NCBI GenBank assembly: GCA_014435945.1
Contig: GCA_014435945.1_4088.1
Length of the DNA stretch: 64,000 bases
Source of the DNA: a phage
Reading direction: 5' to 3' (one strand)
In this document: positions 1 through 64,000 of the stretch, in pieces
How the letters are laid out: each line of letters starts with the position of its first letter
How positions within the stretch are numbered: the stretch's first letter is position 1
Notes under the pieces: model-generated
What the model was told of the DNA's origin: nothing
Database searches by the model: none
The model's input: only the letters and a program-made list of their open reading frames with translations
Program-made: the position numbers and the translations under genes

Positions 1-2385
<2,385 letters not shown>

Positions 2386-2462
2386 AATCTTATTGTTATT
2401 TTTATAAAGTATTTACCCAAATTTACGTTTTTTTGATAGTTTATATGGAGTTAAAGTAATAA

Positions 2463-3771
<1,309 letters not shown>

Positions 3772-3793
3772 AGTGTAATAATCAGTCGAGGGA

Positions 3794-5137
3794 ATGATGA
3801 GTAAAATCAAGCTTACGGATAAGCAACAAGAAATTTTTGATAATTTTGTAGATCGTGTTTATAATTATGCAGGTAAAACTATATCTGTACTGTCAGCACC
3901 AGCGGGTACAGGTAAAACTTTCACTACTGCTGAGATTGTTAAAGCACTATGTAAAAATTACAATATTGCAGTAACATCGCCAACACACAAGGCAAACTCT
4001 GTTATTCGCAATATGCTAATCAACAATGCTGGGTTAACTAAAGAAGATGCACAGGTTAGTACTATTCACTCATTTCTAGGTTTAAAACTAGTATATGAAA
4101 AGAATCGTCAAGTACTGAAGCATGACCCACAAAGTAAAGTTAGTAATACTAATGTTGATATTCTAATTGTCGATGAATGTAGTATGATTTCAGAAGAACT
4201 GTTTCAACACATTCAGGATCAATTGTGGCGTGTTCGCCGAGCGGTTTTATTCATCGGTGATCGCTGTCAGTTGCCTCCAGTTGAATCAGAAGGAACAATA
4301 GGAGAAACTAAGCTTTCCCCTACTTTTGATGTTCCAGTACAATATGAATTAACAGAAGTTTTACGTCAAGCGTTGGATAACCCTATACTTGCAATTGCAA
4401 CTGCAATTCGTGAGTGCATAGGTACTTCCAAGAACCCGTTTGATATTATGCACCAGACACATGGTTTGAGTACTATTACACCAATTGAAGATGAAGATCT
4501 TTTCTTGGAAGTTTACCGTGAATTTATTATGGAGAACAAAGGTTCAGCTAAGAAGATATTTGATTTTGTTAATGAAAATAAAATTTTGGCATACACTAAC
4601 TACCGTGTGAACTTGGCTAACATCTACATTCGTAGCCAATTGTTTGAAGTACCAGAGGAATTCACAAAAGGTGAACCGATTGTATTTGAAAGTATCACTG
4701 AGAACAGTCCATATGTGGTCCAGCAAATCATCCAATGTCCTGATGTGAAAACCGAAAGTTTCATGGGTATTGATTGTTGGCAATTCCGTTTACCAAATGG
4801 TAGCTACATCTTAGGTGTAGGGCCAGAAACGAGAATTGCAATGGAAACTAAACTTGATGAACTAGTTAAAAACATTGAGAAAAAAGAAATCAACCCATTG
4901 ACAAAGAAACCATATATGTGGCAAGATTACTATGTGATTAAAAACAAATTACATATTATCAACTATCCTTATGCAACAACTGTTCACAAATCACAAGGAA
5001 GTACATTCGATAACATCTGGTTTGATACTGATTTTATTGAGCGTATTGGCACTAATGATACAAAATGTAGAATCCTATATACTGCAATGACACGACCGCG
5101 TTATAATGTTATGTTGCGTCAAAATGCACGATTCTAA
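3794..5137 (+). CDS. dda: Dda-like SF1 DNA helicase
   Basis: Walker A SAPAGTGKT, DECSM motif, HKSQGSTFD and MTRPRY motifs as in T4 Dda/RecD-like helicases. Confidence 0.85.
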   Translation: MMSKIKLTDKQQEIFDNFVDRVYNYAGKTISVLSAPAGTGKTFTTAEIVKALCKNYNIAVTSPTHKANSVIRNMLINNAGLTKEDAQVSTIHSFLGLKLVYEKNRQVLKHDPQSKVSNTNVDILIVDECSMISEELFQHIQDQLWRVRRAVLFIGDRCQLPPVESEGTIGETKLSPTFDVPVQYELTEVLRQALDNPILAIATAIRECIGTSKNPFDIMHQTHGLSTITPIEDEDLFLEVYREFIMENKGSAKKIFDFVNENKILAYTNYRVNLANIYIRSQLFEVPEEFTKGEPIVFESITENSPYVVQQIIQCPDVKTESFMGIDCWQFRLPNGSYILGVGPETRIAMETKLDELVKNIEKKEINPLTKKPYMWQDYYVIKNKLHIINYPYATTVHKSQGSTFDNIWFDTDFIERIGTNDTKCRILYTAMTRPRYNVMLRQNARF

Positions 5138-5220
5138 TAGACTAAATGATATACACAAATAATTTTGATTCTTAACAATAAATAATCAAAAGTGTTTTGT
5201 ATTATGGAGAAGAATATACA

Positions 5221-5787
5221 ATGAACAATTTACTACAAGTATTCAAAATTGAAGTTGCAGGGACAAATCTAGATAATATTCCTTATTATATGTATGAAGA
5301 TTATGATTCATCTTCCCCAACAACTGCACCAACCGACCAACAAACAATTGACAAGTCTGTAGCACTACTACGTTACCTACAGGTTACACGTCTACTATCA
5401 ACTTATTCTGTCCCAGTGTATTGTACTGTTGAATTTGCTACCCCAGGCACAGCAGCAACTATTCCAACTGGTGCAACCATCAATGTTGGTTATATCAGCT
5501 ACGAGCCATTCCTAAGCACTCTAAGTGTTGAAGAACAAGCTGCACTAACCACTGTTGATCTTAAAACTGCTAAAGCAGCAGAAGTTATTCAAGAGTTGCT
5601 AAACGAATCCCTAAAAGGTGACGGTACTAACGCAATTGAGAATGAAGAAATTTCTGTACAGAAAACAATCCAACGTGATAAAGATGCACTATCTACCACC
5701 ACTGTTGATTTCATTGAGTACGAGAATGTGTACCTAAACGTACCTTCTATTACTGATGCTTCTGTAGTTTCTTACGTAAAATTATAA
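5221..5787 (+). CDS. hypothetical protein
   Basis: ORF with SD-like GGAGAA upstream of ATG 5221; ORF track 5197..5787. Confidence 0.5.
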   Translation: MNNLLQVFKIEVAGTNLDNIPYYMYEDYDSSSPTTAPTDQQTIDKSVALLRYLQVTRLLSTYSVPVYCTVEFATPGTAATIPTGATINVGYISYEPFLSTLSVEEQAALTTVDLKTAKAAEVIQELLNESLKGDGTNAIENEEISVQKTIQRDKDALSTTTVDFIEYENVYLNVPSITDASVVSYVKL

Positions 5788-5810
5788 TTTAACCACATGG
5801 AGTTCTTGAC

Positions 5811-6005
5811 ATGACTGACAAAACCTTTTATGATCGTATTATTGAAGACAAGGGTGTTTTCGATAAAGTTGTTTATGACTTAGAACTTATGATCAAAGAC
5901 GCACCAAATCCACGCGTGCGTACTCAAGCAGAGTTTGCTAAAACTTATCTAGTGCAAGTTCAAGCAATCTGTGAAGCAATTAAAAAACATAATGATAGTG
6001 CTTGA
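5811..6005 (+). CDS. hypothetical protein
   Basis: 64-aa ORF. Confidence 0.4.
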   Translation: MTDKTFYDRIIEDKGVFDKVVYDLELMIKDAPNPRVRTQAEFAKTYLVQVQAICEAIKKHNDSA

Positions 6006-6030
6006 CAGAACATTAGTTCTTAACTATAAT
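6002..6030 (+). promoter_or_regulatory. sigma70-type promoter
   Basis: TTGACA-N17-TATAAT. Confidence 0.55.
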
Positions 6031-6074
6031 TACTATCGAATTGAACATTAAAACCATATCGGAGCTTTTATTAC

Positions 6075-7137
<1,063 letters not shown>

Positions 7138-7156
7138 CAGTATATAACCTAAAAAA

Positions 7157-9317
<2,161 letters not shown>

Positions 9318-9318
<1 letters not shown>

Positions 9319-10112
9319 TGCCAAGTAAAAGTAAAAGCCAAGCGAAATTCTTCGCTGCTGCTGCCCATAATCCTGAATTCGCCAAAAAAGCAGGGATTTC
9401 ACAAAGTGCAGCTAAAGAGTGGAATGCCGCCGACGAAAAAGCGGGAAATCTTAAGAAAGGTTCAAAACTCCCTAATAAGGTAAAAGAATCTAGTATGCGT
9501 GGTTTGGTTGATATTGTACAAGATGCAGAATTAGCTGATACAGAAGACAGAACTAGTGATATAATGGATTCATGTGAAGAAGAACATAAAGAGAAATTGG
9601 AAGAAATGCCACAACGTTTCGATAGTTTCCAAGGCCAAGACCGTGATGAGTTCGTTGATAAAACTGCCGAGATGACAGGTAAGCACAACATGGTCAAGTT
9701 CGCAGAACACAAAGATTATGATGTGTTTATGAATAAGAATGGTACTGGGTTTATTGCATATGATAAGGCTGGTAAACAGCTTGCTATCGTTAGTGGACAT
9801 TTGTCTAATGATGCGGTGGTAGGTGTACCACAAGTGTTTGAGATTGCTGCTACGGCCTCCAAAACTGGTACTAAAGGTATCATCTATAATATCTTTATGG
9901 ATATGGTTGCTCATGGTATTAAAGTACTAAGCGACAGTCTTCACACTGATGATGCAATTAAATTCTGGACCCGTTTGATTGGTTCACACCAAGTCTACAT
10001 TGTTGGTGGTGGTGAAGTACTGGCTAAGGCTAGTCCAGAGAAGGTTCACAAGTACTGGAGTGATGATGAATTTAGTCCTAGTGCTGAATTACAATTACTT
10101 CTGGTAAAATAA
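9318..10112 (+). CDS. hypothetical protein
   Basis: 264-aa ORF, ATGA-coupled to upstream gene. Confidence 0.55.
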
Positions 10113-10118
10113 TAATTG

Positions 10119-10150
10119 TCGGGGCATTTAATGTCCCGATATTTTTTTTT
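10119..10150 (+). terminator. intrinsic terminator
   Basis: short GC stem followed by T9. Confidence 0.5.
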
Positions 10151-10213
10151 GAGACAAACAAAGCATTGATGATACAATGTTGCATGACAAAGAGACATTA
10201 AAAAGGAATTCAA

Positions 10214-12178
10214 ATGGCTAAGAAAGAAAGTGCTGTTCTTCAGGAACATGATGTACAACGTCTAAACGATTATCAACATGCTCGCTTGCGTACTGAGATG
10301 TATCTGGGTTCACGTTCTGTTCACGAAAGTCAAGTACTGATCTTTGGTGAGTCTGGATATGAAGTTAAAAACGTTGAGTGGGTTCCTGCAATTCTAACTG
10401 CTACTCGTGAAATTATCGATAACAGCTTAGATGAATTTAAAAAAGCTGGTACAAAAGAGCCAGTACTCAAAGTTGATTTCAATGAAGAAGAGTTATCCTT
10501 TGAGATTAGTGATAATGGTCGTGGTATTCCAATTGACTATGTTCCTGAGTATCAGAAAAACCTATGTACAATGGTAATGACTGAAACTAAAACTGGTCGT
10601 AACTTTGATGATTCGAAGCGTGATGAAACAATCGGTCAGAATGGGTTGGGTGGTTCAGTTGCAATGATTGTAAGTTCTAAAGCTGAACTTGAAATACATC
10701 GCCAAGGTCGCCCGTATAAAACACAAAGTAGCAATGACGGATATGACGGTTTTTATAAGTTCAATCAGAAGTTCGAAGAAGGAACTATTATGTTTCCTGA
10801 ACTTCATGTACATGAACCAACTATTCGTAAGGTTCAAGCAGATAAGACTGGAACAACAATTCGCTTCACTTTGAGTTCAGAGGTATTTCCGAACCGTAAA
10901 CTACCAACCGAATTGCTATACAGTATTTTGAAAGAAATGTCTGCTGCTAACCCTACCTATAAGATTTTCCTTAACGGTAAGCGTATTGCAATTAAAGGAA
11001 CTACCGAAAAAGCACTATTCAACGCATCTAAACTGATGCAATTGAACGTTAAAGATGAATCATTCAACTTTAACAGTACTTTCTACATTGTTCCTAATGC
11101 AGTATCGGGTATGAACAATAACTTCCATATGCATGGTTTGGTTAACAATGCCCCAGCATTTGATGGTGGTACACATCTTGATACATTCAAGAAATTCTTC
11201 TCATTAGGAGTAGGAACTGCTCTAGAGAAAGAATCAAAGAAACGTAAGATGAAACCTAACCGTTCTGATATTGAAGAAGGTCTGTTGATTTATAACGTAA
11301 CAACGATGAAAGCACCATCATTCAACTCACAGATTAAATCAAAACTAACCAACGAAAACGTTATTCGTCCAATTCAACAAGCGATGAATTCCGAGTGGTT
11401 TGATGAATTAGTCAAGAAGAACAAAGAGTGGATTGATGAGATTTTTGAACGCTGTGCTGCTCGTACAAACAAGAAAGATGCAGAAGAAGATCGTCGCCTA
11501 GCCAAGAAACTACTGAAAGGTAAAGTTGCAAAACTACTTGACAGTACAGGTACAGATCGTTCCAAATGTATCCTACTAATTGCTGAGGGTGATTCTGCTA
11601 TTTCCAACATGGCGAGTGCTCGTGATCCTAAAGTTCATGGTATTCTACCATTGCGTGGTAAAATTATGAACGTCAGTGGTAATGAGAAAACCAAAGAATT
11701 AATGGATTCAATGGCATTGCATGATATAATGGCGAGTATCAACCTGATTCCTGGTGTAAAAGCGGAAAGAGCAGACCTTAACTATGGTAAGCTTTATATC
11801 TGTGCCGATGAAGATGAGGATGGAAAGAACATTGGTGCTTTAGTATGTAACTTCCTATACAAATTCTGGCCTGAACTATTCCAAGACCCAGAGAATCCAT
11901 TTGTGTATATATTCAAAACACCATTCATCATTCTAGAGAAAGGTAAGGAATCCAAGTACTACTATGGTCATGATGTACATGAATACAACCCAGATGATTG
12001 GAAAGGTTGGAAAGCAACCCGTGCGAAAGGATTGGGTACGTTAGAAAAAGCAAACTTCCGTGATGCATTCACTAACAGTGTTGCAGTAGCGATTACAGAT
12101 GATGGTCGCCTTGGTGAAACTCTTGATTTGATTTTCAACAAGAAACGTGCTGATGATCGTAAGAACTGGATGGAATAA
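10214..12178 (+). CDS. DNA topoisomerase II large subunit (GyrB-like ATPase plus Toprim; T4 gp39/gp60-like, fused)
   Basis: GHKL ATPase motifs (EIIDNSLDE, SDNGRGIP, GLGGS), Toprim LLIAEGDSA, C-terminal gp60-like extension. Confidence 0.85.
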   Translation: MAKKESAVLQEHDVQRLNDYQHARLRTEMYLGSRSVHESQVLIFGESGYEVKNVEWVPAILTATREIIDNSLDEFKKAGTKEPVLKVDFNEEELSFEISDNGRGIPIDYVPEYQKNLCTMVMTETKTGRNFDDSKRDETIGQNGLGGSVAMIVSSKAELEIHRQGRPYKTQSSNDGYDGFYKFNQKFEEGTIMFPELHVHEPTIRKVQADKTGTTIRFTLSSEVFPNRKLPTELLYSILKEMSAANPTYKIFLNGKRIAIKGTTEKALFNASKLMQLNVKDESFNFNSTFYIVPNAVSGMNNNFHMHGLVNNAPAFDGGTHLDTFKKFFSLGVGTALEKESKKRKMKPNRSDIEEGLLIYNVTTMKAPSFNSQIKSKLTNENVIRPIQQAMNSEWFDELVKKNKEWIDEIFERCAARTNKKDAEEDRRLAKKLLKGKVAKLLDSTGTDRSKCILLIAEGDSAISNMASARDPKVHGILPLRGKIMNVSGNEKTKELMDSMALHDIMASINLIPGVKAERADLNYGKLYICADEDEDGKNIGALVCNFLYKFWPELFQDPENPFVYIFKTPFIILEKGKESKYYYGHDVHEYNPDDWKGWKATRAKGLGTLEKANFRDAFTNSVAVAITDDGRLGETLDLIFNKKRADDRKNWME

Positions 12179-12189
12179 TATAGATTAAT

Positions 12190-12212
12190 GGGGAACATGG
12201 TGTTCCCCTTTT
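12190..12212 (+). terminator. intrinsic terminator
   Basis: GGGGAACA / TGTTCCCC then TTTT. Confidence 0.6.
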
Positions 12213-12228
12213 ACAAAGAGACAATGGA

Positions 12229-13641
12229 ATGGCTAAAAGTAAAAAAACCGAAAATCAAAGCATCGATAACCAAACACTAACTCTACTAGATTATAACAGT
12301 TCTGATTATGTGAATACCACATCACTAGAATATTCAATGTACACACTAGACCGTGCAATCCCTGGGATTGATGGCCTTAAGAGTTCACAGCGTAAAGCAA
12401 TCTTCACCCTCTCAAAAGTTAGTGGTGAAATCAAAACTGTATCATGTGCTGGTAAAATGATTAGTGATGGTATCTATCTACACGGTGATACATCTGCATC
12501 TGGTACTCTTCAGAACCTAGCATCACCAGTCGTAAACAACTACCCACTCATTGGTAAACGTGGTGGTTTTGGTACACAAGTAAACAGTACTCCAGCTTCT
12601 GCTCGTTATACTTATGTTAAAAAGAATAAAAGTACTGAAATGTTAGTACTGCGTGACTCTGACATTATTCCAATGAAAGAGAACTATGATGGTACTACAA
12701 TGGAACCAAGTTTCTTTTTACCTATTATCCCACTATCTTTGTTTGGTAACGATAGTATGTCAGTAGGTTATAAGAGTACAATTCTACCACATAAGATTGA
12801 AGATGTTATTGATAACTGTATTCGTGCTATTGATAAAAAACCATTAAAAGAAATGACTCCATACTATGTTTCATGTGGTGCAAGTGATATCGTAACTAAG
12901 CTTGATGAAAACAAATATGAGTTCTATGGTAAAGCACAAGTAATTGATGCCAGTACTGTTAAAGTAACAGGTCTACCACCTAACTACAGTATTGAGAAAT
13001 TCATCGAGAAACTCATTAAGATGAGCGATGATGGTGATATTCGTGATTATGATAATGATAGTACTGATGTTATTGATATTACAATCAAATTACCACGCGG
13101 AACATCTGCTAAATGGGTGGAGAAAGATGTAATTGAATACTTTGGCATTCATAAGAAGATGACACAAATCCTAACTGTTCTAGGTGAGAATGGTAAGGTT
13201 AAAGTCTATGATAACACAATGGATTTGATTAAGGACTTTGTTGAATTCCGTTTCAAATACTATGTGAAACGCTATGAGAAGAAACTTGATGATTGTGCTG
13301 CTGAAGTACGTTATAAGATTCTAATCAAAGAATGTTTTGATAATGATATGATTGCTAAGGTTAAGGGTTTTGCTAACCGTTCAGAAATGGTTGAGTTTGT
13401 TAAATCATTAAACACTGAAATCGAAGCAACCGATGAGAATATTCAAAGCATCGTAAACTTCCCATCATATCGTTGGACCCAAGACAATTATCAATCAGTA
13501 CTAGCTGATATTCAACATAACTTGGATTTAATGGATGAATATAACAATCTCCTGTCGAATCATGATTTGATTTGGAACATCTATAAAGATGAGTTGAAAG
13601 AACTACGTAAGATTGACTTCACGCCAAAAACTGAAGATTGA
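12229..13641 (+). CDS. DNA topoisomerase II medium subunit (GyrA-like; T4 gp52-like)
   Basis: YSMYTLDRAIPGIDGLKSSQRK breakage-reunion motif. Confidence 0.8.
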   Translation: MAKSKKTENQSIDNQTLTLLDYNSSDYVNTTSLEYSMYTLDRAIPGIDGLKSSQRKAIFTLSKVSGEIKTVSCAGKMISDGIYLHGDTSASGTLQNLASPVVNNYPLIGKRGGFGTQVNSTPASARYTYVKKNKSTEMLVLRDSDIIPMKENYDGTTMEPSFFLPIIPLSLFGNDSMSVGYKSTILPHKIEDVIDNCIRAIDKKPLKEMTPYYVSCGASDIVTKLDENKYEFYGKAQVIDASTVKVTGLPPNYSIEKFIEKLIKMSDDGDIRDYDNDSTDVIDITIKLPRGTSAKWVEKDVIEYFGIHKKMTQILTVLGENGKVKVYDNTMDLIKDFVEFRFKYYVKRYEKKLDDCAAEVRYKILIKECFDNDMIAKVKGFANRSEMVEFVKSLNTEIEATDENIQSIVNFPSYRWTQDNYQSVLADIQHNLDLMDEYNNLLSNHDLIWNIYKDELKELRKIDFTPKTED

Positions 13642-13651
13642 TTATAAACAG

Positions 13652-13683
13652 GGAAGACCTTTATGGGTCTTCCTTGTCCTTTA
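13652..13683 (+). terminator. intrinsic terminator
   Basis: GGAAGACC / GGTCTTCC hairpin, weak T-run. Confidence 0.45.
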
Positions 13684-13729
13684 TATAAATAATCTATAGA
13701 TAATGGTAGCTTGGCTATGGAGAATTATA

Positions 13730-16126
13730 ATGACAACTTTTACCCCTAGATGGGATATAAAAGCCGATGCTCGATATATACAAGAAGGACAAGACATTCT
13801 TGTGCGTTTGAGTATCAACAAAGAAACCACAACGGATGATAGTTATATACTTAATGAAAACGAATACTTAGAGATGATTCTAACTATTCAGGGTTTGGAC
13901 AGTTCTGATGCAGTATTTCAACCAGAAGATCACTACGCAGTGTATGTTGGAAATGATGAATCTAATCTCACACCTATATCATCAGGTATTACTGGTAACA
14001 AGTTGATTAATGGTAAGCACAAATGTAAAATTGATAAAACTCAATTTGATCTATCGGCAAGCACTAATACCGAAGATGTTTATTTTATTAAATTGCATTG
14101 TAAAGATGATGGTACATTTAACAACTCTGAACAGATTAACTTTTATCTTCAAGCAGTAAATGTTATGTACTATGGTAACATTTCCCCTAGTGGTGAAATT
14201 GGTTCAAATGAAGTAACAATTGAATATGATAGTCAGGAAGTGTGGGTTACTCCTGGAATCGAAATCGGTGATGATGACAAATTATATTGTATTGGCGATA
14301 TTGAATACGGTTCCAACAGTACTTTATTTGTACAGGGATTTGGTCGCCGTCGTCCATTTATTTTAGGAACTGATACATCAACAGACCTATCTCCTAGAGT
14401 ATTTTATCCAGCGTATCGTCTACTCGATATGACCCCAGCAGAAGTTCCTGCTCGCCACATTACTGATGATTATGCAATCCTACGTCCTATTGATAATATA
14501 TGGCCTGTATTTGGTATTAATAAAGAAATTAAGGTTAATATTCAAACTAGCTCTGGGGAGTTACTAGATTCAGGATTGGTTTTCAACCCAAATGGACAAT
14601 TTCTGCAAACATTCCTATATGACTCTGATGCATGTGATGCATATTTCAAAGTTGAAATTGTTGATATTTTGAGTACATATAGTTATGACACTGACCGCTT
14701 CGCTATAAACCAACGTTTCAAAGCATATCAAATGTGGGTATGTCCAGACAATGTAGATGGTATATACGCTGATGGTGATAAACCTTTACCTAATCATTTG
14801 TATCAGTTGAAAGATAACGTTGTATATCCATATGTAATCTCTGGTGAATATGATCTAGGTGAAACAAAGCCAGTGTTTAAAAGTTCAGATTGGATTGATT
14901 TAGGATATTATGATTCAAGCTTAGGTGAGAATATTATAGGTGAAGAGAAGATGTTCCGTGTTCTAGTGAACGCAGAAGAAGGAAACTCAATAGACTTCAC
15001 AACTGATAGTGATTTAGGTAGTATTCATGTGGGTGAATATTTCGGTCACAGTACTTATCCACAAATACAAACTACCAGTACTAATCAGGTATCTTATGTA
15101 TTAGATGGTGGACCTGATGATATTCGCAAATATGGTTTGGACCTCACCGCAGATGGGTTCTTGGTCGGGACGGCATATGCAAAAAGTTTAGATTTCAGTG
15201 CAAATGATGATATAAATTTAGAATTCAACATCAAAGCATATGACACTGAAGGTGGTGTTGCGTCCAAGTTATTTAAACTTAAAATTGTACGTGGTTTTGG
15301 ACAAAACTACTTAAGTGCACATATTGTACCTTCTGTTTATTTTGAACGTGAATGGTTTAAGTGTATTAGTACACCATCATTTACAAATCAAGCTTTCCAT
15401 CGTCAATCAGATGATAGATACGGGTTACAAAAAGTACCACGTATTTTATTAAAAGAAAACTTTTTGAGTCAGAACTATACTTACACTACGTTGAGTGATA
15501 TTAAAAAAGTACTTAGGGAAAATATCATAAACCAAACTGGTGCAACTATACCTGATGGAAAATTTAGAATGGTAATGGGAAACTATAAAGTAATGTCAGC
15601 ACTTGACAACCAAGGTAACTTGCAGTATGATATATTATACCGTGAAGTTTTACCAGCAGGTTCATTGGTGTCAGTTTCTAAGAATCCAAGAAGTTACACG
15701 CAAATTGATAACGGAACACTCGGTGAAATATTTGGCTTGCGTCAAAATATTTTTGCAGCAATTGGCGAAGACACAACTAACCTTGTGAAAGACCCAACTG
15801 ATTTACAGAACCGTGGTTTGTATGTAGATGCTATACCTGGAATTTCTGATGAGATGCTAGATACTGTTCCTCGCTTCATGAATCACCCATACGAAGAAGA
15901 TGGAGTTAAAAAGAAATTCATGCCAATCATTCCAGTTGCATACTGTGCACCAGGAAAGGGTGAAGCATTCTTTAACACTTTACTTCAGAACAATGAACAT
16001 GGTAAGATGGTTGGTGTTGAGTTTGAAATCACAGGAGTTGAGTTTGGATTCTTTGCACATGAATTCGAAAACTACGTTCATGATACATTTTTGATTTCAT
16101 TACAAAACAGCAATTTAGGAGGATGA
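13730..16126 (+). CDS. large hypothetical protein
   Basis: ~800-aa ORF; a TATAAATA element about 45 nt upstream. Confidence 0.55.
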   Translation: MTTFTPRWDIKADARYIQEGQDILVRLSINKETTTDDSYILNENEYLEMILTIQGLDSSDAVFQPEDHYAVYVGNDESNLTPISSGITGNKLINGKHKCKIDKTQFDLSASTNTEDVYFIKLHCKDDGTFNNSEQINFYLQAVNVMYYGNISPSGEIGSNEVTIEYDSQEVWVTPGIEIGDDDKLYCIGDIEYGSNSTLFVQGFGRRRPFILGTDTSTDLSPRVFYPAYRLLDMTPAEVPARHITDDYAILRPIDNIWPVFGINKEIKVNIQTSSGELLDSGLVFNPNGQFLQTFLYDSDACDAYFKVEIVDILSTYSYDTDRFAINQRFKAYQMWVCPDNVDGIYADGDKPLPNHLYQLKDNVVYPYVISGEYDLGETKPVFKSSDWIDLGYYDSSLGENIIGEEKMFRVLVNAEEGNSIDFTTDSDLGSIHVGEYFGHSTYPQIQTTSTNQVSYVLDGGPDDIRKYGLDLTADGFLVGTAYAKSLDFSANDDINLEFNIKAYDTEGGVASKLFKLKIVRGFGQNYLSAHIVPSVYFEREWFKCISTPSFTNQAFHRQSDDRYGLQKVPRILLKENFLSQNYTYTTLSDIKKVLRENIINQTGATIPDGKFRMVMGNYKVMSALDNQGNLQYDILYREVLPAGSLVSVSKNPRSYTQIDNGTLGEIFGLRQNIFAAIGEDTTNLVKDPTDLQNRGLYVDAIPGISDEMLDTVPRFMNHPYEEDGVKKKFMPIIPVAYCAPGKGEAFFNTLLQNNEHGKMVGVEFEITGVEFGFFAHEFENYVHDTFLISLQNSNLGG

Positions 16127-16127
16127 T

Positions 16128-16439
16128 ATGTTCAATCCATTTTTTGATCCATCAACCATGACCGAGAAAGAGTTACAATTGAAAATTAACGAACAATCGA
16201 TGCGTATTACGTCTGCTCGTGCAGCAGGTATGAGTGATATGATTGTTGGTAACATGCAAACCGTTCTGAATCAGTGCTATGCTGAATTAGAGATTCGTCA
16301 GGGACAAAAAGAAAAAACCTCCTATGATGAACAAGACCCATGTATATTTGACATGAACTCTTACTTAACGGATAACGAAGAGGATCAGAAGAAGAAAAAT
16401 GAAAGTACAAGGAAACAGATTTATAAGTCCCAATGGTGA
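16128..16439 (+). CDS. hypothetical protein
   Basis: 103-aa ORF. Confidence 0.45.
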   Translation: MFNPFFDPSTMTEKELQLKINEQSMRITSARAAGMSDMIVGNMQTVLNQCYAELEIRQGQKEKTSYDEQDPCIFDMNSYLTDNEEDQKKKNESTRKQIYKSQW

Positions 16440-16917
16440 TGTAAAATGTAACCTTAATGCAGTCGTGTATGCAATCAACTGTGGTGCAGATATTCAGTAC
16501 TTACAGCTACAGGAGATTGATGAACCGGAACGATTGAAATTTAACGATAATTGTAAAAAATTTGGTTTAGAACAGCGTATGTTGGATTATACAATAGAAC
16601 ATGATAAAAACCATGAGCTATGGCGTTATGATCCAGTGTACGATAACATCAACTTGCGTGAGTACTTTTTACAGAAATGTACATCGGATGAAGCCCGTGA
16701 ACGTGTAATGTATGAGATTGATTTGTTTGAACATTACAACATGACTAAGCTTTTAAGATGTATGATCTGGTTAGTTGATTATATGGAAGAGCACAATATT
16801 TTTTGGGGTCTTGGGCGTGGTAGTTCAGTGGCTTCGTATTGTTTGTTCCTGATTGATTTGCATATGGTTGATTCTTTGAAGTATAAACTAGATGTAAATG
16901 AATTTTTGAAATGGTAG
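16399..16917 (+). CDS. hypothetical protein with DnaE-like GRGS motif
   Basis: WGLGRGSSVASYCLFLIDLHMVDSL resembles the G(P)GRGS..GS.VAY.L.IT..DP segment of Pol III alpha. Confidence 0.4.
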   Translation: MKVQGNRFISPNGDVKCNLNAVVYAINCGADIQYLQLQEIDEPERLKFNDNCKKFGLEQRMLDYTIEHDKNHELWRYDPVYDNINLREYFLQKCTSDEARERVMYEIDLFEHYNMTKLLRCMIWLVDYMEEHNIFWGLGRGSSVASYCLFLIDLHMVDSLKYKLDVNEFLKW

Positions 16918-16935
16918 AAAAACATGTGATATAAT
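16906..16935 (+). promoter_or_regulatory. sigma70-type promoter with extended -10
   Basis: TTGAAA-N18-TGTGATATAAT followed by inverted repeat. Confidence 0.4.
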
Positions 16936-16980
16936 GTTGTTTGAGGCGTTATATCACTCACATAGAAAAAGGATTTTTAT

Positions 16981-17325
16981 ATGTCAAAACACACAACTTA
17001 TCGTGGAACCACAATTGATATGGATATGCTAAAGTATCAAAACCAGCACCAAGTAGCACTAGGTAATGCAAACCTAAATGCTCGTGGTGATAAGATTGGT
17101 TCAGGTGGTACGGTTATTAAAACCCGTGAAGAACTAATCCAAGAAAAAGAACGTGAAATGCAAATTCCTGATTTCATTCCTGAACACCAACTTCACAGTG
17201 CTGAATATAGTACTGAAGAAGTATGGGATGATGAAAGCTTTGAAGTTCAACCACAAGAACCAGAAGTTGAAGTATCTGAAGAGAAGAAAGCTCCACGCCG
17301 AGCAAAAACTAAAGATCAGGAGTAA
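16981..17325 (+). CDS. hypothetical protein
   Basis: 114-aa ORF. Confidence 0.5.
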   Translation: MSKHTTYRGTTIDMDMLKYQNQHQVALGNANLNARGDKIGSGGTVIKTREELIQEKEREMQIPDFIPEHQLHSAEYSTEEVWDDESFEVQPQEPEVEVSEEKKAPRRAKTKDQE

Positions 17326-17328
17326 TTC

Positions 17329-17655
17329 ATGACCAATAAAGTAATGACAGCTTGTAAAGGTAAAGTTATTGTAACTGAGCTAGAACATGGTGAGCGTAAA
17401 ACCGCAGGTGGAATTGTACTGACAAGTGATGATGGTAAGATTCGTGGTATTCGTTGTCGTTGGGCTAAAGTATATTCTGTTGGTGAAGACATTACCGATA
17501 TCAAAGAAGGACAATGGATTCTAATTGACCACGGTCGTTGGTCGAGAACTATTGAGATTGATGGTATTAAAATGAATCTCGTGGATTATCCAGCAGCAGT
17601 AAGTTTGGTATCTGACACTGATCCACGCATCTCTGCTCAAACATTTGGTCGTTAA
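17329..17655 (+). CDS. GroES-like co-chaperonin (T4 gp31 analogue)
   Basis: 108 aa; GroES-like pattern with mobile-loop-like TAGGIVL and VGEDI..I..G motifs. Confidence 0.5.
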   Translation: MTNKVMTACKGKVIVTELEHGERKTAGGIVLTSDDGKIRGIRCRWAKVYSVGEDITDIKEGQWILIDHGRWSRTIEIDGIKMNLVDYPAAVSLVSDTDPRISAQTFGR

Positions 17656-17711
17656 AACATAAATCTAAAGCTCGGATATATTATCTGGGCTTTTTATTTG
17701 GATGAAAATAC

Positions 17712-17981
17712 ATGATAACTGATGATGGAAAATATAGTTTTTCTGACGTTACGTTAGTTTCTAAAAATGGACGATTTATGTTTGAAGATAGAACTAACAC
17801 GAAGTACGTATATGAAGTTTCTCATGATATGTTTAAGTACTTACTTATCGTATCAGCCCATGCCGAAGCAATGGGTGTGAAGAACAAAGCAAACTCATTT
17901 AATTTTTTGTTTAATCAACTTGAAATGACAGAAGACTTATTCACTGCATTGTTGTATGATTATGCAGATTGGATTTCATAA
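17712..17981 (+). CDS. hypothetical protein
   Basis: 89-aa ORF. Confidence 0.4.
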   Translation: MITDDGKYSFSDVTLVSKNGRFMFEDRTNTKYVYEVSHDMFKYLLIVSAHAEAMGVKNKANSFNFLFNQLEMTEDLFTALLYDYADWIS

Positions 17982-18007
17982 ACACCTAATATACAAGGAA
18001 ATAAAAC

Positions 18008-18961
18008 ATGACTACATTATGGACTGAAAAATACCGCCCACAAACTATGGAAGATTATGTATCTAAGAACGAAGCCCTACGTCAGAAGATGGAAGAATGG
18101 ATTCGTACTGGTGATATCCCACATATTGGATTTTTTGGACCAGCAGGGACAGGTAAAACTTCAGCAATCAAAGTACTACTGAATGGTCTGGAAGCTAACG
18201 GACACCTTGACCCTAGTGATGTAACAACACTGAATATGTCAGATGAAGGTATCGATGCTGTTCGTGACAAAATTGATGCAGCAGCAAAACTATCATGTTT
18301 TGGTCGTTATCGTGTATTTGTTCTGGAAGAAATGGAACAAATGAACCACAAAGCACAGGGTAGCTTGAAACGTGTCATGGAAGATTACCATGAAAATGCT
18401 CGTTTCATTCTTACCAGTAATGAACCACATAAGATTCAGAAACCTATTATCTCTCGTGTTCAGGTCATCACCATTGAGAAGCATGATATGGAACAATTCA
18501 TGTCACGCATCTACAACGTACTATTGGCAGAAGGAGTAGATCTAAGTACTGATGAAAGTATTGAACAAGTACAAAAATACATCAATGCTTCATATCCTGA
18601 TTTCCGCAAAACGCTAAACGTATTGCAAAGTTCAGTAGTCGATGGTAAACTTGTAAAACTTGAAGACAGTATTGAGAACTCTGCTGGGTATCGTACTGCC
18701 ATTGTTGATGCACTAAAAGCTGGTAACATTCGTCAAATGCGTGAGCAGATCGTGCAAAACATTCCTGATGATGAGATGGATGCATTCTTCTCTTATCTGT
18801 ATCGTAATGCAGAAATGTTCAGTACTGATGAAATTACTCTAATGAAAATTAAGGTTAAGATTCGTGACGCTGTTGTTAAACAAGCTACTGTGTCTGACCG
18901 TGAAATGAATCTCAGTGCATTACTGTGTGAGATTGACCTAATCTGTTCGGGGAACATGTAA
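18008..18961 (+). CDS. sliding clamp loader large subunit (T4 gp44-like, RFC-like AAA+)
   Basis: WTEKYRP, Walker A GPAGTGKTS, Walker B VLEE, YPDFRKT motif shared with T4 gp44. Confidence 0.8.
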   Translation: MTTLWTEKYRPQTMEDYVSKNEALRQKMEEWIRTGDIPHIGFFGPAGTGKTSAIKVLLNGLEANGHLDPSDVTTLNMSDEGIDAVRDKIDAAAKLSCFGRYRVFVLEEMEQMNHKAQGSLKRVMEDYHENARFILTSNEPHKIQKPIISRVQVITIEKHDMEQFMSRIYNVLLAEGVDLSTDESIEQVQKYINASYPDFRKTLNVLQSSVVDGKLVKLEDSIENSAGYRTAIVDALKAGNIRQMREQIVQNIPDDEMDAFFSYLYRNAEMFSTDEITLMKIKVKIRDAVVKQATVSDREMNLSALLCEIDLICSGNM

Positions 18962-19587
18962 TGAAAGACCGTTGTATTGTATTCGACTGTGATGAAGTAC
19001 TACTAGATCACATTGGTTCATTAGGAGAATACGCAAAACTCCAATATGATATCAACCCAACAACACCATACCCACTCGCATACGATTTATCTGAATGGTT
19101 TGGTGTTTCACGAGAAAAAGTTCAAGAGATCATTACTGAATTCAATCAACGTTCGTATATGTTTGGATTACTAAAACCTGTAGAAACTAACACTGTAAGT
19201 ATTATGCATGAACTGCGTGATCGTTTTTACAAGGAAAAATTCATAGTACTGACTAAGTGTGGCAAGAAAGGTTATAGCGAGGTACTTCGCAATACTAATC
19301 TTATGCATGTATTTGGTGAGACATGTTTTGATGAAATCATCATTGTTGAAATGAATGAATCTAAGCATGAAGCACTAGTAGAATTAAAAGAACGATATGA
19401 CGTAAAACTGATGATTGATGATTATATCAATAATATTGAAACATCAATGGAATTGGGTATCCCATCAGTTATGATGCGAGCGTCTCACAATCATATGTAT
19501 AAAAATGGTTATGGGTATGACTATGTTAACAACTGGGATGAACTACGTTTAAAAATCTATTCAGTACTGTCGAAATATTACCAATAA
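18961..19587 (+). CDS. HAD-family 5'(3')-deoxyribonucleotidase-like protein
   Basis: N-terminal FDCDEVL (DxDxV) HAD motif I. Confidence 0.55.
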   Translation: MKDRCIVFDCDEVLLDHIGSLGEYAKLQYDINPTTPYPLAYDLSEWFGVSREKVQEIITEFNQRSYMFGLLKPVETNTVSIMHELRDRFYKEKFIVLTKCGKKGYSEVLRNTNLMHVFGETCFDEIIIVEMNESKHEALVELKERYDVKLMIDDYINNIETSMELGIPSVMMRASHNHMYKNGYGYDYVNNWDELRLKIYSVLSKYYQ

Positions 19588-19602
19588 TATAGTAAAAACA
19601 AT

Positions 19603-19630
19603 GGGGATTATTTAATCCCCTTTTATTGTT
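19603..19630 (+). terminator. intrinsic terminator
   Basis: GGGGATTA / TAATCCCC then TTTTATTGTTTTTT. Confidence 0.6.
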
Positions 19631-19686
19631 TTTTAAAAGTAGTAAATAGTATTATATGTGCTAGTTTTTTAAGGATAATATAAAAC

Positions 19687-20253
19687 ATGGATGATTTAGA
19701 TTATACAGATAATGCAGTCCAGCAGTTGTATGATAACAGCGGTATGCTAGATATACTTCTGGCTGTTGAAAAATATTTTGATGATAATGATTTGTACGCA
19801 TATCATGGTATCATCGAAGGTGAACTTGTTGAAGGTCCGATTGTTAGTAAGTACTGGTGTACTGTGACATTCAAATACTATCGTGAGAATTTCCCTGATC
19901 CTACTGCATTCTCAATTCTTGAGAAGCACGGGACTAAGGTATATGTGAAAGCAGATTATGAAATTACACCTATTCAAGAACCTAACCGTCAGGCTGATAT
20001 GAAGAGTGTGGCAACGCAATCTGGTTCTGTTCGTATTCCGAAAAATGAACGAATTCCAGTTCTATTGGTTCGTGTACAAATTCCTAGAAACCTAATCAAC
20101 CCTGAAAGTTTTGATGAATACAAACTAATGGCTTCCGAGTTCAATAGTAATCCTATGAATGCACAAGAACCATCAGATGAGCCAATTACTGGTGAAGATG
20201 TTGATTTAGATGTAGAAGTATCTGATGATGTACAACAAGGTGGTATGCAATGA
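19687..20253 (+). CDS. hypothetical protein with acidic C-terminus
   Basis: 188-aa ORF. Confidence 0.5.
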   Translation: MDDLDYTDNAVQQLYDNSGMLDILLAVEKYFDDNDLYAYHGIIEGELVEGPIVSKYWCTVTFKYYRENFPDPTAFSILEKHGTKVYVKADYEITPIQEPNRQADMKSVATQSGSVRIPKNERIPVLLVRVQIPRNLINPESFDEYKLMASEFNSNPMNAQEPSDEPITGEDVDLDVEVSDDVQQGGMQ

Positions 20254-20930
20254 AAAAGAAACTAAATGAACAAGGTTTACGTCCACAAGTACTAAAGGAT
20301 TTGATTCATCCTATTATTAGTGTAGATGAATATACTCCTAAGATTGAAGATAGTAATATCGTTGTTATGTTTCAAGTACTAAACAACTTTGATGCTGCAT
20401 ATGACCTGTCATCTTTTATTGAGAAGTCTCCAATTGATGCAGTTGATACTGAAGCTGCTGAAACACCTAACCTGGATGGTCGTTATCAGGTATTCGTTGA
20501 AATGGAACGTGATGCGGAATTTCCAGAAAACCTACTTCGTCTTATCAAAACTATTGAAAACATTTGCCCAAATCCTGGCTGGAAGATTCAGCTTTATGGT
20601 GTAAATGATCCGATTGATGTTGATTTTGATGAAATTCAACAACGTATCGATTTGGGTATTCCTAAATCCATCAGTGAATTTTTAGACTTTGCTGGTGTAT
20701 CTGTTGTTAAAGAAGGTCACATGCTTGCACTAAACACTGCATATGGTAAATTACATTACAGTACTGGTAGTGGCTTTGTGTCAGAAGCATACGTAAAACA
20801 GCTTCTATCGAACGATACACAGGTAGATACATCTCGCTTAAGTTCGGTACTAGGTGAAAGTTATAGCGTCCTACGTAGTGGTAATCAGTATGTAGTAGGC
20901 AAAGATGGGAAGTATTTGGTGTTACGATGA
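20250..20930 (+). CDS. hypothetical protein
   Basis: 226-aa ORF, ATGA-coupled. Confidence 0.5.
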   Translation: MKKKLNEQGLRPQVLKDLIHPIISVDEYTPKIEDSNIVVMFQVLNNFDAAYDLSSFIEKSPIDAVDTEAAETPNLDGRYQVFVEMERDAEFPENLLRLIKTIENICPNPGWKIQLYGVNDPIDVDFDEIQQRIDLGIPKSISEFLDFAGVSVVKEGHMLALNTAYGKLHYSTGSGFVSEAYVKQLLSNDTQVDTSRLSSVLGESYSVLRSGNQYVVGKDGKYLVLR

Positions 20931-21745
20931 GAATTTTAAACATGCTTAAATCTCTCCATGAGACTACCAAACTTCACCAAGACGACAAGTATCATCGTAG
21001 TACAACTAAAGATTTGGCATGTAGGATGTATATGAGACGATTCGAAATTTCTCGAATCGGTAAAGGATGGGACGATATCAAGCGTGAAGATATCGACCCT
21101 GATGCAATATTCAAAGCATACATGGCACGAAAAGTTTTTATCAACGAGAAAACTTTTTACATTGACAGCGACAAAGAACTTGAAGTAAAATTTACGAAAG
21201 GCTTGTGGAAGATTTGGTGCTTAGAGACGTTCGGTGAAGTTTTACCAGAGCCACCAGTACCAGAAACTTACAAAGAACTAAAAGCTATATTTGACAATGA
21301 ACATATACATACAAATTACTCACTATATGAAACTGTTTCAGAAGCAGTTTTTTATGGAGAGTTGAACGGTCATAACAAGTACTTTGATAGTATGGTGAGT
21401 TTTGATTTATTCTGTCATCTCCCTGGTATCTCTAGTTGGACATGTGACCAGCATCGAGCTAGTAAGGTAGACAAGCGTAAGTTCTCTGCCCAACGCTTTA
21501 TGCAAGCTGCTATGGGTATGTACAAATTGGATTATCTTGGGTGTCCAGAACCATATAAACATTTTTGGAAAGAACGTGCACAAAAGTGCATGAACTACTG
21601 TATAATTCGTTTAATGGATTCATACATTTTGAAATTCAGAAATGCAACTGTGTATGATATGCCGGAGCCACCGAAGAATGAAAAGTACCCACCAGTAAAA
21701 ACATTTGTGTGGTACAAGGACAAGAGTAACAAAAGGATGCACTAA
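20927..21745 (+). CDS. hypothetical protein
   Basis: 272-aa ORF followed by terminator. Confidence 0.5.
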   Translation: MRILNMLKSLHETTKLHQDDKYHRSTTKDLACRMYMRRFEISRIGKGWDDIKREDIDPDAIFKAYMARKVFINEKTFYIDSDKELEVKFTKGLWKIWCLETFGEVLPEPPVPETYKELKAIFDNEHIHTNYSLYETVSEAVFYGELNGHNKYFDSMVSFDLFCHLPGISSWTCDQHRASKVDKRKFSAQRFMQAAMGMYKLDYLGCPEPYKHFWKERAQKCMNYCIIRLMDSYILKFRNATVYDMPEPPKNEKYPPVKTFVWYKDKSNKRMH

Positions 21746-21765
21746 GGTGCGTCCTTTTTTCTTTT
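21734..21765 (+). terminator. intrinsic terminator
   Basis: AGGATGCAC / GTGCGTCCT then T-run. Confidence 0.55.
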
Positions 21766-21775
21766 AAAAAATGGT

Positions 21776-21804
21776 TTGACAAATACATCGTGTGTATGTA
21801 GAAT
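21776..21804 (+). promoter_or_regulatory. sigma70-type promoter
   Basis: TTGACA-N17-TAGAAT. Confidence 0.55.
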
Positions 21805-21844
21805 GTACGTATCGTATCAATTTTAATTAATTAAGAGGTTAGTA

Positions 21845-22972
21845 ATGAAAGGAAAATATTTTTTCATTGACAACGGCAAAGAAGTTGAAATCAAAGAATT
21901 TAACTTCAACTACGTTCTTAACTCACTGTTAAAACAGTATGATCGTTCATCGAATCGAAAATATATGTATACCATTGTTGTGGACAGAACATACGATTCA
22001 TTGGGAAATCCACATTTCGACACCCGTTCACTTTCACTCGACGAGATCTATTTTGATAATCGCCGTTTGAAGGTAATGGATTTGATGAAAGATAAAATTC
22101 ATTTCTCAAATGTGAGAATCGTTCCAGATCTCCCAATTCCTCCGTTAGAGAAGGAGTACCGAGACTGGAAGGAAGGTAAACTTCGTCCAAACATGGCAGC
22201 AGTAGCTACTTCACCAGAAGTTCCGGCTCCTATTGTTCTTAAGAAGAAACCTATCGACCCTGAATGTGAGATGGTTGCTGACATTGAACGTTGGATGGAA
22301 TTCCCAGATACAATTAAAAAAGATTCGGTAAAAGTACTGGATTGGTATGTTAACCTCCCAGTATGTGCACAAGAAGTTGGTATGAAGATTCAGAAGATCT
22401 CTGAGCGACAATTGGATTTGAACGCAGCACTACAACAACACAGTGATTATATCCGTTTATTAATGGGTAACCTTACAACAGCACTGGAAAAGTTATTCCC
22501 GTTGAAGCCTACCTTTGCACAGAAGTTGTTTGGGAAAGCAGATATCAAAGTTCAACCATCTGATTTACCAAAAGTAATGAAAGCATTGAATGAGGCCGTG
22601 AAGTACGATACTAACAAGTTTAGTGGTATTACGTCTTTATTCACTGAAATTCGTGATGAAGTTCGTGAAATCAAAAATGAACTTGAGTATGGTAAGATTG
22701 GGTGTGAATATGCAATTCGTCGTTTGGAAGATCCATTTGAATATGAACTAACGCTTGAACGTATTATGAAAATGGGTATTTCAACAGCAATGACTGAAAC
22801 TAGTATTGTTGGTGTTAGTAAGCAGTATCAGATTGATATGAGCCGAATGATTGATATTCAAACTATCACTATCCCATTGATTATAGGTCGTTTACAAGCT
22901 CAAACTGGTAAAGCAGTCGATGAAGATACTGCCAATATCATTCGCAACCTAGCGTATGGAAATAAAGAGTAA
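21845..22972 (+). CDS. hypothetical protein
   Basis: 375-aa ORF downstream of promoter at 21776. Confidence 0.55.
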   Translation: MKGKYFFIDNGKEVEIKEFNFNYVLNSLLKQYDRSSNRKYMYTIVVDRTYDSLGNPHFDTRSLSLDEIYFDNRRLKVMDLMKDKIHFSNVRIVPDLPIPPLEKEYRDWKEGKLRPNMAAVATSPEVPAPIVLKKKPIDPECEMVADIERWMEFPDTIKKDSVKVLDWYVNLPVCAQEVGMKIQKISERQLDLNAALQQHSDYIRLLMGNLTTALEKLFPLKPTFAQKLFGKADIKVQPSDLPKVMKALNEAVKYDTNKFSGITSLFTEIRDEVREIKNELEYGKIGCEYAIRRLEDPFEYELTLERIMKMGISTAMTETSIVGVSKQYQIDMSRMIDIQTITIPLIIGRLQAQTGKAVDEDTANIIRNLAYGNKE

Positions 22973-22980
22973 AAAAGTAG

Positions 22981-23009
22981 TTGACAGTACTGAGTGTTGC
23001 CTGTAGAAT
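22981..23009 (+). promoter_or_regulatory. sigma70-type promoter
   Basis: TTGACA-N17-TAGAAT. Confidence 0.55.
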
Positions 23010-23055
23010 GTTTATCACTGAGCAACACTATCTTAAATTAACTGAGGAATACACA

Positions 23056-24198
23056 ATGTCCGAGAAAGAAATCAATCCGAAAAAAGCAACAGTTAAACAA
23101 GCCAAAGCAACCAAAACTGCCAAACGTACTACCAAAACAGCAGCACACACAATTGACGCAACTGATATCTTCGAACAACAGTCCAAGTCACTTCCAGTAC
23201 TGAAAGATACTAAAGGCAACAGTATGGCTTTAACTGTGCAGAATATTAATACCATCGGAACCACTGCTGGGGCAGGTGTTGGACGTTTGGCTGATGAAAT
23301 CATGTCAAAAGTTAACGTAACTGATGATAATACCGAATTCGGTAAGTCTATTACTACTATCTTGACATTGACTCGTGCAGTTGATATTGATAGTCTACAG
23401 GATGATAAATCAATCGTAGGCTGGGTCAAAAAACTTTTTGTTAATGCTAAACAGAAAGTTGGCGATCAGTACAAAAACAGTAAAGAACAAATTGATGAAA
23501 TCATGAACACTCTTCAGGTTGGTATTAACCGCCAGCATGGGGAATGTGCATGGCTAGACACTGCTTACAACGAAAACAAAAACTATCTCTTTGAACTACG
23601 TGATACGTTAGTTGAGTTGGAAGAAGTTACCAAAGCACAAGATGCTGAATTGGTAGCAATGCAAGCGAACCCTGACGTTGATTCTTTTGCAATCCAGGAG
23701 CAAAAGATGATTTGTGAAGCTCTATCTAAGCAGGAAGATAAGATTCGTCGTCTTATCATGATGTGTGAACTGAGCGGTCCTCGCCTGATGAGTATGAAGA
23801 AAGTAAACCTCAACACTGTTTCTAAGTTTGAGGATTTGAAATCAGTTGTTATTCCAGCATGGAAATCACAATTGGCTGAACAGTTGATTTCCGAACGTCA
23901 ACGTAAAGACAATGAGTTGGGTAATCTGATTGACAATGAAACTAACCGTTTACTCGAAGTAAACTCTAAAATGGTAGCAACTAACATGTTGGATGCTGCT
24001 AAAGCAAATAATCGTGGTATCGTGGATATTAAAACATTGCGTAATGTACACAAAACAATGATCGATAGCATCGAAGCAGTACTGATTGAAGAGAAGAAAG
24101 GTAAAGAAGAGCGTGAGCGAGCTAAGATTGAAATCGCAAAACTCTCTCATGAACTTGAAGATACTCTTCGTGAAATTGCTGAAAAAGCTAACAAGTAA
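23056..24198 (+). CDS. coiled-coil protein, possibly TelA-like
   Basis: ATG 23056 with GAGGAA SD, downstream of promoter 22981..23009; long helical protein; family assignment tentative. Confidence 0.4.
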   Translation: MSEKEINPKKATVKQAKATKTAKRTTKTAAHTIDATDIFEQQSKSLPVLKDTKGNSMALTVQNINTIGTTAGAGVGRLADEIMSKVNVTDDNTEFGKSITTILTLTRAVDIDSLQDDKSIVGWVKKLFVNAKQKVGDQYKNSKEQIDEIMNTLQVGINRQHGECAWLDTAYNENKNYLFELRDTLVELEEVTKAQDAELVAMQANPDVDSFAIQEQKMICEALSKQEDKIRRLIMMCELSGPRLMSMKKVNLNTVSKFEDLKSVVIPAWKSQLAEQLISERQRKDNELGNLIDNETNRLLEVNSKMVATNMLDAAKANNRGIVDIKTLRNVHKTMIDSIEAVLIEEKKGKEERERAKIEIAKLSHELEDTLREIAEKANK

Positions 24199-24201
24199 TA
24201 G

Positions 24202-24230
24202 TTGACACAAGAGTGCGTTTTCAATATAAT
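24202..24230 (+). promoter_or_regulatory. sigma70-type promoter embedded in terminator hairpin
   Basis: TTGACA-N17-TATAAT. Confidence 0.55.
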
Positions 24231-24257
24231 GTTCTTATTGAAACGCACTCTTTTTTA
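24211..24257 (+). terminator. hairpin plus T-run overlapping promoter -10
   Basis: GAGTGCGTTT / AAACGCACTC with 20-nt loop then TTTTTT. Confidence 0.45.
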
Positions 24258-24279
24258 ATATACTGATAAGGAACGAAAT

Positions 24280-24969
24280 ATGAAACGTCGTCATGTTAGT
24301 GTTGATATTGAAGCTCTCGGAACTCCTGAAAACTCTGGTTATGATATTATTATTCCAAATTATGCAGCAGTAGTTGTTCCAAGTAAACCTGAACATGATA
24401 TCAGACAATTTGTATATGTTAAGTTACCATACCAAGCACAAGTCAACGCTGGGCTGAAATCAGATGCAGGTGCAATGGATTTCTGGATGAATACATGTCA
24501 GAAGGAATATCCTAATGCATATGCTGAAGTTGCCAGTACTATGGCACTTGTTGCACCAGAATTGTACGGTCCTAATGGTAAATCCAAACAAATCTTTACT
24601 TCTAATGGTATTGTCGATTTCTGGAAAGATATCCGTTTTGATTGTTATGGTAACGAGGTTGAACATTCAATTTGGGGAAATGGCTGCAACTTCGACTGTA
24701 GTATTTTACAAGCTAATCACTTAAAACTATTAAATGTTGGTGATTTGTGGAAATATGATGCTCCTGAAAACGCACGAACCCTGAAGCGTTTATTGAATGA
24801 AGAAGCTCGTACCGAAATGGATGAGATTGTGTCAGTGCAGTTAGCTAAATTCGTGAAGTATGTAGAAAAATGTGGTATTGATGGTTTGGAATTACATCAC
24901 CCTCTGTATGATGCAGCACGTGAAGCTATCCAAATCTCCTATTGTCTCAATAAACTTAAACTGGACTAA
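24280..24969 (+). CDS. DEDD-type 3'-5' exonuclease (DexA-like)
   Basis: VSVDIEALG (Exo I) and HHPLYDA (Exo III) motifs. Confidence 0.6.
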   Translation: MKRRHVSVDIEALGTPENSGYDIIIPNYAAVVVPSKPEHDIRQFVYVKLPYQAQVNAGLKSDAGAMDFWMNTCQKEYPNAYAEVASTMALVAPELYGPNGKSKQIFTSNGIVDFWKDIRFDCYGNEVEHSIWGNGCNFDCSILQANHLKLLNVGDLWKYDAPENARTLKRLLNEEARTEMDEIVSVQLAKFVKYVEKCGIDGLELHHPLYDAAREAIQISYCLNKLKLD

Positions 24970-24972
24970 TAC

Positions 24973-26067
24973 ATGAATTTTATTATTCTGTTGATTCCTT
25001 CACTTATCGTTGTATTTGTTATGAAATACATGTATGATAAGCATATCAGTACTAAAGAACTGTTGATTCATATTGGTTGTTGTATAGTTGGTGCTGCTCT
25101 TGTGCTTGGTATCTCATATGCAATCAACTACAGTCAATTGTACGATGTAGAGATTCTAAATGGGCAGGTAACATCCAAATATAATCACAAGGAGTTTTGT
25201 ACACAATCAAGCTCATGTAAGCATTACACGTGGCACGAGAAATGCAGAACTCGTTATGATAGTAAGGGGAAATCCCATCGTGAATGTGAGTCCTATAAGG
25301 TATTTGATTATTCATACGAAGTTGACTGGTATGTAAAAAGTACTGTAGGGAAGTTTGAGATTAATCGAGTAAACCGTCAGGGTACAATGACCCCTCCACG
25401 CTGGCAACAGGTTAACATTGGGGATTATGCTGCCGCAGAAAGTTCTTATATTAACTATCTGTTCGCTGATAAAAACTCATTGTTCAGTCCTGATGAATTA
25501 CATGAAATGTATGATGAGAAATATCTTAGTACTTTACCAGAATACCCAAGTGTGGTAGACTATTATAAAACACACCATGTAATCAACACTACTAATTATA
25601 ATGTAGATGGTTATGATGAGTATCTGCGTGAAGAACTAAAAACTATGGGTGCACGTAAACAAGTCAACATCCAAGTTTTGGTTTATGATTATAAAAACGT
25701 AGATTTTGTTGAGGCAACACTCGCTTCGTGGCGTGGTGGTAAGAAGAATGATGTTATTATGTTCTTTGGAATTGATAATGATGGGAAGATTGTTAAATTT
25801 GATAGCACTTCCTTTGCACAAGGCATGAAGAACGAAGAACTACATGCTAAGATGCGAATGGATGCATTAAATGAAAAATTAACTCTTGACTTGTTGAGCA
25901 AAGAAGTGCATAATATTGACACAAAGTTTGAAAGACTCTCTAATAAAGAGTTCGAGTACTTGTCTGTAAAAATGGAACCACGTAAAGATGTTCTCATCGG
26001 TGCTTCTATTTTGTTACTGATTGTATCTATTTTCATTGGCCTTTATATGAGGGATAACAAGTTATGA
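24973..26067 (+). CDS. membrane protein
   Basis: N-terminal and C-terminal hydrophobic helices, Cys-rich segment. Confidence 0.5.
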   Translation: MNFIILLIPSLIVVFVMKYMYDKHISTKELLIHIGCCIVGAALVLGISYAINYSQLYDVEILNGQVTSKYNHKEFCTQSSSCKHYTWHEKCRTRYDSKGKSHRECESYKVFDYSYEVDWYVKSTVGKFEINRVNRQGTMTPPRWQQVNIGDYAAAESSYINYLFADKNSLFSPDELHEMYDEKYLSTLPEYPSVVDYYKTHHVINTTNYNVDGYDEYLREELKTMGARKQVNIQVLVYDYKNVDFVEATLASWRGGKKNDVIMFFGIDNDGKIVKFDSTSFAQGMKNEELHAKMRMDALNEKLTLDLLSKEVHNIDTKFERLSNKEFEYLSVKMEPRKDVLIGASILLLIVSIFIGLYMRDNKL

Positions 26068-26618
26068 ATGGTAAAATTATTGCATTGATTGGTGTTGTTG
26101 TTGTATTCGGTCTTATGGCAATTGGTTCAGTTAGTATGTATGTAGATGCACATGACCGTGCTGTTGAATTTGAAGGTAATATTAAAAAGTACTATGATGC
26201 ATCAGAAAGTCAACTAAGTAAATACACTCTTGTCATTCAAGAAAAAGTACAAGTTTCTGATAAGTATAAGGATGCATTGAAAGAAACCATCGAAACATAC
26301 TTTAAAGGTCGTGAAGGTGTTGACCAGAAGTTTGTGATGTCACAGATTCAACAACAGGTTCCTAATCTCGATCCTAAGATTTATCAAGAACTTATGGTAA
26401 CTATCGAGTCAGGACGTACACAGTTCAACAATCTTCAGAAAATGAAAATTGACCAGTGTACTGATTATGCTAAGTTCCGTAAAGGTTTCTGGAACTCCAA
26501 AATTCTTGATACTAACACATTCCCAAGTGAAAATATTGAACATTTATGTACAGTAGTTTCTGATACACGCACTAAGAAAGCAATGGATACTGGTATCCAA
26601 GAAGTAATTAAACTATAA
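26064..26618 (+). CDS. LemA-like membrane-anchored protein
   Basis: N-terminal TM followed by helical domain resembling LemA; tentative. Confidence 0.35.
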   Translation: MNGKIIALIGVVVVFGLMAIGSVSMYVDAHDRAVEFEGNIKKYYDASESQLSKYTLVIQEKVQVSDKYKDALKETIETYFKGREGVDQKFVMSQIQQQVPNLDPKIYQELMVTIESGRTQFNNLQKMKIDQCTDYAKFRKGFWNSKILDTNTFPSENIEHLCTVVSDTRTKKAMDTGIQEVIKL

Positions 26619-26627
26619 TCTAAATTT

Positions 26628-26653
26628 GGGAGTACATTGTACTCCCATTTTCT
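26628..26653 (+). terminator. intrinsic terminator
   Basis: GGGAGTAC / GTACTCCC then ATTTTCT. Confidence 0.55.
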
Positions 26654-26665
26654 ATAGGATTTATT

Positions 26666-27253
26666 ATGTTTTTAAAAAATACTTATGAATTAATTAAAAT
26701 GCTTCAAAATATGAATTCCGGTGGTCTATTCCCGTATCACTCTGAGGATAAAACTCATCGTTTAGTTTTGAAATTGGATGAAACTGGGCGTATTGCATCA
26801 CTAAGAACGGCTGTTCCAAATATAGATCAAGTAATTATGCCAACAACTCCGAATTCAGGAACTGCTGTTAATACACCACAAACATACAACTCAAACTACC
26901 AACACCCACAGATGTATACGATTAGTACTCCATCTATTACAAGAGTTGCTTGTATTGTTACTATAAAAGTATCAAAAGACTATCGTGATTTAATATCAGT
27001 TGAATGGTCGGAACTAACATCAGCATTTGCAAACAATGGGCTTGTTGTAACAAATTCTGGTATAGCAGTCAATGCAAAAGAAGGACAACAGATAATGAGT
27101 GCGTTGTATCTTAGCAATGGTTATGTTATCATTAATGGGAAGTTGTATTGTAACACCGAACCAGAAGCACTCACTGAAGATTTGATTAGTGAAAAAGAAT
27201 ATAGTCTTCTTGAAATTATGAATTTAAAAAAGGTATATGAAAACTGTGATTAG
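26666..27253 (+). CDS. hypothetical protein
   Basis: 195-aa ORF. Confidence 0.45.
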   Translation: MFLKNTYELIKMLQNMNSGGLFPYHSEDKTHRLVLKLDETGRIASLRTAVPNIDQVIMPTTPNSGTAVNTPQTYNSNYQHPQMYTISTPSITRVACIVTIKVSKDYRDLISVEWSELTSAFANNGLVVTNSGIAVNAKEGQQIMSALYLSNGYVIINGKLYCNTEPEALTEDLISEKEYSLLEIMNLKKVYENCD

Positions 27254-27821
27254 ATTTGATCAAGACGATTTGCCATTTATCCAAGAACTAGAAGAACTAG
27301 TTACGGTAACGATGCAGGAAATTAGTTCATGGGATATAACAGTTTTTAGGAACGTATATGATAAAATCACAAACTTTAAAACTGTTAATATTGAGGTAAA
27401 ACACAATAACTTTTACTTAACAAAAGAATTCATTCTAAAAAGACCAGGAACGATCCAACCGAAACGTAGTTTGTCTTTTGCTCAAGTTCTCGGTGCTAAG
27501 ACAAGGGATGATGATGATTTGAATGAATCAATATATTCGTATATTAAAGAGCGTTCTCCTGATGTTAAGAAGAGATATTACCTTTGTGTTACATTTGATG
27601 AACAAGGAAAACTAAATGCGTATTCTATAAATTCATCAGCACACGTCCCATTACATTCAACGTCAATTGGTGATAAACAATTACTAATCGATTCATCAAC
27701 ATGGCATAATAGGGAAAATTTTGCCACTGAAACTTTTCAGTACTCGGTATCTGAACCAAAGTCTCCATTTGATTTTGTGTTTGTTAATAACATCCTTTTA
27801 CGTTTTGGTGTAGGAGTCTAA
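27237..27821 (+). CDS. hypothetical protein
   Basis: 194-aa ORF. Confidence 0.45.
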   Translation: MKTVIRFDQDDLPFIQELEELVTVTMQEISSWDITVFRNVYDKITNFKTVNIEVKHNNFYLTKEFILKRPGTIQPKRSLSFAQVLGAKTRDDDDLNESIYSYIKERSPDVKKRYYLCVTFDEQGKLNAYSINSSAHVPLHSTSIGDKQLLIDSSTWHNRENFATETFQYSVSEPKSPFDFVFVNNILLRFGVGV

Positions 27822-27823
27822 AT

Positions 27824-28177
27824 ATGCTAATTTATTTGAGTGTTCTTGTTATTTCATTACTGGTATCATTAGCAGTACTGAAAGTTGTTGCCATCGGTCG
27901 TAGTAAAATGGATAGTACTGAAACCAGTTCTGTGTTGGACCTAATAATGGATCATCCAAAGATCTGTACTGGGATTGTTGTGTTTGTTCTTCTTATAGGA
28001 ACATTCATTGTACGTACACATTTATACAATATGTATGACTGTAGTGTTCGTTCAATTTCCCAGGGTGTTGAAACCGACTATAGCTGGTACTATGAGAAAT
28101 GTCGCTTCAAAAACCAGCATGGTATTTGGGTTGATTTTGATAAACTGCGTGGCACACCATCTGGTGAAGAAGAGTAA
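27824..28177 (+). CDS. membrane protein
   Basis: two hydrophobic helices. Confidence 0.45.
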   Translation: MLIYLSVLVISLLVSLAVLKVVAIGRSKMDSTETSSVLDLIMDHPKICTGIVVFVLLIGTFIVRTHLYNMYDCSVRSISQGVETDYSWYYEKCRFKNQHGIWVDFDKLRGTPSGEEE

Positions 28178-28179
28178 TT

Positions 28180-28671
28180 ATGTTTGAATTTCCTGAAGAG
28201 TCATTTAACTATATTGACCCTACTGATGATGGATACAGACATATTAATATCTATAGTAAAGCTAAGACTAAGTTAGGTAGGGATCTATCTAACTTTTCTT
28301 CACATAGTTTTACCTTAGAACCATATGGTTGGTTCCCATCGGTAGAAACTTTTTATTTTTGGTTTTTAACAGGCCAGAAACATGATGATCTTAGAAAAGT
28401 GTCGGGTGCTGCTGCAAAAGCAGCGGCGAACAAGTATATGCACGACCGTATTGAAATGACACCCGAATGCATTTCTCGTATCCAGGATGCAATATGTGCT
28501 AAGATATTTCAAAACCCAGAACTTGCTGAACGATTGAGGAAAAGTAAGTTACCCTTCTATCATTACTATGTTTATGGTGGGAAGGTGGTTGATGTATCTG
28601 ATGAACATGACTGGTTTGTTAAAACATTCGAAGATATAAGAATTGTTTTGAAGGAGAACCACAATGAGTAA
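28180..28671 (+). CDS. NADAR-like (YbiA/DUF1768-like) protein
   Basis: LSNF ... S.E.FYF ... helical tail pattern resembling NADAR domain; by eye. Confidence 0.4.
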   Translation: MFEFPEESFNYIDPTDDGYRHINIYSKAKTKLGRDLSNFSSHSFTLEPYGWFPSVETFYFWFLTGQKHDDLRKVSGAAAKAAANKYMHDRIEMTPECISRIQDAICAKIFQNPELAERLRKSKLPFYHYYVYGGKVVDVSDEHDWFVKTFEDIRIVLKENHNE

Positions 28672-28942
28672 ATGTTGGGTATGTTGTAAGCAATTCGATG
28701 AAGATTATATTATTTCTTTGGATGTATTACCACAACAATACATGATATCTTCAGGGAAATATAAACTAGATACAGTTCCAACACCTAAGTATATGGGGAT
28801 TTGTCCATTGTGTAATGCAAATGGGGTATCGAATGAAGTTGTTGCATTCACAAATACACAAACTACTGATTGTGTCGCCGAATATATAAGAAAGAATCTG
28901 GCTTTTTTCACTAGGAGATTATATGAACGAGAGAATCTTTAA
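28664..28942 (+). CDS. zinc-ribbon protein
   Basis: CWVCC ... CPLC cysteine pairs. Confidence 0.4.
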   Translation: MSKCWVCCKQFDEDYIISLDVLPQQYMISSGKYKLDTVPTPKYMGICPLCNANGVSNEVVAFTNTQTTDCVAEYIRKNLAFFTRRLYERENL

Positions 28943-29159
28943 TTCATATGATATGGAAGATTTACTAATACCATCTGATAACAGTACTGTTAAAATGCAA
29001 ATGTATTGGTTAGTAAAAGATGGAAAGGTATTCCAGCACAAAGTTACAAAAGTATGGCAATGTAATAAAAACAAATCTATAGTTGATGCACTCGCAACTG
29101 CATATCCTGGGGTAGAGGTTGTATTTTTACCATTTGCCTACATTAAGGAAATAAAATGA
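28923..29159 (+). CDS. hypothetical protein
   Basis: 78-aa ORF. Confidence 0.4.
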   Translation: MNERIFNSYDMEDLLIPSDNSTVKMQMYWLVKDGKVFQHKVTKVWQCNKNKSIVDALATAYPGVEVVFLPFAYIKEIK

Positions 29160-29323
29160 AAAAAGCATGGACAATATTCGTAATACCTACTATAATGTTG
29201 TTATTGTCACTTACGGTCCCGCAAGGGTATGTTGTGGCACTGAATGTAGTAGAAATTATTCTTCTTGTAATTCACTGCATTGTATGTTACTATTATGTAA
29301 AATCGGATGATAAAAAAATATGA
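29156..29323 (+). CDS. small hydrophobic peptide (55 aa)
   Basis: Unlisted ORF with ATGA overlaps at both ends; two hydrophobic helices. Confidence 0.3.
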   Translation: MKKAWTIFVIPTIMLLLSLTVPQGYVVALNVVEIILLVIHCIVCYYYVKSDDKKI

Positions 29324-29742
29324 AGTACTATCGAATTCGAGTTGGTGTAAGCTCTGGTTTTAGTAATTGGGTATATTATGATTTACCTGATAGCTATACC
29401 GTAGAAGATGTAATTGACTTATATTATGAAGAAGAGTCATGGGTATCCAGTACTGAAACACACAGTGTTGTGTGTGAAGAACTGAGTGCTGAAGATTACA
29501 AGCACTGTACCCAAGCAATGAAGTATTACAGTAAAGATGTGAAGATGTTATCTGAAAACGTTTTTCCTGTAAAAGAATGGGCAATTTTGCTTGCAAATCC
29601 TAACAAACCTGTTAGAATAGGTTATCCAAACAATCATATGGTTTATCGAATGAATGATAAACGTGAGCTAAGTTATCAGTATGATTACAGTGCTTCTAAG
29701 TTTGGAGTTCTAAAACAATTTATGAAGGCTTATCCAGTATGA
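29320..29742 (+). CDS. hypothetical protein
   Basis: 140-aa ORF. Confidence 0.45.
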   Translation: MKYYRIRVGVSSGFSNWVYYDLPDSYTVEDVIDLYYEEESWVSSTETHSVVCEELSAEDYKHCTQAMKYYSKDVKMLSENVFPVKEWAILLANPNKPVRIGYPNNHMVYRMNDKRELSYQYDYSASKFGVLKQFMKAYPV

Positions 29743-30074
29743 GCAAAGACAGCAAAGAATTTATAGTGCGTTGTAGTTGTGGCGATAATACGGAACATTG
29801 TGTTCACATTTCACAATTTGACTTGACACAAGAACATGGAGATGATAAACTTGGTCAATGTCTGGTGAGTATGCGTTTGAATCCTTTCTTAAAATGGTAC
29901 AAACGTGTATGGGTTGCATTGAAGTATATTTTCGGCGTAAACGACTTTCAATACAAAGAAGCAATGATTGATGTTGACATTCTGAAAGAAGTTGTGTTAC
30001 AATTAGAAGATACCCGCTCCGATGAGGTAAAGAAAGAAGAAAGAGATAAACGTACTGATGTGAAGGTTTTATGA
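29739..30074 (+). CDS. hypothetical protein
   Basis: 111-aa ORF. Confidence 0.45.
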   Translation: MSKDSKEFIVRCSCGDNTEHCVHISQFDLTQEHGDDKLGQCLVSMRLNPFLKWYKRVWVALKYIFGVNDFQYKEAMIDVDILKEVVLQLEDTRSDEVKKEERDKRTDVKVL

Positions 30075-30265
30075 GTACTGAACTTTATGAAAAAAAGTAC
30101 TGTACAAATTGTTCAACCGAGTATACAATACAGGGTATGTTGATTTGTACAATATGCCAATCAAAACAGGCTGCCACTTTTATCGTTGATGATAGATTTG
30201 GTGATTTAAAACAGTTTAAAGCAAACCGTAATCTTCGTAACTTTAGCAATCTATATAAGGAATAA
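30071..30265 (+). CDS. zinc-ribbon protein
   Basis: CTNC ... CTIC. Confidence 0.4.
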   Translation: MSTELYEKKYCTNCSTEYTIQGMLICTICQSKQAATFIVDDRFGDLKQFKANRNLRNFSNLYKE

Positions 30266-30268
30266 CAC

Positions 30269-30697
30269 ATGAATATCGAACAAACTATCCGTAACCATTC
30301 TTTCTTCGCTGCTGAAACTGGTCGTGTAATCGAGAGCGTCAAAATTGAAGAACTGATGATTAACGTTAAATATAAAGAACTGAATGATGAGATTAGCAGC
30401 ACCATTTGTGCACTACGTGCTCCATTCCGTTCTGAAGCAGCTAAGAAACCTGCTTATGTACTGGCGATTGCATTGGGTTGTGTAGTGAAATTGGTCGTTG
30501 ATGAAAATCAACTAAATATCAAAGTTGCTCCAACTAACGATGAAGAAAACATCGACCTGAACTTTGAAGGTAATCTGGCTGAAGACGTATTCTTCCAACA
30601 ATCACTGGTTTATGATTTCCGTACCGTAACTCATGACCATATCAACTTTGTCAATGAGATGGTTGACATTGTAGCTGAATACGAAGCTTCCCTATAA
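30269..30697 (+). CDS. paralog family A protein (C-terminal EE..FQ.S.V.D module)
   Basis: AEDVFFQQSLVYDF near C-terminus; terminator follows. Confidence 0.6.
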   Translation: MNIEQTIRNHSFFAAETGRVIESVKIEELMINVKYKELNDEISSTICALRAPFRSEAAKKPAYVLAIALGCVVKLVVDENQLNIKVAPTNDEENIDLNFEGNLAEDVFFQQSLVYDFRTVTHDHINFVNEMVDIVAEYEASL

Positions 30698-30710
30698 TTA
30701 GATTAACAAA

Positions 30711-30735
30711 AGCCTCCGTAATGGGGGCTTTTTCC
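30711..30735 (+). terminator. intrinsic terminator
   Basis: AGCCTCC / GGGGGCT then TTTTT. Confidence 0.55.
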
Positions 30736-30753
30736 AACATAAGGATATGAATA

Positions 30754-31305
30754 ATGATTGACCAAATTAAAATCCTAACTGAACAAATCACTGATTTTCT
30801 AGCAGATAAAGATGGATTCAGTACTGAAGTTAAAATGCATGGTGTTAGTCTCGATGTAACTGCACCAAATGGTGAAACAACCAATTATGATATGTATGAA
30901 ATCCTACTTTATACATTGGCTGTTCGTAAACTTGGTAGTGATATTGAACTAAACATTAACAAAACCGAGAACGGTGACCAAGTGTTTGCAATCAACACTG
31001 GTGCACAAATGGACGTGGTAGCTGAAATCAACAAGATCAACCAATCTTTTGTGGGTTTCAAGCATGATACAATCCAATCTGTGTTCCTGGGTAAACAAAC
31101 CGGAAACAGCCACTGTCCTTATTGTGTAATGACAACCTATAAGAATGGTAACTGGATGCGTCAGGATCTAGTACTTGCTGAAATGCTTTATGCAATCACA
31201 CACGGCCTAGAACTTGAACTTGATGATAGCGTGTACTGTTTCAAGAAAATCCGTAAACTTTCTGGTGATATACAAGCTCAATTAAAAGAATTAAATGATA
31301 AATAA
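30754..31305 (+). CDS. hypothetical protein
   Basis: 183-aa ORF. Confidence 0.5.
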   Translation: MIDQIKILTEQITDFLADKDGFSTEVKMHGVSLDVTAPNGETTNYDMYEILLYTLAVRKLGSDIELNINKTENGDQVFAINTGAQMDVVAEINKINQSFVGFKHDTIQSVFLGKQTGNSHCPYCVMTTYKNGNWMRQDLVLAEMLYAITHGLELELDDSVYCFKKIRKLSGDIQAQLKELNDK

Positions 31306-31462
31306 TTATACCAGTAATGGTTAACATTATCATGTTACTTTCCTCCCTTACATAATAATGATGCGTTATTATTTTATTGTATTATTCCCCTTTTTCGTAC
31401 AAAATCTTTTTCGTACTGCCCCGACCTTCGGGGCATTTTTCTTGTCTAAATTTTGAGGTTCT

Positions 31463-31858
31463 ATGAATAATACTATTGGTAGTACAATATCTAAACCACT
31501 CTCTTATTACCTTGAAAAATTCAGAAGTACAAATGGTAAAAAATTTAATGGCATATACCAATTCTCACATAAAGAATATATCACAGTTGATTGTTATTCA
31601 AATAAACTTATGTACGTAGATGATACTGAATACTGTATGAAATTGTCATTGGATGTAGAATTAGATAAGTTAACATTTATTGAATATACATCCAAAAGAA
31701 CATCATTTCTTGGGAAATGTAATCGAAAAGTATATAAAAATATTTCAATGTACTTAAATGAAGATTACCACTTCCAACAAACAACGATTGAAGATGTTCT
31801 ATTCAGTACTGAAGAATTGAAAGAACTATATTATTGGTATAAGAAATTTACAACTTGA
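31463..31858 (+). CDS. paralog family A protein
   Basis: NEDYHFQQTTIEDV. Confidence 0.55.
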   Translation: MNNTIGSTISKPLSYYLEKFRSTNGKKFNGIYQFSHKEYITVDCYSNKLMYVDDTEYCMKLSLDVELDKLTFIEYTSKRTSFLGKCNRKVYKNISMYLNEDYHFQQTTIEDVLFSTEELKELYYWYKKFTT

Positions 31859-31913
31859 CATTATCGTGGATTTATCCTACACTGTAAGATAATGATGAAT
31901 AGAGGATAAATTT

Positions 31914-32324
31914 ATGAGTTTAGATTTACACAATGAACTAAAATATTATTTCGATTTGGATATATCACATTTGAACCAACACGTCAATTATATGACTAGT
32001 ACTATTTGGTGGTCTGATGAGTTTGATGAACCAAAAATCCAACTTTGTGGTGATTTGTCCGTTTTGAGGTTGTATGCCCTTGATTCGGAAATGAATATCA
32101 AGATCACATACATACCATACACAAACAAACTTATTGTAAACACCCTAAACCCAGTTACAGTATTGAAAATTTCTGATTTGGACACGATACAGTCAGATGA
32201 ATCACTATTCCAACGTTCTTTGATTGATGATATGGGTGGTATTTTATATGAAGATATTGTACAATTGAAGAAGATGTATAGTGAATTGTTAGAAATTAAA
32301 AACACAGTAATTGTGGGGAGTTGA
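31914..32324 (+). CDS. paralog family A protein
   Basis: SDESLFQRSLIDDM. Confidence 0.55.
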   Translation: MSLDLHNELKYYFDLDISHLNQHVNYMTSTIWWSDEFDEPKIQLCGDLSVLRLYALDSEMNIKITYIPYTNKLIVNTLNPVTVLKISDLDTIQSDESLFQRSLIDDMGGILYEDIVQLKKMYSELLEIKNTVIVGS

Positions 32325-32325
32325 T

Positions 32326-32730
32326 ATGGTAAGTTTACTTGATATTGATAATACCAGTCTAGTACTGGCAAAAAAAGGTGTAATTCCCAATTCTACAAAA
32401 ATTGATTATGCAGTTATTGAAACAAATATTGGAAATATCTGGTATGACTCCGAAAGGGATATTGTGATTAGCTGCGTAGACAGTGACCGTGCTGAGTGTT
32501 GTAGGGTTGGTCATGACGGGCAATTTATTTTCGAATTCCGTTACTGGAAAGATGCTAAATTCCATCATGAGCATGTTTCAATTACAGGTGTGTATTGCAC
32601 CGAAGAATCGTTCTTCATGGATAGTACTGTTAATGATTTTGGTTCAGTTACATTTGAGTACTATAAAAAAGTATACAACATATCCAGAGAAGTAATGCGA
32701 ATCATCAGAAATGCTGAGGGTCAAGATTAA
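32326..32730 (+). CDS. paralog family A protein
   Basis: TEESFFMDSTVNDF; start moved to ATG after GGGGAG SD. Confidence 0.55.
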   Translation: MVSLLDIDNTSLVLAKKGVIPNSTKIDYAVIETNIGNIWYDSERDIVISCVDSDRAECCRVGHDGQFIFEFRYWKDAKFHHEHVSITGVYCTEESFFMDSTVNDFGSVTFEYYKKVYNISREVMRIIRNAEGQD

Positions 32731-32731
32731 C

Positions 32732-33106
32732 ATGACTACTATATATGACATTCTAGGTGACTTGAATAAAAATATAGATAATGATTTTGTTATTGTTGGA
32801 ACTACACAAAATATAATTCATCTTCCATTGGGTACACCAGATAGGTTAATTTTTAATATATACGGAAAAACACTGACATACCTACACGATGGTATGGTTA
32901 TATTGGTACTTGATATTAAAGAAAATACAATACGATATGCATATGACTTCAACGATTATTGGTCAAGAACCCATAGTATTGATATTGAGGAAGATGAACT
33001 ATTTCAATTGTCGTTAATCGAGAAAAATGTATTAGGAGTTACCGAAATTGGCATTGTTAAAAAAGCATTAGAATATGTAAATAGCAAATTAAATGGTGAG
33101 CTATGA
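32732..33106 (+). CDS. paralog family A protein
   Basis: EEDELFQLSLIEKN. Confidence 0.55.
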   Translation: MTTIYDILGDLNKNIDNDFVIVGTTQNIIHLPLGTPDRLIFNIYGKTLTYLHDGMVILVLDIKENTIRYAYDFNDYWSRTHSIDIEEDELFQLSLIEKNVLGVTEIGIVKKALEYVNSKLNGEL

Positions 33107-33558
33107 TGAAAATTGATGAAATAAAAAATCATTTTGAAATTGCATTGTCTTGTAAATTTGATGGCTCTTATGTTCCTGATCCAGAAGAGATAATTAGAAT
33201 TTCCACATCGTTTTCGGAAGAGTACAATATTCTTATTGAGAAAACATATGACAGTACTGAACTCGCATTTTACAATAAGAATTCACGAACAACAACATTT
33301 ATATTATTATATAACACAACATCGGATATAATAGAAATTATAACATGTAAAACAAGCAAAGATATACATTATGAGACTATCTCAAATGTGAGTTATTGCT
33401 CAACTGAAGAAGGATACTTTCAGGAATCTCTTGTTAAAAATTTAACAGTTAGTTATTCTGATTTAAGCACTATAATCAATTGTGTTGAAAAGCTAAATGA
33501 TTTCGTTCTATCTATGTTTGATATCACAGAGCAAAACCCGAAGGTAATCAAATGCTAA
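33103..33558 (+). CDS. paralog family A protein
   Basis: TEEGYFQESLVKNL. Confidence 0.55.
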   Translation: MMKIDEIKNHFEIALSCKFDGSYVPDPEEIIRISTSFSEEYNILIEKTYDSTELAFYNKNSRTTTFILLYNTTSDIIEIITCKTSKDIHYETISNVSYCSTEEGYFQESLVKNLTVSYSDLSTIINCVEKLNDFVLSMFDITEQNPKVIKC

Positions 33559-34007
33559 ATCCAGGACAGTTTTTCCATTTACTTAGTATTACACCTATAC
33601 CGGATTTAATCAGTGAAGCGAATCAATATCGTGATATAGGAATTGTATCTATGGAATACGATTCACCTGACTTTAAATGTTACGTAACATATGATTTGGT
33701 AGCCTATGAGTCAGAAACTGAGATAAAAAAACCATCATACATTTTTGTGTTCATATATAATGATTATAGTGGTGATCTACTCAATGATGTTCATATTGAC
33801 ACATTTGAAATATGTGATAATATTATAACAGATGATTCATCATGTACATTTGATTTATCAGAAAACAGTACTGAAGAGGCACTTTTTCAGTTGAGTACTG
33901 TTAGTGACACTGTACTAACTCTTGATGACATTGAGAAATTTAAAGAACAGCTTGACGCAGTACGTGAGATGTTCTATAATCATTATCCAGAAATCGAGTT
34001 CAATTAA
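33552..34007 (+). CDS. paralog family A protein
   Basis: STEEALFQLSTVSD. Confidence 0.55.
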   Translation: MLNPGQFFHLLSITPIPDLISEANQYRDIGIVSMEYDSPDFKCYVTYDLVAYESETEIKKPSYIFVFIYNDYSGDLLNDVHIDTFEICDNIITDDSSCTFDLSENSTEEALFQLSTVSDTVLTLDDIEKFKEQLDAVREMFYNHYPEIEFN

Positions 34008-34021
34008 CTAAAGGTATCAAA

Positions 34022-34282
34022 ATGACTAAAGTAGTTCGTAAACGCCACATGATGAACATGGATGAATTTCGCACCTTTGACAAATACCGTACTATGTTTC
34101 GTATGCTGTCACAGGGCCGTCCAATCGTCATTGTAACGGAGAATTACATGTCACCTGAGATGATGTTCGGTAATTATGAAAAGGTCTTCATGTTGTACGT
34201 GAAGCGTGAATTGCTAACGATTAAGACCTTAGCTGAAGCTACAGATGAAGATATGGATGGTGATAATACATTTACCATGTGA
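34022..34282 (+). CDS. hypothetical protein
   Basis: 86-aa ORF. Confidence 0.45.
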   Translation: MTKVVRKRHMMNMDEFRTFDKYRTMFRMLSQGRPIVIVTENYMSPEMMFGNYEKVFMLYVKRELLTIKTLAEATDEDMDGDNTFTM

Positions 34283-34360
34283 GGAAATATATGGCAGAAA
34301 AACCAAAAGAACCATTGGACCGTGATGATGATTTTTACGACGAACGATATGGGGAATCAG

Positions 34361-34612
34361 ATGAGTGAACATCGTGCAGTACTTAAAAAGATTTTAAATG
34401 AACTTGGTGATGAGTTTAATGTTACTGAAGAAGAATATCAATGTTGGAAGAAGGATTTTGAACTCCTTGCTGAGTATGATAAAGTCTTCAATATGATTGG
34501 TGTCATTAGCCAGTACTTACTTGGTGGTGGTCGAGCCAGTGCTTCAATTCTTGCATCTGCGATCATCTGTACTTCTCGATGGTGCGATGAAAAAAGTCTG
34601 GAAGATTTCTAA
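34361..34612 (+). CDS. hypothetical protein
   Basis: Start at ATG 34361 (MSEHRAV) within ORF 34322..34612. Confidence 0.4.
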   Translation: MSEHRAVLKKILNELGDEFNVTEEEYQCWKKDFELLAEYDKVFNMIGVISQYLLGGGRASASILASAIICTSRWCDEKSLEDF

Positions 34613-34618
34613 ATAAGA

Positions 34619-34628
34619 TGCTATAATG
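34619..34628 (+). promoter_or_regulatory. extended -10 promoter element
   Basis: TGCTATAAT about 37 nt upstream of the methyltransferase start; no clear -35. Confidence 0.35.
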
Positions 34629-34664
34629 TATTATAGTACCTTAACAATATAAAAAGGATTTTAT

Positions 34665-35525
34665 ATGAAACCTATCAGAGTACTGTCACTTTTTAATGGA
34701 ATGAGCGTTGGATATATGGCATTGGCAGATGCAGGTATTCCAGTTGAAAAATATTACTCATCTGAAATTGACAAGTACGCAATTGCTGAATCTTCCGAGA
34801 ATTTTCCTGATATTATCCAGTTAGGTGATGTGACTAAGTGGAAAGAATGGGATATTGAGTGGGATAAGATAGATTTACTCATGGGAGGATTCCCATGTCA
34901 AGCCTGGTCTGTTGCTGGTAAGCAAGGTGGCTTGAATGATATACGTGGACAGTTATTTTTGGTTATGGTTGACATTTTTGAGCACATCAAAAGTGTAAAT
35001 CCAAACTTGCAATTTCTGTTCGAGAATGTTAAAATGAAGGAAGATTTCAAAGAATACATTAATAGTATTTTAGGAATCACACCAGTACTGATAAATTCCC
35101 AGCATTATACGCCTCACTTCAGGCAGAGATACTACTGGTGCAGTACTGATAAGCTTTTTATACCACCTGCATTATCAAATGCCCCTAAACTTCAAGATAT
35201 CATTGAAGATGGTTGGTACACTGACAGAACCGCTTCGTACTGTATAGATGCTAACTATTTTAAGGGTGGTGATTGTAACCAGTACTTTAATAAATCAAGA
35301 CGACAGTTGGTGTTTCGTGACCCAACGATTAATCGTCAATATCTATTGGAGAATGGTAAAAGAAATATTGACTATAGACACTTAAGTGTAGTAGAATGTT
35401 GTAAATTACAGGGTATTCCTGTAGATTTCTTTAAAGTGTCTAGTAAGACACAAGCATACAAAATGCTTGGGAATGGATGGACTATGCCAGTTATATCACA
35501 CTTACTAAGAGAGATATTCTTTTGA
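34665..35525 (+). CDS. DNA (cytosine-5)-methyltransferase-like protein
   Basis: Motif IV GGFPCQAWS, motif VI FENV, motif VIII Q..R.R, C-terminal GNGWTMP; motif I atypical (LFNGMSVG). Confidence 0.7.
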   Translation: MKPIRVLSLFNGMSVGYMALADAGIPVEKYYSSEIDKYAIAESSENFPDIIQLGDVTKWKEWDIEWDKIDLLMGGFPCQAWSVAGKQGGLNDIRGQLFLVMVDIFEHIKSVNPNLQFLFENVKMKEDFKEYINSILGITPVLINSQHYTPHFRQRYYWCSTDKLFIPPALSNAPKLQDIIEDGWYTDRTASYCIDANYFKGGDCNQYFNKSRRQLVFRDPTINRQYLLENGKRNIDYRHLSVVECCKLQGIPVDFFKVSSKTQAYKMLGNGWTMPVISHLLREIFF

Positions 35526-35527
35526 AC

Positions 35528-36007
35528 ATGAAGAACTACCCCACCTATACTGAACGTGTAATGAAATTTCAACGTCAGTCATCAAAGGAAGAATTAGAAT
35601 TTAATTTGTACTATCCTAATATTGGTGATGAGGTATTCTATTGTTCTCATACAAAGAATGGAACTTTACTTAAATCCGGTAAAGGTATTATTGTTGATAT
35701 GATTAGCACTTTCAAAGGTAAACTTAATGTAATGTACAAAGTACAAGATTCAAGTACTGAGTGCATTCATGAAGTGATGCATAATATACCTGCATATCCA
35801 AAGGATTTTGTTGAGCTAATATCTCGAAGGGAGAAACCTATGTTTTATTGTGGTTATGACAAACTAACCAAACAAATTATTCCTAATACTATGGGAAAAT
35901 TTAAAAGTGATGTTAAAACTGAACTTAATAAGAAATTAGGTTCATCATGGGAAACTGAAAACGAATTCATCGAAATTCGTTTGATTGAAGTTACTATACT
36001 CGATTAA
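35528..36007 (+). CDS. hypothetical protein
   Basis: Start ATG 35528 just after methyltransferase stop. Confidence 0.45.
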   Translation: MKNYPTYTERVMKFQRQSSKEELEFNLYYPNIGDEVFYCSHTKNGTLLKSGKGIIVDMISTFKGKLNVMYKVQDSSTECIHEVMHNIPAYPKDFVELISRREKPMFYCGYDKLTKQIIPNTMGKFKSDVKTELNKKLGSSWETENEFIEIRLIEVTILD

Positions 36008-36013
36008 TTACAG

Positions 36014-36037
36014 ATCCACGCTATGCGTGGATTTTTC
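36014..36037 (+). terminator. intrinsic terminator
   Basis: ATCCACGC / GCGTGGAT then TTTT. Confidence 0.6.
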
Positions 36038-36049
36038 ATAGGTGCATAT

Positions 36050-36565
36050 ATGACAGTTCCTTATGTTAAAATTATTAATAATATCCTTGATTCATGGGAA
36101 GATGTTATTACTGGTAAAAAGAACCCAATGCCAGTACACGCACTAACCGGGAGACTACAATTCAGAACGTCAAACAAAACTGAAACTTTTAATAATCATG
36201 ATGTTCACATTACTATAAAATCACCTGTACGTATTGTAATTAAAAAAAATCAAGATGATGAATTGACATTATCTATTGGTAGTGATAAAATCATTTTAAG
36301 TAATTTATCCGAAGAAGAATTCTTTCAACGAAGTACTATCATCGACATGAAAGATTTCACATATGAATCATTGGTTGAACTCAATGCACGTTTCAACGAT
36401 ATTCAGGAACGATTGCGACCAATCCTCCGCAAAGAAGAAGAAGCATGGAATGAAAGTGTAAGAAAGATGCAAGAAATGTTGAAAGAAAATATTAACAATC
36501 TGGGTAAAGCTACAATGGAATTTGGTAAATCTTTTAAACTGAACTTTTCAAAGGATCGTAAATGA
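36050..36565 (+). CDS. paralog family A protein
   Basis: SEEEFFQRSTIIDM; start placed after terminator hairpin. Confidence 0.55.
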   Translation: MTVPYVKIINNILDSWEDVITGKKNPMPVHALTGRLQFRTSNKTETFNNHDVHITIKSPVRIVIKKNQDDELTLSIGSDKIILSNLSEEEFFQRSTIIDMKDFTYESLVELNARFNDIQERLRPILRKEEEAWNESVRKMQEMLKENINNLGKATMEFGKSFKLNFSKDRK

Positions 36566-37017
36566 AAATTGATAATTTGATTCATGTCTTAGGGACTTTA
36601 CATAAAATATTATTACATCTTAACGAGATGAATAAACTAGGTTATAATGTCCATAATGTATTTGAACCTACATTTAAATATAACTCAATCACTGGAGATG
36701 GTAATTACATAATCGAATATACATATGAAACCGATCCAGACTTCTATCCTCTTACGTTGAGAATTTATCCAACAAATCCGATAGGAATTCACGACATATC
36801 ATCAATTTCACTTGATCCAGATGGTGAAACGAGTATTGAATACAATAATGATTCAAAACCAGAATTTTACATTGATGACATTAAAAAGTTGTTCAATGAT
36901 GAATATGTTTTCCAACAAAGTACTGTGCATGATGTTGGTAGTACTACTGGGCAATTTTGGAATACATGTTATTATCATATGATTGAAATTTGTAAATTAC
37001 TAAAAGGTGTTGAATAA
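36562..37017 (+). CDS. paralog family A protein
   Basis: NDEYVFQQSTVHDV. Confidence 0.55.
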   Translation: MKIDNLIHVLGTLHKILLHLNEMNKLGYNVHNVFEPTFKYNSITGDGNYIIEYTYETDPDFYPLTLRIYPTNPIGIHDISSISLDPDGETSIEYNNDSKPEFYIDDIKKLFNDEYVFQQSTVHDVGSTTGQFWNTCYYHMIEICKLLKGVE

Positions 37018-37400
37018 TGAAATACTGCATTGAAGTACATTACACTACAGGTGATACTGAAAATTGTTATGACGTTCTTAATACAATTGATATTCAATGG
37101 TCTTCTAAAGAGGAAGCAGTTGCTGCTTTACAGTGCCTAAAAGAGCATTGGGTGTTTTATATGAAGCAAGATAATTGCTATACAAAAGAACACGAAACGA
37201 TCATGGAAAATGCTAAACAAAAAGAGTGGTTTGACCCAATATCACCAGAATATTCATTCTTGGTTAAAGTTGGCGATGTAACTGTTCCATTACGAACACC
37301 GTGGAACGGCTACTTTGAAACTCTTCATAATGCACGAGTTGTCGCTGTTGATAACCCTGAACAAATCGATTTCGATTCATTGGACTGGAAAAAACTATGA
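37017..37400 (+). CDS. hypothetical protein
   Basis: 127-aa ORF. Confidence 0.45.
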   Translation: MKYCIEVHYTTGDTENCYDVLNTIDIQWSSKEEAVAALQCLKEHWVFYMKQDNCYTKEHETIMENAKQKEWFDPISPEYSFLVKVGDVTVPLRTPWNGYFETLHNARVVAVDNPEQIDFDSLDWKKL

Positions 37401-37840
37401 CAGTACTGCACCGATTGAAGAAGGTTAAGCATCCAGTTGTATATGAGGACTGGAAACGACAGAAGTTGCTGGGTGATTTTTATTACCCAAAATCTAAAGT
37501 TCTTGCGAATTCAAGATGTACATATTGCACACATAATGATAAAGATACAGTATTTGTCGAAATGGGTTTCCATCCATCAAACACAATGTTCACTACTAAC
37601 CAAACGTTTTACAAATTTCATATACAAAAAGATTCATTTACTGTTATGATTATAAAACATTTAGTTGAAGATCTGGCATTCAGTGAAGAACGAGTACCTT
37701 TATCATTAGTGGATATTCCTTATAATAATTTAGAGGAAATGTACTTCCAACAGTTGACAGTACAAGAAAACTTTGGTATGATAGGACTTCAAGAGTTAGA
37801 GATGATTAAGCAAATTCGTGATATCTACTTTAAGGAGTAA
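37397..37840 (+). CDS. paralog family A protein
   Basis: LEEMYFQQLTVQEN. Confidence 0.55.
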   Translation: MTVLHRLKKVKHPVVYEDWKRQKLLGDFYYPKSKVLANSRCTYCTHNDKDTVFVEMGFHPSNTMFTTNQTFYKFHIQKDSFTVMIIKHLVEDLAFSEERVPLSLVDIPYNNLEEMYFQQLTVQENFGMIGLQELEMIKQIRDIYFKE

Positions 37841-37842
37841 CT

Positions 37843-37986
37843 ATGCCAGTACGTAACAGTACTTCACGCTTTACGCTTCAACAGAAAGCAGATCTTTTGA
37901 ATATGGCAAACAAAGATTCTAATTTTCACTATCTAGTACTCGGTGGTTCAGTTGAAAAGATTGACCTACGTGAGTGTATGAAATAA
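37843..37986 (+). CDS. small protein (47 aa)
   Basis: Unlisted ORF with strong AAGGAG SD 7 nt upstream. Confidence 0.4.
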   Translation: MPVRNSTSRFTLQQKADLLNMANKDSNFHYLVLGGSVEKIDLRECMK

Positions 37987-38002
37987 CAAAAAGGGGACTA
38001 AA

Positions 38003-38173
38003 ATGAGTCTACGTGAATCATGGGAACAATTTAAAGAAGAGATTGGTTATCGTGGTGTCAAAATCGAACCAATCAATCGCACCGAAAGCATCAAAGCTAG
38101 TACTAATGGCACTACCTATGATCGTTATGATGAAAAGTATGGTTTACATTCTAAACCAAAGGATACTGAGTAA
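38003..38173 (+). CDS. small protein (56 aa)
   Basis: Unlisted ORF with AAAGGGGA SD. Confidence 0.35.
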   Translation: MSLRESWEQFKEEIGYRGVKIEPINRTESIKASTNGTTYDRYDEKYGLHSKPKDTE

Positions 38174-51321: not shown

Positions 51322-51481
51322 AATCGTTTAACCGGATAGCTTCTAGTCGGTACTGAATTCCTCCTTTTGTCTAGAAGCTATCACTCTTTTAAAGTATAAT
51401 GATATCACCCTCATGGATCATTATATTCGTTACCCTCTAACAGTATCTTTTTTATTCCTCTTTGATACTGTATTTTAGAAG

Positions 51482-51511
51482 TTGACATTTTTACTTCTAC
51501 TGTGTTATACT
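51482..51511 (+). promoter_or_regulatory. sigma70-type promoter
   Basis: TTGACA-N18-TATACT. Confidence 0.45.
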
Positions 51512-51514
51512 TAA

Positions 51515-51545
51515 GGCTGATTCATTATGAATCGGCCTTTTTTCT
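51515..51545 (+). terminator. hairpin plus T-run immediately downstream of promoter
   Basis: GGCTGATTCA / TGAATCGGCC then TTTTTT. Confidence 0.45.
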
Positions 51546-51561
51546 TGTGGGGATTAATGTA

Positions 51562-51978
51562 ATGAATAAAGAAGTTATTAGTTTAATTGATGAGTATATC
51601 AACCAAACATATCGTTTGATATTTTTAAATGAATTTGAGTCCAGAACAACGTATTATTCTGGTGAATATGAGATAATGACTGGATCATTTCTTAACGGAT
51701 ACATGGAGTTTTTAGAACAAAGCGATAATGTTTTCATTTCCATATCTGAAAAACATGGTGATGATTATGTTATTGATGTATGGCCTAATAAAGTAGAGAT
51801 TAACACTACAAAGAAAATTGTAATTGATGTGGATGAATCGTTGTATGATTTAACTGAAGATATGTACATGCAACTAAATTTCGTATACGACCTAACTAAC
51901 ATAAGTTATTCTAATCTAAGTAAATTATTTTATATTTCAGGTGTACTACATAAAAACGTACAACAAAATAAAGGATAA
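51562..51978 (+). CDS. paralog family A protein (divergent)
   Basis: TEDMYMQLNFVYDL; start placed after hairpin. Confidence 0.45.
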   Translation: MNKEVISLIDEYINQTYRLIFLNEFESRTTYYSGEYEIMTGSFLNGYMEFLEQSDNVFISISEKHGDDYVIDVWPNKVEINTTKKIVIDVDESLYDLTEDMYMQLNFVYDLTNISYSNLSKLFYISGVLHKNVQQNKG

Positions 51979-51986
51979 ACATTTAA

Positions 51987-52391
51987 ATGATGAAAATTCC
52001 ACCACATGCACTATCTATGCTAATTGAAAATGGTGTAATATTTTCTGAAGGGTGTGGTTCATTCTATACATGTGACGTGGAGCCGTACACATTTGAATAC
52101 CGTTCATTTAAAAATACATTGAGTGTTCCATGTGAAGCTTCTGACAACATTGTACTTGTCGTTTCGTTCTATGGTGTGCCAAAATTCTTCATTGATATAT
52201 ATTATGATTCTTTTAAGATACAAACATACGATCATTTTCTTGGTGAAGTGCTCTTGCAAATGCAGATTGAACATGTTACTATAGATGAAGATATGTTCTT
52301 TCAGCTATCTACTGTATACGATATGTGTGGATTGACAGTTGACAACATTAATGGTATCTTTGAAATTGCCAGAACCCTACGAGGAAGATGA
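51987..52391 (+). CDS. paralog family A protein
   Basis: DEDMFFQLSTVYDM. Confidence 0.55.
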   Translation: MMKIPPHALSMLIENGVIFSEGCGSFYTCDVEPYTFEYRSFKNTLSVPCEASDNIVLVVSFYGVPKFFIDIYYDSFKIQTYDHFLGEVLLQMQIEHVTIDEDMFFQLSTVYDMCGLTVDNINGIFEIARTLRGR

Positions 52392-52392
52392 T

Positions 52393-52809
52393 ATGGTCAA
52401 AATTTTAAGTGACAATGCGGTTGATATTGTCATTGATGTACTTGAAAACAGTAATACATTTGAGAAGAAACACAGTACTGTATACTTCGGTGAAGATTGT
52501 TGGCTAAGTTATACATCTAATAATTCGTTTATAATTCGTGTTGAAAAGGGTGATGTTGGATTAACGATACATGCCTCCTATACTAAAACTGATAAACAAA
52601 TAACTGTCATCGCTAACAAGCCAAGTACATCCGATTTCTGGGATAGTATTGATGATTGTGAACACTACACGTCAACATTCTATGATACAGAAGAAGAACA
52701 TTTCATGGATAGTACTGTTAAAGAATTATCTGTTCCATTTAAACTTATGAAAGCAGCAAGAGATTTTATTTTAAAATACAAAAAAACAGGAGTTGATGAT
52801 GCAATTTAA
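52393..52809 (+). CDS. paralog family A protein
   Basis: TEEEHFMDSTVKEL. Confidence 0.5.
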   Translation: MVKILSDNAVDIVIDVLENSNTFEKKHSTVYFGEDCWLSYTSNNSFIIRVEKGDVGLTIHASYTKTDKQITVIANKPSTSDFWDSIDDCEHYTSTFYDTEEEHFMDSTVKELSVPFKLMKAARDFILKYKKTGVDDAI

Positions 52810-53245
52810 TGGTAAGGTTTCTAAAGTAGGTTTAGTTTTTGAAAATTGTGAGTTCATTGAGATTGATGTAAAGAATGTTTTATGGATGCATATTGCTGAC
52901 GAGAAAACTCTTTGTAGTCGTTTTTCCAACGGTCTAACTATTAGTACTGGTATTGGTGAGTTCGGTATCGCATTACGTAGTGACACACCATCTGATTTCA
53001 TGGATAACTCAACACTGTTAGAACGTTTAAAAATGCGTGATGTTACACACGTTTATCTATATGATACTAACGGTGTTGAACAGCGTTATGTAGTTGAATG
53101 GGCTAATTATAACCTTAGTGATCAGTATTCAGTAAACCAGCGTGTACAACTCACCCCTGGTGGTAATATTGTGTTTGTTAGTTCAACTGGTAAATTAATC
53201 AGTGTAGATGATGCAAATATTGATTTATTCACTTCATATAACTAA
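52793..53245 (+). CDS. hypothetical protein
   Basis: 150-aa ORF. Confidence 0.5.
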   Translation: MMMQFNGKVSKVGLVFENCEFIEIDVKNVLWMHIADEKTLCSRFSNGLTISTGIGEFGIALRSDTPSDFMDNSTLLERLKMRDVTHVYLYDTNGVEQRYVVEWANYNLSDQYSVNQRVQLTPGGNIVFVSSTGKLISVDDANIDLFTSYN

Positions 53246-53256
53246 TACGAACTACT

Positions 53257-53676
53257 ATGAAAACAATCAAAACACATTTCAAAGATACATGGACAGAAGT
53301 AAGTACTGGTAATATTCAAGATATTGTATACAGTACTGAAACTATTCATGTCTATGATGAAGAGACAGCAGCCGAACAGTTAAAGGTATTGCATCGTAGT
53401 GTAGGTGAACACACCGAGTATGGTGTCAAACATACTCGTGAATTGGTAAGTACTGATCATATTGACACACGTACTGTAAATCTATCAAAAGAAGAAATGT
53501 TTGATTTTATTCTAAACAATACTTTAACAATTCAACCAGATGGATCACTATACAGTAAAACAGATGGTACACAAGTTCGTAAAAAGTACAATGTGACCAT
53601 CAATGATACGGTGATGTCTGGATATGATTTAGTTGATGCAATCAACGAGTACGTTTCTATGCAGAGGTTGAAATGA
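53257..53676 (+). CDS. hypothetical protein
   Basis: 139-aa ORF. Confidence 0.5.
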   Translation: MKTIKTHFKDTWTEVSTGNIQDIVYSTETIHVYDEETAAEQLKVLHRSVGEHTEYGVKHTRELVSTDHIDTRTVNLSKEEMFDFILNNTLTIQPDGSLYSKTDGTQVRKKYNVTINDTVMSGYDLVDAINEYVSMQRLK

Positions 53677-54038
53677 TTAATCTGATATATTTTACAATTA
53701 TTTGTTGCATTACTATTGTACTTTGTCGTCTAATTCATGTATACTCATATCATAAAGCGTTGAGAATCGAACAAGAGATTTACAACGAAAACCGTGAGCC
53801 AGAGCCAGAGAAGCTACCCCGCTCACCATATGCATTGAAGCGTGAGATGCATTCGGAGAGTAAGAAGTGGGGTTATGCAATAACCAAGCATGGTTATATC
53901 TACACTGCTGCAAATGGCTATTTTCAAATTCACCATGATCTTTCAGTTGCGATTGGAATTTTATGGGAAATGGAGGATATAGGTGGTTATGAGCGTACTA
54001 AATTTCCAAACTTACAAAATGATCCAGGAACTTCATGA
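53673..54038 (+). CDS. membrane-anchored protein
   Basis: N-terminal hydrophobic helix. Confidence 0.45.
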   Translation: MINLIYFTIICCITIVLCRLIHVYSYHKALRIEQEIYNENREPEPEKLPRSPYALKREMHSESKKWGYAITKHGYIYTAANGYFQIHHDLSVAIGILWEMEDIGGYERTKFPNLQNDPGTS

Positions 54039-54192
54039 AGAACATGATATAATTGTAGATGTAGAAAAGAAGGAAGTTGTTATGAAGAAGCAAGCATATC
54101 GCATCTTAGACAACTTCTATCTTAAGGCATTTATAATGAAGTTCTGTGCAGACGAGCACTTAACAGGACGTGTTATACGCAAGGAGTCGTAG

Positions 54193-54534
54193 ATGGACAT
54201 GAGTTCAACAATTCAGTACTTGAGCGAGAATTTTGTCAAAATCATTTCACGTGGTGGTATGATTGTGCATCCTGAAACTGAAGATATGTATATCATTCGT
54301 TTTGATACAAATTCTTATGATCAAGTACTTGTTGTTTCGAAATTGGTAGGTTATAATGAAGTCGTTCAGTTCTGCTGTACCGAGTTCGGTATCTATATTA
54401 AAGATGCAGAAACCAATGAGATTTCACATTATTTTTATCACACACTGATGGGTACTAAAGATTTTGGATTGAAATTCAATGATTTAGTACAATGTCACTA
54501 TATGTTTAAAACATACCCAGCATCTGGGAAATAA
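54193..54534 (+). CDS. hypothetical protein
   Basis: 113-aa ORF. Confidence 0.45.
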   Translation: MDMSSTIQYLSENFVKIISRGGMIVHPETEDMYIIRFDTNSYDQVLVVSKLVGYNEVVQFCCTEFGIYIKDAETNEISHYFYHTLMGTKDFGLKFNDLVQCHYMFKTYPASGK

Positions 54535-54545
54535 GGAGTAACAAT

Positions 54546-55388
54546 ATGAGCAACATTTTCTTCAAAACCATTTCCTTCAAAAAAGAATCTTACTCTTACG
54601 CTTATGTAGATGGTAAAGTACTCAATATCGTTCTAGATGGTAAAGTACTCAATATCGTTCTAGATGGTGTTGATGTGCCTGTTCAATTTACCAGTCATCA
54701 AGAAGCGATTGAGGGTGCTCAAGAGCTTAACAGCTTACTAAATGGCATTGAGAAGAAACCTGAAGTTAAATCTGACCTTGATTTATTGGTTGACAAAATT
54801 AAAAGTGGTGAACTATTATCAATTCTAGACCAGTGTAATGAAAAATTACGTGGTGTTGTTGGTGATGTACGTACTACAGTTCAAGATCGTCTACTTGAGC
54901 AAGCATTCAAAGAAGTTACTAAGAAAACTGAAGAACGTGTTGAAGGTATGATTAAAAACATTGATGACGTTCTCACTCATATGTTCACCAAGCCATACGA
55001 ATCAAGTACTGATTCTGAAGAGAAACAAGAAGAACCAGTAGAACGCACCAAGCCATCTATTGTTACTAAAGTTAAACATAGTTTTGGTTCACTGGATGAT
55101 GTATTTGGCTTTACAAATGTACGTGTTAGTACTGATGAAAAGCCAGAAGTTGATGAAATGCTAATTGGTGACATGACAACTGGTCAACTCAAAAAAGAGA
55201 TTGATACCTTTGTTAATGAACTAATTAGTTCTGAACGTGCTGAAAATATGTTTAGCAGTATTTCAGCAAACTTCGGTAAAGAAGCAACTGAGCAAGCAGT
55301 ACAGGCATTCAAAGATTTGATTTACACTGTTGCAATTGCTAATCCAGAACAAACACTGGAAGAAGTTCTACGTAAAAACTTCAAATAA
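54546..55388 (+). CDS. hypothetical protein with internal 9-aa tandem duplication
   Basis: 280-aa ORF; GKVLNIVLD x2 encoded by perfect 27-bp repeat. Confidence 0.55.
   Translation: MSNIFFKTISFKKESYSYAYVDGKVLNIVLDGKVLNIVLDGVDVPVQFTSHQEAIEGAQELNSLLNGIEKKPEVKSDLDLLVDKIKSGELLSILDQCNEKLRGVVGDVRTTVQDRLLEQAFKEVTKKTEERVEGMIKNIDDVLTHMFTKPYESSTDSEEKQEEPVERTKPSIVTKVKHSFGSLDDVFGFTNVRVSTDEKPEVDEMLIGDMTTGQLKKEIDTFVNELISSERAENMFSSISANFGKEATEQAVQAFKDLIYTVAIANPEQTLEEVLRKNFK
54609..54662 (+). repeat. perfect in-frame 27-bp tandem duplication
   Basis: GATGGTAAAGTACTCAATATCGTTCTA x2. Confidence 0.85.
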
Positions 55389-55402
55389 GATATAGATAAA
55401 AG

Positions 55403-55432
55403 AAAAGCCACTACAATGTAGTGGCTTTTTTG
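55403..55432. terminator. bidirectional intrinsic terminator between convergent genes
   Basis: AAAAGCCACTACAATGTAGTGGCTTTTTT. Confidence 0.65.
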
Positions 55433-56590
55433 TTATGCGTTATAACCAACAATGACTACAGTACAGCCAAATGGTTCAACAACTTTTAATACAACATTAT
55501 CATCTGCATCGAGTTCAACTTCACTTAGTACAACGTGATTGTCTTCAGCATAGACTTGAACTTGTGGGAGGATTTTACCATGTTCACTAGCAGGGATTGA
55601 CAGTGTATACATGGAATCACCATCAACTACCCAATCACTATCGGTATACGTATTGTGATATGGAGTGGTGTGTAAGGTTTTACCAATAATACTCAATGAG
55701 ATTGGAGCGTCATCGGTTTGGTACACAGTGATATTACCGCTAGGATCTACAATGAGGTCTACTCCAATTTGGAATAAATCACCACTGTATGCTTGTAGAG
55801 CAAGATACTCACCACGCTCATGCACAGTAGCTGGCACAGTTGCCATATACATGCCATCGGACGTGTACTCAAACTGCGATAGAAGTACTGAAGTAACGAA
55901 GTCAATATCTTCGCCGCTTTCTAGTATATCAAATTCAATAGTTTTGGTATTATATATGTCAGAAGTGAGGATGATGGTTCCTTTACCGGATTGAGTAATT
56001 GGATCAACTGGAATACTAAAAACATCATCAATTATTTCAGTTGTGAAGTACTCGGTTCCGTCAGGAAGTATAACGGTAATACGCATTCCAGTTGTATCAA
56101 TGACTGAACCTGCGTTGAATAGGCGACCACCTACCAAATCATCACCTACGAACGTTGGGAACATAAGGATGTTGTCTATATCTCTATCTATAATCCCGCA
56201 TTCAGGGGTGTACATATTATATAGTGTTTGTGAACTACCTAGAATTGTTTTGTGCAAAAGAAACTTATAAACAAACCCAGTAGGATCTGATTCAAGTTTA
56301 GCATCTGAGTATCCTCTTACGAAAAAAGAGTTCTTTCTTATTTCACTTAGGATTTGGTCATTAGTTTTGTTGTAGTTTAATTGATATCCTTGTATATCCT
56401 TTGTTGTAATTTGTACTTTACGATAAATTACATTACTTACAGGATCAAGTAAATCATATAATCTATGGCTTCTCTGACGATAGATTCGAACATTTTTGAG
56501 TTTAGTCCCATCGTTGAGAATTGCACCATCGACTACATAACCACATTCACCGAACTTATATCGTCCAGCAGCAGCAATCGATCTTGACAT
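55433..56590 (-). CDS. hypothetical protein encoded convergently on the minus strand
   Basis: 385-aa ORF, only long minus-strand gene in the accessory region; shares terminator with upstream + gene. Confidence 0.6.
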   Translation of the reverse strand: MSRSIAAAGRYKFGECGYVVDGAILNDGTKLKNVRIYRQRSHRLYDLLDPVSNVIYRKVQITTKDIQGYQLNYNKTNDQILSEIRKNSFFVRGYSDAKLESDPTGFVYKFLLHKTILGSSQTLYNMYTPECGIIDRDIDNILMFPTFVGDDLVGGRLFNAGSVIDTTGMRITVILPDGTEYFTTEIIDDVFSIPVDPITQSGKGTIILTSDIYNTKTIEFDILESGEDIDFVTSVLLSQFEYTSDGMYMATVPATVHERGEYLALQAYSGDLFQIGVDLIVDPSGNITVYQTDDAPISLSIIGKTLHTTPYHNTYTDSDWVVDGDSMYTLSIPASEHGKILPQVQVYAEDNHVVLSEVELDADDNVVLKVVEPFGCTVVIVGYNA

Positions 56591-56650
56591 TCATCCCTCC
56601 ATTGGTATAATTATTATAATGTATTTATTATGGATAGGTAAAAAAGCACC

Positions 56651-56679
56651 TTGACTGAGTTGTGTTTTTGACGTATACT
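56651..56679 (+). promoter_or_regulatory. sigma70-type promoter
   Basis: TTGACT-N17-TATACT. Confidence 0.45.
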
Positions 56680-56706
56680 TAAATGGAATATCAATAAGGG
56701 GATTTT

Positions 56707-57291
56707 ATGAGTGTTGTAGAAAAGCGATTAGTACTGAAAAATGGCAAAATGACTGTTAAGCTATACAAAGATGAAGCTGATTCTTTTATGGCTAAAGCAA
56801 TTGAGAAATCTGAACGATATAAGATTCTTGCACCTGCAAGTAAATCGCCGTATGGATTTAATCACGCTCACAGTCATTTTGTAGGGATGGTATGTGAACA
56901 TGCATCATTTGTACTTTTTAATGAAATTGAAAACTATTCAGGTATTGCACTTAACATTGATCCAGCGTTCCAAAGTGATGGTCGTGATGGTGAATGTGAT
57001 ATCAAAGTAAACAACTTAAGAATTGAAGTGAAAGGCATCAAGTACAAATCGTGGACCGACTTTGGACCATGTGTTAGTACTCGACAGTTAAAAAATATAC
57101 AGAAAAAAGCTGACGTTATTCTGTGGGTATTGTATAATGAGAAAAAGCAAGAATTCACATTTGAGGGATTCAACTATGTAAAAGACATTAGTTCGATTCC
57201 AGTTGTGCTAACAGGTGTACCAGGGCGACCAATGATTGAAAATCACCCAGTACTGAGTATTATTAAACCACTTCAGGAGTTACCATTATGA
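56707..57291 (+). CDS. hypothetical protein (possible PD-(D/E)xK-like motif)
   Basis: DGECDIKV...EVKG pattern; weak. Confidence 0.4.
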   Translation: MSVVEKRLVLKNGKMTVKLYKDEADSFMAKAIEKSERYKILAPASKSPYGFNHAHSHFVGMVCEHASFVLFNEIENYSGIALNIDPAFQSDGRDGECDIKVNNLRIEVKGIKYKSWTDFGPCVSTRQLKNIQKKADVILWVLYNEKKQEFTFEGFNYVKDISSIPVVLTGVPGRPMIENHPVLSIIKPLQELPL

Positions 57292-57515
57292 TTACTGCCA
57301 CTGTATATCAAGATATTAATGAAGAATTTAATTCTAAAATTGCATTTTTATCCTTTCCCGTATTGCCAGCTATTGGTGCTACGTTGAATCTTACAATCTG
57401 TGGCTTTGAAAAATACTATGAAGTACTATATATTGAGTACTGTGCAGATGTTTATTCATGCAACAGTGAGATTGCTATTCCTGTGCAAATCGACATTATT
57501 GTAAAAGAGGTTTGA
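57288..57515 (+). CDS. hypothetical protein
   Basis: 75-aa ORF. Confidence 0.4.
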   Translation: MITATVYQDINEEFNSKIAFLSFPVLPAIGATLNLTICGFEKYYEVLYIEYCADVYSCNSEIAIPVQIDIIVKEV

Positions 57516-57976
57516 TTATGTTTAAACACTTTCTAGTAATCACTGCTGTTGTATTCAGTACTTCCTGCTTCGTTGCACCAGTACATGCGGAAGACCAGCG
57601 TCAAACAATCAAGACGATTGGAACAGGGAAAGCCCAACCAAAACGTACTGCTGAAGAATACATGCCTGAGATGCGTGAACGTTACCGCCAGCAATACCGT
57701 GAAAAACATGCTAATGATAAGCCTATCAAAAAGCATAAATGGAATGTAGTCAAATCGCCATCGTTTTGTGCTGGGTATGCTAAGGTTAAGGATGAACAGC
57801 ACAACAAGCAGTACTATAAAGATATGTACACATTCTATGATTCGAGGATCTCGGATGATGACATGATGGCTGCTAAGGTTGATAAAGAAGAATTTCTTCA
57901 GGGTTATGACATGACCGATGATGACAAGATCATGGAATGTGTTGAAGTATATGAAAAATACAGAGGTTTTGAATGA
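57512..57976 (+). CDS. secreted protein
   Basis: N-terminal signal-peptide-like MIMFKHFLVITAVVFSTSCFVAPVHA. Confidence 0.5.
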   Translation: MIMFKHFLVITAVVFSTSCFVAPVHAEDQRQTIKTIGTGKAQPKRTAEEYMPEMRERYRQQYREKHANDKPIKKHKWNVVKSPSFCAGYAKVKDEQHNKQYYKDMYTFYDSRISDDDMMAAKVDKEEFLQGYDMTDDDKIMECVEVYEKYRGFE

Positions 57977-58416
57977 CACTTTTGCTGATTCTAGGTTTAT
58001 TAGTGTCATATTTCATTTTTCTTAACATCTTCTCTGATGCATCACATTTTGCATATGCTTCAGCTATTGCAAAACACGAAGGGATAAAGAAGTATATTCC
58101 TGCATTGTTATTCTCATATATGTACCATCCAAGGTACTTTACACTAGGTGTGTTTGACAAGTATGTATACGACGAAAAAGCACTCAATGAAATTGAATAC
58201 TTTGTAAGAACTCATGCTAATAACAATCCAAAATCATTAATTAACTTTACTGATAATCGTAAACGTGTTAGTATTAGAAGTGACTTGTATCCTACCAGTC
58301 ACTTTCATCTAGGCGATTGTAGTGTGTACAGAGTTAGATACGAAAACTTACTGTTACCACCATCACATATAAGATACATAGAAAAATACTTGTTGAAATG
58401 TGTTGACTCCAAATAG
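57973..58416 (+). CDS. membrane-anchored protein
   Basis: N-terminal hydrophobic helix. Confidence 0.45.
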   Translation: MTLLLILGLLVSYFIFLNIFSDASHFAYASAIAKHEGIKKYIPALLFSYMYHPRYFTLGVFDKYVYDEKALNEIEYFVRTHANNNPKSLINFTDNRKRVSIRSDLYPTSHFHLGDCSVYRVRYENLLLPPSHIRYIEKYLLKCVDSK

Positions 58417-58469
58417 TAAATGGCAGTATAATATCTTCGTACCGCAATAACTGACAAGAGGATTTAACG

Positions 58470-58928
58470 ATGGACGTATTAGCTACTCAATTCAAACGCA
58501 ACGCAGAAGAACGTGAAGGTTACCTAAGTATCAGTGAAGTGGTTGAAGATGGATTCAAGCAGTACATTTTCAACAGTGCAATTAAACTGAAGCCAACAAA
58601 AGATTCACCGGATCGCAGCTTCACCAAGTGGATTGCATTCTGGGAAGAGTCACCAATTGCAATCGAAATGACTGTCATTACTACAGTACTGGAAACTGGT
58701 TACATCAAAGCAATTGTAGTTGATAAGAAAGTTCGTACTCTTGATGAAATCGGGACATACCCAGCACGTAACTCTAAAGTATTTGGGTGTTTAGTTGATG
58801 GTAAGTTTATGATTGAAAAAGATGCTAAGAACTATGTAATTGATAAACTACAAACCAGTGCTACTAAACAGGAAGTCGTAGACCAGAACGCAGTGGATGC
58901 TATTAAAAAGGCATGGGGACTGAAATAA
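58470..58928 (+). CDS. hypothetical protein
   Basis: 152-aa ORF. Confidence 0.5.
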   Translation: MDVLATQFKRNAEEREGYLSISEVVEDGFKQYIFNSAIKLKPTKDSPDRSFTKWIAFWEESPIAIEMTVITTVLETGYIKAIVVDKKVRTLDEIGTYPARNSKVFGCLVDGKFMIEKDAKNYVIDKLQTSATKQEVVDQNAVDAIKKAWGLK

Positions 58929-59350
58929 TGTTCACACTTAGCAATGCAAAGTATCTATTTCTTATTGCTATTATTGGTTGGGTTATGGCTCCAGTGCTTA
59001 ATGCACTGGGGTTTCCAGACGGACATAAACTTGTAAATGTTTCAGGTGTAATCCAGGGCATTTCATGGTATTCATTGATTATATTTTCTATATGTATTCA
59101 TACATTTGCACGTGATTGCCGCCGTCTGTTTTTTGTTAAAGTATTCGGTACTAAGAGATATAGTTTTGTGTTTACATTTATTTTAATACCATGTATTATC
59201 TATGCTTTTGTATTTGATTACTATACTTATCTGTGGGTGTGTGGTTCTATGTTTGTTATGTTGGAATATACAAGAACTGTTCAAAACTCATATGCTGATG
59301 AGTATTATGATCTTGAAGTTAAACGAAAATTAACGGAGCTAAACAAATGA
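58928..59350 (+). CDS. multi-pass membrane protein
   Basis: several hydrophobic helices. Confidence 0.45.
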   Translation: MFTLSNAKYLFLIAIIGWVMAPVLNALGFPDGHKLVNVSGVIQGISWYSLIIFSICIHTFARDCRRLFFVKVFGTKRYSFVFTFILIPCIIYAFVFDYYTYLWVCGSMFVMLEYTRTVQNSYADEYYDLEVKRKLTELNK

Positions 59351-59772
59351 GGGGATACAATAAGATTTGTATTTTTGTATTTTTAGTTTGTGCAATCAAT
59401 ACATTTGGATATTACTGTACTGAAAACAACATTTCATATGGTTTAAATCCTTTGTGGTTTACAATTGCCAATGTAGCACAAATTGGTATTGCTGTTATGT
59501 CTGCACTTATGTTCTGTCCAATTGTCACTATGGATACTGATCATGAAAGGCTTGGATTTATCCGTGATACTGGAGACGAACCTTACAGTAGATTGATTGT
59601 GTTGTATCCATTTATTGTTATTTTAGGTACTAACATCCAACTTGGGTCTTTATCTAATAGTGTTACTTCAGCAGCCATTACAGTCTTTGCATTCACATTT
59701 TTTATGGTACACAAATCAGTACTCAAATGGCACATCACAAAAATGGCAGAGAAAGGTACGGAAAACAGTTGA
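59347..59772 (+). CDS. multi-pass membrane protein
   Basis: several hydrophobic helices. Confidence 0.45.
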   Translation: MRGYNKICIFVFLVCAINTFGYYCTENNISYGLNPLWFTIANVAQIGIAVMSALMFCPIVTMDTDHERLGFIRDTGDEPYSRLIVLYPFIVILGTNIQLGSLSNSVTSAAITVFAFTFFMVHKSVLKWHITKMAEKGTENS

Positions 59773-59831
59773 CGTGAGTTATTGAGAGATATATAATTAT
59801 TACATCAAAACTGGGAAATGGTAAGGAACTT

Positions 59832-60083
59832 ATGAACATCGATAAGGTCAAAGAACTTAGTGAAGCACTAATTAAGAACGAAGAAGCTTGTGAAGAACTT
59901 CGCAGTACTATCAAAGTTGAGTACGCACGTCTTCAAGCTATGCTTCAGGAATCCGAATGGGTAGTAACTAAATCTATCGAAGCAATCTATAAGGATATCG
60001 AATCCCTTTTCAACAAGAAAAGTAAGATTGAATCTGATTCATACAATAAGCGTAAAGAATTAAATTCGGCACTCGGTATCTAA
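59832..60083 (+). CDS. hypothetical coiled-coil protein
   Basis: 83-aa ORF followed by terminator. Confidence 0.45.
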   Translation: MNIDKVKELSEALIKNEEACEELRSTIKVEYARLQAMLQESEWVVTKSIEAIYKDIESLFNKKSKIESDSYNKRKELNSALGI

Positions 60084-60108
60084 AAGTATTTGACTTAACC
60101 AATGACAT

Positions 60109-60135
60109 GGAGTACATTGTACTCCTACTTTATTC
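60109..60135 (+). terminator. hairpin (weak T-run), same stem as 26628
   Basis: GGAGTACATTGTACTCC. Confidence 0.4.
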
Positions 60136-60157
60136 AAAAGCCTAAAAGGAAAACATT

Positions 60158-60418
60158 ATGAAATCTATTCTCGTTGCTGTAAACCTGGTTGCTTCTCCAT
60201 CTTTCAACTTCAAACAAGTTGTTGCTGATAACCTGAAGAACATTTGCCCTAACGCTGAATTGACTTTCTGTGTGTTTGATTCAGAAAAAGTAACTAAAGT
60301 TGATCTAAACTATCTTTTGAACGAAGTACAAAGTATTTCTGGTGAAAGTAATTTGGAAGTACTGAATACGGTTGCTGATGACTATGATGATACACTGGTA
60401 ATTTCGGAGAAATTCTAA
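60158..60418 (+). CDS. hypothetical protein
   Basis: 86-aa ORF. Confidence 0.45.
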   Translation: MKSILVAVNLVASPSFNFKQVVADNLKNICPNAELTFCVFDSEKVTKVDLNYLLNEVQSISGESNLEVLNTVADDYDDTLVISEKF

Positions 60419-60423
60419 ATCCA

Positions 60424-60843
60424 ATGCTTAGATTTATACATTACTTAATCAGTAAGTTCTTTGGTTATTATACTATTGAAGGTAAAGCTACGCTTGCACA
60501 TAAAATCTTTGTAGCATTATGTGTGGGTGATTATGACGTATTGAATAAGTACTGTAAATCTAAAGCATGTATTGACATAATGGCACTTCGTATCTATGAG
60601 TGTCAGTTCAATAGATATAATTTTTACCAGTACAGATATGATAAAGATGATTTTGATAGCATTAAAATGCTAAAGAATTTATGTAATAATAAAAAGAATA
60701 TGCATATATCTGAATTTGTTGCATTGTATTTTTATTTAAAAAGTTCATTATACATGAATACACTTAAACGCTTCGATCCTGGAATTAATGTATTCAACGA
60801 TAAAGAATTTTATATCTATGATAAATTTTTAGATAAGGTTTAA
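60424..60843 (+). CDS. hypothetical protein
   Basis: 139-aa ORF. Confidence 0.45.
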   Translation: MLRFIHYLISKFFGYYTIEGKATLAHKIFVALCVGDYDVLNKYCKSKACIDIMALRIYECQFNRYNFYQYRYDKDDFDSIKMLKNLCNNKKNMHISEFVALYFYLKSSLYMNTLKRFDPGINVFNDKEFYIYDKFLDKV

Positions 60844-60844
60844 T

Positions 60845-61342
60845 ATGACGACTGTTTATATTGATAAACGCTTGGGAGTATTACTTACTGATTCAAAAGT
60901 GACATCAACTGAGCAACGTTCATTTTTGAACCTATTCCCGTTGAAGCCAAAACTTAGTTATGGTGTAGTTTCACAAAAAACATTGTATGTACACGACCGA
61001 CTGTTTAGTGCTTGCGGTGAGGTTAGTGAAATTAACAAAGTACTGAGATACTTGATTTCACAAGAGACTGTGATACCAGACCGCAAGGCGAGTTGTCACT
61101 GTGTTCTTGTGTCAAAAGATTACATCATTCACTTAATCGTTAATAAGGGTAAGTTTACCAAGAAGATTGATTATCTCCATAATGATTATACATTCTTTAT
61201 GGGTAGTGGTGGTGAATACATGCTTGATGCAGCAGTACATGAAGAGTGTAATACTCTTCTTGATAAGGTATTTGATACCTTCATGGATGTTCATAACCAT
61301 GATATCTATACCGATGATAATATTAATGTATACCGTTTTTGA
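60845..61342 (+). CDS. hypothetical protein
   Basis: 165-aa ORF. Confidence 0.45.
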   Translation: MTTVYIDKRLGVLLTDSKVTSTEQRSFLNLFPLKPKLSYGVVSQKTLYVHDRLFSACGEVSEINKVLRYLISQETVIPDRKASCHCVLVSKDYIIHLIVNKGKFTKKIDYLHNDYTFFMGSGGEYMLDAAVHEECNTLLDKVFDTFMDVHNHDIYTDDNINVYRF

Positions 61343-61364
61343 TTTCATTCATTAGGAGAAGTAA

Positions 61365-62330
61365 GTGAAAAAGCTTGATTTAAATGCAATTTCTGAAGAA
61401 GTACTGGATGAGTGTTTTGCTAGTGAAGAAGTCAACGTATTAGAGGCTCTTGATTCCGTCGAAGAAGAAGAACATGACGGTCACAAGTTTGAGAAACCAA
61501 AAACAGGTATCAGCTTAACTCGCCCTAAAGGGATAACGAATGAAATGCTCATCCAAGCAGTGCGTGATGGCATAGACGTTGAAAAGAACATTGACCTTTT
61601 GGTTCGCTACAACTATCCAATGGTAGTAAGTGTTGCACGTAAGTGTACATGTTTTATCCCATTTGAAGATAAGATTTCTTATGGTGTTGAAGGTTTAATG
61701 CGAGCAATTCATACGTTCGACACTACCAAAAATGTTAAGTTCATTACATATGCAACAACAACTGTGTACATGACAATCTATAACGAAAGTGCAGATGCTA
61801 ATTATCTAGTGCATTTCCCACGTTATATGAGTGTTAATAACATTTATGTGAAACGCTGTGTAGAAGAGTATCAAATGAAACATGGTAAATACCCAACTCC
61901 TGAGATGGTGTCAAAAGAGACTGGTATTGAGATTCAACACGTTAAGAATTGTCTAACTTACAATAACACTTATGTAGCATTGAATATGAAAATGAGTAAT
62001 GATTCAGAAAGTACATTATCTGACATTGTTACTTCAGTTGAACCTGATTACAACTTAGGCGTAGAAACTGTCAGTACCCCACTGGTACAAAGTATTGCAG
62101 AAATGATGAGTAACCTATCTGCCAAAGACCGTGAATTGATTGAACGTGTACATGGTATTGGTTCTTATTCTGAACCAGAAACGCTACGAGAAATCATTGA
62201 GAGTGGTTTTGAAGATGAGAAGGGTAAGGTCATGACTGCTCGTTCTTCATTGCACCGTAAGTACTCTGAAGCAATGGAACGACTGCGTAAGATGGTTAAG
62301 ACAAAAGGTTATGAGTTCGAAGATTTTTAA
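61365..62330 (+). CDS. sigma-70 family RNA polymerase sigma factor
   Basis: Region 2-like YGVEGLMRAIHTFD...KFITYATTTV and C-terminal region 4-like helix-turn-helix; GTG start after GGAGAAG SD. Confidence 0.6.
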   Translation: MKKLDLNAISEEVLDECFASEEVNVLEALDSVEEEEHDGHKFEKPKTGISLTRPKGITNEMLIQAVRDGIDVEKNIDLLVRYNYPMVVSVARKCTCFIPFEDKISYGVEGLMRAIHTFDTTKNVKFITYATTTVYMTIYNESADANYLVHFPRYMSVNNIYVKRCVEEYQMKHGKYPTPEMVSKETGIEIQHVKNCLTYNNTYVALNMKMSNDSESTLSDIVTSVEPDYNLGVETVSTPLVQSIAEMMSNLSAKDRELIERVHGIGSYSEPETLREIIESGFEDEKGKVMTARSSLHRKYSEAMERLRKMVKTKGYEFEDF

Positions 62331-62337
62331 GATTAAA

Positions 62338-62365
62338 GGGTTGACTTCTGTCAGCCCTTTTTTTA
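62338..62365 (+). terminator. intrinsic terminator after sigma factor gene
   Basis: GGGTTGAC / GTCAGCCC then TTTTTTT. Confidence 0.6.
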
Positions 62366-62898
62366 TGGGACAAATTTATTAATGGTGATACAATGATCTA
62401 TGTACAATCACAATGACAGTACTGGTACTGACAATCTTCCCCTACTTCACTTGAAAATGTAAAGGATAGATGAGCTTTTCATTGTAGCGAACAGCAAAAG
62501 AAACCCGTTAGATGTGGGCATAGTTTGAACCCCTCACGGCAATGCGGCTGTATAAAGAACCACGTTAGGATAGCTGGTGGTTCCTCGATAGACATATAAG
62601 GATAACACCTTACGAATTATCTAAGGGAGAGTTATCGAATTTTGTACAGGAAAGTTGCGTCCAAAATTTGAGTACTCACATTAAGTATTTGATTGCATAG
62701 ATACTTAATGAAGATACACTATGTTTAAAAGTGTAGACCGTCATATGAAACTGAAGTAGAGAGAAACAGGATGACCCGCTTTCGCACTCATTATGAGTAA
62801 TCTTCAATGCAATAGCTCTGATACCATCAGCGTCAAATTCCCCTCCATGTGGGGGGAAGAAAAATCCCTTCCTCAAATCCCGTCAATATTAAAAGTCC

Positions 62899-62927
62899 TT
62901 GACAGTTATGATTCATTCGCGTAGAAT
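62899..62927 (+). promoter_or_regulatory. sigma70-type promoter
   Basis: TTGACA-N17-TAGAAT. Confidence 0.55.
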
Positions 62928-62991
62928 ACGTAGTATTAGAAGCGAACAGACATCTCGAAGAGATGGATGATTAACCACTAAGGAATATCTA

Positions 62992-63201
62992 ATGAATTCA
63001 GTAATCTTTTTAATTATTGCTCTTTCACCACAATCTGGTGTACAAATCACCCCAATGAATTCAATGAATCAATGCATTGCAGTACGTGACAGTACGTATG
63101 AACAAGTAAACAGCGTTTCACTTAGAACAGTTGGTGAAGAATTAATGTGGTGTTACAATAGCAATACTAAAGAGAAACTAATTGTTGGACAAACTAAATG
63201 A
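62992..63201 (+). CDS. small membrane/secreted protein
   Basis: 69-aa ORF with N-terminal hydrophobic segment. Confidence 0.35.
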   Translation: MNSVIFLIIALSPQSGVQITPMNSMNQCIAVRDSTYEQVNSVSLRTVGEELMWCYNSNTKEKLIVGQTK

Positions 63202-63425
63202 GTTATGGTGTTCGTTTTGAGATTCGTTCTATTGTTATCAATGATGAGAAACAAGCATCGTTGGATGGCGATATACGAGAACTATATCTATCATGTATCC
63301 GTGCAAAATCTGAAGCAGATGCATTATCACAAATGATTGGTTTTAATTTCTTTCATGGATACTATTTGGTACGAGTTATCGAAGTTAAAAAAGTCACTTT
63401 TGAGTGTCTTGCAGGAGAAATATAA
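63198..63425 (+). CDS. hypothetical protein
   Basis: 75-aa ORF. Confidence 0.4.
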   Translation: MSYGVRFEIRSIVINDEKQASLDGDIRELYLSCIRAKSEADALSQMIGFNFFHGYYLVRVIEVKKVTFECLAGEI

Positions 63426-63426
63426 A

Positions 63427-64000
63427 ATGAGCACTATAGATGAATTGATTCGCCGGAATTCAAAATACTACGACCCATCAGAAATTGTTGGCAACATTAC
63501 TAAATCTGAGTTCGGCCCAAATACTCGAAAACTCATTCATGTAATGTCACGTGATGGCTTTAAATGTGATTGTTGTGGTGAATCCAATGTGGTATTCACT
63601 TTACATAAACACAGTACTAAAGACCGTTATAAATTCAGACCTTATGTACTTAAAGGGAAACGCCTTGTACGCATGACGTTAGACCATAATGTACTGGACT
63701 GTCTTCAGGGCGGTAATGATAAAGAGAACATGACTGCACTGTGTGAAGATTGTAACGCATTACGCCAGCATAAGTTCGCTGAGTACAGTGAGTTTAAACA
63801 CTGGTATCATAACGCTGATCGTTCTATCGAGCCTGACGTTAACTACTGCTTTATTGAGTATATTAAGAATGCTAAAGATACATACATTCTTAAATCAATG
63901 TCACCTATTACAGTGTTCCCTGAGAATCTATTCAGTACTATGCAGCGTGATTTTAAACGTGGTATCATGAATGCATTCAAACACTTAGACAAAGGTATCA
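63427..64000 (+). mobile_element. HNH endonuclease (3' end beyond window)
   Basis: Frame open from ATG 63427 to window end; CDCCGE...LDHNV...NMTALCEDCN HNH motif. Confidence 0.6.

What the first reader, a model, noticed from the sequence alone, without database searches (positions are those of the whole stretch)
16399..16917. Small protein carrying a DnaE-like GRGS motif
WGLGRGSSVASYCLFLIDLHMVDSL closely resembles the conserved GPGRGS..GSLVAY.L.ITD.DP segment of DNA polymerase III alpha, but the ORF is only 172 aa. It could be a domain fragment captured from a polymerase or a convergent nucleotide-binding motif.
Basis: partly seen in the sequence, partly recalled or inferred. Interest (0 to 1): 0.4.

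Follow-up and report, generated by a model that had tools for sequence, protein, structure and literature searches.

The report
Half of a split mini-DnaE polymerase
This small jumbo-phage gene is a real relative of the nucleotide-binding part of the bacterial replicative polymerase (DnaE), and it is the already-described N-terminal half of a two-gene "minimal Pol III alpha" whose catalytic half lies elsewhere in the phage genome.

Summary
ORF 16399-16917 (+) encodes 172 aa, and residues 136-160 are the DnaE-like GRGS segment.

**Homology to Pol III alpha is supported:**
- Pfam PF07733: E 5.8e-9, above the gathering score.
- NCBIfam DnaE models: E 4e-8.

**What the gene is.** The window is a RaK2/121Q-like jumbo coliphage (Asteriusvirus). 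The protein matches E. coli DnaE residues ~280-393 and stops 7 residues before catalytic Asp401. It is a conserved stand-alone family, phrog_11127: 110 clusters of about 170-187 aa when complete, and at least 578 IMG/VR loci. It is neither a stray fragment nor a convergent motif.

**The partner gene.**
- A 212-aa protein (phrog_11778, EcMJ_369) lies ~14.6 kb upstream of the window start in 99.6%-identical genomes.
- It begins at the DIDIDF catalytic motif.
- It also carries the third Asp motif (K-x-D), RPG and K-x-H-A-x-A-Y.
- It has the same phage distribution as the N unit.
- The two were never adjacent or fused in 160 loci.

This matches the split minimal Pol III alpha predicted by Iyer et al. 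2021 (PMC7824862). Assembly and activity remain untested. Verdict: already known, moderately interesting.

The parts
16399..16917 (+). N-terminal (NTP-binding) unit of the split minimal Pol III alpha; 172 aa, family phrog_11127
   Evidence: ORF. phrog_11127 E 3.9e-85 over the full length. PF07733 E 5.8e-9. 100% identical to proteins of phages TH47, Turkey3, vB_Ec-M-J and WPEC3. 110 homologous clusters, about 170-187 aa when complete, all but one carrying PF07733.
16399..16569 (+). Residues 1-57: phage-specific N-terminal extension (beta-hairpin plus helices) with no sequence match to DnaE
   Evidence: NCBIfam DnaE models start matching at residue 58. AF2 secondary structure: E7-9, E15-17, H19-27, H39-54. 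This stretch is less conserved in alignment A3.
16570..16914 (+). Residues 58-172: equivalent of DnaE palm residues ~280-393 (helices leading to the GS loop and the helix after it). Ends at ...NEFLKW, equivalent to E. coli ERFLNP (389-394), 7 residues before Asp401.
16804..16878 (+). GRGS (139-142) is at 16813-16824. This is the G-S loop of the Pol-beta-like nucleotidyltransferase palm, which binds the incoming dNTP triphosphate in DnaE.
   Evidence: G137, G139, R140, G141, S142, S143, V144, S146, Y147, L149 and H155 are invariant in 58 family members. The segment aligns to E. coli G359-P381.
16981..17325 (+). 114-aa protein tightly linked to the N unit (phrog_14844, function unknown). A possible accessory partner; this is tentative and not shown.
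   Evidence: A homolog lies immediately downstream on the same strand in 77 of 80 IMG/VR N-unit loci, and in PA5oct and Atu_ph07. Invariant G9, D13, N33, G36, D37. No Pfam, NCBIfam or PDB match.

Best explanation
The ORF encodes the N-terminal, nucleotide-triphosphate-binding subunit of a two-gene minimal C-family (Pol III alpha-like) polymerase, typical of RaK2/121Q/PA5oct/Atu_ph07-type T4-related jumbo phages.

**Shown**
- It is homologous to DnaE palm residues ~280-393, including the invariant G-R-G-S-S loop and the helix after it.
- It lacks all three catalytic carboxylates and ends 7 residues before the first one.
- A separately encoded ~200-aa protein is present in the same genomes. In vB_Ec-M-J this is EcMJ_369, ~30 kb away from the N-unit gene and outside this window.
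- That protein starts at the catalytic D-I-D-I-D-F strand. It also carries H-x-x-G, K-x-D (the equivalent of E. coli K553/D555), R-P-G and K-x-H-A-x-A-Y.

**Inferred**
- The two polypeptides assemble non-covalently.
- The N unit supplies the GS loop and helix. The C unit supplies the metal-binding strands and a much reduced finger/template-binding part.
- Together they would complete one Pol-beta-like nucleotidyltransferase active site of about 384 aa, with no PHP, thumb, beta-clamp-binding or OB domains.
- The enzyme would act beside the phage's own family-B (gp43-like) replicase, probably in a replication-associated or repair DNA-synthesis step. The N-unit gene sits in the clamp-loader block and the C-unit gene in the primase/helicase block.

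By itself the N unit cannot catalyse nucleotidyl transfer.
For: **Homology**
- PF07733 E 5.8e-9; NCBIfam DnaE models E 4e-8.
- PDB profile search: the top nine hits are all Pol III alpha.
- AF2 model pLDDT 86.
- Foldseek: the top 13 hits are all DnaE or PolC.

**Boundary**
- The N unit ends at the equivalent of E. coli residue 394. Catalytic DFDVDF starts at 401.

**Partner (EcMJ_369, 212 aa)**
- phrog_11778 E 3.9e-106. The sequence begins ...RTDIDIDF.
- D16, D18, D20, H48, G51, K80, D82, R149, P150, K187, H190 and Y194 are invariant in 46 members.
- Its only PDB profile hits are M. tuberculosis DnaE1, with four collinear motif stretches.
- AF2 pLDDT 92. The top eight Foldseek hits are all Pol III alpha, probability 0.66-1.0.

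**Co-occurrence**
- N unit in 101 phage records, C unit in 96.
- Genus counts N/C: Escherichia 34/34, Pseudomonas 11/11, Klebsiella 10/11, Salmonella 8/8, Erwinia 8/8, Xanthomonas 4/4, Yersinia 4/4.
- Both are present in PA5oct, Atu_ph07, Xoo-sp13, RAS14 and Vibrio phage 2.275.O, 14-182 kb apart.

**Constraint**
- pN 0.13-0.18 against pS 0.80-0.91.
- Complete family members are about 170-187 aa.

**Literature**
- Iyer et al. 2021 (PMC7824862) describe exactly such a split minimal Pol III alpha in group 2.2 jumbo phages: an N-terminal NTP-binding unit and a C-terminal Mg2+/template-binding unit in distantly located genes, alongside a family-B polymerase.
- The family-B polymerase is present here as EcMJ_344.
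Against: - No physical interaction, co-folding model or enzymatic activity is available.
- The two genes are never adjacent or fused in 160 IMG/VR loci, so there is no Rosetta-stone fusion to prove a functional link.
- The C unit's sequence similarity to DnaE is statistically weak on its own: PDB profile E 0.2, Pfam finger domain E 0.04. It rests on collinear motifs plus fold matches with Foldseek E 3e-3.
- The thumb is absent, most of the fingers are absent, and no clamp-binding motif was identified. Processive templated DNA synthesis is therefore not assured.
- I could not read Figure 3b of Iyer et al. to confirm by accession that their two units are these two families.
Confidence: 0.72

Rival explanations
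1. The two halves do form one active site, but the enzyme is not a DNA-replication polymerase. It would be another kind of nucleotidyltransferase, for example template-independent tailing, gap-filling or translesion repair, primer-like synthesis, or synthesis or destruction of a nucleotide signal in phage-host conflict.
For: - The combined protein keeps only the Pol-beta-like NTase core and a few finger motifs. It lacks thumb, PHP, clamp-binding and OB domains.
- The phage already has a complete family-B replicase with an exonuclease domain.
- Pol-beta-fold NTases are functionally very diverse (established knowledge).
Against: - The finger motifs that contact the incoming dNTP and template in DnaE (RPG, K-x-H-A-x-A-Y) are invariant.
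- Both genes sit in replication gene blocks: clamp loader, and primase/helicase.
- The closest structures are replicative C-family polymerases, not other NTases.
Confidence: 0.15
2. The N unit works on its own as a non-catalytic protein. It could be a dNTP- or DNA-binding regulator, or a mimic that interferes with or recruits host Pol III components. Its link to the C unit would then be only shared ancestry.
For: - It folds confidently alone (pLDDT 86).
- It has a ~57-aa phage-specific N-terminal extension.
- It is never next to the C unit. Instead it is almost always next to a 114-aa protein of unknown function (77/80 loci).
Against: - The most conserved part is precisely the catalytic-site GS loop. 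That loop has no known protein-interaction role in DnaE.
- The matching phyletic distribution and the exactly complementary boundaries with the C unit would be coincidental.
- pLDDT drops at residues 131-140, where DnaE has the beta-strand that pairs with the DxD strand.
Confidence: 0.08
3. It is a decaying pseudogene fragment of a captured host or phage dnaE, or the GRGS motif is a chance or convergent P-loop-like motif.
For: - It is only 172 aa against ~1160 aa for DnaE and has been annotated as 'truncated' (CBB paper, PMC5259590).
- tblastn of E. coli DnaE does not detect it.
Against: - Complete family members keep about the same length in 110 protein clusters and in at least 578 IMG/VR loci.
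- Synonymous sites are saturated while 76-82% of amino acids are retained.
- There are 15 invariant positions.
- Synteny is conserved from enterobacterial to Agrobacterium phages.
Confidence: 0.02
4. The two halves are joined covalently after translation (split intein) or at RNA level (trans-splicing) to give a single-chain mini-polymerase.
For: - Cyanobacterial DnaE is famously assembled by a split intein (established knowledge).
- Phage dnaE genes can be interrupted: Bacillus phage WH1 has three CDS pieces.
Against: - The N unit ends, and the C unit starts, directly at the homologous DnaE positions. There is no extra ~100-aa and ~35-aa intein half.
- Each gene has its own conserved start and stop.
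- The genes lie 14-182 kb apart.
- No intein or Hint Pfam hit was found.
Confidence: 0.02

Closest known systems
Split 'minimal' DNA polymerase III alpha of group 2.2 jumbo phages, N-terminal NTP-binding unit (Iyer, Anantharaman, Krishnan, Burroughs & Aravind 2021, Viruses 13:63, PMC7824862); PHROG phrog_11127
   Same: - Same phage group: RaK2-like, Atu_ph07-type T4-related jumbo myoviruses with a family-B polymerase.
- Same architecture: a stand-alone ~170-aa protein carrying the NTP-binding subdomain only.
- The partner, with the Mg2+-binding and template-binding parts, is encoded at a distance.
- Full-length match to phrog_11127.
- 100% identical proteins are already in GenBank, annotated 'DNA polymerase III subunit alpha' or 'DNA-pol3-alpha domain-containing protein'.
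   Different: Nothing substantive. This is an ortholog. I could not check the paper's accession numbers because the figure is not held.
[quoted passage not shown] E. coli DnaE, PDB 2HNH/5FKU) and PolC: C-family replicative polymerases
   Same: - Homologous to the first part of the palm, E. coli residues ~280-393.
- It has the G-R-G-S loop of the Pol-beta-like nucleotidyltransferase fold.
   Different: - 172 aa against 1160 aa.
- No PHP domain, no catalytic Asp401/403/555, no thumb, fingers, beta-clamp-binding motif, HhH, OB or tau-binding domain.
- It scores 20-31 bits against NCBIfam DnaE equivalog cut-offs of ~1000-1800.
- It carries a ~57-aa N-terminal extension absent from DnaE.
Split-intein DnaE of cyanobacteria (DnaE-N / DnaE-C)
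   Same: A C-family polymerase encoded by two distant genes.
   Different: - The cyanobacterial halves carry intein halves and are ligated into a full-length ~1100-aa DnaE. Here there are no intein sequences.
- The split point is different: between the GS helix and the DxD strand.
- The sum of the two parts is only ~384 aa.
Multi-subunit split RNA polymerases of phiKZ-like jumbo phages
   Same: A jumbo-phage nucleic-acid polymerase whose catalytic core is distributed over several small, separately encoded polypeptides.
   Different: - An unrelated fold: double-psi beta-barrel against Pol-beta-like NTase.
- A different phage group.
- Those enzymes have been purified and solved; this one has not.

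Membership tests
Split minimal Pol III alpha of jumbo phages, N-terminal unit (Iyer et al. 2021; phrog_11127) | Stand-alone small protein consisting of the NTP-binding (GS-motif) subdomain of the Pol III alpha palm | tested here: met
   172 aa. phrog_11127 E 3.9e-85, positions 1-171 of 171. PF07733 positions 15-95 only. Ends before the DxD.
Split minimal Pol III alpha of jumbo phages, N-terminal unit (Iyer et al. 2021; phrog_11127) | A separate, distantly located gene encodes the Mg2+-binding (DxD, third Asp) and template-binding subdomains | tested here: met
   EcMJ_369 (212 aa, phrog_11778) lies 30 kb upstream of the N-unit gene in vB_Ec-M-J and 31 kb upstream in fEgEco12; both genomes are 99.6% identical to the window. 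It is not inside the window (tblastn best E = 1). Catalytic motifs are invariant. Its fold matches Pol III alpha.
Split minimal Pol III alpha of jumbo phages, N-terminal unit (Iyer et al. 2021; phrog_11127) | Occurs in T4-related 'group 2.2' jumbo phages together with a family-B DNA polymerase, RFC-like clamp loader and related genes | tested here: met
   The window is 99.6% identical to Asteriusvirus-type phages. The gp44-like clamp loader is at 18008-18961. The family-B polymerase is EcMJ_344, with PF03104 and PF00136.
Split minimal Pol III alpha of jumbo phages, N-terminal unit (Iyer et al. 2021; phrog_11127) | The two units reconstitute an active enzyme | not testable with these tools
   This is a prediction in the literature as well.
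Bacterial C-family replicative polymerase (DnaE/PolC) | Palm with GS loop plus three catalytic carboxylates (E. coli D401, D403, D555) in one chain | tested here: not met
   The GS loop is present. The chain stops at the equivalent of residue 394, so no catalytic Asp is in this ORF.
Bacterial C-family replicative polymerase (DnaE/PolC) | N-terminal PHP domain | tested here: not met
   No PHP Pfam hit at E <= 1. DnaE models match only from profile position ~280 onward.
Bacterial C-family replicative polymerase (DnaE/PolC) | Thumb, fingers, beta-clamp-binding, HhH and OB domains; length ~1000-1400 aa | tested here: not met
   172 aa. NCBIfam scores are 16-31 bits against equivalog cut-offs of about 1000-1800 bits.
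Pfam PF07733 (DNA_pol3_alpha domain) | Score above the curated gathering threshold | tested here: met
   36.4 bits against 23.9, but only profile positions 15-95 of 260 are covered.
Split-intein-assembled DnaE | Intein N- and C-halves flanking the split point | tested here: not met
   There are no extra residues beyond the DnaE-homologous boundary in either half, and no Hint or intein Pfam hits.

The most novel reading that the evidence does not exclude
The minimal enzyme may have three parts rather than two. A 114-aa protein (16981-17325) is encoded immediately downstream of the N unit in 77 of 80 loci. It has invariant G9, D13, N-A-R-G-D (residues 33-37) and G43 and resembles nothing known.

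It could be an obligatory third subunit, for example an extra metal- or DNA-binding element or a clamp adaptor. The N unit, this protein and the distant C unit would then form a C-family polymerase stripped to ~500 aa in three chains. Its activity could differ from canonical replicative synthesis.

Either reading would be of interest: a living model of an ancestral Pol III, or a new class of phage nucleotidyltransferase.
Probability: 0.15. Interest if true: 0.65.

Novelty: already known. Interest (0 to 1): 0.33.

Why it matters
C-family polymerases are otherwise known only as ~1000-1400-aa bacterial replicases. A ~384-aa version split into two chains would define the minimal catalytic core of this family.

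Iyer et al. argue that it could also illustrate what an ancestral Pol III looked like, or how far a replicase can be stripped down.

It would also raise the question of why T4-like jumbo phages that already own a family-B replicase keep a second, unrelated polymerase. The family is large: hundreds of IMG/VR loci for each half. I found no biochemical study, so the prediction is directly testable.

For this scan the value is mainly corrective. The ORF is neither a junk fragment nor a convergent motif, and it should not be annotated as a complete "DNA polymerase III alpha subunit".

Tried and rejected
1. **Partner inside the window.**
   - Ten nearby unannotated ORFs (g411, g426-g430, g433, g435, g436, g466 equivalents) gave no Pol III-related Pfam or PHROG hits.
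   - tblastn of the C unit and of E. coli DnaE against the window found nothing (best E about 1).
   - The partner was found only by scanning E. coli DnaE against PHROGs (weak hit to phrog_11778, E 0.17) and then reading the annotation of vB_Ec-M-J upstream of the window.

2. **The adjacent 114-aa ORF as the missing DxD strand.** Its G-x3-D-x-[DE] motif looked suggestive. The true DIDIDF-bearing partner exists elsewhere, and the 114-aa family has no detectable similarity to DnaE or to any PDB, Pfam or NCBIfam entry. I kept it only as a possible accessory.

3. **Readthrough or frameshift into the next ORF.** Both ORFs are in the same frame, but the 63-nt spacer contains three further stop codons. 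Rejected.

4. **Fused or adjacent N-C genes (Rosetta stone).** None in 160 IMG/VR loci within +/-2.5 kb.

5. **Sequence-only proof that the C unit is DnaE-like.** Pfam and PDB profile searches are only marginal (E 0.04 and 0.2). The case rests on collinear invariant motifs plus fold search.

6. **dN/dS.** Synonymous sites are saturated, so only pN and pS could be given.

7. **Supplementary tables and Figure 3b of Iyer et al.** Not held.

8. **Literature on experimental work.** Searches found none.

Full report
**1. The observation**

Residues 136-160 read WGLGRGSSVASYCLFLIDLHMVDSL, at nt 16804-16878. E. coli DnaE, fetched from MG1655, has [23 protein letters not shown] with GRGS at residues 361-364.

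The resemblance is not limited to the motif:
- Pfam PF07733 (DNA_pol3_alpha) matches residues 90-171 with E 5.8e-9 and 36.4 bits, against a gathering score of 23.9. Only profile positions 15-95 of 260 are covered.
- Ten NCBIfam DnaE models match residues 58-170 to their positions ~280-390, best E 4.3e-8. All are far below the full-length cut-offs.
- A profile of 58 family members, searched against all PDB sequences, returns Pol III alpha chains as its nine best hits. E is 0.0024-0.012, matching E. coli residues 320-393.

**2. Where the window comes from**

The region is 99.6% identical to Escherichia phages fEgEco12 and vB_Ec-M-J, and about 81% identical to 121Q and PBECO4. These are RaK2-like jumbo myoviruses; the vB_Ec-M-J record is classified as Asteriusvirus.

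Proteins 100% identical to this one are already in GenBank. Their annotations vary: 'DNA polymerase III subunit alpha', 'DNA polymerase', 'DNA-pol3-alpha domain-containing protein' or 'hypothetical protein'.

The neighbours are:
- an 807-aa virion protein;
- a 103-aa ORF overlapping the start;
- a 114-aa ORF of unknown function;
- a GroES/gp31-like protein;
- a gp44-like clamp loader.

**3. A conserved stand-alone family, not a fragment**

- The protein matches phrog_11127 over its full length (E 3.9e-85).
- A search of 5.8 billion proteins gives 110 clusters. Complete members are about 170-187 aa (shorter entries cover only part of the query), and all but one carry PF07733.
- tblastn finds it in RaK2, K64-1, GAP32, CBB, BF, Munch, fHe-Yen9-04, a Vibrio phage, PA5oct-like Pseudomonas phages, Atu_ph07, SCTP-2 and Xoo-sp13.
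- In PA5oct and Atu_ph07 the gene has the same length. The same neighbours also follow: small protein, GroES-like protein, RFC-like clamp loader.
- Alignment A3 shows 15 invariant positions concentrated in W-G-x-G-R-G-S-S-V-x-S-Y-x-L...H. Nearly every member ends at ...EFLK.
- Against orthologs of 76-82% amino-acid identity, synonymous sites are saturated (pS 0.80-0.91) while pN is 0.13-0.18. This indicates strong purifying selection.

**4. Structure**

AF2 with A3 gives pLDDT 86.2 and pTM 0.62.
- Foldseek against the PDB: the 13 best hits are all DnaE or PolC, with E 0.012-1.6, probability up to 1.0 and TM(query) 0.35-0.47.

[quoted passage not shown] Convergence is excluded. No PHP domain is present.

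**5. What is missing, and where it is**

The multiple alignment with E. coli DnaE shows the phage protein ending at ...NEFLKW, equivalent to ERFLNP (389-394). The catalytic DFDVDF begins at residue 401. The ORF therefore carries the GS (triphosphate-binding) loop of the Pol-beta-like nucleotidyltransferase palm but none of the three metal-binding aspartates.

Iyer et al. [quoted passage not shown]

I looked for the second gene in three steps:
- Nearby ORFs in the window gave nothing.
- Scanning E. coli DnaE against PHROGs gave a weak hit to a 197-position family, phrog_11778.
- The annotation of vB_Ec-M-J upstream of the window shows a 212-aa 'DNA polymerase', EcMJ_369, at 231529-232167. It matches phrog_11778 with E 3.9e-106.

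Window position 1 corresponds to about 246167 of that record. The partner therefore lies ~14.6 kb upstream of the window start and ~30 kb from the N-unit gene. tblastn confirms there is no copy inside the window.

**6. The partner completes the active site**

EcMJ_369 begins MQDSTNSNSYRKARTDIDIDFKD.... It takes up at the DxDxD strand where the N unit stops. Across 46 members the invariant positions fall into these motifs:

| Invariant positions in the C unit | Equivalent in DnaE |
|---|---|
| D16, D18, D20 | DFDVDF (D401, D403, D405) |
| H48, G51 | – |
| K80, D82 | KFDFLG (K553, D555) |
| R149, P150, K152 | RPG motif of the fingers |
| K187, H190, Y194 | K-S-H-A-x-x-Y |

Further evidence on the partner:
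- Its only PDB profile hits are M. tuberculosis DnaE1. They are weak (E 0.2) but consist of four collinear motif stretches.
- Pfam sees only a marginal finger-domain match (E 0.04).
- AF2 on P0111 (95% identical) gives pLDDT 92.1 and pTM 0.78.
- The eight best Foldseek hits are all Pol III alpha, with E 0.003-0.3 and probability 0.66-1.0.
- The family has 786 clusters; the 120 best listed are 190-220 aa apart from one partial entry. IMG/VR holds at least 590 loci.

N plus C together are ~384 aa, against 1160 aa for DnaE. The thumb (E. coli 433-510) is replaced by about 27 residues. The span from the K-x-D motif to the RPG motif is 67 residues in the C unit. PHP, clamp-binding, HhH, OB and tau-binding parts are absent.

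**7. Linkage between the halves**

The phage records holding N (101, including a few true full-length DnaE hits in Clostridium and Bacillus phages) and C (96) have matching genus counts:

| Genus | N unit | C unit |
|---|---|---|
| Escherichia | 34 | 34 |
| Pseudomonas | 11 | 11 |
| Klebsiella | 10 | 11 |
| Salmonella | 8 | 8 |
| Erwinia | 8 | 8 |
| Xanthomonas | 4 | 4 |
| Yersinia | 4 | 4 |

Distant genomes have both genes, 14-182 kb apart:
- PA5oct: N unit at 187.5 kb, C unit at 143.9 kb.
- Atu_ph07: N unit at 240.8 kb, C unit at 58.3 kb.
- Xoo-sp13: N unit at 144.1 kb, C unit at 129.9 kb.
- RAS14: N unit at 189.8 kb, C unit at 204.5 kb.

In 80 + 80 IMG/VR loci with 2.5-kb flanks the two are never adjacent or fused. 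The split is old and stable.

Each half has its own conserved neighbourhood:
- The N unit is followed by the 114-aa protein in 77/80 loci and by the GroES-like protein in 74/80. The clamp loader is present within the flank in 36/80.
- The C unit is preceded by a zinc-finger protein in 74/80 loci and lies near the primase in 55/80.

Both neighbourhoods are replication blocks. The phage's main replicase is a gp43-like family-B enzyme, EcMJ_344, with PF03104 and PF00136.

**8. Mechanism**

Shown: homology, complementary boundaries, conservation of every catalytic motif across both proteins, matching distributions, and purifying selection.

Inferred: the two chains associate non-covalently to form one Pol-beta-like active site.
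- The N unit would contribute the GS loop and helix that hold the incoming nucleotide's triphosphate.
- The C unit would contribute the metal-binding strands and residual fingers.

The N-unit model loses confidence exactly at residues 131-140. This is the stretch that in DnaE is the beta-strand pairing with the DxD strand. That fits a sheet which is only completed by the partner.

The substrate and role are not known. Possibilities are second-strand or repair synthesis, as Iyer et al. suggest, or some other nucleotidyl transfer. Covalent joining by a split intein is excluded, because no extra sequence is present at the junction in either half.

**9. Novelty and verdict**

The family and this interpretation are in the literature as a computational prediction:
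- Iyer et al. 2021 (PMC7824862).
- The CBB paper, which noted a 'truncated' 172-aa Pol III alpha (PMC5259590).
- The Atu_ph07 paper, which listed gp316 (PMC6102473).

Identical proteins are in GenBank. I found no experimental study.

The finding is therefore real and correctly spotted. The thing itself is already known. Interest is moderate because the system is remarkable and untested, but this window adds no new kind of object.

Noticed in passing
window 16981-17325 (+): A 114-aa protein (phrog_14844, unknown function). A homolog sits immediately downstream of the N unit on the same strand in 77 of 80 IMG/VR loci, and in PA5oct and Atu_ph07. It has invariant G9, D13, N33, G36, D37 and G43, with [DE] at position 15 in 72 of 78 sequences, followed by a variable charged tail. 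No Pfam, NCBIfam or PDB similarity. It could be an accessory factor of the mini-polymerase.
   Followed up: partly
window 16906-16935 (+), with inverted repeat about 16926-16958: A near-consensus sigma-70-type promoter: TTGAAA, 18-nt spacer, TATAAT; 11 of 12 matches, with a TG extended -10. It straddles the N-unit stop codon just upstream of the 114-aa ORF and overlaps an imperfect hairpin, GTGATATAA...TTATATCAC. This suggests the 114-aa gene may start a separate (early?) transcription unit.
   Followed up: no
window 16128-16439 (+): A 103-aa ORF (phrog_15348, unknown function) overlaps the N-unit start by 41 nt. It is conserved only in close relatives (7 of 80 loci).
   Followed up: partly
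window 17329-17655 (+) and L006:19719-20021 (vB_Ec-M-J EcMJ_349): The phage group carries two GroES/gp31-like co-chaperonin genes. One of them is part of the conserved N unit / 114-aa / GroES-like / clamp-loader block (74 of 80 loci).
   Followed up: no
L003 (Bacillus phage vB_BceM_WH1, LC597490.1 194353-198551): A full-size phage dnaE is annotated as three consecutive CDS (gp235, gp236, gp237) separated by 0.4-0.7 kb gaps, presumably introns or homing elements. The first break falls shortly after the catalytic DxD region.
   Followed up: no
L006:34516-35226 and 33690-34535 (vB_Ec-M-J EcMJ_367, EcMJ_366): A 236-aa protein with an N-terminal C2H2-like zinc finger and a 281-aa protein with no Pfam hit. 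Their homologs accompany the C unit in 74/80 and 52/80 IMG/VR loci, next to the primase and the DnaB-like helicase. They may be further replication-module components.
   Followed up: partly
PHROG phrog_11165 (782-position profile): A phage DnaE family whose profile starts near the GS-loop region (E. coli residues 306-384 match profile positions 25-103). This appears to be a PHP-less single-chain phage Pol III alpha, a possible intermediate between full-length DnaE and the split minimal form.
   Followed up: no

What the first reader, a model, noticed from the sequence alone, without database searches (positions are those of the whole stretch)
28180..28671. NADAR-like protein, candidate counter-defence enzyme
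The pattern LSNF followed by S-x-E-x-F-Y-F and a helical tail resembles NADAR (YbiA-like) domains. Some NADAR proteins reverse ADP-ribosylation of DNA bases, so this could neutralise ADP-ribosylating defence toxins. The call rests on eye alignment only.
Basis: partly seen in the sequence, partly recalled or inferred. Interest (0 to 1): 0.45.

Follow-up and report, generated by a model that had tools for sequence, protein, structure and literature searches.

The report
Divergent NADAR enzyme in jumbo coliphage
This 163-residue gene of a 350-kb E. coli jumbo phage encodes a real but highly diverged NADAR-fold protein, the enzyme type that removes ADP-ribose from DNA/RNA bases; a 99%-identical protein was already called a NADAR in 2021, and its activity and target remain untested.

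The parts
28180..28671 (+). Complete ORF, 163 aa plus stop: stand-alone NADAR-superfamily domain (structured from about residue 13 to 161)
28166..28174 (+). Purine-rich Shine-Dalgarno-like GAAGAAGAG, 5 nt before the ATG and inside the last codons of the upstream gene (its stop is 28175-28177)
   Evidence: read directly from the sequence
28240..28257 (+). First strand motif H21-I-N23-I-Y25-S26 (family: H 74/77, N 77/77, Y 75/77, S 76/77); aligns with YbiA I-I-N-F-Y-S
28285..28296 (+). L36-S37-N38-F39, the NADAR hallmark motif; aligns with LSNF of T4 gp30.3 and PnNADAR and with FSNF of YbiA
28339..28347 (+). S54-V55-E56: E56 is invariant (77/77) and aligns with the catalytic, distal-ribose-binding Glu (E43 PnNADAR, E88 EcC7, E36 T4, E48 YbiA)
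   Evidence: residue roles from PMC11543638
28348..28368 (+). Remodelled helix T57-F-Y-F-W-F-L63 (family consensus G-Y-W-Y-W-L-x) in place of the NADAR H-Y-F-Q-x-x-K; the Glu+7 position is Leu here and Lys in only 3/77 members
28405..28431 (+). G76-A-A-A-K80-A-A-A83-N84: G76 and K80 are invariant; K80 aligns with K75 PnNADAR / K115 EcC7. In this clade the family's G83 (73/77) and R/K84 (57/77), equivalents of pyrophosphate-binding G78/R79, are Ala and Asn
   Evidence: residue roles from PMC11543638
28561..28569 (+). H128-Y129-Y130 at the start of the C-terminal beta-hairpin: H128 is invariant (77/77) and aligns with H123 of T4 gp30.3, the His that replaces the catalytic Glu/Asp in phage NADARs
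   Evidence: PMC11543638, PMC11125620, PMC12945103
26627..26647 (+). Terminator-like hairpin upstream of the co-directional array of small genes that contains the ORF (context only)
   Evidence: total count not above chance: 3 found, 2.6 expected
31417..31435 (+). Terminator-like GC-rich hairpin with T-run closing the same array (context only)

Best explanation
The ORF encodes a stand-alone enzyme of the NADAR superfamily. It belongs to a large, uncurated, almost exclusively phage-borne family that is the sister of the T4 gp30.3/AdfN 'His-type' phage NADARs. Shown here: the NADAR fold, homology to gp30.3 and YbiA, strict conservation of the Glu (E56) and His (H128) at the two positions that flank the distal ribose in solved NADAR-ADP-ribose complexes, and strong purifying selection. 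Inferred: like every NADAR family tested so far, it hydrolyses the N-glycosidic bond between ribose C1'' of ADP-ribose and an exocyclic nitrogen of a nucleobase. Also inferred: the phage makes it during infection to strip ADP-ribose that a host ADP-ribosyltransferase defence (DarT1-type, guanine-N2) places on phage DNA or RNA, so that replication and transcription can resume, as an orphan-antitoxin counter-defence analogous to AdfN. Confidence that it is a NADAR-superfamily protein is about 0.95. The figure given here is for the specific nucleic-acid de-ADP-ribosylation counter-defence mechanism.
Against: The Lys at Glu+7 (K95 in EcC7, K50 in PnNADAR) binds adenine and pyrophosphate, and K95A abolishes guanine-ADPr hydrolysis (PMC11543638). 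It is Leu here and Lys in only 3/77 members; the conserved Gln of that helix is Tyr. This clade has also lost the G-R pair equivalent to pyrophosphate-binding G78/R79. No ART, Macro, SLOG or Nudix gene was found by Pfam among the listed matches in the 64-kb window. The fusion partners are the ones Iyer et al. 2022 link to processing of low-molecular-weight ADP-ribose derivatives. The published prediction for the 99%-identical QAY00367.1 is degradation of soluble signals or toxins. No member of this family has been assayed. Timing of expression is unknown.
Confidence: 0.35

Rival explanations
1. Same fold and chemistry, but the substrate is a soluble NAD-derived molecule. The enzyme would destroy a host immune signal or toxin (cyclic ADP-ribose isomers, ADPr-1''-phosphate, or other N-glycosidic ADP-ribose derivatives). 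In related phages this would happen together with fused or neighbouring SLOG, Macro, DUF4326 or DUF488 domains that handle other bonds of the same molecule.
For: This is the published prediction for QAY00367.1, which is 162/163 identical (PMC7824862), and for phage NADARs in general (PMC9503650). 53% of the top 150 family representatives are multidomain. Recurrent architectures are DUF4326-[module]-SLOG, Macro-DUF4326-[module] and [module]-Macro. DUF488-N3a and Macro neighbours recur in bacterial and MAG loci. A CTP_transf_like (NMNAT-class) gene lies two genes from one homologue. The remodelled adenine/pyrophosphate-binding helix fits a ligand other than base-linked ADP-ribose on a polymer.
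Against: No NADAR has been shown to cleave a soluble immune signal in the literature held here. All assayed NADARs act on base-linked ADP-ribose. The window protein is stand-alone, with no partner domain within 64 kb.
Confidence: 0.3
2. The protein serves the phage's own NAD-consuming enzymes rather than countering the host. It would reverse or limit ADP-ribosylation made by a phage ART or SIR2, or clear ADP-ribose by-products of NAD-dependent RNA repair.
For: T4 gene 30.3 lies about 3 kb from alt. Homologue P0019 is adjacent to a 392-aa ART. The genome of QAY00367.1 is cited as encoding a SIR2 protein, QAY00582.1. Iyer et al. note co-expression of T4-like NADARs with ARTs and a possible role in RNA repair.
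Against: No ART, SIR2 or RNA-repair gene was detected in this window. ART adjacency was seen in one of five contexts examined. T4 AdfN's demonstrated role is anti-host-defence.
Confidence: 0.1
3. The protein has lost hydrolase activity and acts by binding only, either as a sponge for an ADP-ribose-containing molecule or as an inhibitor of a host effector.
For: The essential Lys and, in this clade, the G-R pyrophosphate contacts are missing. Johannesman et al. cite a phage NADAR protein that works without catalysis against Retron-Eco1 (ref. 37).
Against: E56 and H128 are invariant in 77/77 diverse members, together with N23, K80 and Y130. That pattern is what a maintained active site looks like. 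T4 AdfN also has His at this position and is catalytic.
Confidence: 0.1
4. It is a YbiA-like metabolic N-glycosidase acting on riboflavin-pathway intermediates or another ribosylated metabolite or nucleotide, unrelated to ADP-ribose.
Against: The family lacks the YbiA-defining Glu in the last strand and has His instead; hhalign does not extend into the YbiA C-terminal D-x-x-W-G region. Fusion partners are ADP-ribose-related, not riboflavin-related. The family is almost absent from bacterial genomes: 20 loci in about 185,000 species.
Confidence: 0.05

Closest known systems
QAY00367.1, the jumbo-coliphage protein cited as the exemplar NADAR domain in Iyer et al. 2021 (Viruses 13:63, PMC7824862); also XMR01337.1 of phage Turkey3, deposited as 'NADAR domain-containing protein'
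   Same: Effectively the same protein: QAY00367.1 is 162/163 identical (R100C) and in the same 90% cluster. XMR01337.1 is the positional orthologue with the same single difference.
   Different: Nothing material. Those sources give only a domain label and a prediction, with no residue analysis and no experiment. All other records call it hypothetical.
T4 gp30.3 / AdfN (Pfam PF08010, 'phage NADAR' family), the anti-DarTG1 DNA ADP-ribosylglycohydrolase
   Same: Closest characterised family: hhalign 97.6%, E 4e-12 over the full length. Both are minimal core-only NADAR domains of about 150-160 aa. Both have LSNF, the catalytic Glu, and His in place of the last-strand Glu/Asp. Both occur in large coliphages, in arrays of small genes.
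   Different: It does not reach PF08010: no hit for this protein, and the best hit among 77 relatives is 1.3e-4, below the gathering score. The gp30.3 helix motif E-G-F-L-Q-x-L-K (Q40 invariant, K43 >=90%) is E-G-Y-W-Y-W-L-x here, so Lys and Gln are lost. This family has a conserved N-terminal D-G-x-x-H-I-N-x-Y-S strand and an H-Y-Y motif. It is often fused to SLOG, DUF4326 or Macro domains.
E. coli YbiA (PDB 2B3W; Pfam PF08719, YbiA-type NADAR N-glycosidase)
   Different: 17% identity. No Pfam match. His instead of the YbiA-defining Glu. No Lys at Glu+7. Sequence alignment stops before the YbiA C-terminal D-x-x-W-G region.
DarG1-type NADAR antitoxins (E. coli C7 NADAR; G. lovleyi 8BAT) and PnNADAR (8BAU, ADP-ribose complex)
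   Different: No adjacent DarT toxin. No N-terminal beta-beta-alpha extension: only about 12 disordered residues precede the core. His rather than Asp/Glu in the last strand. K95/K50 equivalent absent.

Membership tests
NADAR superfamily | YbiA-like alpha+beta fold: helical core flanked by two small beta-sheets | tested here: met
NADAR superfamily | Statistically supported sequence homology to accepted NADAR families | tested here: met
   hhalign 97.6%, E 4e-12 to the gp30.3 family. 94.2%, E 1.1e-7 to YbiA, equal to gp30.3 vs YbiA. hmmsearch of the PDB: 8BAU 1.9e-4, 2B3W 5.4e-4.
NADAR superfamily | Match to the curated Pfam models (PF08719 NADAR or PF08010 Phage_30_3) at gathering score | tested here: not met
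   No hit at E<=10 for this protein. Among 77 relatives only sub-threshold hits: 17 to PF08010 (best 1.3e-4) and 7 to PF08719 (best 7.2e-4). NCBIfam: none.
NADAR superfamily | [LF]-S-N-F motif after the first strand | tested here: met
   L36-S37-N38-F39. Family conservation: L 77/77, S 73/77, N 76/77, F 74/77.
NADAR superfamily | Catalytic Glu at the start of the core helix (E43 PnNADAR, E88 EcC7) | tested here: met
   E56, 77/77, aligned to E of 8BAU, YbiA and T4.
NADAR superfamily | Lys seven residues after that Glu (K50/K95), binding adenine and pyrophosphate; essential for guanine-ADPr hydrolysis in EcC7 | tested here: not met
   L63 here. The column is L27/G14/S12/A6/T5/K3 of 77. Alignments place the NADAR Lys on this column.
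NADAR superfamily | Charged or His residue in the last strand (Glu in YbiA/NADAR, Asp in DarG1, His in phage NADAR) | tested here: met
   H128, 77/77, aligned with T4 H123. It lies at the start of strand 129-132 of the model.
NADAR superfamily | ADP-ribosyl N-glycohydrolase activity | not testable with these tools
   Needs biochemistry. No member of this family has been assayed in the papers found.
gp30.3 / AdfN phage NADAR family (PF08010) | Conserved helix E-G-F-L-Q-x-L-K (Q40 invariant, K43 >=90% in 57 sequences) | tested here: not met
   It is E-T-F-Y-F-W-F-L here; family consensus E-G-Y-W-Y-W-L-x.
gp30.3 / AdfN phage NADAR family (PF08010) | Neutralises DarTG1 during infection | not testable with these tools
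   Requires plaque or toxicity assays.
DarG1-type NADAR antitoxin (BC4488 family) | Encoded next to a DarT1 ADP-ribosyltransferase; N-terminal beta-beta-alpha extension; Asp in the last strand | tested here: not met
   No ART among the listed Pfam matches (E<=1e-4) for 99 other ORFs of the window. The core starts at about residue 13. The last-strand residue is His.
YbiA-type NADAR (riboflavin-intermediate N-glycosidase) | Glu in the last strand followed by the D-x-x-W-G loop | tested here: not met
   H128 instead of Glu. Alignments to YbiA end at about residue 121-125.

The most novel reading that the evidence does not exclude
The protein represents a fifth NADAR family, so far uncurated and unassayed (about 2,100 clusters, essentially phage-only). 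Its nucleotide-binding helix has been rebuilt: the aromatic E-G-Y-W-Y-W replaces E-H-Y-F-Q-x-x-K, so the canonical Lys is gone. This may be because it acts on a substrate that known NADARs do not handle. Candidates are a different base-ADP-ribose linkage (such as adenine-N6 on mRNA made by CmdT-type defences) or a soluble ADP-ribose-derived immune signal. If so, it would be the first phage enzyme known to reverse that defence chemistry.
Probability: 0.15. Interest if true: 0.65.

Novelty: already known. Interest (0 to 1): 0.25.

Why it matters
Phage NADARs are a recently proven class of enzymatic counter-defences: T4 AdfN acts against DarTG1. This gene shows that a very large phage-specific branch of the superfamily is invisible to Pfam, NCBIfam and InterPro-style annotation. 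It covers roughly 2,100 clusters and 503 deposited genomes, including Kuttervirus and many jumbo phages used or proposed for therapy, and it is labelled 'hypothetical' almost everywhere. The branch keeps the Glu/His pair but not the Lys thought to be essential, so assaying one member would show whether the accepted NADAR catalytic set is general and which ADP-ribose-based host defences these large phages evade. For this window specifically, the result is a correct but already published domain call.

Tried and rejected
- Direct Pfam and NCBIfam scans of the protein gave no hit at E<=10. This reflects limited model sensitivity and is not evidence against NADAR.
- Single-sequence phmmer against the PDB gave only a chance hit, 8VCE at E 0.85.
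- The upstream gene (27824-28177) is labelled 'WWE domain-containing protein' in phage ph0011, which would have suggested an ADP-ribose-binding partner. Pfam did not reproduce it at E<=1, so I dropped it.
- I looked for ART, Macro, SLOG, Nudix or DUF4326 genes among 99 other ORFs of the window and found none among the families listed. The two weakest families of the upstream half were not displayed.
- I tested whether the assayed Vequintavirinae NADAR (AdfN-Bas60) belongs to this family by searching the whole rV5 genome with the family, gp30.3 and YbiA profiles. There was no hit at E<=10, so no experimental data transfer to this family. rV5 may simply lack the gene.
- Supplementary tables of PMC9503650 and PMC11825919 are not held.
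- Bacterial genome neighbourhoods (20 loci) showed no recurrent ART toxin among the 25 of 82 families listed, so a toxin-antitoxin origin is not supported.
- Sigma-70 promoter-like sites around the gene are not above chance (37 found, 29.8 +/- 5.1 expected), so I made no promoter call.
- Asteriusvirus genome papers contain nothing on NADAR or ADP-ribosylation.
- Model coordinates are not exposed to scripts, so I could not check the geometry of E56/H128 or identify which basic residue might replace the missing Lys.

Full report
**Observation.** The window holds an ATG-to-TAA ORF at exactly 28180-28671 on the + strand, encoding 163 aa. LSNF is at residues 36-39 and S-V-E-T-F-Y-F at residues 54-60. 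The combined pattern occurs once among the 244 six-frame segments of the window. A purine-rich GAAGAAGAG lies 5 nt before the start. The upstream gene stops 2 nt before the ATG, and the next gene's ATG (28664) overlaps the 3' end by 8 nt, so the gene sits in a tightly packed co-directional array. That array is bracketed by terminator-like hairpins at 26627-26647 and 31417-31435. Against the orthologue in the diverged phage ph0011 (84% nt identity), dN/dS is 0.03, and none of the 11 substitutions touches a family-invariant residue. This is a real gene under selection.

**Source.** The window is 99.5% identical to Escherichia phage EC.P1 and matches 33 other 310-386 kb Asteriusvirus-type jumbo phages.

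**Standard annotation fails.** Pfam and NCBIfam give no hit at E<=10. PHROGs places the protein in phrog_652 (3e-45) and phrog_11222 (2e-31), both of unknown function. A single-sequence search of the PDB finds nothing meaningful.

**Deeper tests agree on NADAR.**
- A profile of 27 homologues searched against all PDB sequences returns two significant hits, both NADARs: PnNADAR 8BAU (E 1.9e-4) and E. coli YbiA 2B3W (E 5.4e-4).
- T4 gp30.3/AdfN turns out to have its own Pfam family, PF08010. A 77-sequence profile of this family against a 57-sequence gp30.3 profile gives hhalign probability 97.6%, E 4e-12, over 137 columns, which is essentially full length.
- As a calibration, this family against YbiA scores 94.2% (E 1.1e-7). 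The experimentally validated gp30.3 family against YbiA gives the same value.
- Among the 77 members, the only Pfam families hit weakly by more than two members are PF08010 (17) and PF08719 (7).

I conclude, with confidence of about 0.95, that this is a NADAR-superfamily domain and a sister family of the phage gp30.3 type.

**Active site.** According to Schuller et al. 2023 (PMC11543638):
- the distal ribose of ADP-ribose is held between a Glu at the start of the core helix (E43 in PnNADAR, E88 in EcC7) and a last-strand acidic residue (E125 or D171), which is His in phage NADARs;
- a Lys seven residues after the Glu (K50 or K95) contacts adenine and pyrophosphate and is essential for guanine-ADPr hydrolysis.

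In this protein E56 aligns with the Glu and H128 with T4 H123. Both are invariant in 77/77 members, as are N23, K80 (equivalent to K75/K115) and Y130. The Glu+7 position is L63, and it is Lys in only 3 of 77 members. The conserved Gln of that helix is Tyr, so the helix reads E-G-Y-W-Y-W-L instead of E-[HG]-[YF]-[FL]-Q-x-x-K. The window's own clade has also replaced the family's G83-R84, the equivalents of pyrophosphate-binding G78/R79, with Ala-Asn. The two ribose-flanking catalytic positions are therefore kept, while the nucleotide-binding side is rebuilt. I could not inspect the geometry because model coordinates are not exposed.

**Family size and context.**
- An exhaustive HMM search finds 2,100 50%-identity cluster representatives at E<=1e-3 and 683 at E<=1e-30.
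- tblastn finds homologues in 503 deposited phage genomes, mostly large myoviruses. These include Kuttervirus and other Ackermannviridae, and jumbo phages of Erwinia, Klebsiella, Serratia, Ralstonia, Xanthomonas and Vibrio.
- Only 20 loci turn up among about 185,000 bacterial and archaeal species genomes.
- 79 of the top 150 representatives are multidomain. Their partners are DUF4326 (27), YAcAr/YpsA SLOG (21+), DprA-like SLOG (11), Macro (6), DUF488-N3a (6), a canonical NADAR (1), Metallophos (1) and an Rv2179c-like exonuclease (1).
- Recurrent architectures are DUF4326-[module]-SLOG, Macro-DUF4326-[module] and [module]-Macro.
- DUF488-N3a, Macro and DUF488 also recur as neighbours in the bacterial and MAG loci.
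- One phage-like contig has an ART (PF03496) right next to the homologue. Another has an NMNAT-class gene two genes away.
- These are the associations Iyer et al. 2022 describe for viral ADP-ribose-processing domains (PMC9503650).
- In this window the gene is stand-alone. The other 99 ORFs give replication and nucleotide-metabolism families upstream and almost nothing downstream, with no ART, Macro, SLOG or Nudix among the families listed. The immediate neighbours are ORFans.

**Mechanism.** Representatives of all four recognised NADAR families remove ADP-ribose from guanine in DNA and RNA (PMC12945103 and PMC11833690). T4 AdfN and two other coliphage NADARs neutralise the DarTG1 defence (PMC11825919). 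On that basis my best single explanation is an AdfN-like orphan antitoxin that de-ADP-ribosylates phage nucleic acid (0.35). The missing Lys, the fusion partners and the published prediction make degradation of soluble ADP-ribose-derived signals or toxins nearly as likely (0.30). Smaller shares go to a role alongside phage-encoded NAD-consuming enzymes (0.10), a binding-only protein (0.10) and a YbiA-like metabolic glycosidase (0.05). None of these can be separated without experiments.

**Novelty.** The protein's 90% cluster contains QAY00367.1, which is 162/163 identical. Iyer et al. 2021 cite that accession as their example of a NADAR domain in jumbo phages, predicted to degrade host ADP-ribose-derived signals (PMC7824862). 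The Turkey3 orthologue is deposited as 'NADAR domain-containing protein', and a Kuttervirus homologue as 'putative N-glycosidase'. What this analysis adds:
- the family is a separate, uncurated sister of gp30.3;
- it keeps the Glu/His pair but lacks the canonical Lys;
- it is very large and mostly mislabelled as hypothetical.

No member has been assayed. My attempt to link it to the tested Vequintavirinae NADAR failed, because rV5 has no detectable homologue.

**Verdict.** A correct but previously published domain call. The counter-defence function is plausible but untested. Interest is low to moderate (0.25), with a modest chance (about 0.15) that the rebuilt binding helix reflects a new substrate specificity.

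Noticed in passing
window 27824-28177 (+): The 117-aa gene immediately upstream has hydrophobic N-terminal stretches and stops 2 nt before the NADAR ATG. It is deposited as 'WWE domain-containing protein' in phage ph0011 (WAE77283.1). Pfam shows no WWE match at E<=1, only phrog_8041 (unknown) and a weak DUF6097 hit. The label looks unsupported. If it were real, an ADP-ribose-binding neighbour would be notable.
   Followed up: partly
window 28664-28942 (+): The 92-aa downstream ORF overlaps the NADAR stop by 8 nt. It is Cys-rich (C-W-V-C-C ... C-P-L-C-N, zinc-ribbon-like) and is deposited as 'DNA primase/helicase' in phage fEgEco12 (XBS49521.1). It has no Pfam hit and falls in phrog_35738 (unknown), so that label is probably an over-annotation.
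   Followed up: partly
window 189-26064, probably 24280-24966 (+): One upstream ORF hits the Pfam Rv2179c-like 3'-5' exoribonuclease family (5e-9). Turkey3 annotates the ORF at this position as DNA polymerase III epsilon. The same Pfam family appears once (2.6e-47) as a fusion partner of the NADAR-like module in a metagenomic protein. This may be coincidence.
   Followed up: no
window 30754-63422: Of 67 ORFs in the downstream 33 kb, 62 or more have no Pfam match at E<=1e-3. The exceptions are a C5 cytosine DNA methylase, a sigma-70-like factor (regions 2 and 3) and a NUMOD4/HNH homing endonuclease. This is a very large block of small co-directional ORFans.
   Followed up: no
L005 6500-7678 (-), next to homologue at 6001-6435: In a 117-kb phage-like metagenomic contig, the homologue P0019 is convergent with a 392-aa ADP-ribosyltransferase (PF03496 ADPrib_exo_Tox, weak PF01129 ART). 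This echoes T4, where 30.3 lies about 3 kb from alt.
   Followed up: partly
L014, L027, L031 (Pseudomonas plasmids of 0.95-1.06 Mb): Three of the 20 non-viral loci carrying a homologue are on Pseudomonas megaplasmids. TerD-domain proteins were the most frequent neighbour family in the 20-locus census (3 members). I did not resolve which loci they belong to.
   Followed up: no
window 26064-26618 (+) and 29739-30074 (+): Two genes flanking the array fall in PHROGs annotated 'virion structural protein': phrog_1383 (LemA-like) and phrog_12660. Iyer et al. 2022 note that phage NADAR, Macro and Nudix genes sometimes sit among virion genes and may be packaged. I did not check whether this NADAR is in the virion.
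   Followed up: no
window 189-926 (+) and other upstream ORFs: The first ORF has a MazG-like PRA-PH pyrophosphohydrolase domain (1.2e-9). The upstream 26 kb also encodes TelA, IF3, DHFR, RNase H, gyrase/topoisomerase subunits and pol III subunits. A phage-encoded translation initiation factor IF3 is unusual.
   Followed up: no

What the first reader, a model, noticed from the sequence alone, without database searches (positions are those of the whole stretch)
34665..35525. Compact orphan C5-cytosine methyltransferase-like gene with an atypical motif I
Motifs IV (GFPCQ), VI (ENV), VIII and X are canonical, but the 286-aa protein is short, implying a small target-recognition domain, and the AdoMet-binding motif I reads LFNGMSVG instead of F-x-G-x-G-G. 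No partner restriction gene is evident. It is embedded in the family A island, so it could be an anti-restriction methylase of short specificity or an enzyme with an altered cofactor or reaction.
Basis: partly seen in the sequence, partly recalled or inferred. Interest (0 to 1): 0.5.

Follow-up and report, generated by a model that had tools for sequence, protein, structure and literature searches.

The report
Ordinary orphan phage cytosine-5 DNA methyltransferase
This is a normal, intact cytosine-5 DNA methyltransferase gene of a giant E. coli phage, already annotated in public records; its "odd" cofactor motif is the standard one for its subfamily and is shared with the active human enzymes DNMT3A and DNMT3B.

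Summary
The ORF at 34665..35525 (+), 286 aa, is real and is a C5-cytosine DNA methyltransferase (Pfam PF00145, E=4.7e-37). The window is 100% identical to Escherichia phage BF17, a 383-kb Asteriusvirus. Near-identical phages annotate this gene as a DNA (cytosine) methyltransferase, and three phage papers mention it.

Motif I, LFNGMSVG, is not aberrant. Its F-x-G-x-[S/A]-x-G pattern occurs in about 80% of the closest homologues and in DNMT3A/3B (LFDGIATG). Those enzymes are the best solved-structure matches by sequence (E about 1e-23, full length) and by fold (TM 0.79). The catalytic residues C78, E120, R153 and R155 and cofactor residues F10, E34 and D55 are conserved. An altered cofactor or reaction is therefore not supported.

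No nuclease gene lies within about 10 kb, and homologues sit in phage contexts, so it is an orphan. The most likely role is protective 5mC methylation of phage DNA. The target site is unknown. Published digests of a phage with the identical protein argue against blanket CpG, CCWGG or AGCT methylation.

Interest is low. Three side observations are more striking: AGTACT is the commonest hexamer, GCGC is absent, and relatives carry an intein at the catalytic cysteine.

The parts
34654..34658 (+). Shine-Dalgarno-like AAGGA, 6 nt upstream of the ATG
   Evidence: Read directly from the sequence. No convincing sigma-70 promoter or terminator is specific to this gene; scan counts equal the shuffled expectation. 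The gene sits in a long co-directional array.
34665..35525 (+). Complete ORF of 286 aa: orphan C5-cytosine DNA methyltransferase, DNMT3-like subfamily
   Evidence: 100% DNA identity to phage BF17. AlphaFold model pLDDT 92.6, pTM 0.90. The top 50 PDB fold hits are all DNMT3A/B/C catalytic domains, TM 0.73-0.79.
34683..34712 (+). Motif I (LSLFNGMSVG, residues 7-16), AdoMet-binding loop of the DNMT3 type
   Evidence: Aligned to VLSLFDGIATG of DNMT3B. S8, L9, F10 and G12 are invariant, and S14 and G16 at least 90% conserved, in 80 homologues.
34884..34910 (+). Motif IV (GGFPCQAWS, residues 74-82); catalytic nucleophile Cys78 is codon 34896..34898
   Evidence: G75, P77 and C78 are invariant. This position is also the intein insertion site in relatives.
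35013..35030 (+). Motif VI (FLFENV, residues 117-122)
   Evidence: E120, N121 and V122 are invariant in 80 homologues.
35115..35138 (+). Motif VIII (HFRQRYYW, residues 151-158)
   Evidence: R153, R155 and W158 are invariant. It aligns with AHRARYFW of DNMT3B and QKRERIY of HhaI.
35139..35372 (+). Small target-recognition region (residues 159-236). It includes the subfamily-conserved block DRxxSYCIDANYxKGGxxxQYFxKSRRQ (residues 187-214).
   Evidence: Conserved positions D187, R188, S191, C193, D195-Y198, K200-G202, Y207, K210 and R212-Q214. The region is about 80 aa, a compact size like that of DNMT3B and without the long insertion HhaI carries before this block.
35376..35420 (+). Motif IX (RHLSVVECCKLQGIP, residues 238-252)
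   Evidence: R238, L240 and E244 are invariant.
35457..35501 (+). Motif X (YKMLGNGWTMPVISH, residues 265-279)
   Evidence: Y265, G269 and N270 are invariant. It aligns with LLGRSWSVPVIRH of DNMT3B.

Best explanation
The gene encodes an active, stand-alone (orphan), AdoMet-dependent DNA cytosine-5 methyltransferase of the DNMT3-like subfamily that is widespread in phages. Mechanism, inferred from the family: the target cytosine is flipped out and Cys78 (motif IV, PCQ) attacks C6. Glu120 (ENV) and Arg153/Arg155 (motif VIII) hold and activate the base. The methyl group comes from AdoMet bound by motif I (F10, loop G12-M-S-V-G16), Glu34 (motif II) and Asp55 (motif III). A compact recognition region of about 80 aa reads a site that is probably 2-5 bp long. 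The enzyme is made during infection and methylates replicating phage DNA, so that a subset of host restriction enzymes cannot cut it. This complements the strong palindrome avoidance seen in the same genome. What is shown: family membership, intact catalytic and cofactor residues, the DNMT3-like fold, orphan status, and conservation across the RaK2-like jumbo phages. What is inferred: activity, DNA rather than RNA as substrate, timing of expression, and the anti-restriction role. What is unknown: the recognition sequence.
For: - Family: PF00145 E=4.7e-37; phrog_116 'DNA methyltransferase' E=1e-58; TIGR00675.
- Closest solved structures: full-length phmmer matches to the DNMT3B/3A/3C catalytic domains (E about 1e-23, residues 2-282 against 6-277), better than HhaI (7e-17) or DNMT2 (1e-9).
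- Fold: a confident AlphaFold model (pLDDT 92.6) whose 50 best PDB neighbours are all DNMT3 catalytic domains (TM up to 0.79).
- Residues: the catalytic residues and cofactor residues F10 and E34 are invariant in 80 homologues, and D55 is at least 90% conserved there and invariant in the 10-sequence alignment.
- Motif I: the DNMT3-type motif is the norm in the subfamily.
- Family size: 1,553 cluster representatives at E<=1e-30.
- Orphan status: no nuclease domain in the neighbours tested, none annotated within +/-10 kb, and homologues at 43-47% identity sit next to phage ligase, RecA and portal genes without restriction genes.
- Conservation: the protein is 100% identical in seven listed Asteriusvirus records, including BF17, and is conserved in Mimasvirus (GAP32, CBB; 74-76%) and Alcyoneusvirus (RaK2, K64-1; 63%).
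- Intein: several relatives carry an intein exactly at the catalytic Cys. From general knowledge, inteins typically sit at functionally critical sites.
- Published readings: the phAPEC6, Sharanji, UE-S1 and CBB papers all interpret the gene as protective methylation (PMC7247149, PMC11895373, PMC12805682, PMC5259590).
Against: - No methylation data exist for any of these phages in the literature I could search.
[quoted passage not shown] Any methylation therefore does not cover those sites. The result is equally compatible with an enzyme that is poorly active on virion DNA.
- The genome already avoids most short GC-rich palindromes, so the added protective value of one methylase is unclear.
- The BASEL phage study found no simple link between phage methyltransferase genes and restriction resistance in another phage family (PMC8594841).
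Confidence: 0.8

Rival explanations
1. One reading: the deviant motif I means an altered cofactor or a different reaction, for example a non-AdoMet donor or a non-methyl transfer.
For: Motif I lacks the textbook G-G dipeptide.
Against: The same motif shape, F-x-G-x-[A/S]-x-G, occurs in DNMT3A/3B. These are AdoMet-dependent 5mC writers with many solved cofactor-bound structures. It is also the subfamily consensus. E34, D55, C78, E120, R153 and R155 are all conserved.
Confidence: 0.03
2. It is the methylase half of a restriction-modification system whose nuclease lies elsewhere or is unrecognised among the hypothetical neighbours. One candidate would be a phage nuclease used against host DNA.
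For: Many neighbours have no detectable domains. GCGC is totally absent from the phage clade, which could hint at a phage-encoded sequence-specific nuclease.
Against: No nuclease signature appears in the neighbours tested with Pfam or PADLOC. Homologues in unrelated phages are also solitary. If a phage nuclease cut GCGC, no methylase would be needed, because the genome has no GCGC.
Confidence: 0.04
3. It acts on RNA, like the tRNA methyltransferase DNMT2. The phage clade encodes many tRNAs, and one record labels its homologue 'DNMT2'.
For: The Turkey5 record annotates its homologue as 'DNMT2'. tRNA genes lie near the homologue in GAP32.
Against: Similarity to DNMT2 chains (E 1e-9 to 1e-6, N-terminal half only) is far weaker than to DNMT3 (E 1e-23, full length). 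The recognition region reads SYCIDANY, not the DNMT2-defining CFT motif (PMC3227630; sequence).
Confidence: 0.02
4. It does not serve anti-restriction. Instead it marks the hyper-abundant palindrome AGTACT, or its GTAC core, as a phage 'self' or regulatory signal.
For: AGTACT is the most frequent hexamer and is selected at the DNA level in all three reading frames. Both this enrichment and the methylase are conserved in Asteriusvirus, Mimasvirus and Alcyoneusvirus. None of the enzymes used on fEgEco12 DNA probes GTAC.
Against: The co-occurrence can be explained by shared ancestry alone. phi92-like phages carry a homologue that is 50% identical by tblastn (57% in the alignment), with a nearly identical recognition-region core. 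Yet they have no AGTACT in 17 kb and normal GTAC levels. Marine phage contigs with homologues at 43-47% identity are depleted in GTAC. The phages also encode adenine methylases that are equally good candidates (PMC11895373).
Confidence: 0.07

Closest known systems
Annotated orthologues in Asteriusvirus and relatives (121Q gp91, PBECO4, phAPEC6, Sharanji 'haeIIIM', WPEC3 'Dcm', GAP32_390, the CBB methyltransferase, RaK2 ORF194)
   Same: The same gene: 100% protein identity in BF17, fEgEco12, WPEC3 and others; about 96% in 121Q and PBECO4; 74-76% in GAP32 and CBB; 63% in RaK2. The genomic neighbourhood is the same.
   Different: Nothing of substance. Some records label it only 'hypothetical protein', and names such as HaeIII, HpaII or DNMT2 are automatic labels with no specificity evidence behind them.
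Catalytic domain of eukaryotic DNMT3A/3B/3C
   Same: It is the best sequence and fold match among solved structures. The length is the same (about 285 aa), motif I has the same shape (LFDGIATG against LFNGMSVG), the recognition region is compact, and motifs VIII to X are similar.
   Different: Identity is only about 27%. The phage protein has no PWWP or ADD regulatory domains. It has PCQ rather than PCN in motif IV. The residues of the DNMT3 recognition loop and dimer interface are not conserved. CpG specificity is unlikely given the SmaI, ClaI and NruI digests of fEgEco12 DNA. Oligomeric state was not tested.
Phage orphan C5-methyltransferases with short specificities, such as the TET-associated phage C5-MTs (GpC[C/T], GpC) and chlorella-virus M.CviPI (PMC8256090), and the stand-alone Dnmt3-clustering M.CviAIV from Chlorella (PMC3227630)
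   Same: They are virus-encoded, solitary, single-domain C5 methylases. They show that viral enzymes of this general kind can be active with 2-3 bp specificity, and that a stand-alone enzyme can cluster with DNMT3.
   Different: I could not obtain their sequences, so their relatedness to this protein is untested. No TET/JBP or glycosyltransferase partner was found among the neighbours here. Generic GpC methylation would, from memory, block HindIII, which cuts fEgEco12 DNA normally.
Classical type II modification methylases M.HhaI and M.HaeIII
   Same: The same superfamily, the same ten-motif order and the same catalytic residues.
   Different: They have a canonical F-x-G-x-G-G motif I, a longer recognition domain and a cognate endonuclease. 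Similarity to the query is confined mainly to the N-terminal half.

Membership tests
C5-cytosine DNA methyltransferase superfamily (Pfam PF00145 / TIGR00675 dcm) | The profile match exceeds the curated thresholds. | tested here: met
   PF00145 128.6 bits against a cut-off of 22. TIGR00675 117.2 bits against a cut-off of 100.65.
C5-cytosine DNA methyltransferase superfamily (Pfam PF00145 / TIGR00675 dcm) | Catalytic Pro-Cys (motif IV), Glu-Asn-Val (motif VI), R-x-R (motif VIII) and G-N (motif X), in the canonical order. | tested here: met
   P77-C78, E120-N121-V122, R153/R155 and G269-N270 are all present in order and invariant in 80 homologues.
C5-cytosine DNA methyltransferase superfamily (Pfam PF00145 / TIGR00675 dcm) | AdoMet-dependent 5mC formation on DNA. 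| not testable with these tools
   This needs enzymology or methylome sequencing. No such data were found for any orthologue.
DNMT3-like subfamily of C5-MTases (catalytic-domain level) | Motif I of the form F-[DN]-G-[IM]-[AS]-x-G rather than F-x-G-x-G-G. | tested here: met
   LFNGMSVG aligns with LFDGIATG. This pattern is the majority in the subfamily.
DNMT3-like subfamily of C5-MTases (catalytic-domain level) | DNMT3 catalytic domains are the closest solved structures by both sequence and fold, over the full length. | tested here: met
   E about 1e-23 over residues 2-282. Foldseek top 50 hits are all DNMT3A/B/C, TM 0.73-0.79.
Eukaryotic DNMT3 family proper (orthologue) | N-terminal chromatin-reading modules (PWWP, ADD) and CpG specificity through the recognition-loop arginine and dimer interface. 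| tested here: not met
   The protein is a bare 286-aa catalytic domain. The recognition-loop and interface residues are not conserved. CpG-sensitive enzymes cut the DNA of a phage encoding the identical protein. It therefore resembles the DNMT3 catalytic domain but is not a DNMT3.
Type II restriction-modification system | A cognate restriction endonuclease gene is adjacent. | tested here: not met
   No nuclease domain appears in the flanking ORFs tested. None is annotated within +/-10 kb. Homologues in other phages are solitary too.
Phage orphan DNA methyltransferase | Encoded in a virulent phage genome, solitary, and conserved across the phage lineage. | tested here: met
   BF17 Asteriusvirus. 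Conserved in three jumbo-phage genera.
DNMT2 / tRNA m5C38 methyltransferase | A CFT motif in the recognition region next to motif IX, with the closest similarity to DNMT2. | tested here: not met
   There is no CFT motif; the region reads SYCIDANY. DNMT2 matches are weak and partial (E 1e-9 to 1e-6). The criterion comes from PMC3227630.

The most novel reading that the evidence does not exclude
The methylase is not a generic anti-restriction device. Instead it writes 5mC on the GTAC core of AGTACT, a palindrome that the RaK2-like jumbo phages have driven to be their most frequent hexamer through DNA-level selection in all three reading frames. Together with the complete absence of GCGC, this would amount to a sequence-plus-epigenetic 'self' signature that distinguishes phage DNA from host DNA.
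Probability: 0.07. Interest if true: 0.65.

Novelty: already known. Interest (0 to 1): 0.15.

Why it matters
The finding as stated matters little. It is a correctly recognisable, already annotated phage methylase, and the supposed anomaly disappears once the right reference subfamily (DNMT3-like) is used.

Two modest points of value remain:
- The recognition sequence of this very large phage subfamily appears to be undetermined. The subfamily has 1,553 representatives at E<=1e-30, and in virome surveys phage cytosine-methylase genes are commonly labelled 'DNMT3A'. One EM-seq experiment on an easily grown coliphage would assign it.
- The genome around the gene carries unusually strong sequence signatures (AGTACT excess, GCGC absence) that deserve their own investigation.

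Tried and rejected
- Literature. I searched for methylome or specificity data on Asteriusvirus, GAP32, RaK2 and similar phages. I found only statements that the gene 'suggests protective methylation', plus one set of restriction digests.
- TET-associated phage C5-MTs. I tried to obtain their sequences from PMC8256090 to test relatedness, but no supplement is held.
- Specificity from genomic context. Homologues lie in phage contigs without nucleases, so no cognate enzyme reveals the site.
- Specificity from k-mer statistics. The genome avoids GCGC, CGCG, GATC, CCGG, CATG and GGCC and does not avoid GTAC, TGCA, ACGT or CTAG. This pattern does not single out a target. The AGTACT idea is weakened by phi92-like and marine phages, which carry homologues without the enrichment.
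- Promoter and terminator scan. Counts equal the shuffled expectation, so it is uninformative.
- Rejected readings: altered cofactor (motif I is of the DNMT3 type), DNMT2-like RNA enzyme (no CFT motif, weak similarity), and a TET-coupled hypermodification module (no partner domain in the neighbours).
- Caveat on reference sequences. The DNMT3B segments agree with the PDB alignment printed.

Full report
**Observation.** The ORF is present exactly as described: ATG at 34665, stop ending at 35525, 286 aa, + strand. An AAGGA ribosome-binding element lies 6 nt upstream.

**Source of the window and prior knowledge.** The gene is 100% identical in DNA to Escherichia phage BF17, a 383-kb jumbo myovirus of the genus Asteriusvirus, and 99.2-99.9% identical to eight other records.
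- BF17 labels it 'hypothetical protein'. Phages with the identical or a near-identical protein label it DNA (cytosine) methyltransferase: fEgEco12, WPEC3, WPEC5, Ecwhy_1, 121Q gp91, PBECO4, phAPEC6 and Sharanji.
- The phAPEC6, Sharanji, UE-S1 and CBB papers mention it as presumptive protective methylation (PMC7247149, PMC11895373, PMC12805682, PMC5259590).
- Orthologues at 74-76% identity occur in Mimasvirus (GAP32, CBB), Erwinia phages and Xanthomonas phage XbC2. Orthologues at 63% occur in Alcyoneusvirus (RaK2, K64-1).
- The gene is therefore already known and annotated.

**The 'atypical' motif I.** The best matches among all solved structures are not bacterial enzymes. They are the catalytic domains of DNMT3B, DNMT3A and DNMT3C (E about 1e-23).
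- The DNMT3B and DNMT3C alignments run over the whole protein (residues 2-282 against 6-277). This compares with E=7e-17 for HhaI (N-terminal half only) and 1e-9 for DNMT2.
- In that alignment KPIRVLSLFNGMSVGYMAL pairs with RPIRVLSLFDGIATGYLVL.
- Among the 120 closest database homologues, 96 of the 117 with a recognisable motif have F-x-G-x-x-x-G. FDGMSCG is the commonest form, and FNGMSVG occurs 12 times.
- Among 148 representatives of 50%-identity clusters, 104 of the 129 in which the search pattern found a motif I show the same shape, and only 2 show G-G.
- The subfamily is large: more than 8,000 hits at E<=1e-10 in the indexed search, and 1,553 cluster representatives at E<=1e-30 in the exhaustive one.
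- In an 80-sequence alignment F10, G12, E34, P77, C78, E120-N121-V122, R153, R155 and G269-N270 are invariant. S14, G16 and D55 are at least 90% conserved.
- An AlphaFold model built on that alignment is confident (pLDDT 92.6, pTM 0.90). Its 50 best Foldseek neighbours in the PDB are all DNMT3A/B/C catalytic domains (TM 0.73-0.79, about 27% identity).
- DNMT3A and DNMT3B are active AdoMet-dependent 5mC writers (established knowledge).

**Size and target-recognition region.** At 286 aa the protein matches the DNMT3 catalytic domain (about 285 aa) and many subfamily members (268-300 aa).
- The region between motifs VIII and IX is about 80 aa. It contains a block, DRxxSYCIDANYxKGGxxxQYFxKSRRQ, that is highly conserved even in homologues of 43-57% identity from phi92-like coliphages and marine phage contigs.
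- The compact region is compatible with a short site but does not show one. The query also matches the 333-position PADLOC profile of the DISARM methylase DrmMII over its full length. From memory, that enzyme recognises the 5-bp site CCWGG.

**Orphan status.**
- Ten flanking ORFs have no Pfam domain above threshold, and the six flanking ORFs tested match no PADLOC defence model.
- Nothing but hypothetical proteins is annotated within +/-9-10 kb in BF17 and WPEC3.
- Two homologues at 43-47% identity lie in phage contigs beside ligase, RecA and portal genes, without nucleases.
- The flanking ORFs share only a short C-terminal F-Q-x-S-like motif.

**Constraints on specificity.** The only experimental data I found are restriction digests of fEgEco12 virion DNA. 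That phage's methylase protein is 100% identical to the one in the window.
- From standard methylation-sensitivity tables (recalled, not checked here), SmaI, ClaI and NruI are blocked by CpG methylation, SexAI by CCWGG methylation, and HindIII by AAG(m5C)TT.
- The enzyme is therefore unlikely to be a general CpG, GpC, CCWGG or AGCT methylase.
- Phage C5 methylases with GpC[C/T] or GpC specificity have been characterised (PMC8256090). A stand-alone enzyme from Chlorella that clusters with DNMT3, M.CviAIV, was noted in 2011 (PMC3227630). I could not test how closely either relates to this protein.
- In a coral and seawater virome survey, phage cytosine-methylase genes are among the commonest 'metabolic' genes and some are labelled 'DNMT3A' (PMC11309003).

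**Most likely function.** It is an active orphan C5 DNA methyltransferase that methylates replicating phage DNA at a short, still unknown site and so blocks some host restriction enzymes.
- This works alongside strong site avoidance. The six most depleted tetranucleotides in the window are all palindromes: GCGC, CGCG, GATC, CCGG, CATG and GGCC.
- Family membership, intact residues, fold, orphan status and lineage conservation are shown. Activity, substrate, timing of expression and role are inferred.

**Side observations.** These lie outside the finding and are not explained by it.
1. AGTACT excess.
   - AGTACT is the single most frequent hexamer: 153 sites in the 64-kb window against 22 expected from base composition (z=29 against an order-2 Markov model). 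There are 204 sites in 50 kb of another part of fEgEco12.
   - No wider consensus exists beyond a weak (C)AGTACT(G).
   - Synonymous codon choice is bent to create the site in all three reading frames. Ser-Thr is encoded AGT-ACT in 58 of 102 cases against 14.4 expected. Tyr between xAG and Txx is TAC in 22 of 28 cases against 33% overall. GTA-CTN is used for Val-Leu 59 times against 25.6 expected.
2. GCGC absence. GCGC is completely absent from the window (0 against about 59 expected) and from the other 50 kb (0 against about 46).
3. Distribution of both signatures.
   - They recur in GAP32 (a Cronobacter phage) and RaK2 (a Klebsiella phage). They therefore appear to belong to this phage clade rather than to one host.
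   - They are absent from phi92-like and marine phages that carry methylase homologues.
   - None of the 38 papers that mention at least two of GAP32, RaK2, 121Q and PBECO4 contains the string AGTACT.
   - A link to the methylase is possible but weakly supported; I put it at about 7%.
4. Intein in relatives.
   - In several Asteriusviruses (ph0011, UE-S1, JNE01, TH47, A4) the orthologue is 626 aa. A 340-aa intein with Hint and LAGLIDADG domains is inserted exactly before the catalytic cysteine: GGFP|CFPAG...VVHN|CQAW.
   - Six of the 148 cluster representatives carry inteins at the same position.
   - The window carries the intein-free allele.

**Verdict.** The gene is an ordinary, already annotated member of a known kind, so interest is low (0.15).

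Noticed in passing
whole window 1..64000; also L008 (fEgEco12 1-50000), L009 (GAP32), L011 (ph0011), L012 (RaK2): AGTACT is the most frequent hexamer, at 7-12x the base-composition expectation: 153 sites in the window, z=29 against an order-2 Markov model. It occurs in all three reading frames, and synonymous codons are biased to create it (AGT-ACT in 58 of 102 Ser-Thr pairs against 14.4 expected). The enrichment is conserved in Asteriusvirus, Mimasvirus and Alcyoneusvirus. It is absent from phi92-like and marine phages. It is not mentioned in any paper found on these phages.
   Followed up: partly
whole window 1..64000; L008, L009, L011, L012: GCGC is completely absent: 0 sites against about 59 expected in the window, and 0 in 50 kb of fEgEco12, 17 kb of GAP32 and 17 kb of RaK2. 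The six most depleted tetramers in the window are all palindromes (GCGC, CGCG, GATC, CCGG, CATG, GGCC). Avoidance shared by phages of three host genera suggests a phage-intrinsic cause, possibly a phage nuclease directed at host DNA, though this is untested.
   Followed up: partly
L011:4981-6000 (Escherichia phage ph0011), within CDS L011:4750-6630; the corresponding empty site in the window lies between 34895 and 34896: In some Asteriusviruses (ph0011, UE-S1, JNE01, TH47, A4) the orthologous methylase carries a 340-aa intein with Hint and LAGLIDADG domains. It is inserted exactly before the catalytic Cys78 of motif IV (GGFP|C...VVHN|CQAW). Six of 148 subfamily cluster representatives have inteins at the same site. 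The window has the intein-free allele.
   Followed up: yes
window 31914..34007 and 36023..37840, + strand: The small ORFs flanking the methylase share a short C-terminal motif of the type E-x-[FL]-F-Q-x-S-[TL]-[IV]-x-D. They have no Pfam or PADLOC hit. Pairwise BLAST similarity is weak and confined to about 35 residues.
   Followed up: partly
L012:7995-8888 (RaK2 ORF194): The RaK2 orthologue has P-C-T instead of P-C-Q in motif IV and an 8-residue insertion after motif IV. This is ordinary variation within the family; DNMT3B has P-C-N at the same position.
   Followed up: no

What the first reader, a model, noticed from the sequence alone, without database searches (positions are those of the whole stretch)
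61365..62330. Full-length sigma-70 family sigma factor alongside T4-like replication genes
The 321-aa protein has recognisable region 2-like and region 4-like segments, which is more than expected for a T4 gp55-type late factor. Together with the many near-consensus host-type promoters, this suggests a promoter hierarchy in which the phage supplies its own sigma for a later gene class.
Basis: partly seen in the sequence, partly recalled or inferred. Interest (0 to 1): 0.5.

Follow-up and report, generated by a model that had tools for sequence, protein, structure and literature searches.

The report
Jumbo-phage RpoD-like sigma factor gene
The gene is a real sigma-70-family factor that is already annotated in this group of giant E. 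coli phages; comparison of genomes suggests it switches the host RNA polymerase to a phage-specific "middle" promoter class between the host-driven early genes and the T4-type late genes.

Summary
The ORF (61365-62330, +, 321 aa, GTG start with AGGAG SD) is real and is a sigma-70-family protein: Pfam regions 2 and 3 pass their cutoffs. Region 4 misses the Pfam model but aligns to cellular sigmas by profile-profile comparison (probability 100%, E 5e-47) once an 8-residue insert in the HTH turn is allowed. The window is 98.5% identical to jumbo coliphage fEgEco12 (121Q/RaK2 group), where this gene is already annotated and discussed, so it is not new. It is not the gp55-type late factor; the relative's genome has a separate one (outside this window). 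Residues invariant in my cellular comparator set, which I map from memory to sigma70 W434, Q437 and R588, are replaced throughout the clade. Three promoter classes exist: host-type TTGACA-N17-TATAAT (33 in the window, all on +), T4-late-type TAAATA before virion genes, and a distinct class tGrGACA-N13-TGn-TATAAT before replication genes, a tRNA, four non-coding repeats and the gp55-like gene. The -35 box of this class differs between lineages in step with the sigma's recognition helix. The best reading is a three-step relay (host sigma70, then this sigma, then gp55-like). The assignment of this sigma to the middle class is inferred, not shown.

The parts
61365..62330 (+). RpoD-like sigma factor gene (321 aa, GTG start, TAA stop)
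   Evidence: ORF; Pfam r2 and r3; NCBIfam; PHROG 351; 98.5-99.4% identical to proteins annotated 'RNA polymerase sigma factor' in the closest phage records such as WPEC3, WPEC5 and BF17
61354..61358 (+). Shine-Dalgarno AGGAG, 6 nt before the GTG
   Evidence: sequence
61365..61418 (+). Clade-specific acidic N-terminal motif (aa 1-18, MKKLDLNxIxEEVLDECF), followed by a variable acidic linker to about aa 50
   Evidence: invariant L6, L14, D15 and F18 in A1; low pLDDT; absent from a few distant clade members
61599..61787 (+). Sigma region 2 (aa 79-141), including KCTCxIPFEDK and YATTTVYMTIYN in place of the cellular YATWWIRQAIxR
   Evidence: Pfam PF04542; alignments
61848..62036 (+). Sigma region 3 (aa 162-224)
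   Evidence: Pfam PF04539
62082..62303 (+). Sigma region 4 (aa 240-313): region 4.1, first HTH helix ETLREI, 8-9 residue insert SGFEDEKGK (about 62202-62228), and recognition helix TARSSLHRKYSEAMERLR (62235-62288)
   Evidence: hhalign; hmmsearch against PDB through the first HTH helix; AF2 helices 240-249, 253-263, 274-279 and 293-313 with pLDDT about 85
62335..62360 (+). Intrinsic terminator (11-bp stem, then a T run) 5 nt after the stop codon
   Evidence: sequence
59769..59797 (+). Class I (host sigma70-type) promoter TTGACG-17-TATAAT heading the five-gene operon that ends with the sigma gene
   Evidence: no other + strand site with >=10/12 matches lies between it and the sigma gene
60845..61342 (+). 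Co-conserved upstream partner gene (165 aa, starts MTTVYIDK, invariant CHC and GSG motifs); identity as an HslV-like peptidase is unproven
   Evidence: adjacency with the sigma gene conserved in 121Q, PBECO4, RaK2, K64-1, Muenster, phiKp_21 and PHA46; PHROG 1040 at only 2.7e-6; no Pfam, NCBIfam or PDB hit, and hhalign vs HslV 7%
62366..62394 (+). Class II (candidate cognate) promoter TGGGACA-N13-TGA-TACAAT just after the sigma terminator
10150..10178 (+). Class II promoter TGAGACA-N13-TGA-TACAAT, 35 nt before the topoisomerase II large subunit gene (10214)
46027..46055 (+). Class II promoter TGGGACA-N13-TGA-TATAAT, 10 nt before tRNA-Arg (46065)
40813..40841 (+). Class II promoter TGGGACA-N13-TGA-TATAAT among the small early-region genes

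Best explanation
The gene encodes a phage sigma factor of the sigma-70 family (sigma2-sigma3-sigma4 plus a clade-specific acidic N-terminal extension). It belongs to the RpoD-like sigma clade of 121Q/RaK2/CBB-type jumbo myophages. Proposed mechanism:

(1) Host E-sigma70 transcribes the gene early from a host-type promoter (59769), as the last gene of a five-gene operon closed by a strong terminator. The sequence features are shown; the timing is inferred.

(2) The protein binds host core RNA polymerase. This is inferred from homology of regions 2.1-2.2 and 4.

(3) The hybrid holoenzyme recognises a phage-specific middle promoter class, tG(G/A)GACA-N13-TGn-TATAAT. The -35 box would be read by the re-tooled region 4.2 helix: R293/S294/H297/R298 occupy the positions of sigma70 R584/E585/R588/Q589, after an 8-residue insert in the HTH turn. 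This step is inferred from co-variation across lineages.

(4) That class drives replication and recombination genes (topoisomerase II, clamp, gp32, primase, exonuclease), a tRNA, four non-coding repeat elements and the gene for the separate gp55-like late factor. The gp55-like factor would then read T4-type TATAAATA promoters in front of virion genes. The promoter-gene associations are shown; the regulators are inferred.

The overall picture is a three-step relay: host sigma70, then the phage RpoD-like sigma, then the gp55-like factor.
For: Family membership.

Separate gp55-like factor.

Early-type expression signals.

Altered DNA-contact residues: columns invariant in 22 cellular comparators (second W of YATWW, the Q of IRQ, the R of RIRQ) are T, M and H here, and no clade member has the Trp pair.

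Class II promoters: 5 exact GRGACR-N16-TAYAAT sites in the window, all on +, against 0.12 expected, with 0 of 100 shuffles reaching 5. There are 24 + strand sites in the relative's genome; 14.7% of GrGAC words carry a correctly spaced -10 box, against 1-4% for control words. Positions I did not select on are strongly biased: T -35 14/21, T -15 17/21, G -14 20/21, A or C only at -13. Class I has TG at -15/-14 in only 20/63 sites.

Gene association: gp55-like, clamp, gp32 (two sites), primase, exonuclease, topoisomerase II, tRNA-Arg and all four ncRNA-like repeats.

Co-variation: the -35 box upstream of orthologous middle genes is TGrGACA in fEgEco12, 121Q and Munch, TGrAACg in CBB and Yen9-04, and TGAACrA in RaK2, while the -10 box stays TATAAT. 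The motif-by-genome matrix is diagonal (+7/0/0; 0/+5/0; +1/+1/+9). The recognition helix tracks the box: R-S-S-L/I-H-R (this phage, 121Q) and R-T-S-L-H-R (PHA46/Munch lineage, only about 30% identical over this C-terminal segment) go with TGGGACA; K-A-T-L-S-R (CBB, Yen9-04) with TGGAACG; R-G-T-L-H-Y (RaK2) with TGAACAA.

Class I -35 is TTGACA both here and in CBB (PMC5259590). The sigma evolves fast (59/40/37% identity) while the gp55-like factor is 95/73/76% identical.

Against: There is no direct evidence of core binding or promoter use, and no experiments exist in the literature I found.

Class II keeps a perfect TATAAT and a strongly conserved TGn, both hallmarks of host sigma70 recognition. 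The phage sigma has Y154/V157 at the positions I map, from memory of sigma70 numbering, to the extended -10 contacts H455/E458, and it lacks the Trp pair implicated in melting. Host sigma70 plus an unidentified phage activator could therefore explain class II equally well.

The co-variation rests on four lineages. Lineage-specific traits correlate to some degree without any causal link.

Region 2.4 residues vary between lineages (YM vs RQ) although the -10 box does not.
Confidence: 0.55

Rival explanations
1. Sigma appropriation. Class II promoters are read by host sigma70, which recognises TGn-TATAAT, helped by an unidentified fast-evolving phage activator that binds the tGrGACA box, as MotA/AsiA do for T4 middle promoters. 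The RpoD-like sigma then has another, unidentified target set or role.
For: Class II has a perfect sigma70-type extended -10. The T4 precedent is from established knowledge. The phage sigma lacks the residues I map (from memory of sigma70 numbering) to H455/E458 and the W433/W434 pair.
Against: No MotA or AsiA homologue is annotated in the relative or found. The box identity tracks the sigma's own recognition helix in six phages of four lineages. No other orphan promoter motif was found for the sigma.
Confidence: 0.2
2. Sigma70 surrogate. The protein reads the same TTGACA-N17-TATAAT promoters as host sigma70 and sustains or boosts transcription of the roughly 120 near-consensus phage promoters, for example when host sigma70 is limiting or neutralised.
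For: Class I promoters are extremely abundant (33 in the window, 121 genome-wide). The sigma2-sigma3-sigma4 architecture suits -35/-10 promoters. The closest cellular models are RpoD, RpoS and SigB.
Against: The base-contact positions that are invariant in cellular comparators are replaced. The recognition helix differs between phage lineages, while class I -35 is TTGACA both here and in CBB.
Confidence: 0.15
3. Non-initiating competitor. The protein mainly sequesters host core polymerase or host factors to shut off host transcription, possibly controlled by the co-conserved upstream 165-aa protein, without directing a promoter class of its own.
For: The melting-associated Trp pair is lost clade-wide. 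A conserved partner gene sits immediately upstream. [quoted passage not shown]
Against: The DNA-binding HTH, the sigma3 domain and the region I map to the A-11 pocket (F118, D119, K122, K125, Y129; mapping from memory) are conserved across a clade that has otherwise diverged to about 26-30% identity. A pure decoy would not need them.
Confidence: 0.07

Closest known systems
RpoD-like sigma factors of 121Q/PBECO4/RaK2/CBB/GAP32-type ('group 2') jumbo phages (121Q gp167, RaK2 ORF244, CBB_513; PHROG 351)
   Same: Same family and same genomic setting. The protein is 98.5-99.4% identical to the annotated sigma-factor genes of the closest phage records (for example WPEC3, WPEC5, BF17), 59% to 121Q gp167, about 40% to RaK2 and 37% to CBB. 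In CBB the gene also lies in an early block of small genes driven by RpoD-like promoters (PMC5259590). Iyer et al. 2021 describe group 2 jumbo phages as carrying both a minimal and an RpoD-like sigma.
   Different: Nothing material; it is a member. The published work only annotates these genes or says they 'likely' redirect host polymerase. None assigns a promoter class or reports experiments.
Bacterial group 1/2 sigma factors (RpoD, RpoS, actinobacterial SigB)
   Same: They are the best-scoring cellular relatives. Regions 2.1-2.2, 3 and 4.1, the first HTH helix and the recognition helix all align. The C-terminal tail resembles that of RpoS (comparison with RpoS recalled from memory).
   Different: The protein fails the equivalog cutoffs (96 vs 354 bits; 81 vs 379). 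It has no region 1.1 or non-conserved region. YATWWIRQAIxR is replaced by YATTTVYMTIYN. The RIRQ R/Q become H/R. There is an 8-residue insert in the HTH turn, a CxC motif in region 2.1/2.2 and an acidic N-terminal motif.
Bacillus phage SPO1 gp28 and gp33/34 sigma cascade (host sigmaA, then gp28, then gp33/34)
   Same: It works in the way proposed here: an early, host-transcribed phage sigma redirects host core to middle promoters, one of whose products is the next sigma (established knowledge; also the abstract of PMC13401047).
   Different: The host group is different and the sigmas are, from my own knowledge, much smaller and more divergent. No homology with gp28 was tested here. In the present phage the last step uses a T4 gp55-type factor.
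T4 middle and late transcription (AsiA/MotA appropriation of sigma70; gp55/gp33/gp45 late system)
   Same: The same three temporal promoter classes are seen. The late class (TATAAATA) and the gp55-like factor are conserved. The middle class combines an extended -10 box with a non-sigma70 upstream box in front of replication genes.
   Different: T4 has no second sigma70-family sigma. It remodels host sigma70 with AsiA and MotA instead. No AsiA or MotA was found here. The upstream box sits at the -35 position (-35 to -29), whereas the T4 MotA box is centred at -30 (the T4 details are from my own knowledge).
phiEco32 gp36 (phage ECF-like sigma for middle/late genes)
   Same: It is an E. coli phage that supplies its own sigma70-family factor to host core for later genes (established knowledge; cited in PMC7318152).
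   Different: From my own knowledge gp36 is ECF-like, with only sigma2 and sigma4. The present protein has a sigma3 domain and is closest to group 1/2 sigmas.

Membership tests
Sigma-70 family (Pfam clan of Sigma70_r2/r3/r4) | Region 2 domain (core binding and -10 recognition) | tested here: met
   PF04542, 37.1 bits against a cutoff of 24, aa 79-141; aligned to solved sigma structures
Sigma-70 family (Pfam clan of Sigma70_r2/r3/r4) | Region 3 domain | tested here: met
   PF04539, 44 bits against a cutoff of 25.3, aa 162-224
Sigma-70 family (Pfam clan of Sigma70_r2/r3/r4) | Region 4 HTH domain, tested by the Pfam Sigma70_r4 models | tested here: not met
   no r4 hit even at E<=10
Sigma-70 family (Pfam clan of Sigma70_r2/r3/r4) | Region 4 HTH domain, tested by profile-profile alignment and predicted fold | tested here: met
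   hhalign of the clade against 22 cellular sigmas: probability 100%, E 5e-47, columns 53-315, with the recognition helix aligned after an 8-residue insert; hmmsearch against PDB through region 4.1 and the first HTH helix, 1.7e-26; four confident C-terminal helices in the AF2 model; Foldseek aligns about 270 columns to sigmaS, E 1.4e-10
Sigma-70 family (Pfam clan of Sigma70_r2/r3/r4) | Binds core RNA polymerase and confers promoter-specific initiation | not testable with these tools
   requires biochemistry; no published experiment was found
Group 1/2 (RpoD/RpoS-type) sigma factors | Score above the NCBIfam equivalog cutoffs | tested here: not met
   RpoD_Cterm 96.1 vs 354 bits; rpoS_proteo 80.9 vs 378.7; SigB 82.9 vs 464
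Group 1/2 (RpoD/RpoS-type) sigma factors | Conserved region 2.3/2.4 YATWWIRQAIxR and region 4.2 TRERIRQ contact residues | tested here: not met
   W, I, Q and R are invariant in the 22 cellular comparators. Here the sequences are YATTTVYMTIYN and TARSSLHR, and no clade member has the Trp pair
T4 gp55-type late sigma | Match to the gp55 family profiles (PHROG 234 / 12791) | tested here: not met
   This protein hits only PHROG 351. A different gene of the relative (g336, outside the window) hits PHROG 12791 at 1.4e-152 and PHROG 234 at 1.5e-16. BLASTP between the two proteins finds nothing better than E 0.059
ECF (group 4) sigma factors | Only sigma2 and sigma4, with no sigma3 domain | tested here: not met
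   a sigma3 domain is present
Jumbo-phage RpoD-like sigma clade (PHROG 351; 121Q gp167 / RaK2 ORF244 / CBB_513) | Full-length homology including the clade motifs (N-terminal LDLN..EVLDECF, KCTCxIPFxDK, GFxDxKGK insert, HRKY helix) | tested here: met
   PHROG 351 at 3.9e-48 over aa 1-318; alignments A1 and A3; a discrete clade of about 20 clusters at 50% identity with E <= 1e-40, separated from cellular sigmas by a score gap
HslV / proteasome-beta Ntn peptidases (for the upstream partner 60845-61342, as annotated in fEgEco12) | Significant profile or fold match, plus Thr-1, Lys-33 and GSGG catalytic motifs | tested here: inconclusive
   PHROG 1040 at only 2.7e-6. No Pfam, NCBIfam or PDB profile hit. 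AF2 pLDDT is 56 and Foldseek finds nothing significant. The invariant MTTV N-terminus and the GSG motif are suggestive

The most novel reading that the evidence does not exclude
The RpoD-like sigma is the dedicated middle-gene sigma of a three-sigma relay (host sigma70, then the phage sigma70-like factor, then the gp55-like factor). Its insert-bearing region 4.2 helix has co-evolved with lineage-specific -35 boxes (TGrGACA, TGrAACg, TGAACrA) across the RaK2-like jumbo phages. That would make the clade a natural series of matched sigma/promoter specificity pairs. A further, much less likely possibility is that the co-conserved upstream Thr-peptidase-like protein controls or processes this sigma's acidic N-terminal extension, in the way the spoIIGA-sigE pro-sigma operon works in B. 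subtilis.
Probability: 0.5. Interest if true: 0.55.

Novelty: already known. Interest (0 to 1): 0.38.

Why it matters
The gene itself is ordinary for this phage group. It is annotated in near-identical genomes, and comparative papers treat it as a hallmark of RNAP-less "group 2" jumbo phages.

What nobody has shown is what it reads. This analysis turns that into a directly testable proposal. It gives a defined middle promoter class, its regulon (which includes the late-sigma gene), and three or four natural sigma4-helix/-35-box pairs that can be swapped in vitro.

If confirmed, it would explain how phages related to T4 in their replication and late-transcription genes, but apparently lacking AsiA and MotA, organise middle transcription. 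It would also provide orthogonal sigma/promoter pairs that work with E. coli core polymerase, which is useful for synthetic biology.

Tried and rejected
1. Pfam Sigma70_r4 gave no hit even at E<=10. Region 4 had to be established by profile-profile alignment.

2. Plus/minus strand k-mer asymmetry over the window was swamped by coding bias.

3. De novo word enrichment in all upstream regions of the relative, and a mismatch-tolerant search on the unclassified ones, returned only SD sites, terminator tails, sigma70 boxes, extended -10 boxes and the late motif. Class II was found only after I inspected the promoters of individual middle genes, although its hexamers had already appeared in the -10-anchored scan.

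4. The literal CBB/GAP32 motif TGAAACG is not enriched in the window (7 on +, 6 on -). The local version of the box is different.

5. I looked for sub-classes within the class I promoters by genome region and found none, apart from the terminal-repeat variant GTACTTGCA-N18-TATAAT.

6. Identity of the upstream partner as HslV could not be confirmed. Pfam, NCBIfam, a PDB profile search, hhalign, and AF2 plus Foldseek were all negative or uninformative.

This is a weak negative.

8. Rfam found nothing for the non-coding repeat, at gathering score or at E<=1.

9. A literature search for experiments on this sigma clade found only annotations and reviews.
Full report

Yes. The ORF at 61365-62330 (+ strand, 321 aa, GTG start) is present as described. 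An AGGAG Shine-Dalgarno lies 6 nt upstream of the GTG, and the N-terminus MKKLDLN is conserved in all close homologues, so the start is sound.

Domain evidence:
- Pfam gives Sigma70_r2 (aa 79-141, 37.1 bits, cutoff 24) and Sigma70_r3 (aa 162-224, 44 bits, cutoff 25.3), but no region 4 hit even at E<=10.
- NCBIfam models for RpoD, SigB, RpoS, SigBFG and FliA all match at 1e-27 to 1e-12, and all fall far below their family cutoffs.
- PHROG 351 'RNA polymerase sigma factor' matches at 3.9e-48 over the whole protein.
- Solved sigma structures (Mtb SigB, SigA, RpoS, RpoD) are hit at 3.6e-17 with the single sequence and 1.7e-26 with the family profile.

**2. Where does the window come from, and is the gene known?**

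The window is 98-98.6% identical to roughly 350-385-kb jumbo coliphages (fEgEco12, vB_Ec-M-J, Turkey3, WPEC3 and others) and about 85% identical to 121Q/PBECO4.

The protein is 98.5-99.4% identical to genes annotated 'RNA polymerase sigma factor' in the closest records. It is 59% identical to 121Q gp167, about 40% to the RaK2/K64-1 protein, 33-37% to those of CBB and the Yersinia and Erwinia phages, and about 26% to Lak megaphage proteins.

The literature already covers this gene class:
- The CBB paper describes the orthologue in an early region driven by RpoD-like promoters, a separate gp55-like late factor, and three promoter types (PMC5259590).
- Iyer et al. [quoted passage not shown]
- Reviews say such sigmas 'likely' direct host core to phage promoters.
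- The papers on fEgEco12, Sharanji and phAPEC6 only annotate the gene.

I found no experiment on this clade. So the gene is known, and its target promoters are not.

**3. Anatomy of the protein**

An exhaustive profile search shows a discrete clade. About 20 clusters at 50% identity score E <= 1e-40. After a score gap come tens of thousands of ordinary sigma-70-family proteins, and most of those matches stop near position 277-280.

Clade alignments (A1; A3) show these features:
- a conserved acidic N-terminal motif, LDLNxIxEEVLDECF;
- the end of region 1.2 (P..TNE);
- a KCTCxIPFxDK motif in region 2.1/2.2;
- YAT(T/S/V)(T/S)xxx in place of YATWWIRQ, so that no member has the Trp pair;
- a GFxDxKGK insert before the last helix.

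Profile-profile comparison of the clade with 22 cellular sigmas gives probability 100% and E 5e-47 over columns 53-315. It places the recognition helix after an 8-residue insert in the HTH turn. The cellular consensus T-R-E-R-I-R-Q aligns to A292-R293-S294-S295-L296-H297-R298.

In the cellular comparator set the second Trp, the Ile, the Gln (IRQ) and the Arg (RIRQ) are invariant. In this protein they are T, V, M and H. The sigma70 residue numbers (W434, Q437, R584, E585, R588, Q589, H455, E458) come from my own knowledge of E. coli sigma70.

The AlphaFold model is moderate (pLDDT 65.7) but confident in sigma2, sigma3 and a four-helix sigma4. Foldseek aligns about 270 columns to sigmaS and sigmaA.

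Conclusion: the protein has a genuine sigma2-sigma3-sigma4 architecture. It is closest to group 1/2 sigmas but is not a member of them, and its DNA-reading residues have been replaced.

**4. It is not the T4-late factor**

The near-identical relative carries a second sigma gene, g336, next to the gp47/gp46-type nuclease genes. This lies outside the window. It matches PHROG 12791 'sigma factor for late transcription' at 1.4e-152 and the gp55 family PHROG 234 at 1.5e-16. Its homologues reach cyanophage gp55.

That late factor is 95% identical in 121Q and 73-80% identical in RaK2, CBB and the Yersinia phages. The RpoD-like sigma is far less conserved, at 59%, 40% and 37%.

**5. Expression context**

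The sigma gene is the last of five genes downstream of a host-type promoter (TTGACG-17-TATAAT at 59769). A strong terminator (62335-62360) follows it directly.

The window carries 33 promoters with >=11/12 matches to TTGACA-N16-18-TATAAT. All are on the + strand, against about 2.7 expected per strand. The relative has 121 such sites genome-wide, 113 on + and 8 on -.

The window's replication genes are T4-like: Dda-like helicase, topoisomerase II large and medium subunits, clamp loader and DHFR.

**6. Promoter classes**

I used the relative's 370 kb that I fetched, with my own gene calls and RBS-refined starts. Intergenic word enrichment recovered SD sites, terminators, sigma70 boxes and a T4-late-like word.

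*Late class.* [ACT]TAAATA lies 30-70 nt before the start codons of the sheath, tube, neck, fibre, baseplate, portal and capsid genes. It also precedes virion-protein genes inside the window (5178, 7176, 13685; 56628 on the - strand).

*No extra motif by unbiased search.* Word searches on the unexplained upstream regions found nothing further.

*Class II.* Inspecting the promoters of individual middle genes revealed a distinct class: tG(G/A)GACA, then 13 nt, then TGn, then TATAAT.
- In the window the exact pattern GRGACR-N16-TAYAAT occurs 5 times, all on +, against 0.12 expected (0 of 100 shuffles reach 5).
- Genome-wide there are 24 + strand sites. 14.7% of GrGAC words carry a correctly spaced -10 box, against 1-4% for control words.
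- Positions I did not select on are strongly biased (T -35, G -16, T -15, G -14, A or C at -13). Class I has TG at -15/-14 in only 32% of sites.
- The sites precede the gp55-like gene, the clamp, gp32 (two in tandem), primase, an exonuclease, topoisomerase II (window 10150), tRNA-Arg (window 46027) and all four copies of a repeated non-coding element, one of them just after the sigma terminator (window 62366).

Class II corresponds to the 'divergent RpoD-like' promoters (-35 TGAAACG) that the CBB/GAP32 authors found before DNA-synthesis genes and the gp55-like gene.

**7. Who reads class II?**

The intergenic region upstream of the gp55-like gene aligns across six phages. It contains two features:
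- An invariant TATTTATA, which is TATAAATA on the other strand. This is the T4 late consensus, and it serves the divergent virion gene.
- The class II promoter at a fixed position. Its -10 box is invariant, but its -35 box depends on the lineage: TGGGACA (fEgEco12, 121Q, Munch), TGGAACG (CBB, Yen9-04) and TGAATAA (RaK2).

Orthologous middle genes in 50-kb replication modules show the same lineage-specific consensus boxes: TGrGACA, TGrAACg and TGAACrA. A motif-by-genome matrix is diagonal, and the sites are confined to the coding strand.

The sigma's recognition helix tracks the box:

| Phages | Recognition helix | Box |
|---|---|---|
| This phage, 121Q | R-S-S-(L/I)-H-R | TGGGACA |
| PHA46/Munch lineage | R-T-S-L-H-R | TGGGACA |
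| CBB, Yen9-04 | K-A-T-L-S-R | TGGAACG |
| RaK2 | R-G-T-L-H-Y | TGAACAA |

The PHA46/Munch case was a prediction made before I looked, and it is only about 30% identical to this phage over the C-terminal segment. In Munch most boxes sit one nucleotide further upstream. I treat PHA46 and Munch as one lineage because their hits have identical scores.

Class I -35 boxes are TTGACA both here and in CBB. I assume that host sigma70 region 4.2 is essentially invariant among these enterobacterial hosts; that is my own knowledge and was not tested here.

These results favour a phage-encoded, fast-evolving reader of the box, and the RpoD-like sigma is the obvious candidate. They do not exclude host sigma70 plus an unidentified activator. 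The conserved TGn-TATAAT, and the absence of the H455/E458 and Trp-pair equivalents in the phage sigma, keep that rival alive.

**8. Mechanism and confidence**

- Shown: domain architecture, replaced contact residues, early-type expression signals, three promoter classes with their gene associations, and helix-box co-variation.
- Inferred: core binding, timing, and the assignment of class II to this sigma.

| Claim | Confidence |
|---|---|
| It is a functional sigma-70-family factor acting with host core polymerase | about 0.9 |
| It is the class II (middle) sigma of a relay: host sigma70, then this sigma, then gp55-like | about 0.55 |
| Rival: sigma70 appropriation by an unknown activator | about 0.2 |
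| Rival: sigma70 surrogate at class I promoters | about 0.15 |
| Rival: non-initiating competitor | about 0.07 |

**9. A conserved partner**

The 165-aa gene immediately upstream (60845-61342) keeps its position next to the sigma gene in Asteriusvirus, in the RaK2 group and in the PHA46 lineage. It lies within 0.3-0.5 kb in EJP2 and in Erwinia phage Hallingskeid, down to 29% identity.

It is annotated 'HslV' in fEgEco12. It begins MTTV and has invariant GSG and CHC motifs. However, apart from a weak PHROG 1040 match (2.7e-6), the profile, structure-database and fold tests I could run gave no support. The pairing is solid. The biochemistry is open.

**10. Verdict**

The gene is already known by annotation and in the comparative literature, so its novelty is low. 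The added value here is a concrete, testable regulon and a specificity hypothesis. Interest is moderate to low at 0.38.

Noticed in passing
window 62361-62990 (element about 62441-62681); copies in fEgEco12 at 59916-60170, 110671-110931 and 195789-195966 (L004, L005, L006): A 630-bp stretch after the sigma terminator has no ORF or annotation. It contains a ~240-bp element repeated four times in the genome (73-79% identity), always in annotation gaps, and each copy lies 60-70 nt downstream of a class II promoter. RNAalifold on the four copies predicts 35 pairs, 9 of them with compensatory changes. There is no Rfam match at gathering score or at E<=1. It is a candidate family of phage middle-expressed non-coding RNAs.
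   Followed up: partly
whole window (153 copies of AGTACT); fEgEco12 genome; RaK2 locus L009; CBB locus L010: The palindrome AGTACT is 8-fold over-represented (969 vs 119 expected in 353 kb; 153 vs 21.5 in the window), and CAGTACTG about 57-fold (218 vs 3.8). It occurs in all three reading frames, is enriched in intergenic DNA, and is densest in the terminal repeat. It appears in promoter spacers and terminator stems. It is also enriched in the RaK2 (21 vs 2.6) and CBB (20 vs 2.7) loci, so the feature looks clade-wide. No paper containing both 'AGTACT' and 'jumbo' was found.
   Followed up: partly
fEgEco12 genome, first 353 kb: Several 6-bp palindromes are completely absent (CGATCG, CCATGG, AGGCCT, AGCGCT and ACCGGT, about 36 expected each; CGCGCG, CCGCGG and CCCGGG, about 11 expected each). 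GATC is at half its expected frequency. This is consistent with restriction-site avoidance.
   Followed up: no
window 60845-61342 (+): A 165-aa gene is co-conserved immediately upstream of the sigma gene across several lineages. It has an invariant MTTVY N-terminus, a CHC motif (C84-H85-C86) and a GSG motif. The sigma itself carries a near-invariant CxC (C94, C96). The 'HslV' annotation in fEgEco12 and Turkey3 is not supported by Pfam, NCBIfam, a PDB profile search, hhalign or a fold search. It may be a regulator or partner of the sigma.
   Followed up: partly
window 46065-50038 (+): A tRNA cluster: Arg(tct), a long-arm Ser called with the unusual anticodon 'act', Met(cat), Asn(gtt), and three tandem tRNA-Thr(tgt) at 80-nt spacing. 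tRNA-Arg sits 10 nt downstream of a class II promoter (46027-46055).
   Followed up: no
fEgEco12 record 1.6-20 kb (L003; terminal repeat, outside the window): About 19 copies of a stereotyped unit: an A-tract, GTACTTGCA, 18 nt, TATAAT, the conserved leader gttttacatc, and a small ORF. This is a fourth, repeat-confined promoter variant and probably an immediate-early class.
   Followed up: no
L006 40942-41075 and the orthologous regions L011-L015: The divergent intergenic region between the baseplate tail-tube-like gene (- strand) and the gp55-like gene (+ strand) is alignable across six phages. It carries a perfectly conserved TATAAATA late promoter for the - strand gene, back-to-back with the class II promoter. 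The annotated start of fEgEco12 g336 is probably 33 codons too far upstream: the PHROG match begins at aa 36, and relatives start at the internal Met.
   Followed up: partly
window 5178-5184, 7176-7182 and 13685-13691 (+); 56628-56622 (-): T4-late-type ATAAATA boxes lie 30-55 nt before virion-protein genes that are interleaved with replication genes in the window (for example the 807-aa protein at 13703-16126 and the - strand structural gene near 56.6 kb). Late genes are therefore scattered rather than clustered.
   Followed up: partly
fEgEco12 record 330-349 kb (L008, outside the window): An array of about 14 paralogous - strand genes of roughly 370 aa ('chromosome condensation regulator' / DNA condensation protein). 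Most have a near-identical upstream segment, TTAAATATAGTATAATGAATAAAGGAGGGA, preceded by a CCAGTACT-containing hairpin.
   Followed up: no
window 58000-63992 vs Ecwhy_1 (MH791411.1) positions 1-5995: The fEgEco12 paper lists the sigma factor (Gp519) as absent from phage Ecwhy_1. However, Ecwhy_1 matches this region at 98.3% identity at the very start of its record and annotates 'similar to RNA polymerase sigma factor'. The reported absence looks like an artefact of where the record is opened.
   Followed up: no

What the first reader, a model, noticed from the sequence alone, without database searches (positions are those of the whole stretch)
62366..62990. About 600-bp intergenic region with hairpins between the sigma factor gene and an HNH endonuclease
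In a genome where genes are otherwise packed with overlaps, this interval has only one doubtful minus-strand ORF. It contains several stable hairpins (GAACCACGTTAGGATAGCTGGTGGTTC; CCCCTCCATGTGGGGGG), ACAAT-containing short repeats at 62390..62450 and a consensus promoter at its 3' end. It could encode a larger structured RNA, hold a regulatory or origin-like element, or be a decayed gene.
Basis: seen in the sequence. Interest (0 to 1): 0.5.

Follow-up and report, generated by a model that had tools for sequence, protein, structure and literature searches.

The report
New large structured RNA, jumbo phages
The apparently empty 600-bp gap is a gene for an undescribed, intricately folded non-coding RNA of about 0.5 kb that giant enterobacterial phages keep in four copies and that some small bacterial defence islands also carry; its function is still unknown.

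Summary
The interval 62367-62965 is filled by one conserved module. It has a promoter at 62367-62394, a structured RNA core of about 490 nt (about 62401-62896, + strand), and two downstream hairpins (62916-62965).

The window comes from an Asteriusvirus-type jumbo phage. The same element occurs four times in every complete Rak2-like jumbo phage genome I could check. It occurs once in small integrative defence islands of Enterobacterales.

On 46 representative copies (<96% identical; the original 29 copies were 54-99% identical pairwise) a 118-pair model is 84.6% paired, against 36-44% when partners are slid. 78 pairs show compensatory changes, and 0 of 500 shuffles reach the observed values. 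The fold includes three pseudoknots and a kissing loop. G-U versus A-C counts favour the + strand.

There is no Rfam family, no conserved ORF, no plasmid copy and no description in the searchable literature. Leader, decayed-gene and mobile-repeat readings are rejected.

All copies use the phage's second promoter class, which also precedes replication genes and tRNAs.

Function is open. I favour an RNA that acts in trans as a folded particle (about 0.45). The main rival is a ColE1/T4-like replication pre-primer (about 0.3).

The parts
62335..62360 (+). Intrinsic terminator of the upstream sigma-factor gene. This is context and not part of the RNA.
   Evidence: The terminator scan finds an 11-bp stem plus a T-run. 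G17 and UE-S1 annotate a terminator here.
62367..62394 (+). Promoter of the RNA. It has a -35-like GGGACA (62367-72), a 16-nt spacer, and an extended -10 TGATACAAT (62386-94). The predicted start is about 62400-62402.
   Evidence: Promoter scan. Every one of the 46 copies has the same architecture upstream. GRGACA-N16-TGnTATAAT is a phage promoter class: 20 on the + strand of 121Q, 0 on the - strand, against 1.5 expected. It occurs 4 times in the window. The Mimasvirus counterpart, -35 TGAAACG, is described in PMC5259590. The start site is inferred, not mapped.
62401..62896 (+). Conserved structured RNA core, about 490 nt.
   Evidence: nhmmer and the covariance model give one hit in the window: 62439-62893 and 62676-62842 at 115 bits. 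The 118-pair structure is 84.6% paired against 36-44% for slid controls, and 0 of 500 shuffles reach it.
62410..62485 (+). Pseudoknot PK1. The 5' strand 62410-16 (ACAAUGA) pairs with the loop 62479-85 (UCAUUGU) of the 3-bp hairpin H4 (62474-76 with 62486-88). PK1 encloses hairpins H2 (62417-30) and H3 (62442-69, loop GAAAAUGUA).
   Evidence: Helices 1-6 are 90-100% paired, and nearly all pairs show double changes. The G17 orthologue has CUGUUGG:CCGACAG at the same place.
62491..62551 (+). H5 (62491-95 with 62547-51) encloses H6 (CCGU:ACGG, 62505-08 with 62536-39) and the variable hairpin H7 (62516-32). It also encloses the invariant stretch CACGGCAAUGCGGCU.
   Evidence: H5 and H6 are 100% paired with compensatory changes. 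The invariant 15-mer was used to find homologues.
62557..62583 (+). Its loop bases 62569-72 (GAUA) form a kissing interaction with 62618-21 (UAUC) in the loop of H10.
   Evidence: All 7 of 7 pairs show double changes. Mutual information supports the loop-loop pairs: A-U 21 / C-G 21 and U-A 25 / G-C 12.
62587..62668 (+). Central region. It holds the invariant junction GAUAGACAUAUAAGG (62587-601), H9 (62601-06 with 62631-36), H10 CCUUA:UAAGG (62608-12 with 62622-26), and the H11 module AAUUUUG...CAAAAUU (62638-68).
   Evidence: The junction and UAAGGGA are invariant in 46 copies. H9 was seen by eye as GAUAAC:GUUAUC, GUGCA:UGCAC and GAUCGC:GCGGUC, but it is poorly resolved in the MAFFT alignment. 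H11 is 79% paired and is absent from one paralogue group.
62679..62813 (+). 3' domain. It contains the 13-bp H12 (62679-91 with 62698-710). The H12 loop 62692-97 pairs with 62808-13 (PK2). It also contains H13 (62715-35), PK3 (62740-44 with 62771-75), H15 (62752-56 with 62802-06), H16 (62759-63 with 62779-83) and H17 (62786-98).
   Evidence: H12 is 96% paired, with 11 of 13 pairs compensatory. PK2 is 99% paired, PK3 100%, H15 99.6% and H16 100%. Model R1, built on this domain, finds all known copies and nothing else.
62819..62886 (+). 3' end of the core.
   Evidence: The conserved blocks CGUCA, GGGGG.A and CAAA.C.CGUCA are invariant in 46 copies. H19 varies only by C/U opposite G. The register of H18 is uncertain; it is only 23% paired in the MAFFT alignment.
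62887..62965 (+). Downstream module. It has an A/U-rich linker, hairpin D1 (62916-46, UUCGC:GCGAA with an inner C-GUA-G triloop and the motif GAAGCGAA), and hairpin D2 (62951-65, CAUCUC-GAA-GAGAUG).
   Evidence: RNAfold of the 150 nt downstream of each of the 46 copies predicted comparable hairpins in most copies I inspected. C-GNA-G triloop hairpins occur at 0.67 per copy against 0.014 in shuffles, and the median MFE z is -2.7. Whether they belong to the transcript is not known.
62899..62927 (+). Sigma-70-like promoter TTGACA-17-TAGAAT for the downstream ORFs. It overlaps D1.
   Evidence: 11 of 12 consensus matches. TTGAC-type sites occur at shifted positions relative to D1 and D2 in other copies. 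Function has not been tested.
62676..62876 (-). Spurious 66-aa ORF. It is not a gene.
   Evidence: It is listed. The longest minus-strand open frames fall at different places and in different frames in the 46 homologues.

Best explanation
The interval is a stand-alone gene for a highly structured non-coding RNA of about 0.5 kb. It belongs to a previously undescribed family.

Shown:
- It lies on the + strand behind its own extended -10 promoter (62367-94).
- It folds into a conserved architecture of at least 15 helices, with three pseudoknots and a loop-loop contact. Long invariant stretches sit in the junctions.
- Four diverged paralogues are kept at fixed places in every complete Rak2-like jumbo phage genome checked.
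- A single copy sits next to the integrase in small defence islands of Enterobacterales.

Inferred:
- The start is near 62401, and the 3' end is somewhere between 62896 and 62965.
- It is transcribed with the phage's second ('middle') promoter class, together with replication genes and tRNAs.
- It works as the folded RNA itself, in trans. It could be a scaffold or catalytic core that binds a phage or host partner, or it could self-assemble. The conserved junction nucleotides would form the active or binding surface.
- The island copies exploit or titrate the same partner during jumbo-phage infection.
For: - Family and conservation.
- Structure: RNAalifold gives 30 of 64 pairs with compensatory changes. 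The 118-pair model is 84.6% paired against 36-44% when slid, has 78 against 35-42 pairs with double changes, a covariation score of 0.383 against 0.07-0.10, and 0 of 500 shuffles reach it.
- Strand: 457 G-U cells against 171 A-C cells.
- Promoter: it is conserved in all 46 copies and belongs to a promoter class specific to the + strand (PMC5259590).
- Independent transcription unit: the 121Q copy at 326.6 kb lies between two minus-strand genes. In the L260-type islands the RNA is convergent with the cI-like gene.
- No ORF.
- The complexity and invariant junctions resemble ribozymes and RNP RNAs more than known primer RNAs. This last point rests on general knowledge of RNase P, group I/II introns, OLE, ROOL and GOLLD.
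Against: - There is no expression data for any member.
- No partner protein is shared between the islands and 121Q.
- A trans-acting RNA does not obviously need four dispersed, anciently diverged copies.
- The conserved A/T-rich linker and the DNA-style C-GNA-G hairpins downstream, the use of the replication-gene promoter class, and the presence in islands that lack recognisable replication genes would all fit a cis-acting origin as well or better.
- The 3' end is undefined. There is no terminator in the window copy, and several paralogues carry an internal terminator-like hairpin before H19.
Confidence: 0.5

Rival explanations
1. This is an RNA-primed replication origin. The structured RNA is a pre-primer, like ColE1 RNA II or the T4 oriF/oriG transcripts. 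It would be made from a middle promoter and form a persistent hybrid near the G6/C-rich hairpin and the A/T-rich linker. The downstream hairpins on the displaced strand would load helicase or primase. Four origins would serve the 350-kb genome. The islands would carry one copy so that the helper phage replicates them.
For: - Four dispersed copies sit on the same strand at conserved positions in every complete genome checked.
- The promoter class is shared with SSB, primase, exonuclease and topoisomerase genes (PMC5259590). T4 origins use middle-mode promoters (established knowledge).
- The module order is promoter, then a roughly 0.5-kb RNA, then the G-run hairpin, then an A/T-rich linker of variable length, then C-GNA-G hairpins. 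The size is close to the 555-nt RNA II (own knowledge).
- The L327 island has no recognisable replication genes.
- Defence islands can be satellites of jumbo phages (PMC12595487).
- In 121Q the spacing is more even than random (P about 0.024, own calculation).
Against: - Three pseudoknots, a kissing loop and long invariant junctions go far beyond what known primer RNAs need.
- There is no copy in 72,556 plasmids.
- GC skew follows gene orientation only.
- Spacing in the other genomes is not significantly even: the largest gap is about 0.39-0.40 of the genome, P about 0.18.
- Internal terminator-like hairpins in several paralogues would stop transcription before the linker.
- The RNA is not G-rich.
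- No antisense promoter is found in the region.
Confidence: 0.3
2. This is a cis-acting leader, such as a riboswitch or attenuator, that controls the genes downstream (the small ORFs and the HNH endonuclease).
For: In the window and in several paralogues the next genes are on the same strand, and no terminator separates them. Some paralogues carry terminator-like hairpins.
Against: - The 121Q copy at 326.6 kb is followed by minus-strand genes.
- In the L260-type islands the RNA runs into a convergent cI-like gene.
- Downstream genes differ between paralogues.
- A separate promoter lies between the RNA and the ORF in the window.
Confidence: 0.04
3. This is a decayed protein gene, or it encodes a small protein.
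For: Annotators called tiny ORFs here in some genomes. Open frames of 40-130 codons exist on the minus strand.
Against: The open frames differ in place and phase between copies. Insertions and deletions are not in multiples of three. Substitutions are compensatory in helices. The region has stayed non-coding from Escherichia phages to Xanthomonas phages.
Confidence: 0.01
4. This is a mobile or selfish element: an ORF-less group I or II intron, a MITE-like repeat, or a retron or other RT-associated RNA.
For: It is multi-copy. An HNH endonuclease gene lies two genes downstream. One island carries a retron-type RT. UE-S1 annotates part of the element as a repeat_region.
Against: - There is no Rfam intron hit even at E<=10.
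- It does not interrupt any gene.
- The paralogues are only 55-70% identical and syntenic across genera, so they did not spread recently.
- No RT is annotated in 121Q.
- The island RT lies 3 kb away on the other strand.
Confidence: 0.03

Closest known systems
GOLLD and ROOL (large ornate RNAs of phages and prophages; Rfam; PMC12286853)
   Same: Both are non-coding RNAs of several hundred nucleotides with many helices and pseudoknots. They are phage-borne, have their own transcription unit, no known partner protein and unknown function. Loop-loop contacts are a feature of those RNAs; here a covarying kissing loop could be intra- or intermolecular.
   Different: There is no sequence or structure match to any Rfam model. 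This RNA is shorter (about 0.5 kb). Each genome keeps four diverged paralogues. It is not next to tRNA genes. The hosts are Enterobacterales jumbo phages and integrative defence islands.
ColE1 RNA II pre-primer
   Same: Both are structured RNAs of about 550 nt made from a constitutive-type promoter, with a G-run/C-run element near the 3' part and hairpins downstream. In RNA II the folding decides function (own knowledge).
   Different: No plasmid carries this family. No antisense RNA I-like promoter is present. The tertiary structure is far more elaborate. Hybrid formation is untested.
T4 oriF (uvsY) and oriG (gene 34) origin transcripts
   Same: Both involve several dispersed sites in a T4-related genome, each with a middle-type promoter followed by an A/T-rich stretch. 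The promoter class is shared with replication genes (PMC5259590).
   Different: T4 origin RNAs are not known to have a conserved fold (own knowledge). Here the roughly 490-nt fold is the most conserved part.
PA5oct 'lncRNAs' ncRNA001-004 (PMC7318152)
   Same: These are abundant transcripts without ORFs in a jumbo phage related to the Rak2 group. ncRNA002 is 451 nt.
   Different: There is no similarity by nhmmer or by the covariance model of the 3' domain.
Group I and group II introns, and RNase P RNA
   Same: They are comparable in size, pseudoknotted core, invariant junction nucleotides and variable peripheral hairpins.
   Different: No covariance-model hit. There are no exons and no D5-like hairpin. 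The helix order differs from the P3-P7 core (sequence inspection).

Membership tests
Any Rfam 15 family (including GOLLD, ROOL, OLE, HEARO, raiA, RNase P, tmRNA, 6S, SRP, group I/II introns) | A covariance-model score at or above the family's gathering threshold | tested here: not met
   Across the whole window only 7 tRNAs pass. At E<=10 in 62300-63050 there are only chance or terminator-like hits. Six other family members give nothing at E<=1. ARAGORN finds no tRNA or tmRNA here.
Group I / group II intron | It interrupts a gene whose exons join to an intact reading frame or RNA | tested here: not met
   It lies between a complete sigma-factor gene with its terminator and a complete small ORF. 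One paralogue lies between minus-strand genes.
ColE1-type RNA II origin | It is found in the replication regions of plasmids | tested here: not met
   blastn in distant mode finds no match in 72,556 plasmids.
ColE1-type RNA II origin | An antisense regulator (RNA I) promoter lies opposite the 5' part | tested here: not met
   No minus-strand promoter-like site is found between 62367 and 62990. This is a consensus scan only.
ColE1-type RNA II origin | A persistent RNA-DNA hybrid is cut by RNase H and extended by a DNA polymerase | not testable with these tools
   This needs R-loop mapping or in vitro replication.
T4-type R-loop origin | A middle-class promoter followed by an unwinding element | tested here: inconclusive
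   The promoter belongs to the class that precedes replication genes (PMC5259590). An A/T-rich linker exists, but it lies about 490 nt downstream, after a conserved fold.
T4-type R-loop origin | Replication starts at the site | not testable with these tools
   GC skew is uninformative. Spacing is only weakly even.
cis-regulatory leader / riboswitch | It always lies upstream of, and is co-transcribed with, a gene on the same strand | tested here: not met
   The 121Q copy at 326616-327161 is followed by minus-strand genes. In the L260-type islands the RNA faces a convergent cI-like gene.
Protein-coding gene / pseudogene | An open frame that is conserved in place and phase | tested here: not met
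PA5oct lncRNA (ncRNA001/002) | Detectable similarity in sequence or structure | tested here: not met
   nhmmer finds nothing below E=13. The best R1 hit has E=5.8 and lies away from the annotated RNAs. Only the first 40 kb of PA5oct was searched.
Retron / RT-associated ncRNA | It lies directly next to a reverse-transcriptase gene | tested here: not met
   No RT is annotated in 121Q. In island L327 the RT is 3 kb away on the opposite strand, with its own 0.5-kb upstream gap.
Dispersed mobile repeat (MITE-like) | Near-identical copies at variable sites | tested here: not met
   The paralogues are 55-70% identical and sit at corresponding positions in different genera.
Structured non-coding RNA gene (generic) | Base pairs are kept through compensatory changes, beyond the controls | tested here: met
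Structured non-coding RNA gene (generic) | A stable transcript of defined ends | not testable with these tools
   No transcriptome of an Asteriusvirus or Mimasvirus was found.

The most novel reading that the evidence does not exclude
This is a new class of large pseudoknotted RNA that is central to the life cycle of Rak2-like jumbo phages. One possibility is a structured pre-primer that defines their four replication origins. The other is a new ribozyme or RNP core made together with the replication genes. In either case, small integrase-bearing defence islands have copied it, complete with the phage-specific promoter, to hijack or sabotage the phage as satellites.
Probability: 0.35. Interest if true: 0.9.

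Novelty: categorically new. Interest (0 to 1): 0.8.

Why it matters
Large RNAs with complex, conserved folds are rare in bacteria and phages, and each one found so far has opened new biochemistry: RNase P, the self-splicing introns, OLE, and GOLLD/ROOL.

This family has unusually strong comparative support and a clear experimental handle. There are four copies in culturable E. coli phages such as 121Q, PBECO4 and G17.

It also has an unexpected second home in integrative defence islands. That points to a molecular link between jumbo phages and satellite-like islands.

If it is an origin pre-primer, it would give the first origin map for this phage group. It would also explain how islands without replication genes multiply. 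If it is an RNP or a ribozyme, it is a new one.

In practical terms, about 70 deposited phage genomes leave these loci blank or fill them with spurious small ORFs.

Tried and rejected
- Rfam at gathering and at permissive thresholds, on the window and on six relatives, and ARAGORN: nothing.
- blastn of the region against the window itself: no second copy. nhmmer and the covariance model agree.
- PA5oct lncRNAs as homologues: rejected.
- Pattern CACGGCAATGCGGCT in IMG/VR: about three quarters of the hits were chance 15-mers and had to be filtered with nhmmer. Pattern GACCGTN{26,38}ACCCGCTT was too loose and gave only noise.
- Plasmid search: no match. E. coli complete genomes: only 2 of 5,426, both in an island next to ffs.
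- A shared protein partner between the islands and 121Q by tblastn: none. Pfam, NCBIfam and PHROGs on the island neighbours p165, p186, p118 and p286: uninformative.
- GC skew as an origin signal: it follows gene orientation only. Even spacing of the copies: suggestive in 121Q, not in the other genomes.
- Conserved ORF on either strand: none.
- TGAAAC-N-TATAAT as a promoter class in 121Q: absent. The Asteriusvirus equivalent turned out to be GRGACA-N16-TGnTATAAT.
- ACAAT 'repeats': not conserved.
- Helices H7, H9, H18 and part of H19 are poorly resolved because MAFFT misaligns the variable loops. I could not import a hand-curated alignment.
- Literature searches found no description of this RNA. 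Two 2026 preprints on non-coding element discovery could not be opened.

Full report
**What is in the sequence.**
The window is from an Asteriusvirus-type jumbo phage. It is 99.4% identical to Escherichia phage BF17 over this region and about 91% identical to G17, 121Q and PBECO4. The sigma-factor ORF ends at 62330 and is followed by an intrinsic terminator at 62335-62360. The next ORF starts at 62992.

ACAAT occurs four times in 62390-62435, against 0.16 expected. Only one copy survives in the G17 and 121Q orthologues, and the four fall in different functional elements.

Rfam and ARAGORN find nothing here, even at E<=10. The single-sequence folding energy is unremarkable (z = -1.79).

**A conserved, multi-copy family.**
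blastn shows that 62440-62896 is about 70% identical to unannotated stretches of Mimasvirus (CBB, GAP32) and of Erwinia, Serratia, Yersinia, Salmonella, Klebsiella and Xanthomonas jumbo phages. Each genome has 3-5 matching places.

Two specific patterns built from invariant blocks, combined with nhmmer, recovered the copies from IMG/VR, GTDB genomes and metagenomes. A looser 15-mer and one gapped pattern gave mostly chance hits.

The whole 121Q genome holds exactly four copies, all on the + strand. They lie at 90.3, 192.8, 247.5 and 326.6 kb, each in an unannotated gap, and a covariance model confirms them. Four copies at corresponding positions are also found in CBB, GAP32, Serratia phage BF, Yersinia phage fHe-Yen9-04 and three complete uncultured genomes. 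The window itself holds one copy.

Paralogues are only 55-70% identical to each other, while orthologues across genera are closer. The quadruplication is therefore old.

Among 50,697 phage records the family is confined to about 70 Rak2-like jumbo phages. It is absent from 72,556 plasmids.

**It is a structured RNA on the + strand.**
RNAalifold on 20 copies predicted 64 pairs, 30 of them with compensatory double changes.

I then aligned 46 representatives (<96% identical). On that alignment I tested a 118-pair model with 24 helices. I had assembled the model from covariation scans and from inspection.
- 84.6% of cells pair, against 36-44% when the 3' partners are slid by 1-3 columns.
- 78 pairs show changes on both sides, against 35-42 in the slid controls.
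- 724 cells show compensatory changes, against 118-155.
- The covariation score is 0.383, against 0.07-0.10.
- No shuffle out of 500 reaches the observed values.

The best helices are 96-100% paired, and most positions covary. They include:
- PK1, where the 5' end 62410-16 pairs with the loop 62479-85;
- H5, H6 and H8;
- the 13-bp H12;
- PK2, where the H12 loop 62692-97 pairs with 62808-13;
- PK3, 62740-44 with 62771-75;
- H15, H16 and H17.

Between the window and its 96%-identical G17 orthologue the whole PK1 helix is rewritten: ACAAUGA:UCAUUGU becomes CUGUUGG:CCGACAG.

Mutual information adds a kissing contact between the loops of H8 and H10, 62569-72 with 62618-21. The pair counts are A-U 21 / C-G 21 and U-A 25 / G-C 12.

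G-U cells outnumber A-C cells 457 to 171, which favours the + strand.

Long invariant stretches lie in junctions: CACGGCAAUGCGGCU, GAUAGACAUAUAAGG, UAAGGGA, GACCGU, GAAAC.G....ACCCGCUU and CGUCA. Peripheral hairpins differ between paralogues. One module (H11) is missing in one group and duplicated in another.

Some helices (H7, H9, H18, part of H19) are poorly resolved because the variable loops are misaligned.

No open frame is conserved in place or phase.

**Transcription signals.**
Every copy has, 20-70 nt upstream of PK1, an extended -10 box (TGnTATAAT) and a non-canonical -35 element about 17 nt before it. In the window these are GGGACA (62367-72) and TGATACAAT (62386-94), which predicts a start near 62401.

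This is a phage promoter class. GRGACA-N16-TGnTATAAT occurs 20 times on the + strand of 121Q, never on the - strand, against 1.5 expected. It lies in front of the SSB, primase, exonuclease, topoisomerase and late-sigma genes, in front of a tRNA, and in front of all four RNA copies. The window has four such sites.

In Mimasvirus the -35 element is TGAAACG. The CBB genome paper described that class, with 18 sites that mostly lie in the DNA-synthesis region (PMC5259590). The RNA copies of those phages, and of the islands, use it.

Canonical TTGACA-N17-TATAAT promoters form a separate, larger class.

Several paralogue groups insert a hairpin plus U-run between the start and PK1. Others carry a terminator-like hairpin just before H19. 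The window copy has neither.

**Downstream module.**
After the conserved tail (62874-86) comes an A/U-rich linker of variable length and then two hairpins. D1 has the loop motif GAACGnAGUGA/GCGAAGCG, and D2 has a G+C stem with a GNA triloop. In the window they lie at 62916-46 and 62951-65.

C-GNA-G triloop hairpins occur at 0.67 per copy against 0.014 in shuffles. The TTGACA/TAGAAT site overlaps D1.

The conserved module therefore fills 62367-62965, which is nearly the whole interval. No intrinsic terminator follows it in the window, so the 3' end is open.

**A second habitat.**
True members also lie in the chromosomes of Citrobacter, Enterobacter, Silvania, Buttiauxella and related bacteria, and in 2 of 5,426 complete E. 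coli genomes.

In the best-resolved case (Enterobacter roggenkampii, L327) the RNA sits in a 10.8-kb island between ppdD and nadC. The gene order is: large serine integrase, RNA, p165, a cI-like repressor on the opposite strand, a cro-like gene and two unknown genes. After these come a retron-type RT with STM3845, a resolvase and GmrSD.

No replication or packaging gene is recognisable in the island. No neighbouring protein has a homologue in 121Q.

The integrases differ between island lineages, while the RNA and cI stay linked. A related island without the RNA also exists.

The island RNA is closest (72-74%) to the ~174-kb paralogue of the Mimasvirus, Eneladusvirus and Yersinia phages, and it keeps their TGAAAC promoter.

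Defence islands that ride jumbo phages as satellites have been shown in Pseudomonas (PMC12595487). That is a precedent, not evidence for these islands.

**What it does.**
Three readings fail.
- It is not a leader. The 121Q copy at 326.6 kb lies between minus-strand genes, and some island copies face a convergent gene.
- It is not a decayed gene.
- It is not an intron or a recent mobile repeat.

Two readings remain.

(a) A trans-acting folded RNA. The elaborate, pseudoknotted, junction-conserved fold is what ribozymes and RNP cores look like. The gene is an independent unit with a strong promoter shared with tRNAs.

(b) An RNA-primed origin. This reading is fed by several observations:
- four dispersed copies on the same strand;
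- the replication-gene promoter class;
- the module order of promoter, 0.5-kb RNA, G-run hairpin, A/T-rich linker and DNA-style hairpins;
- the presence in islands without replication genes.

Several things count against (b). The fold is far more complex than that of any known primer RNA. The family is absent from plasmids. GC skew is uninformative. Spacing is only weakly even: P about 0.024 in 121Q and about 0.18 elsewhere, by my own calculation. Some paralogues have internal terminator-like hairpins.

I put about 0.45-0.5 on (a) and about 0.3 on (b). That it is a structured RNA gene I hold at above 0.9.

**Comparison and novelty.**
The closest kinds are the large ornate phage RNAs GOLLD and ROOL. 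They match in scale, habitat and unknown function, but there is no homology. For the rival model the closest kinds are ColE1 RNA II and the T4 origin transcripts.

The RNA-seq-defined lncRNAs of the related phage PA5oct are not detectably related.

I found no description of this family in Rfam 15 or in the searchable literature. Deposited genomes leave the loci blank, call tiny ORFs, or mark a 'repeat_region'.

I rate it as a new RNA class, with the caveat that 'large structured phage RNA of unknown function' already exists as a general category.

Noticed in passing
window 10151, 40814, 46028, 62367 (+ strand): There is a second phage promoter class, GRGACA-N16-TGnTATAAT. It is distinct from the canonical TTGACA-N17-TATAAT class, which has 8 sites in the window. 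One site sits directly before tRNA-Arg (46065). In 121Q the class precedes the SSB, primase, exonuclease, topoisomerase and late-sigma genes.
   Followed up: partly
window 46065-50038: This is a tRNA cluster with three tandem, near-identical tRNA-Thr(TGT) genes (49805-50038). It also holds a 92-nt tRNA that ARAGORN calls Ser with anticodon ACT (48439-48530).
   Followed up: no
L242:35195-37160 (121Q 135,194-137,161): This is a 2-kb stretch of 121Q without any annotated gene. It contains a promoter of the same GRGACA class at 135,737, so it could hold another non-coding RNA. The family HMM and model R1 do not hit it.
   Followed up: no
L019, L051, L011, L072, L015, L003, L099, L058 (5' ends of the RNA copies): In several paralogue groups a stable hairpin followed by a U-run, which looks like a terminator, lies within about 5-35 nt of the predicted start, before the conserved RNA. 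It could be an attenuator or a 5' protective hairpin.
   Followed up: no
L244:47445-48084, L044, L108, L097, L112, L120, L254, L271 (3' parts): A terminator-like hairpin plus U-run is inserted inside the element, between H18 and the conserved H19 and tail. The window copy lacks it. Short and read-through forms of the RNA may therefore exist.
   Followed up: no
window 62824-62836 and 62874-62886: Two similar motifs (A.CA.CGUCAR and AAUC.CGUCAR) change in parallel across the family: U/U against C/C, C/C against G/G, and G/G against A/A. They may be two sites for the same partner, or the pattern may only reflect shared ancestry.
   Followed up: partly
L327:10001-20834: This is a 10.8-kb integrative island between ppdD and nadC of Enterobacter roggenkampii. 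It carries a serine integrase, a cI/cro-like switch, a retron-type RT with STM3845, a resolvase and GmrSD. It has no replication or packaging genes, so it is a candidate jumbo-phage satellite.
   Followed up: partly
L326:5831-7258 (E. coli LR-29-1, NZ_AP027515): A 1.4-kb unannotated gap holds a family member. It lies in an island next to the SRP RNA gene ffs, beside an IS3-disrupted tyrosine integrase and DUF4326/DUF488/dual-OB genes.
   Followed up: partly
L240, L245 (121Q): The phage encodes an IF3-like protein, an HPF/RaiA-family protein, ClpS-, ClpA- and HslV-like proteins, RNA ligase, polynucleotide kinase and a tRNA nucleotidyltransferase. This points to heavy investment in translation and RNA repair.
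   Followed up: no
window 62992-63201: The first ORF after the RNA module encodes a 69-aa protein with a hydrophobic N-terminus. Annotations of its start differ between 121Q (shorter ORF) and G17.
   Followed up: no
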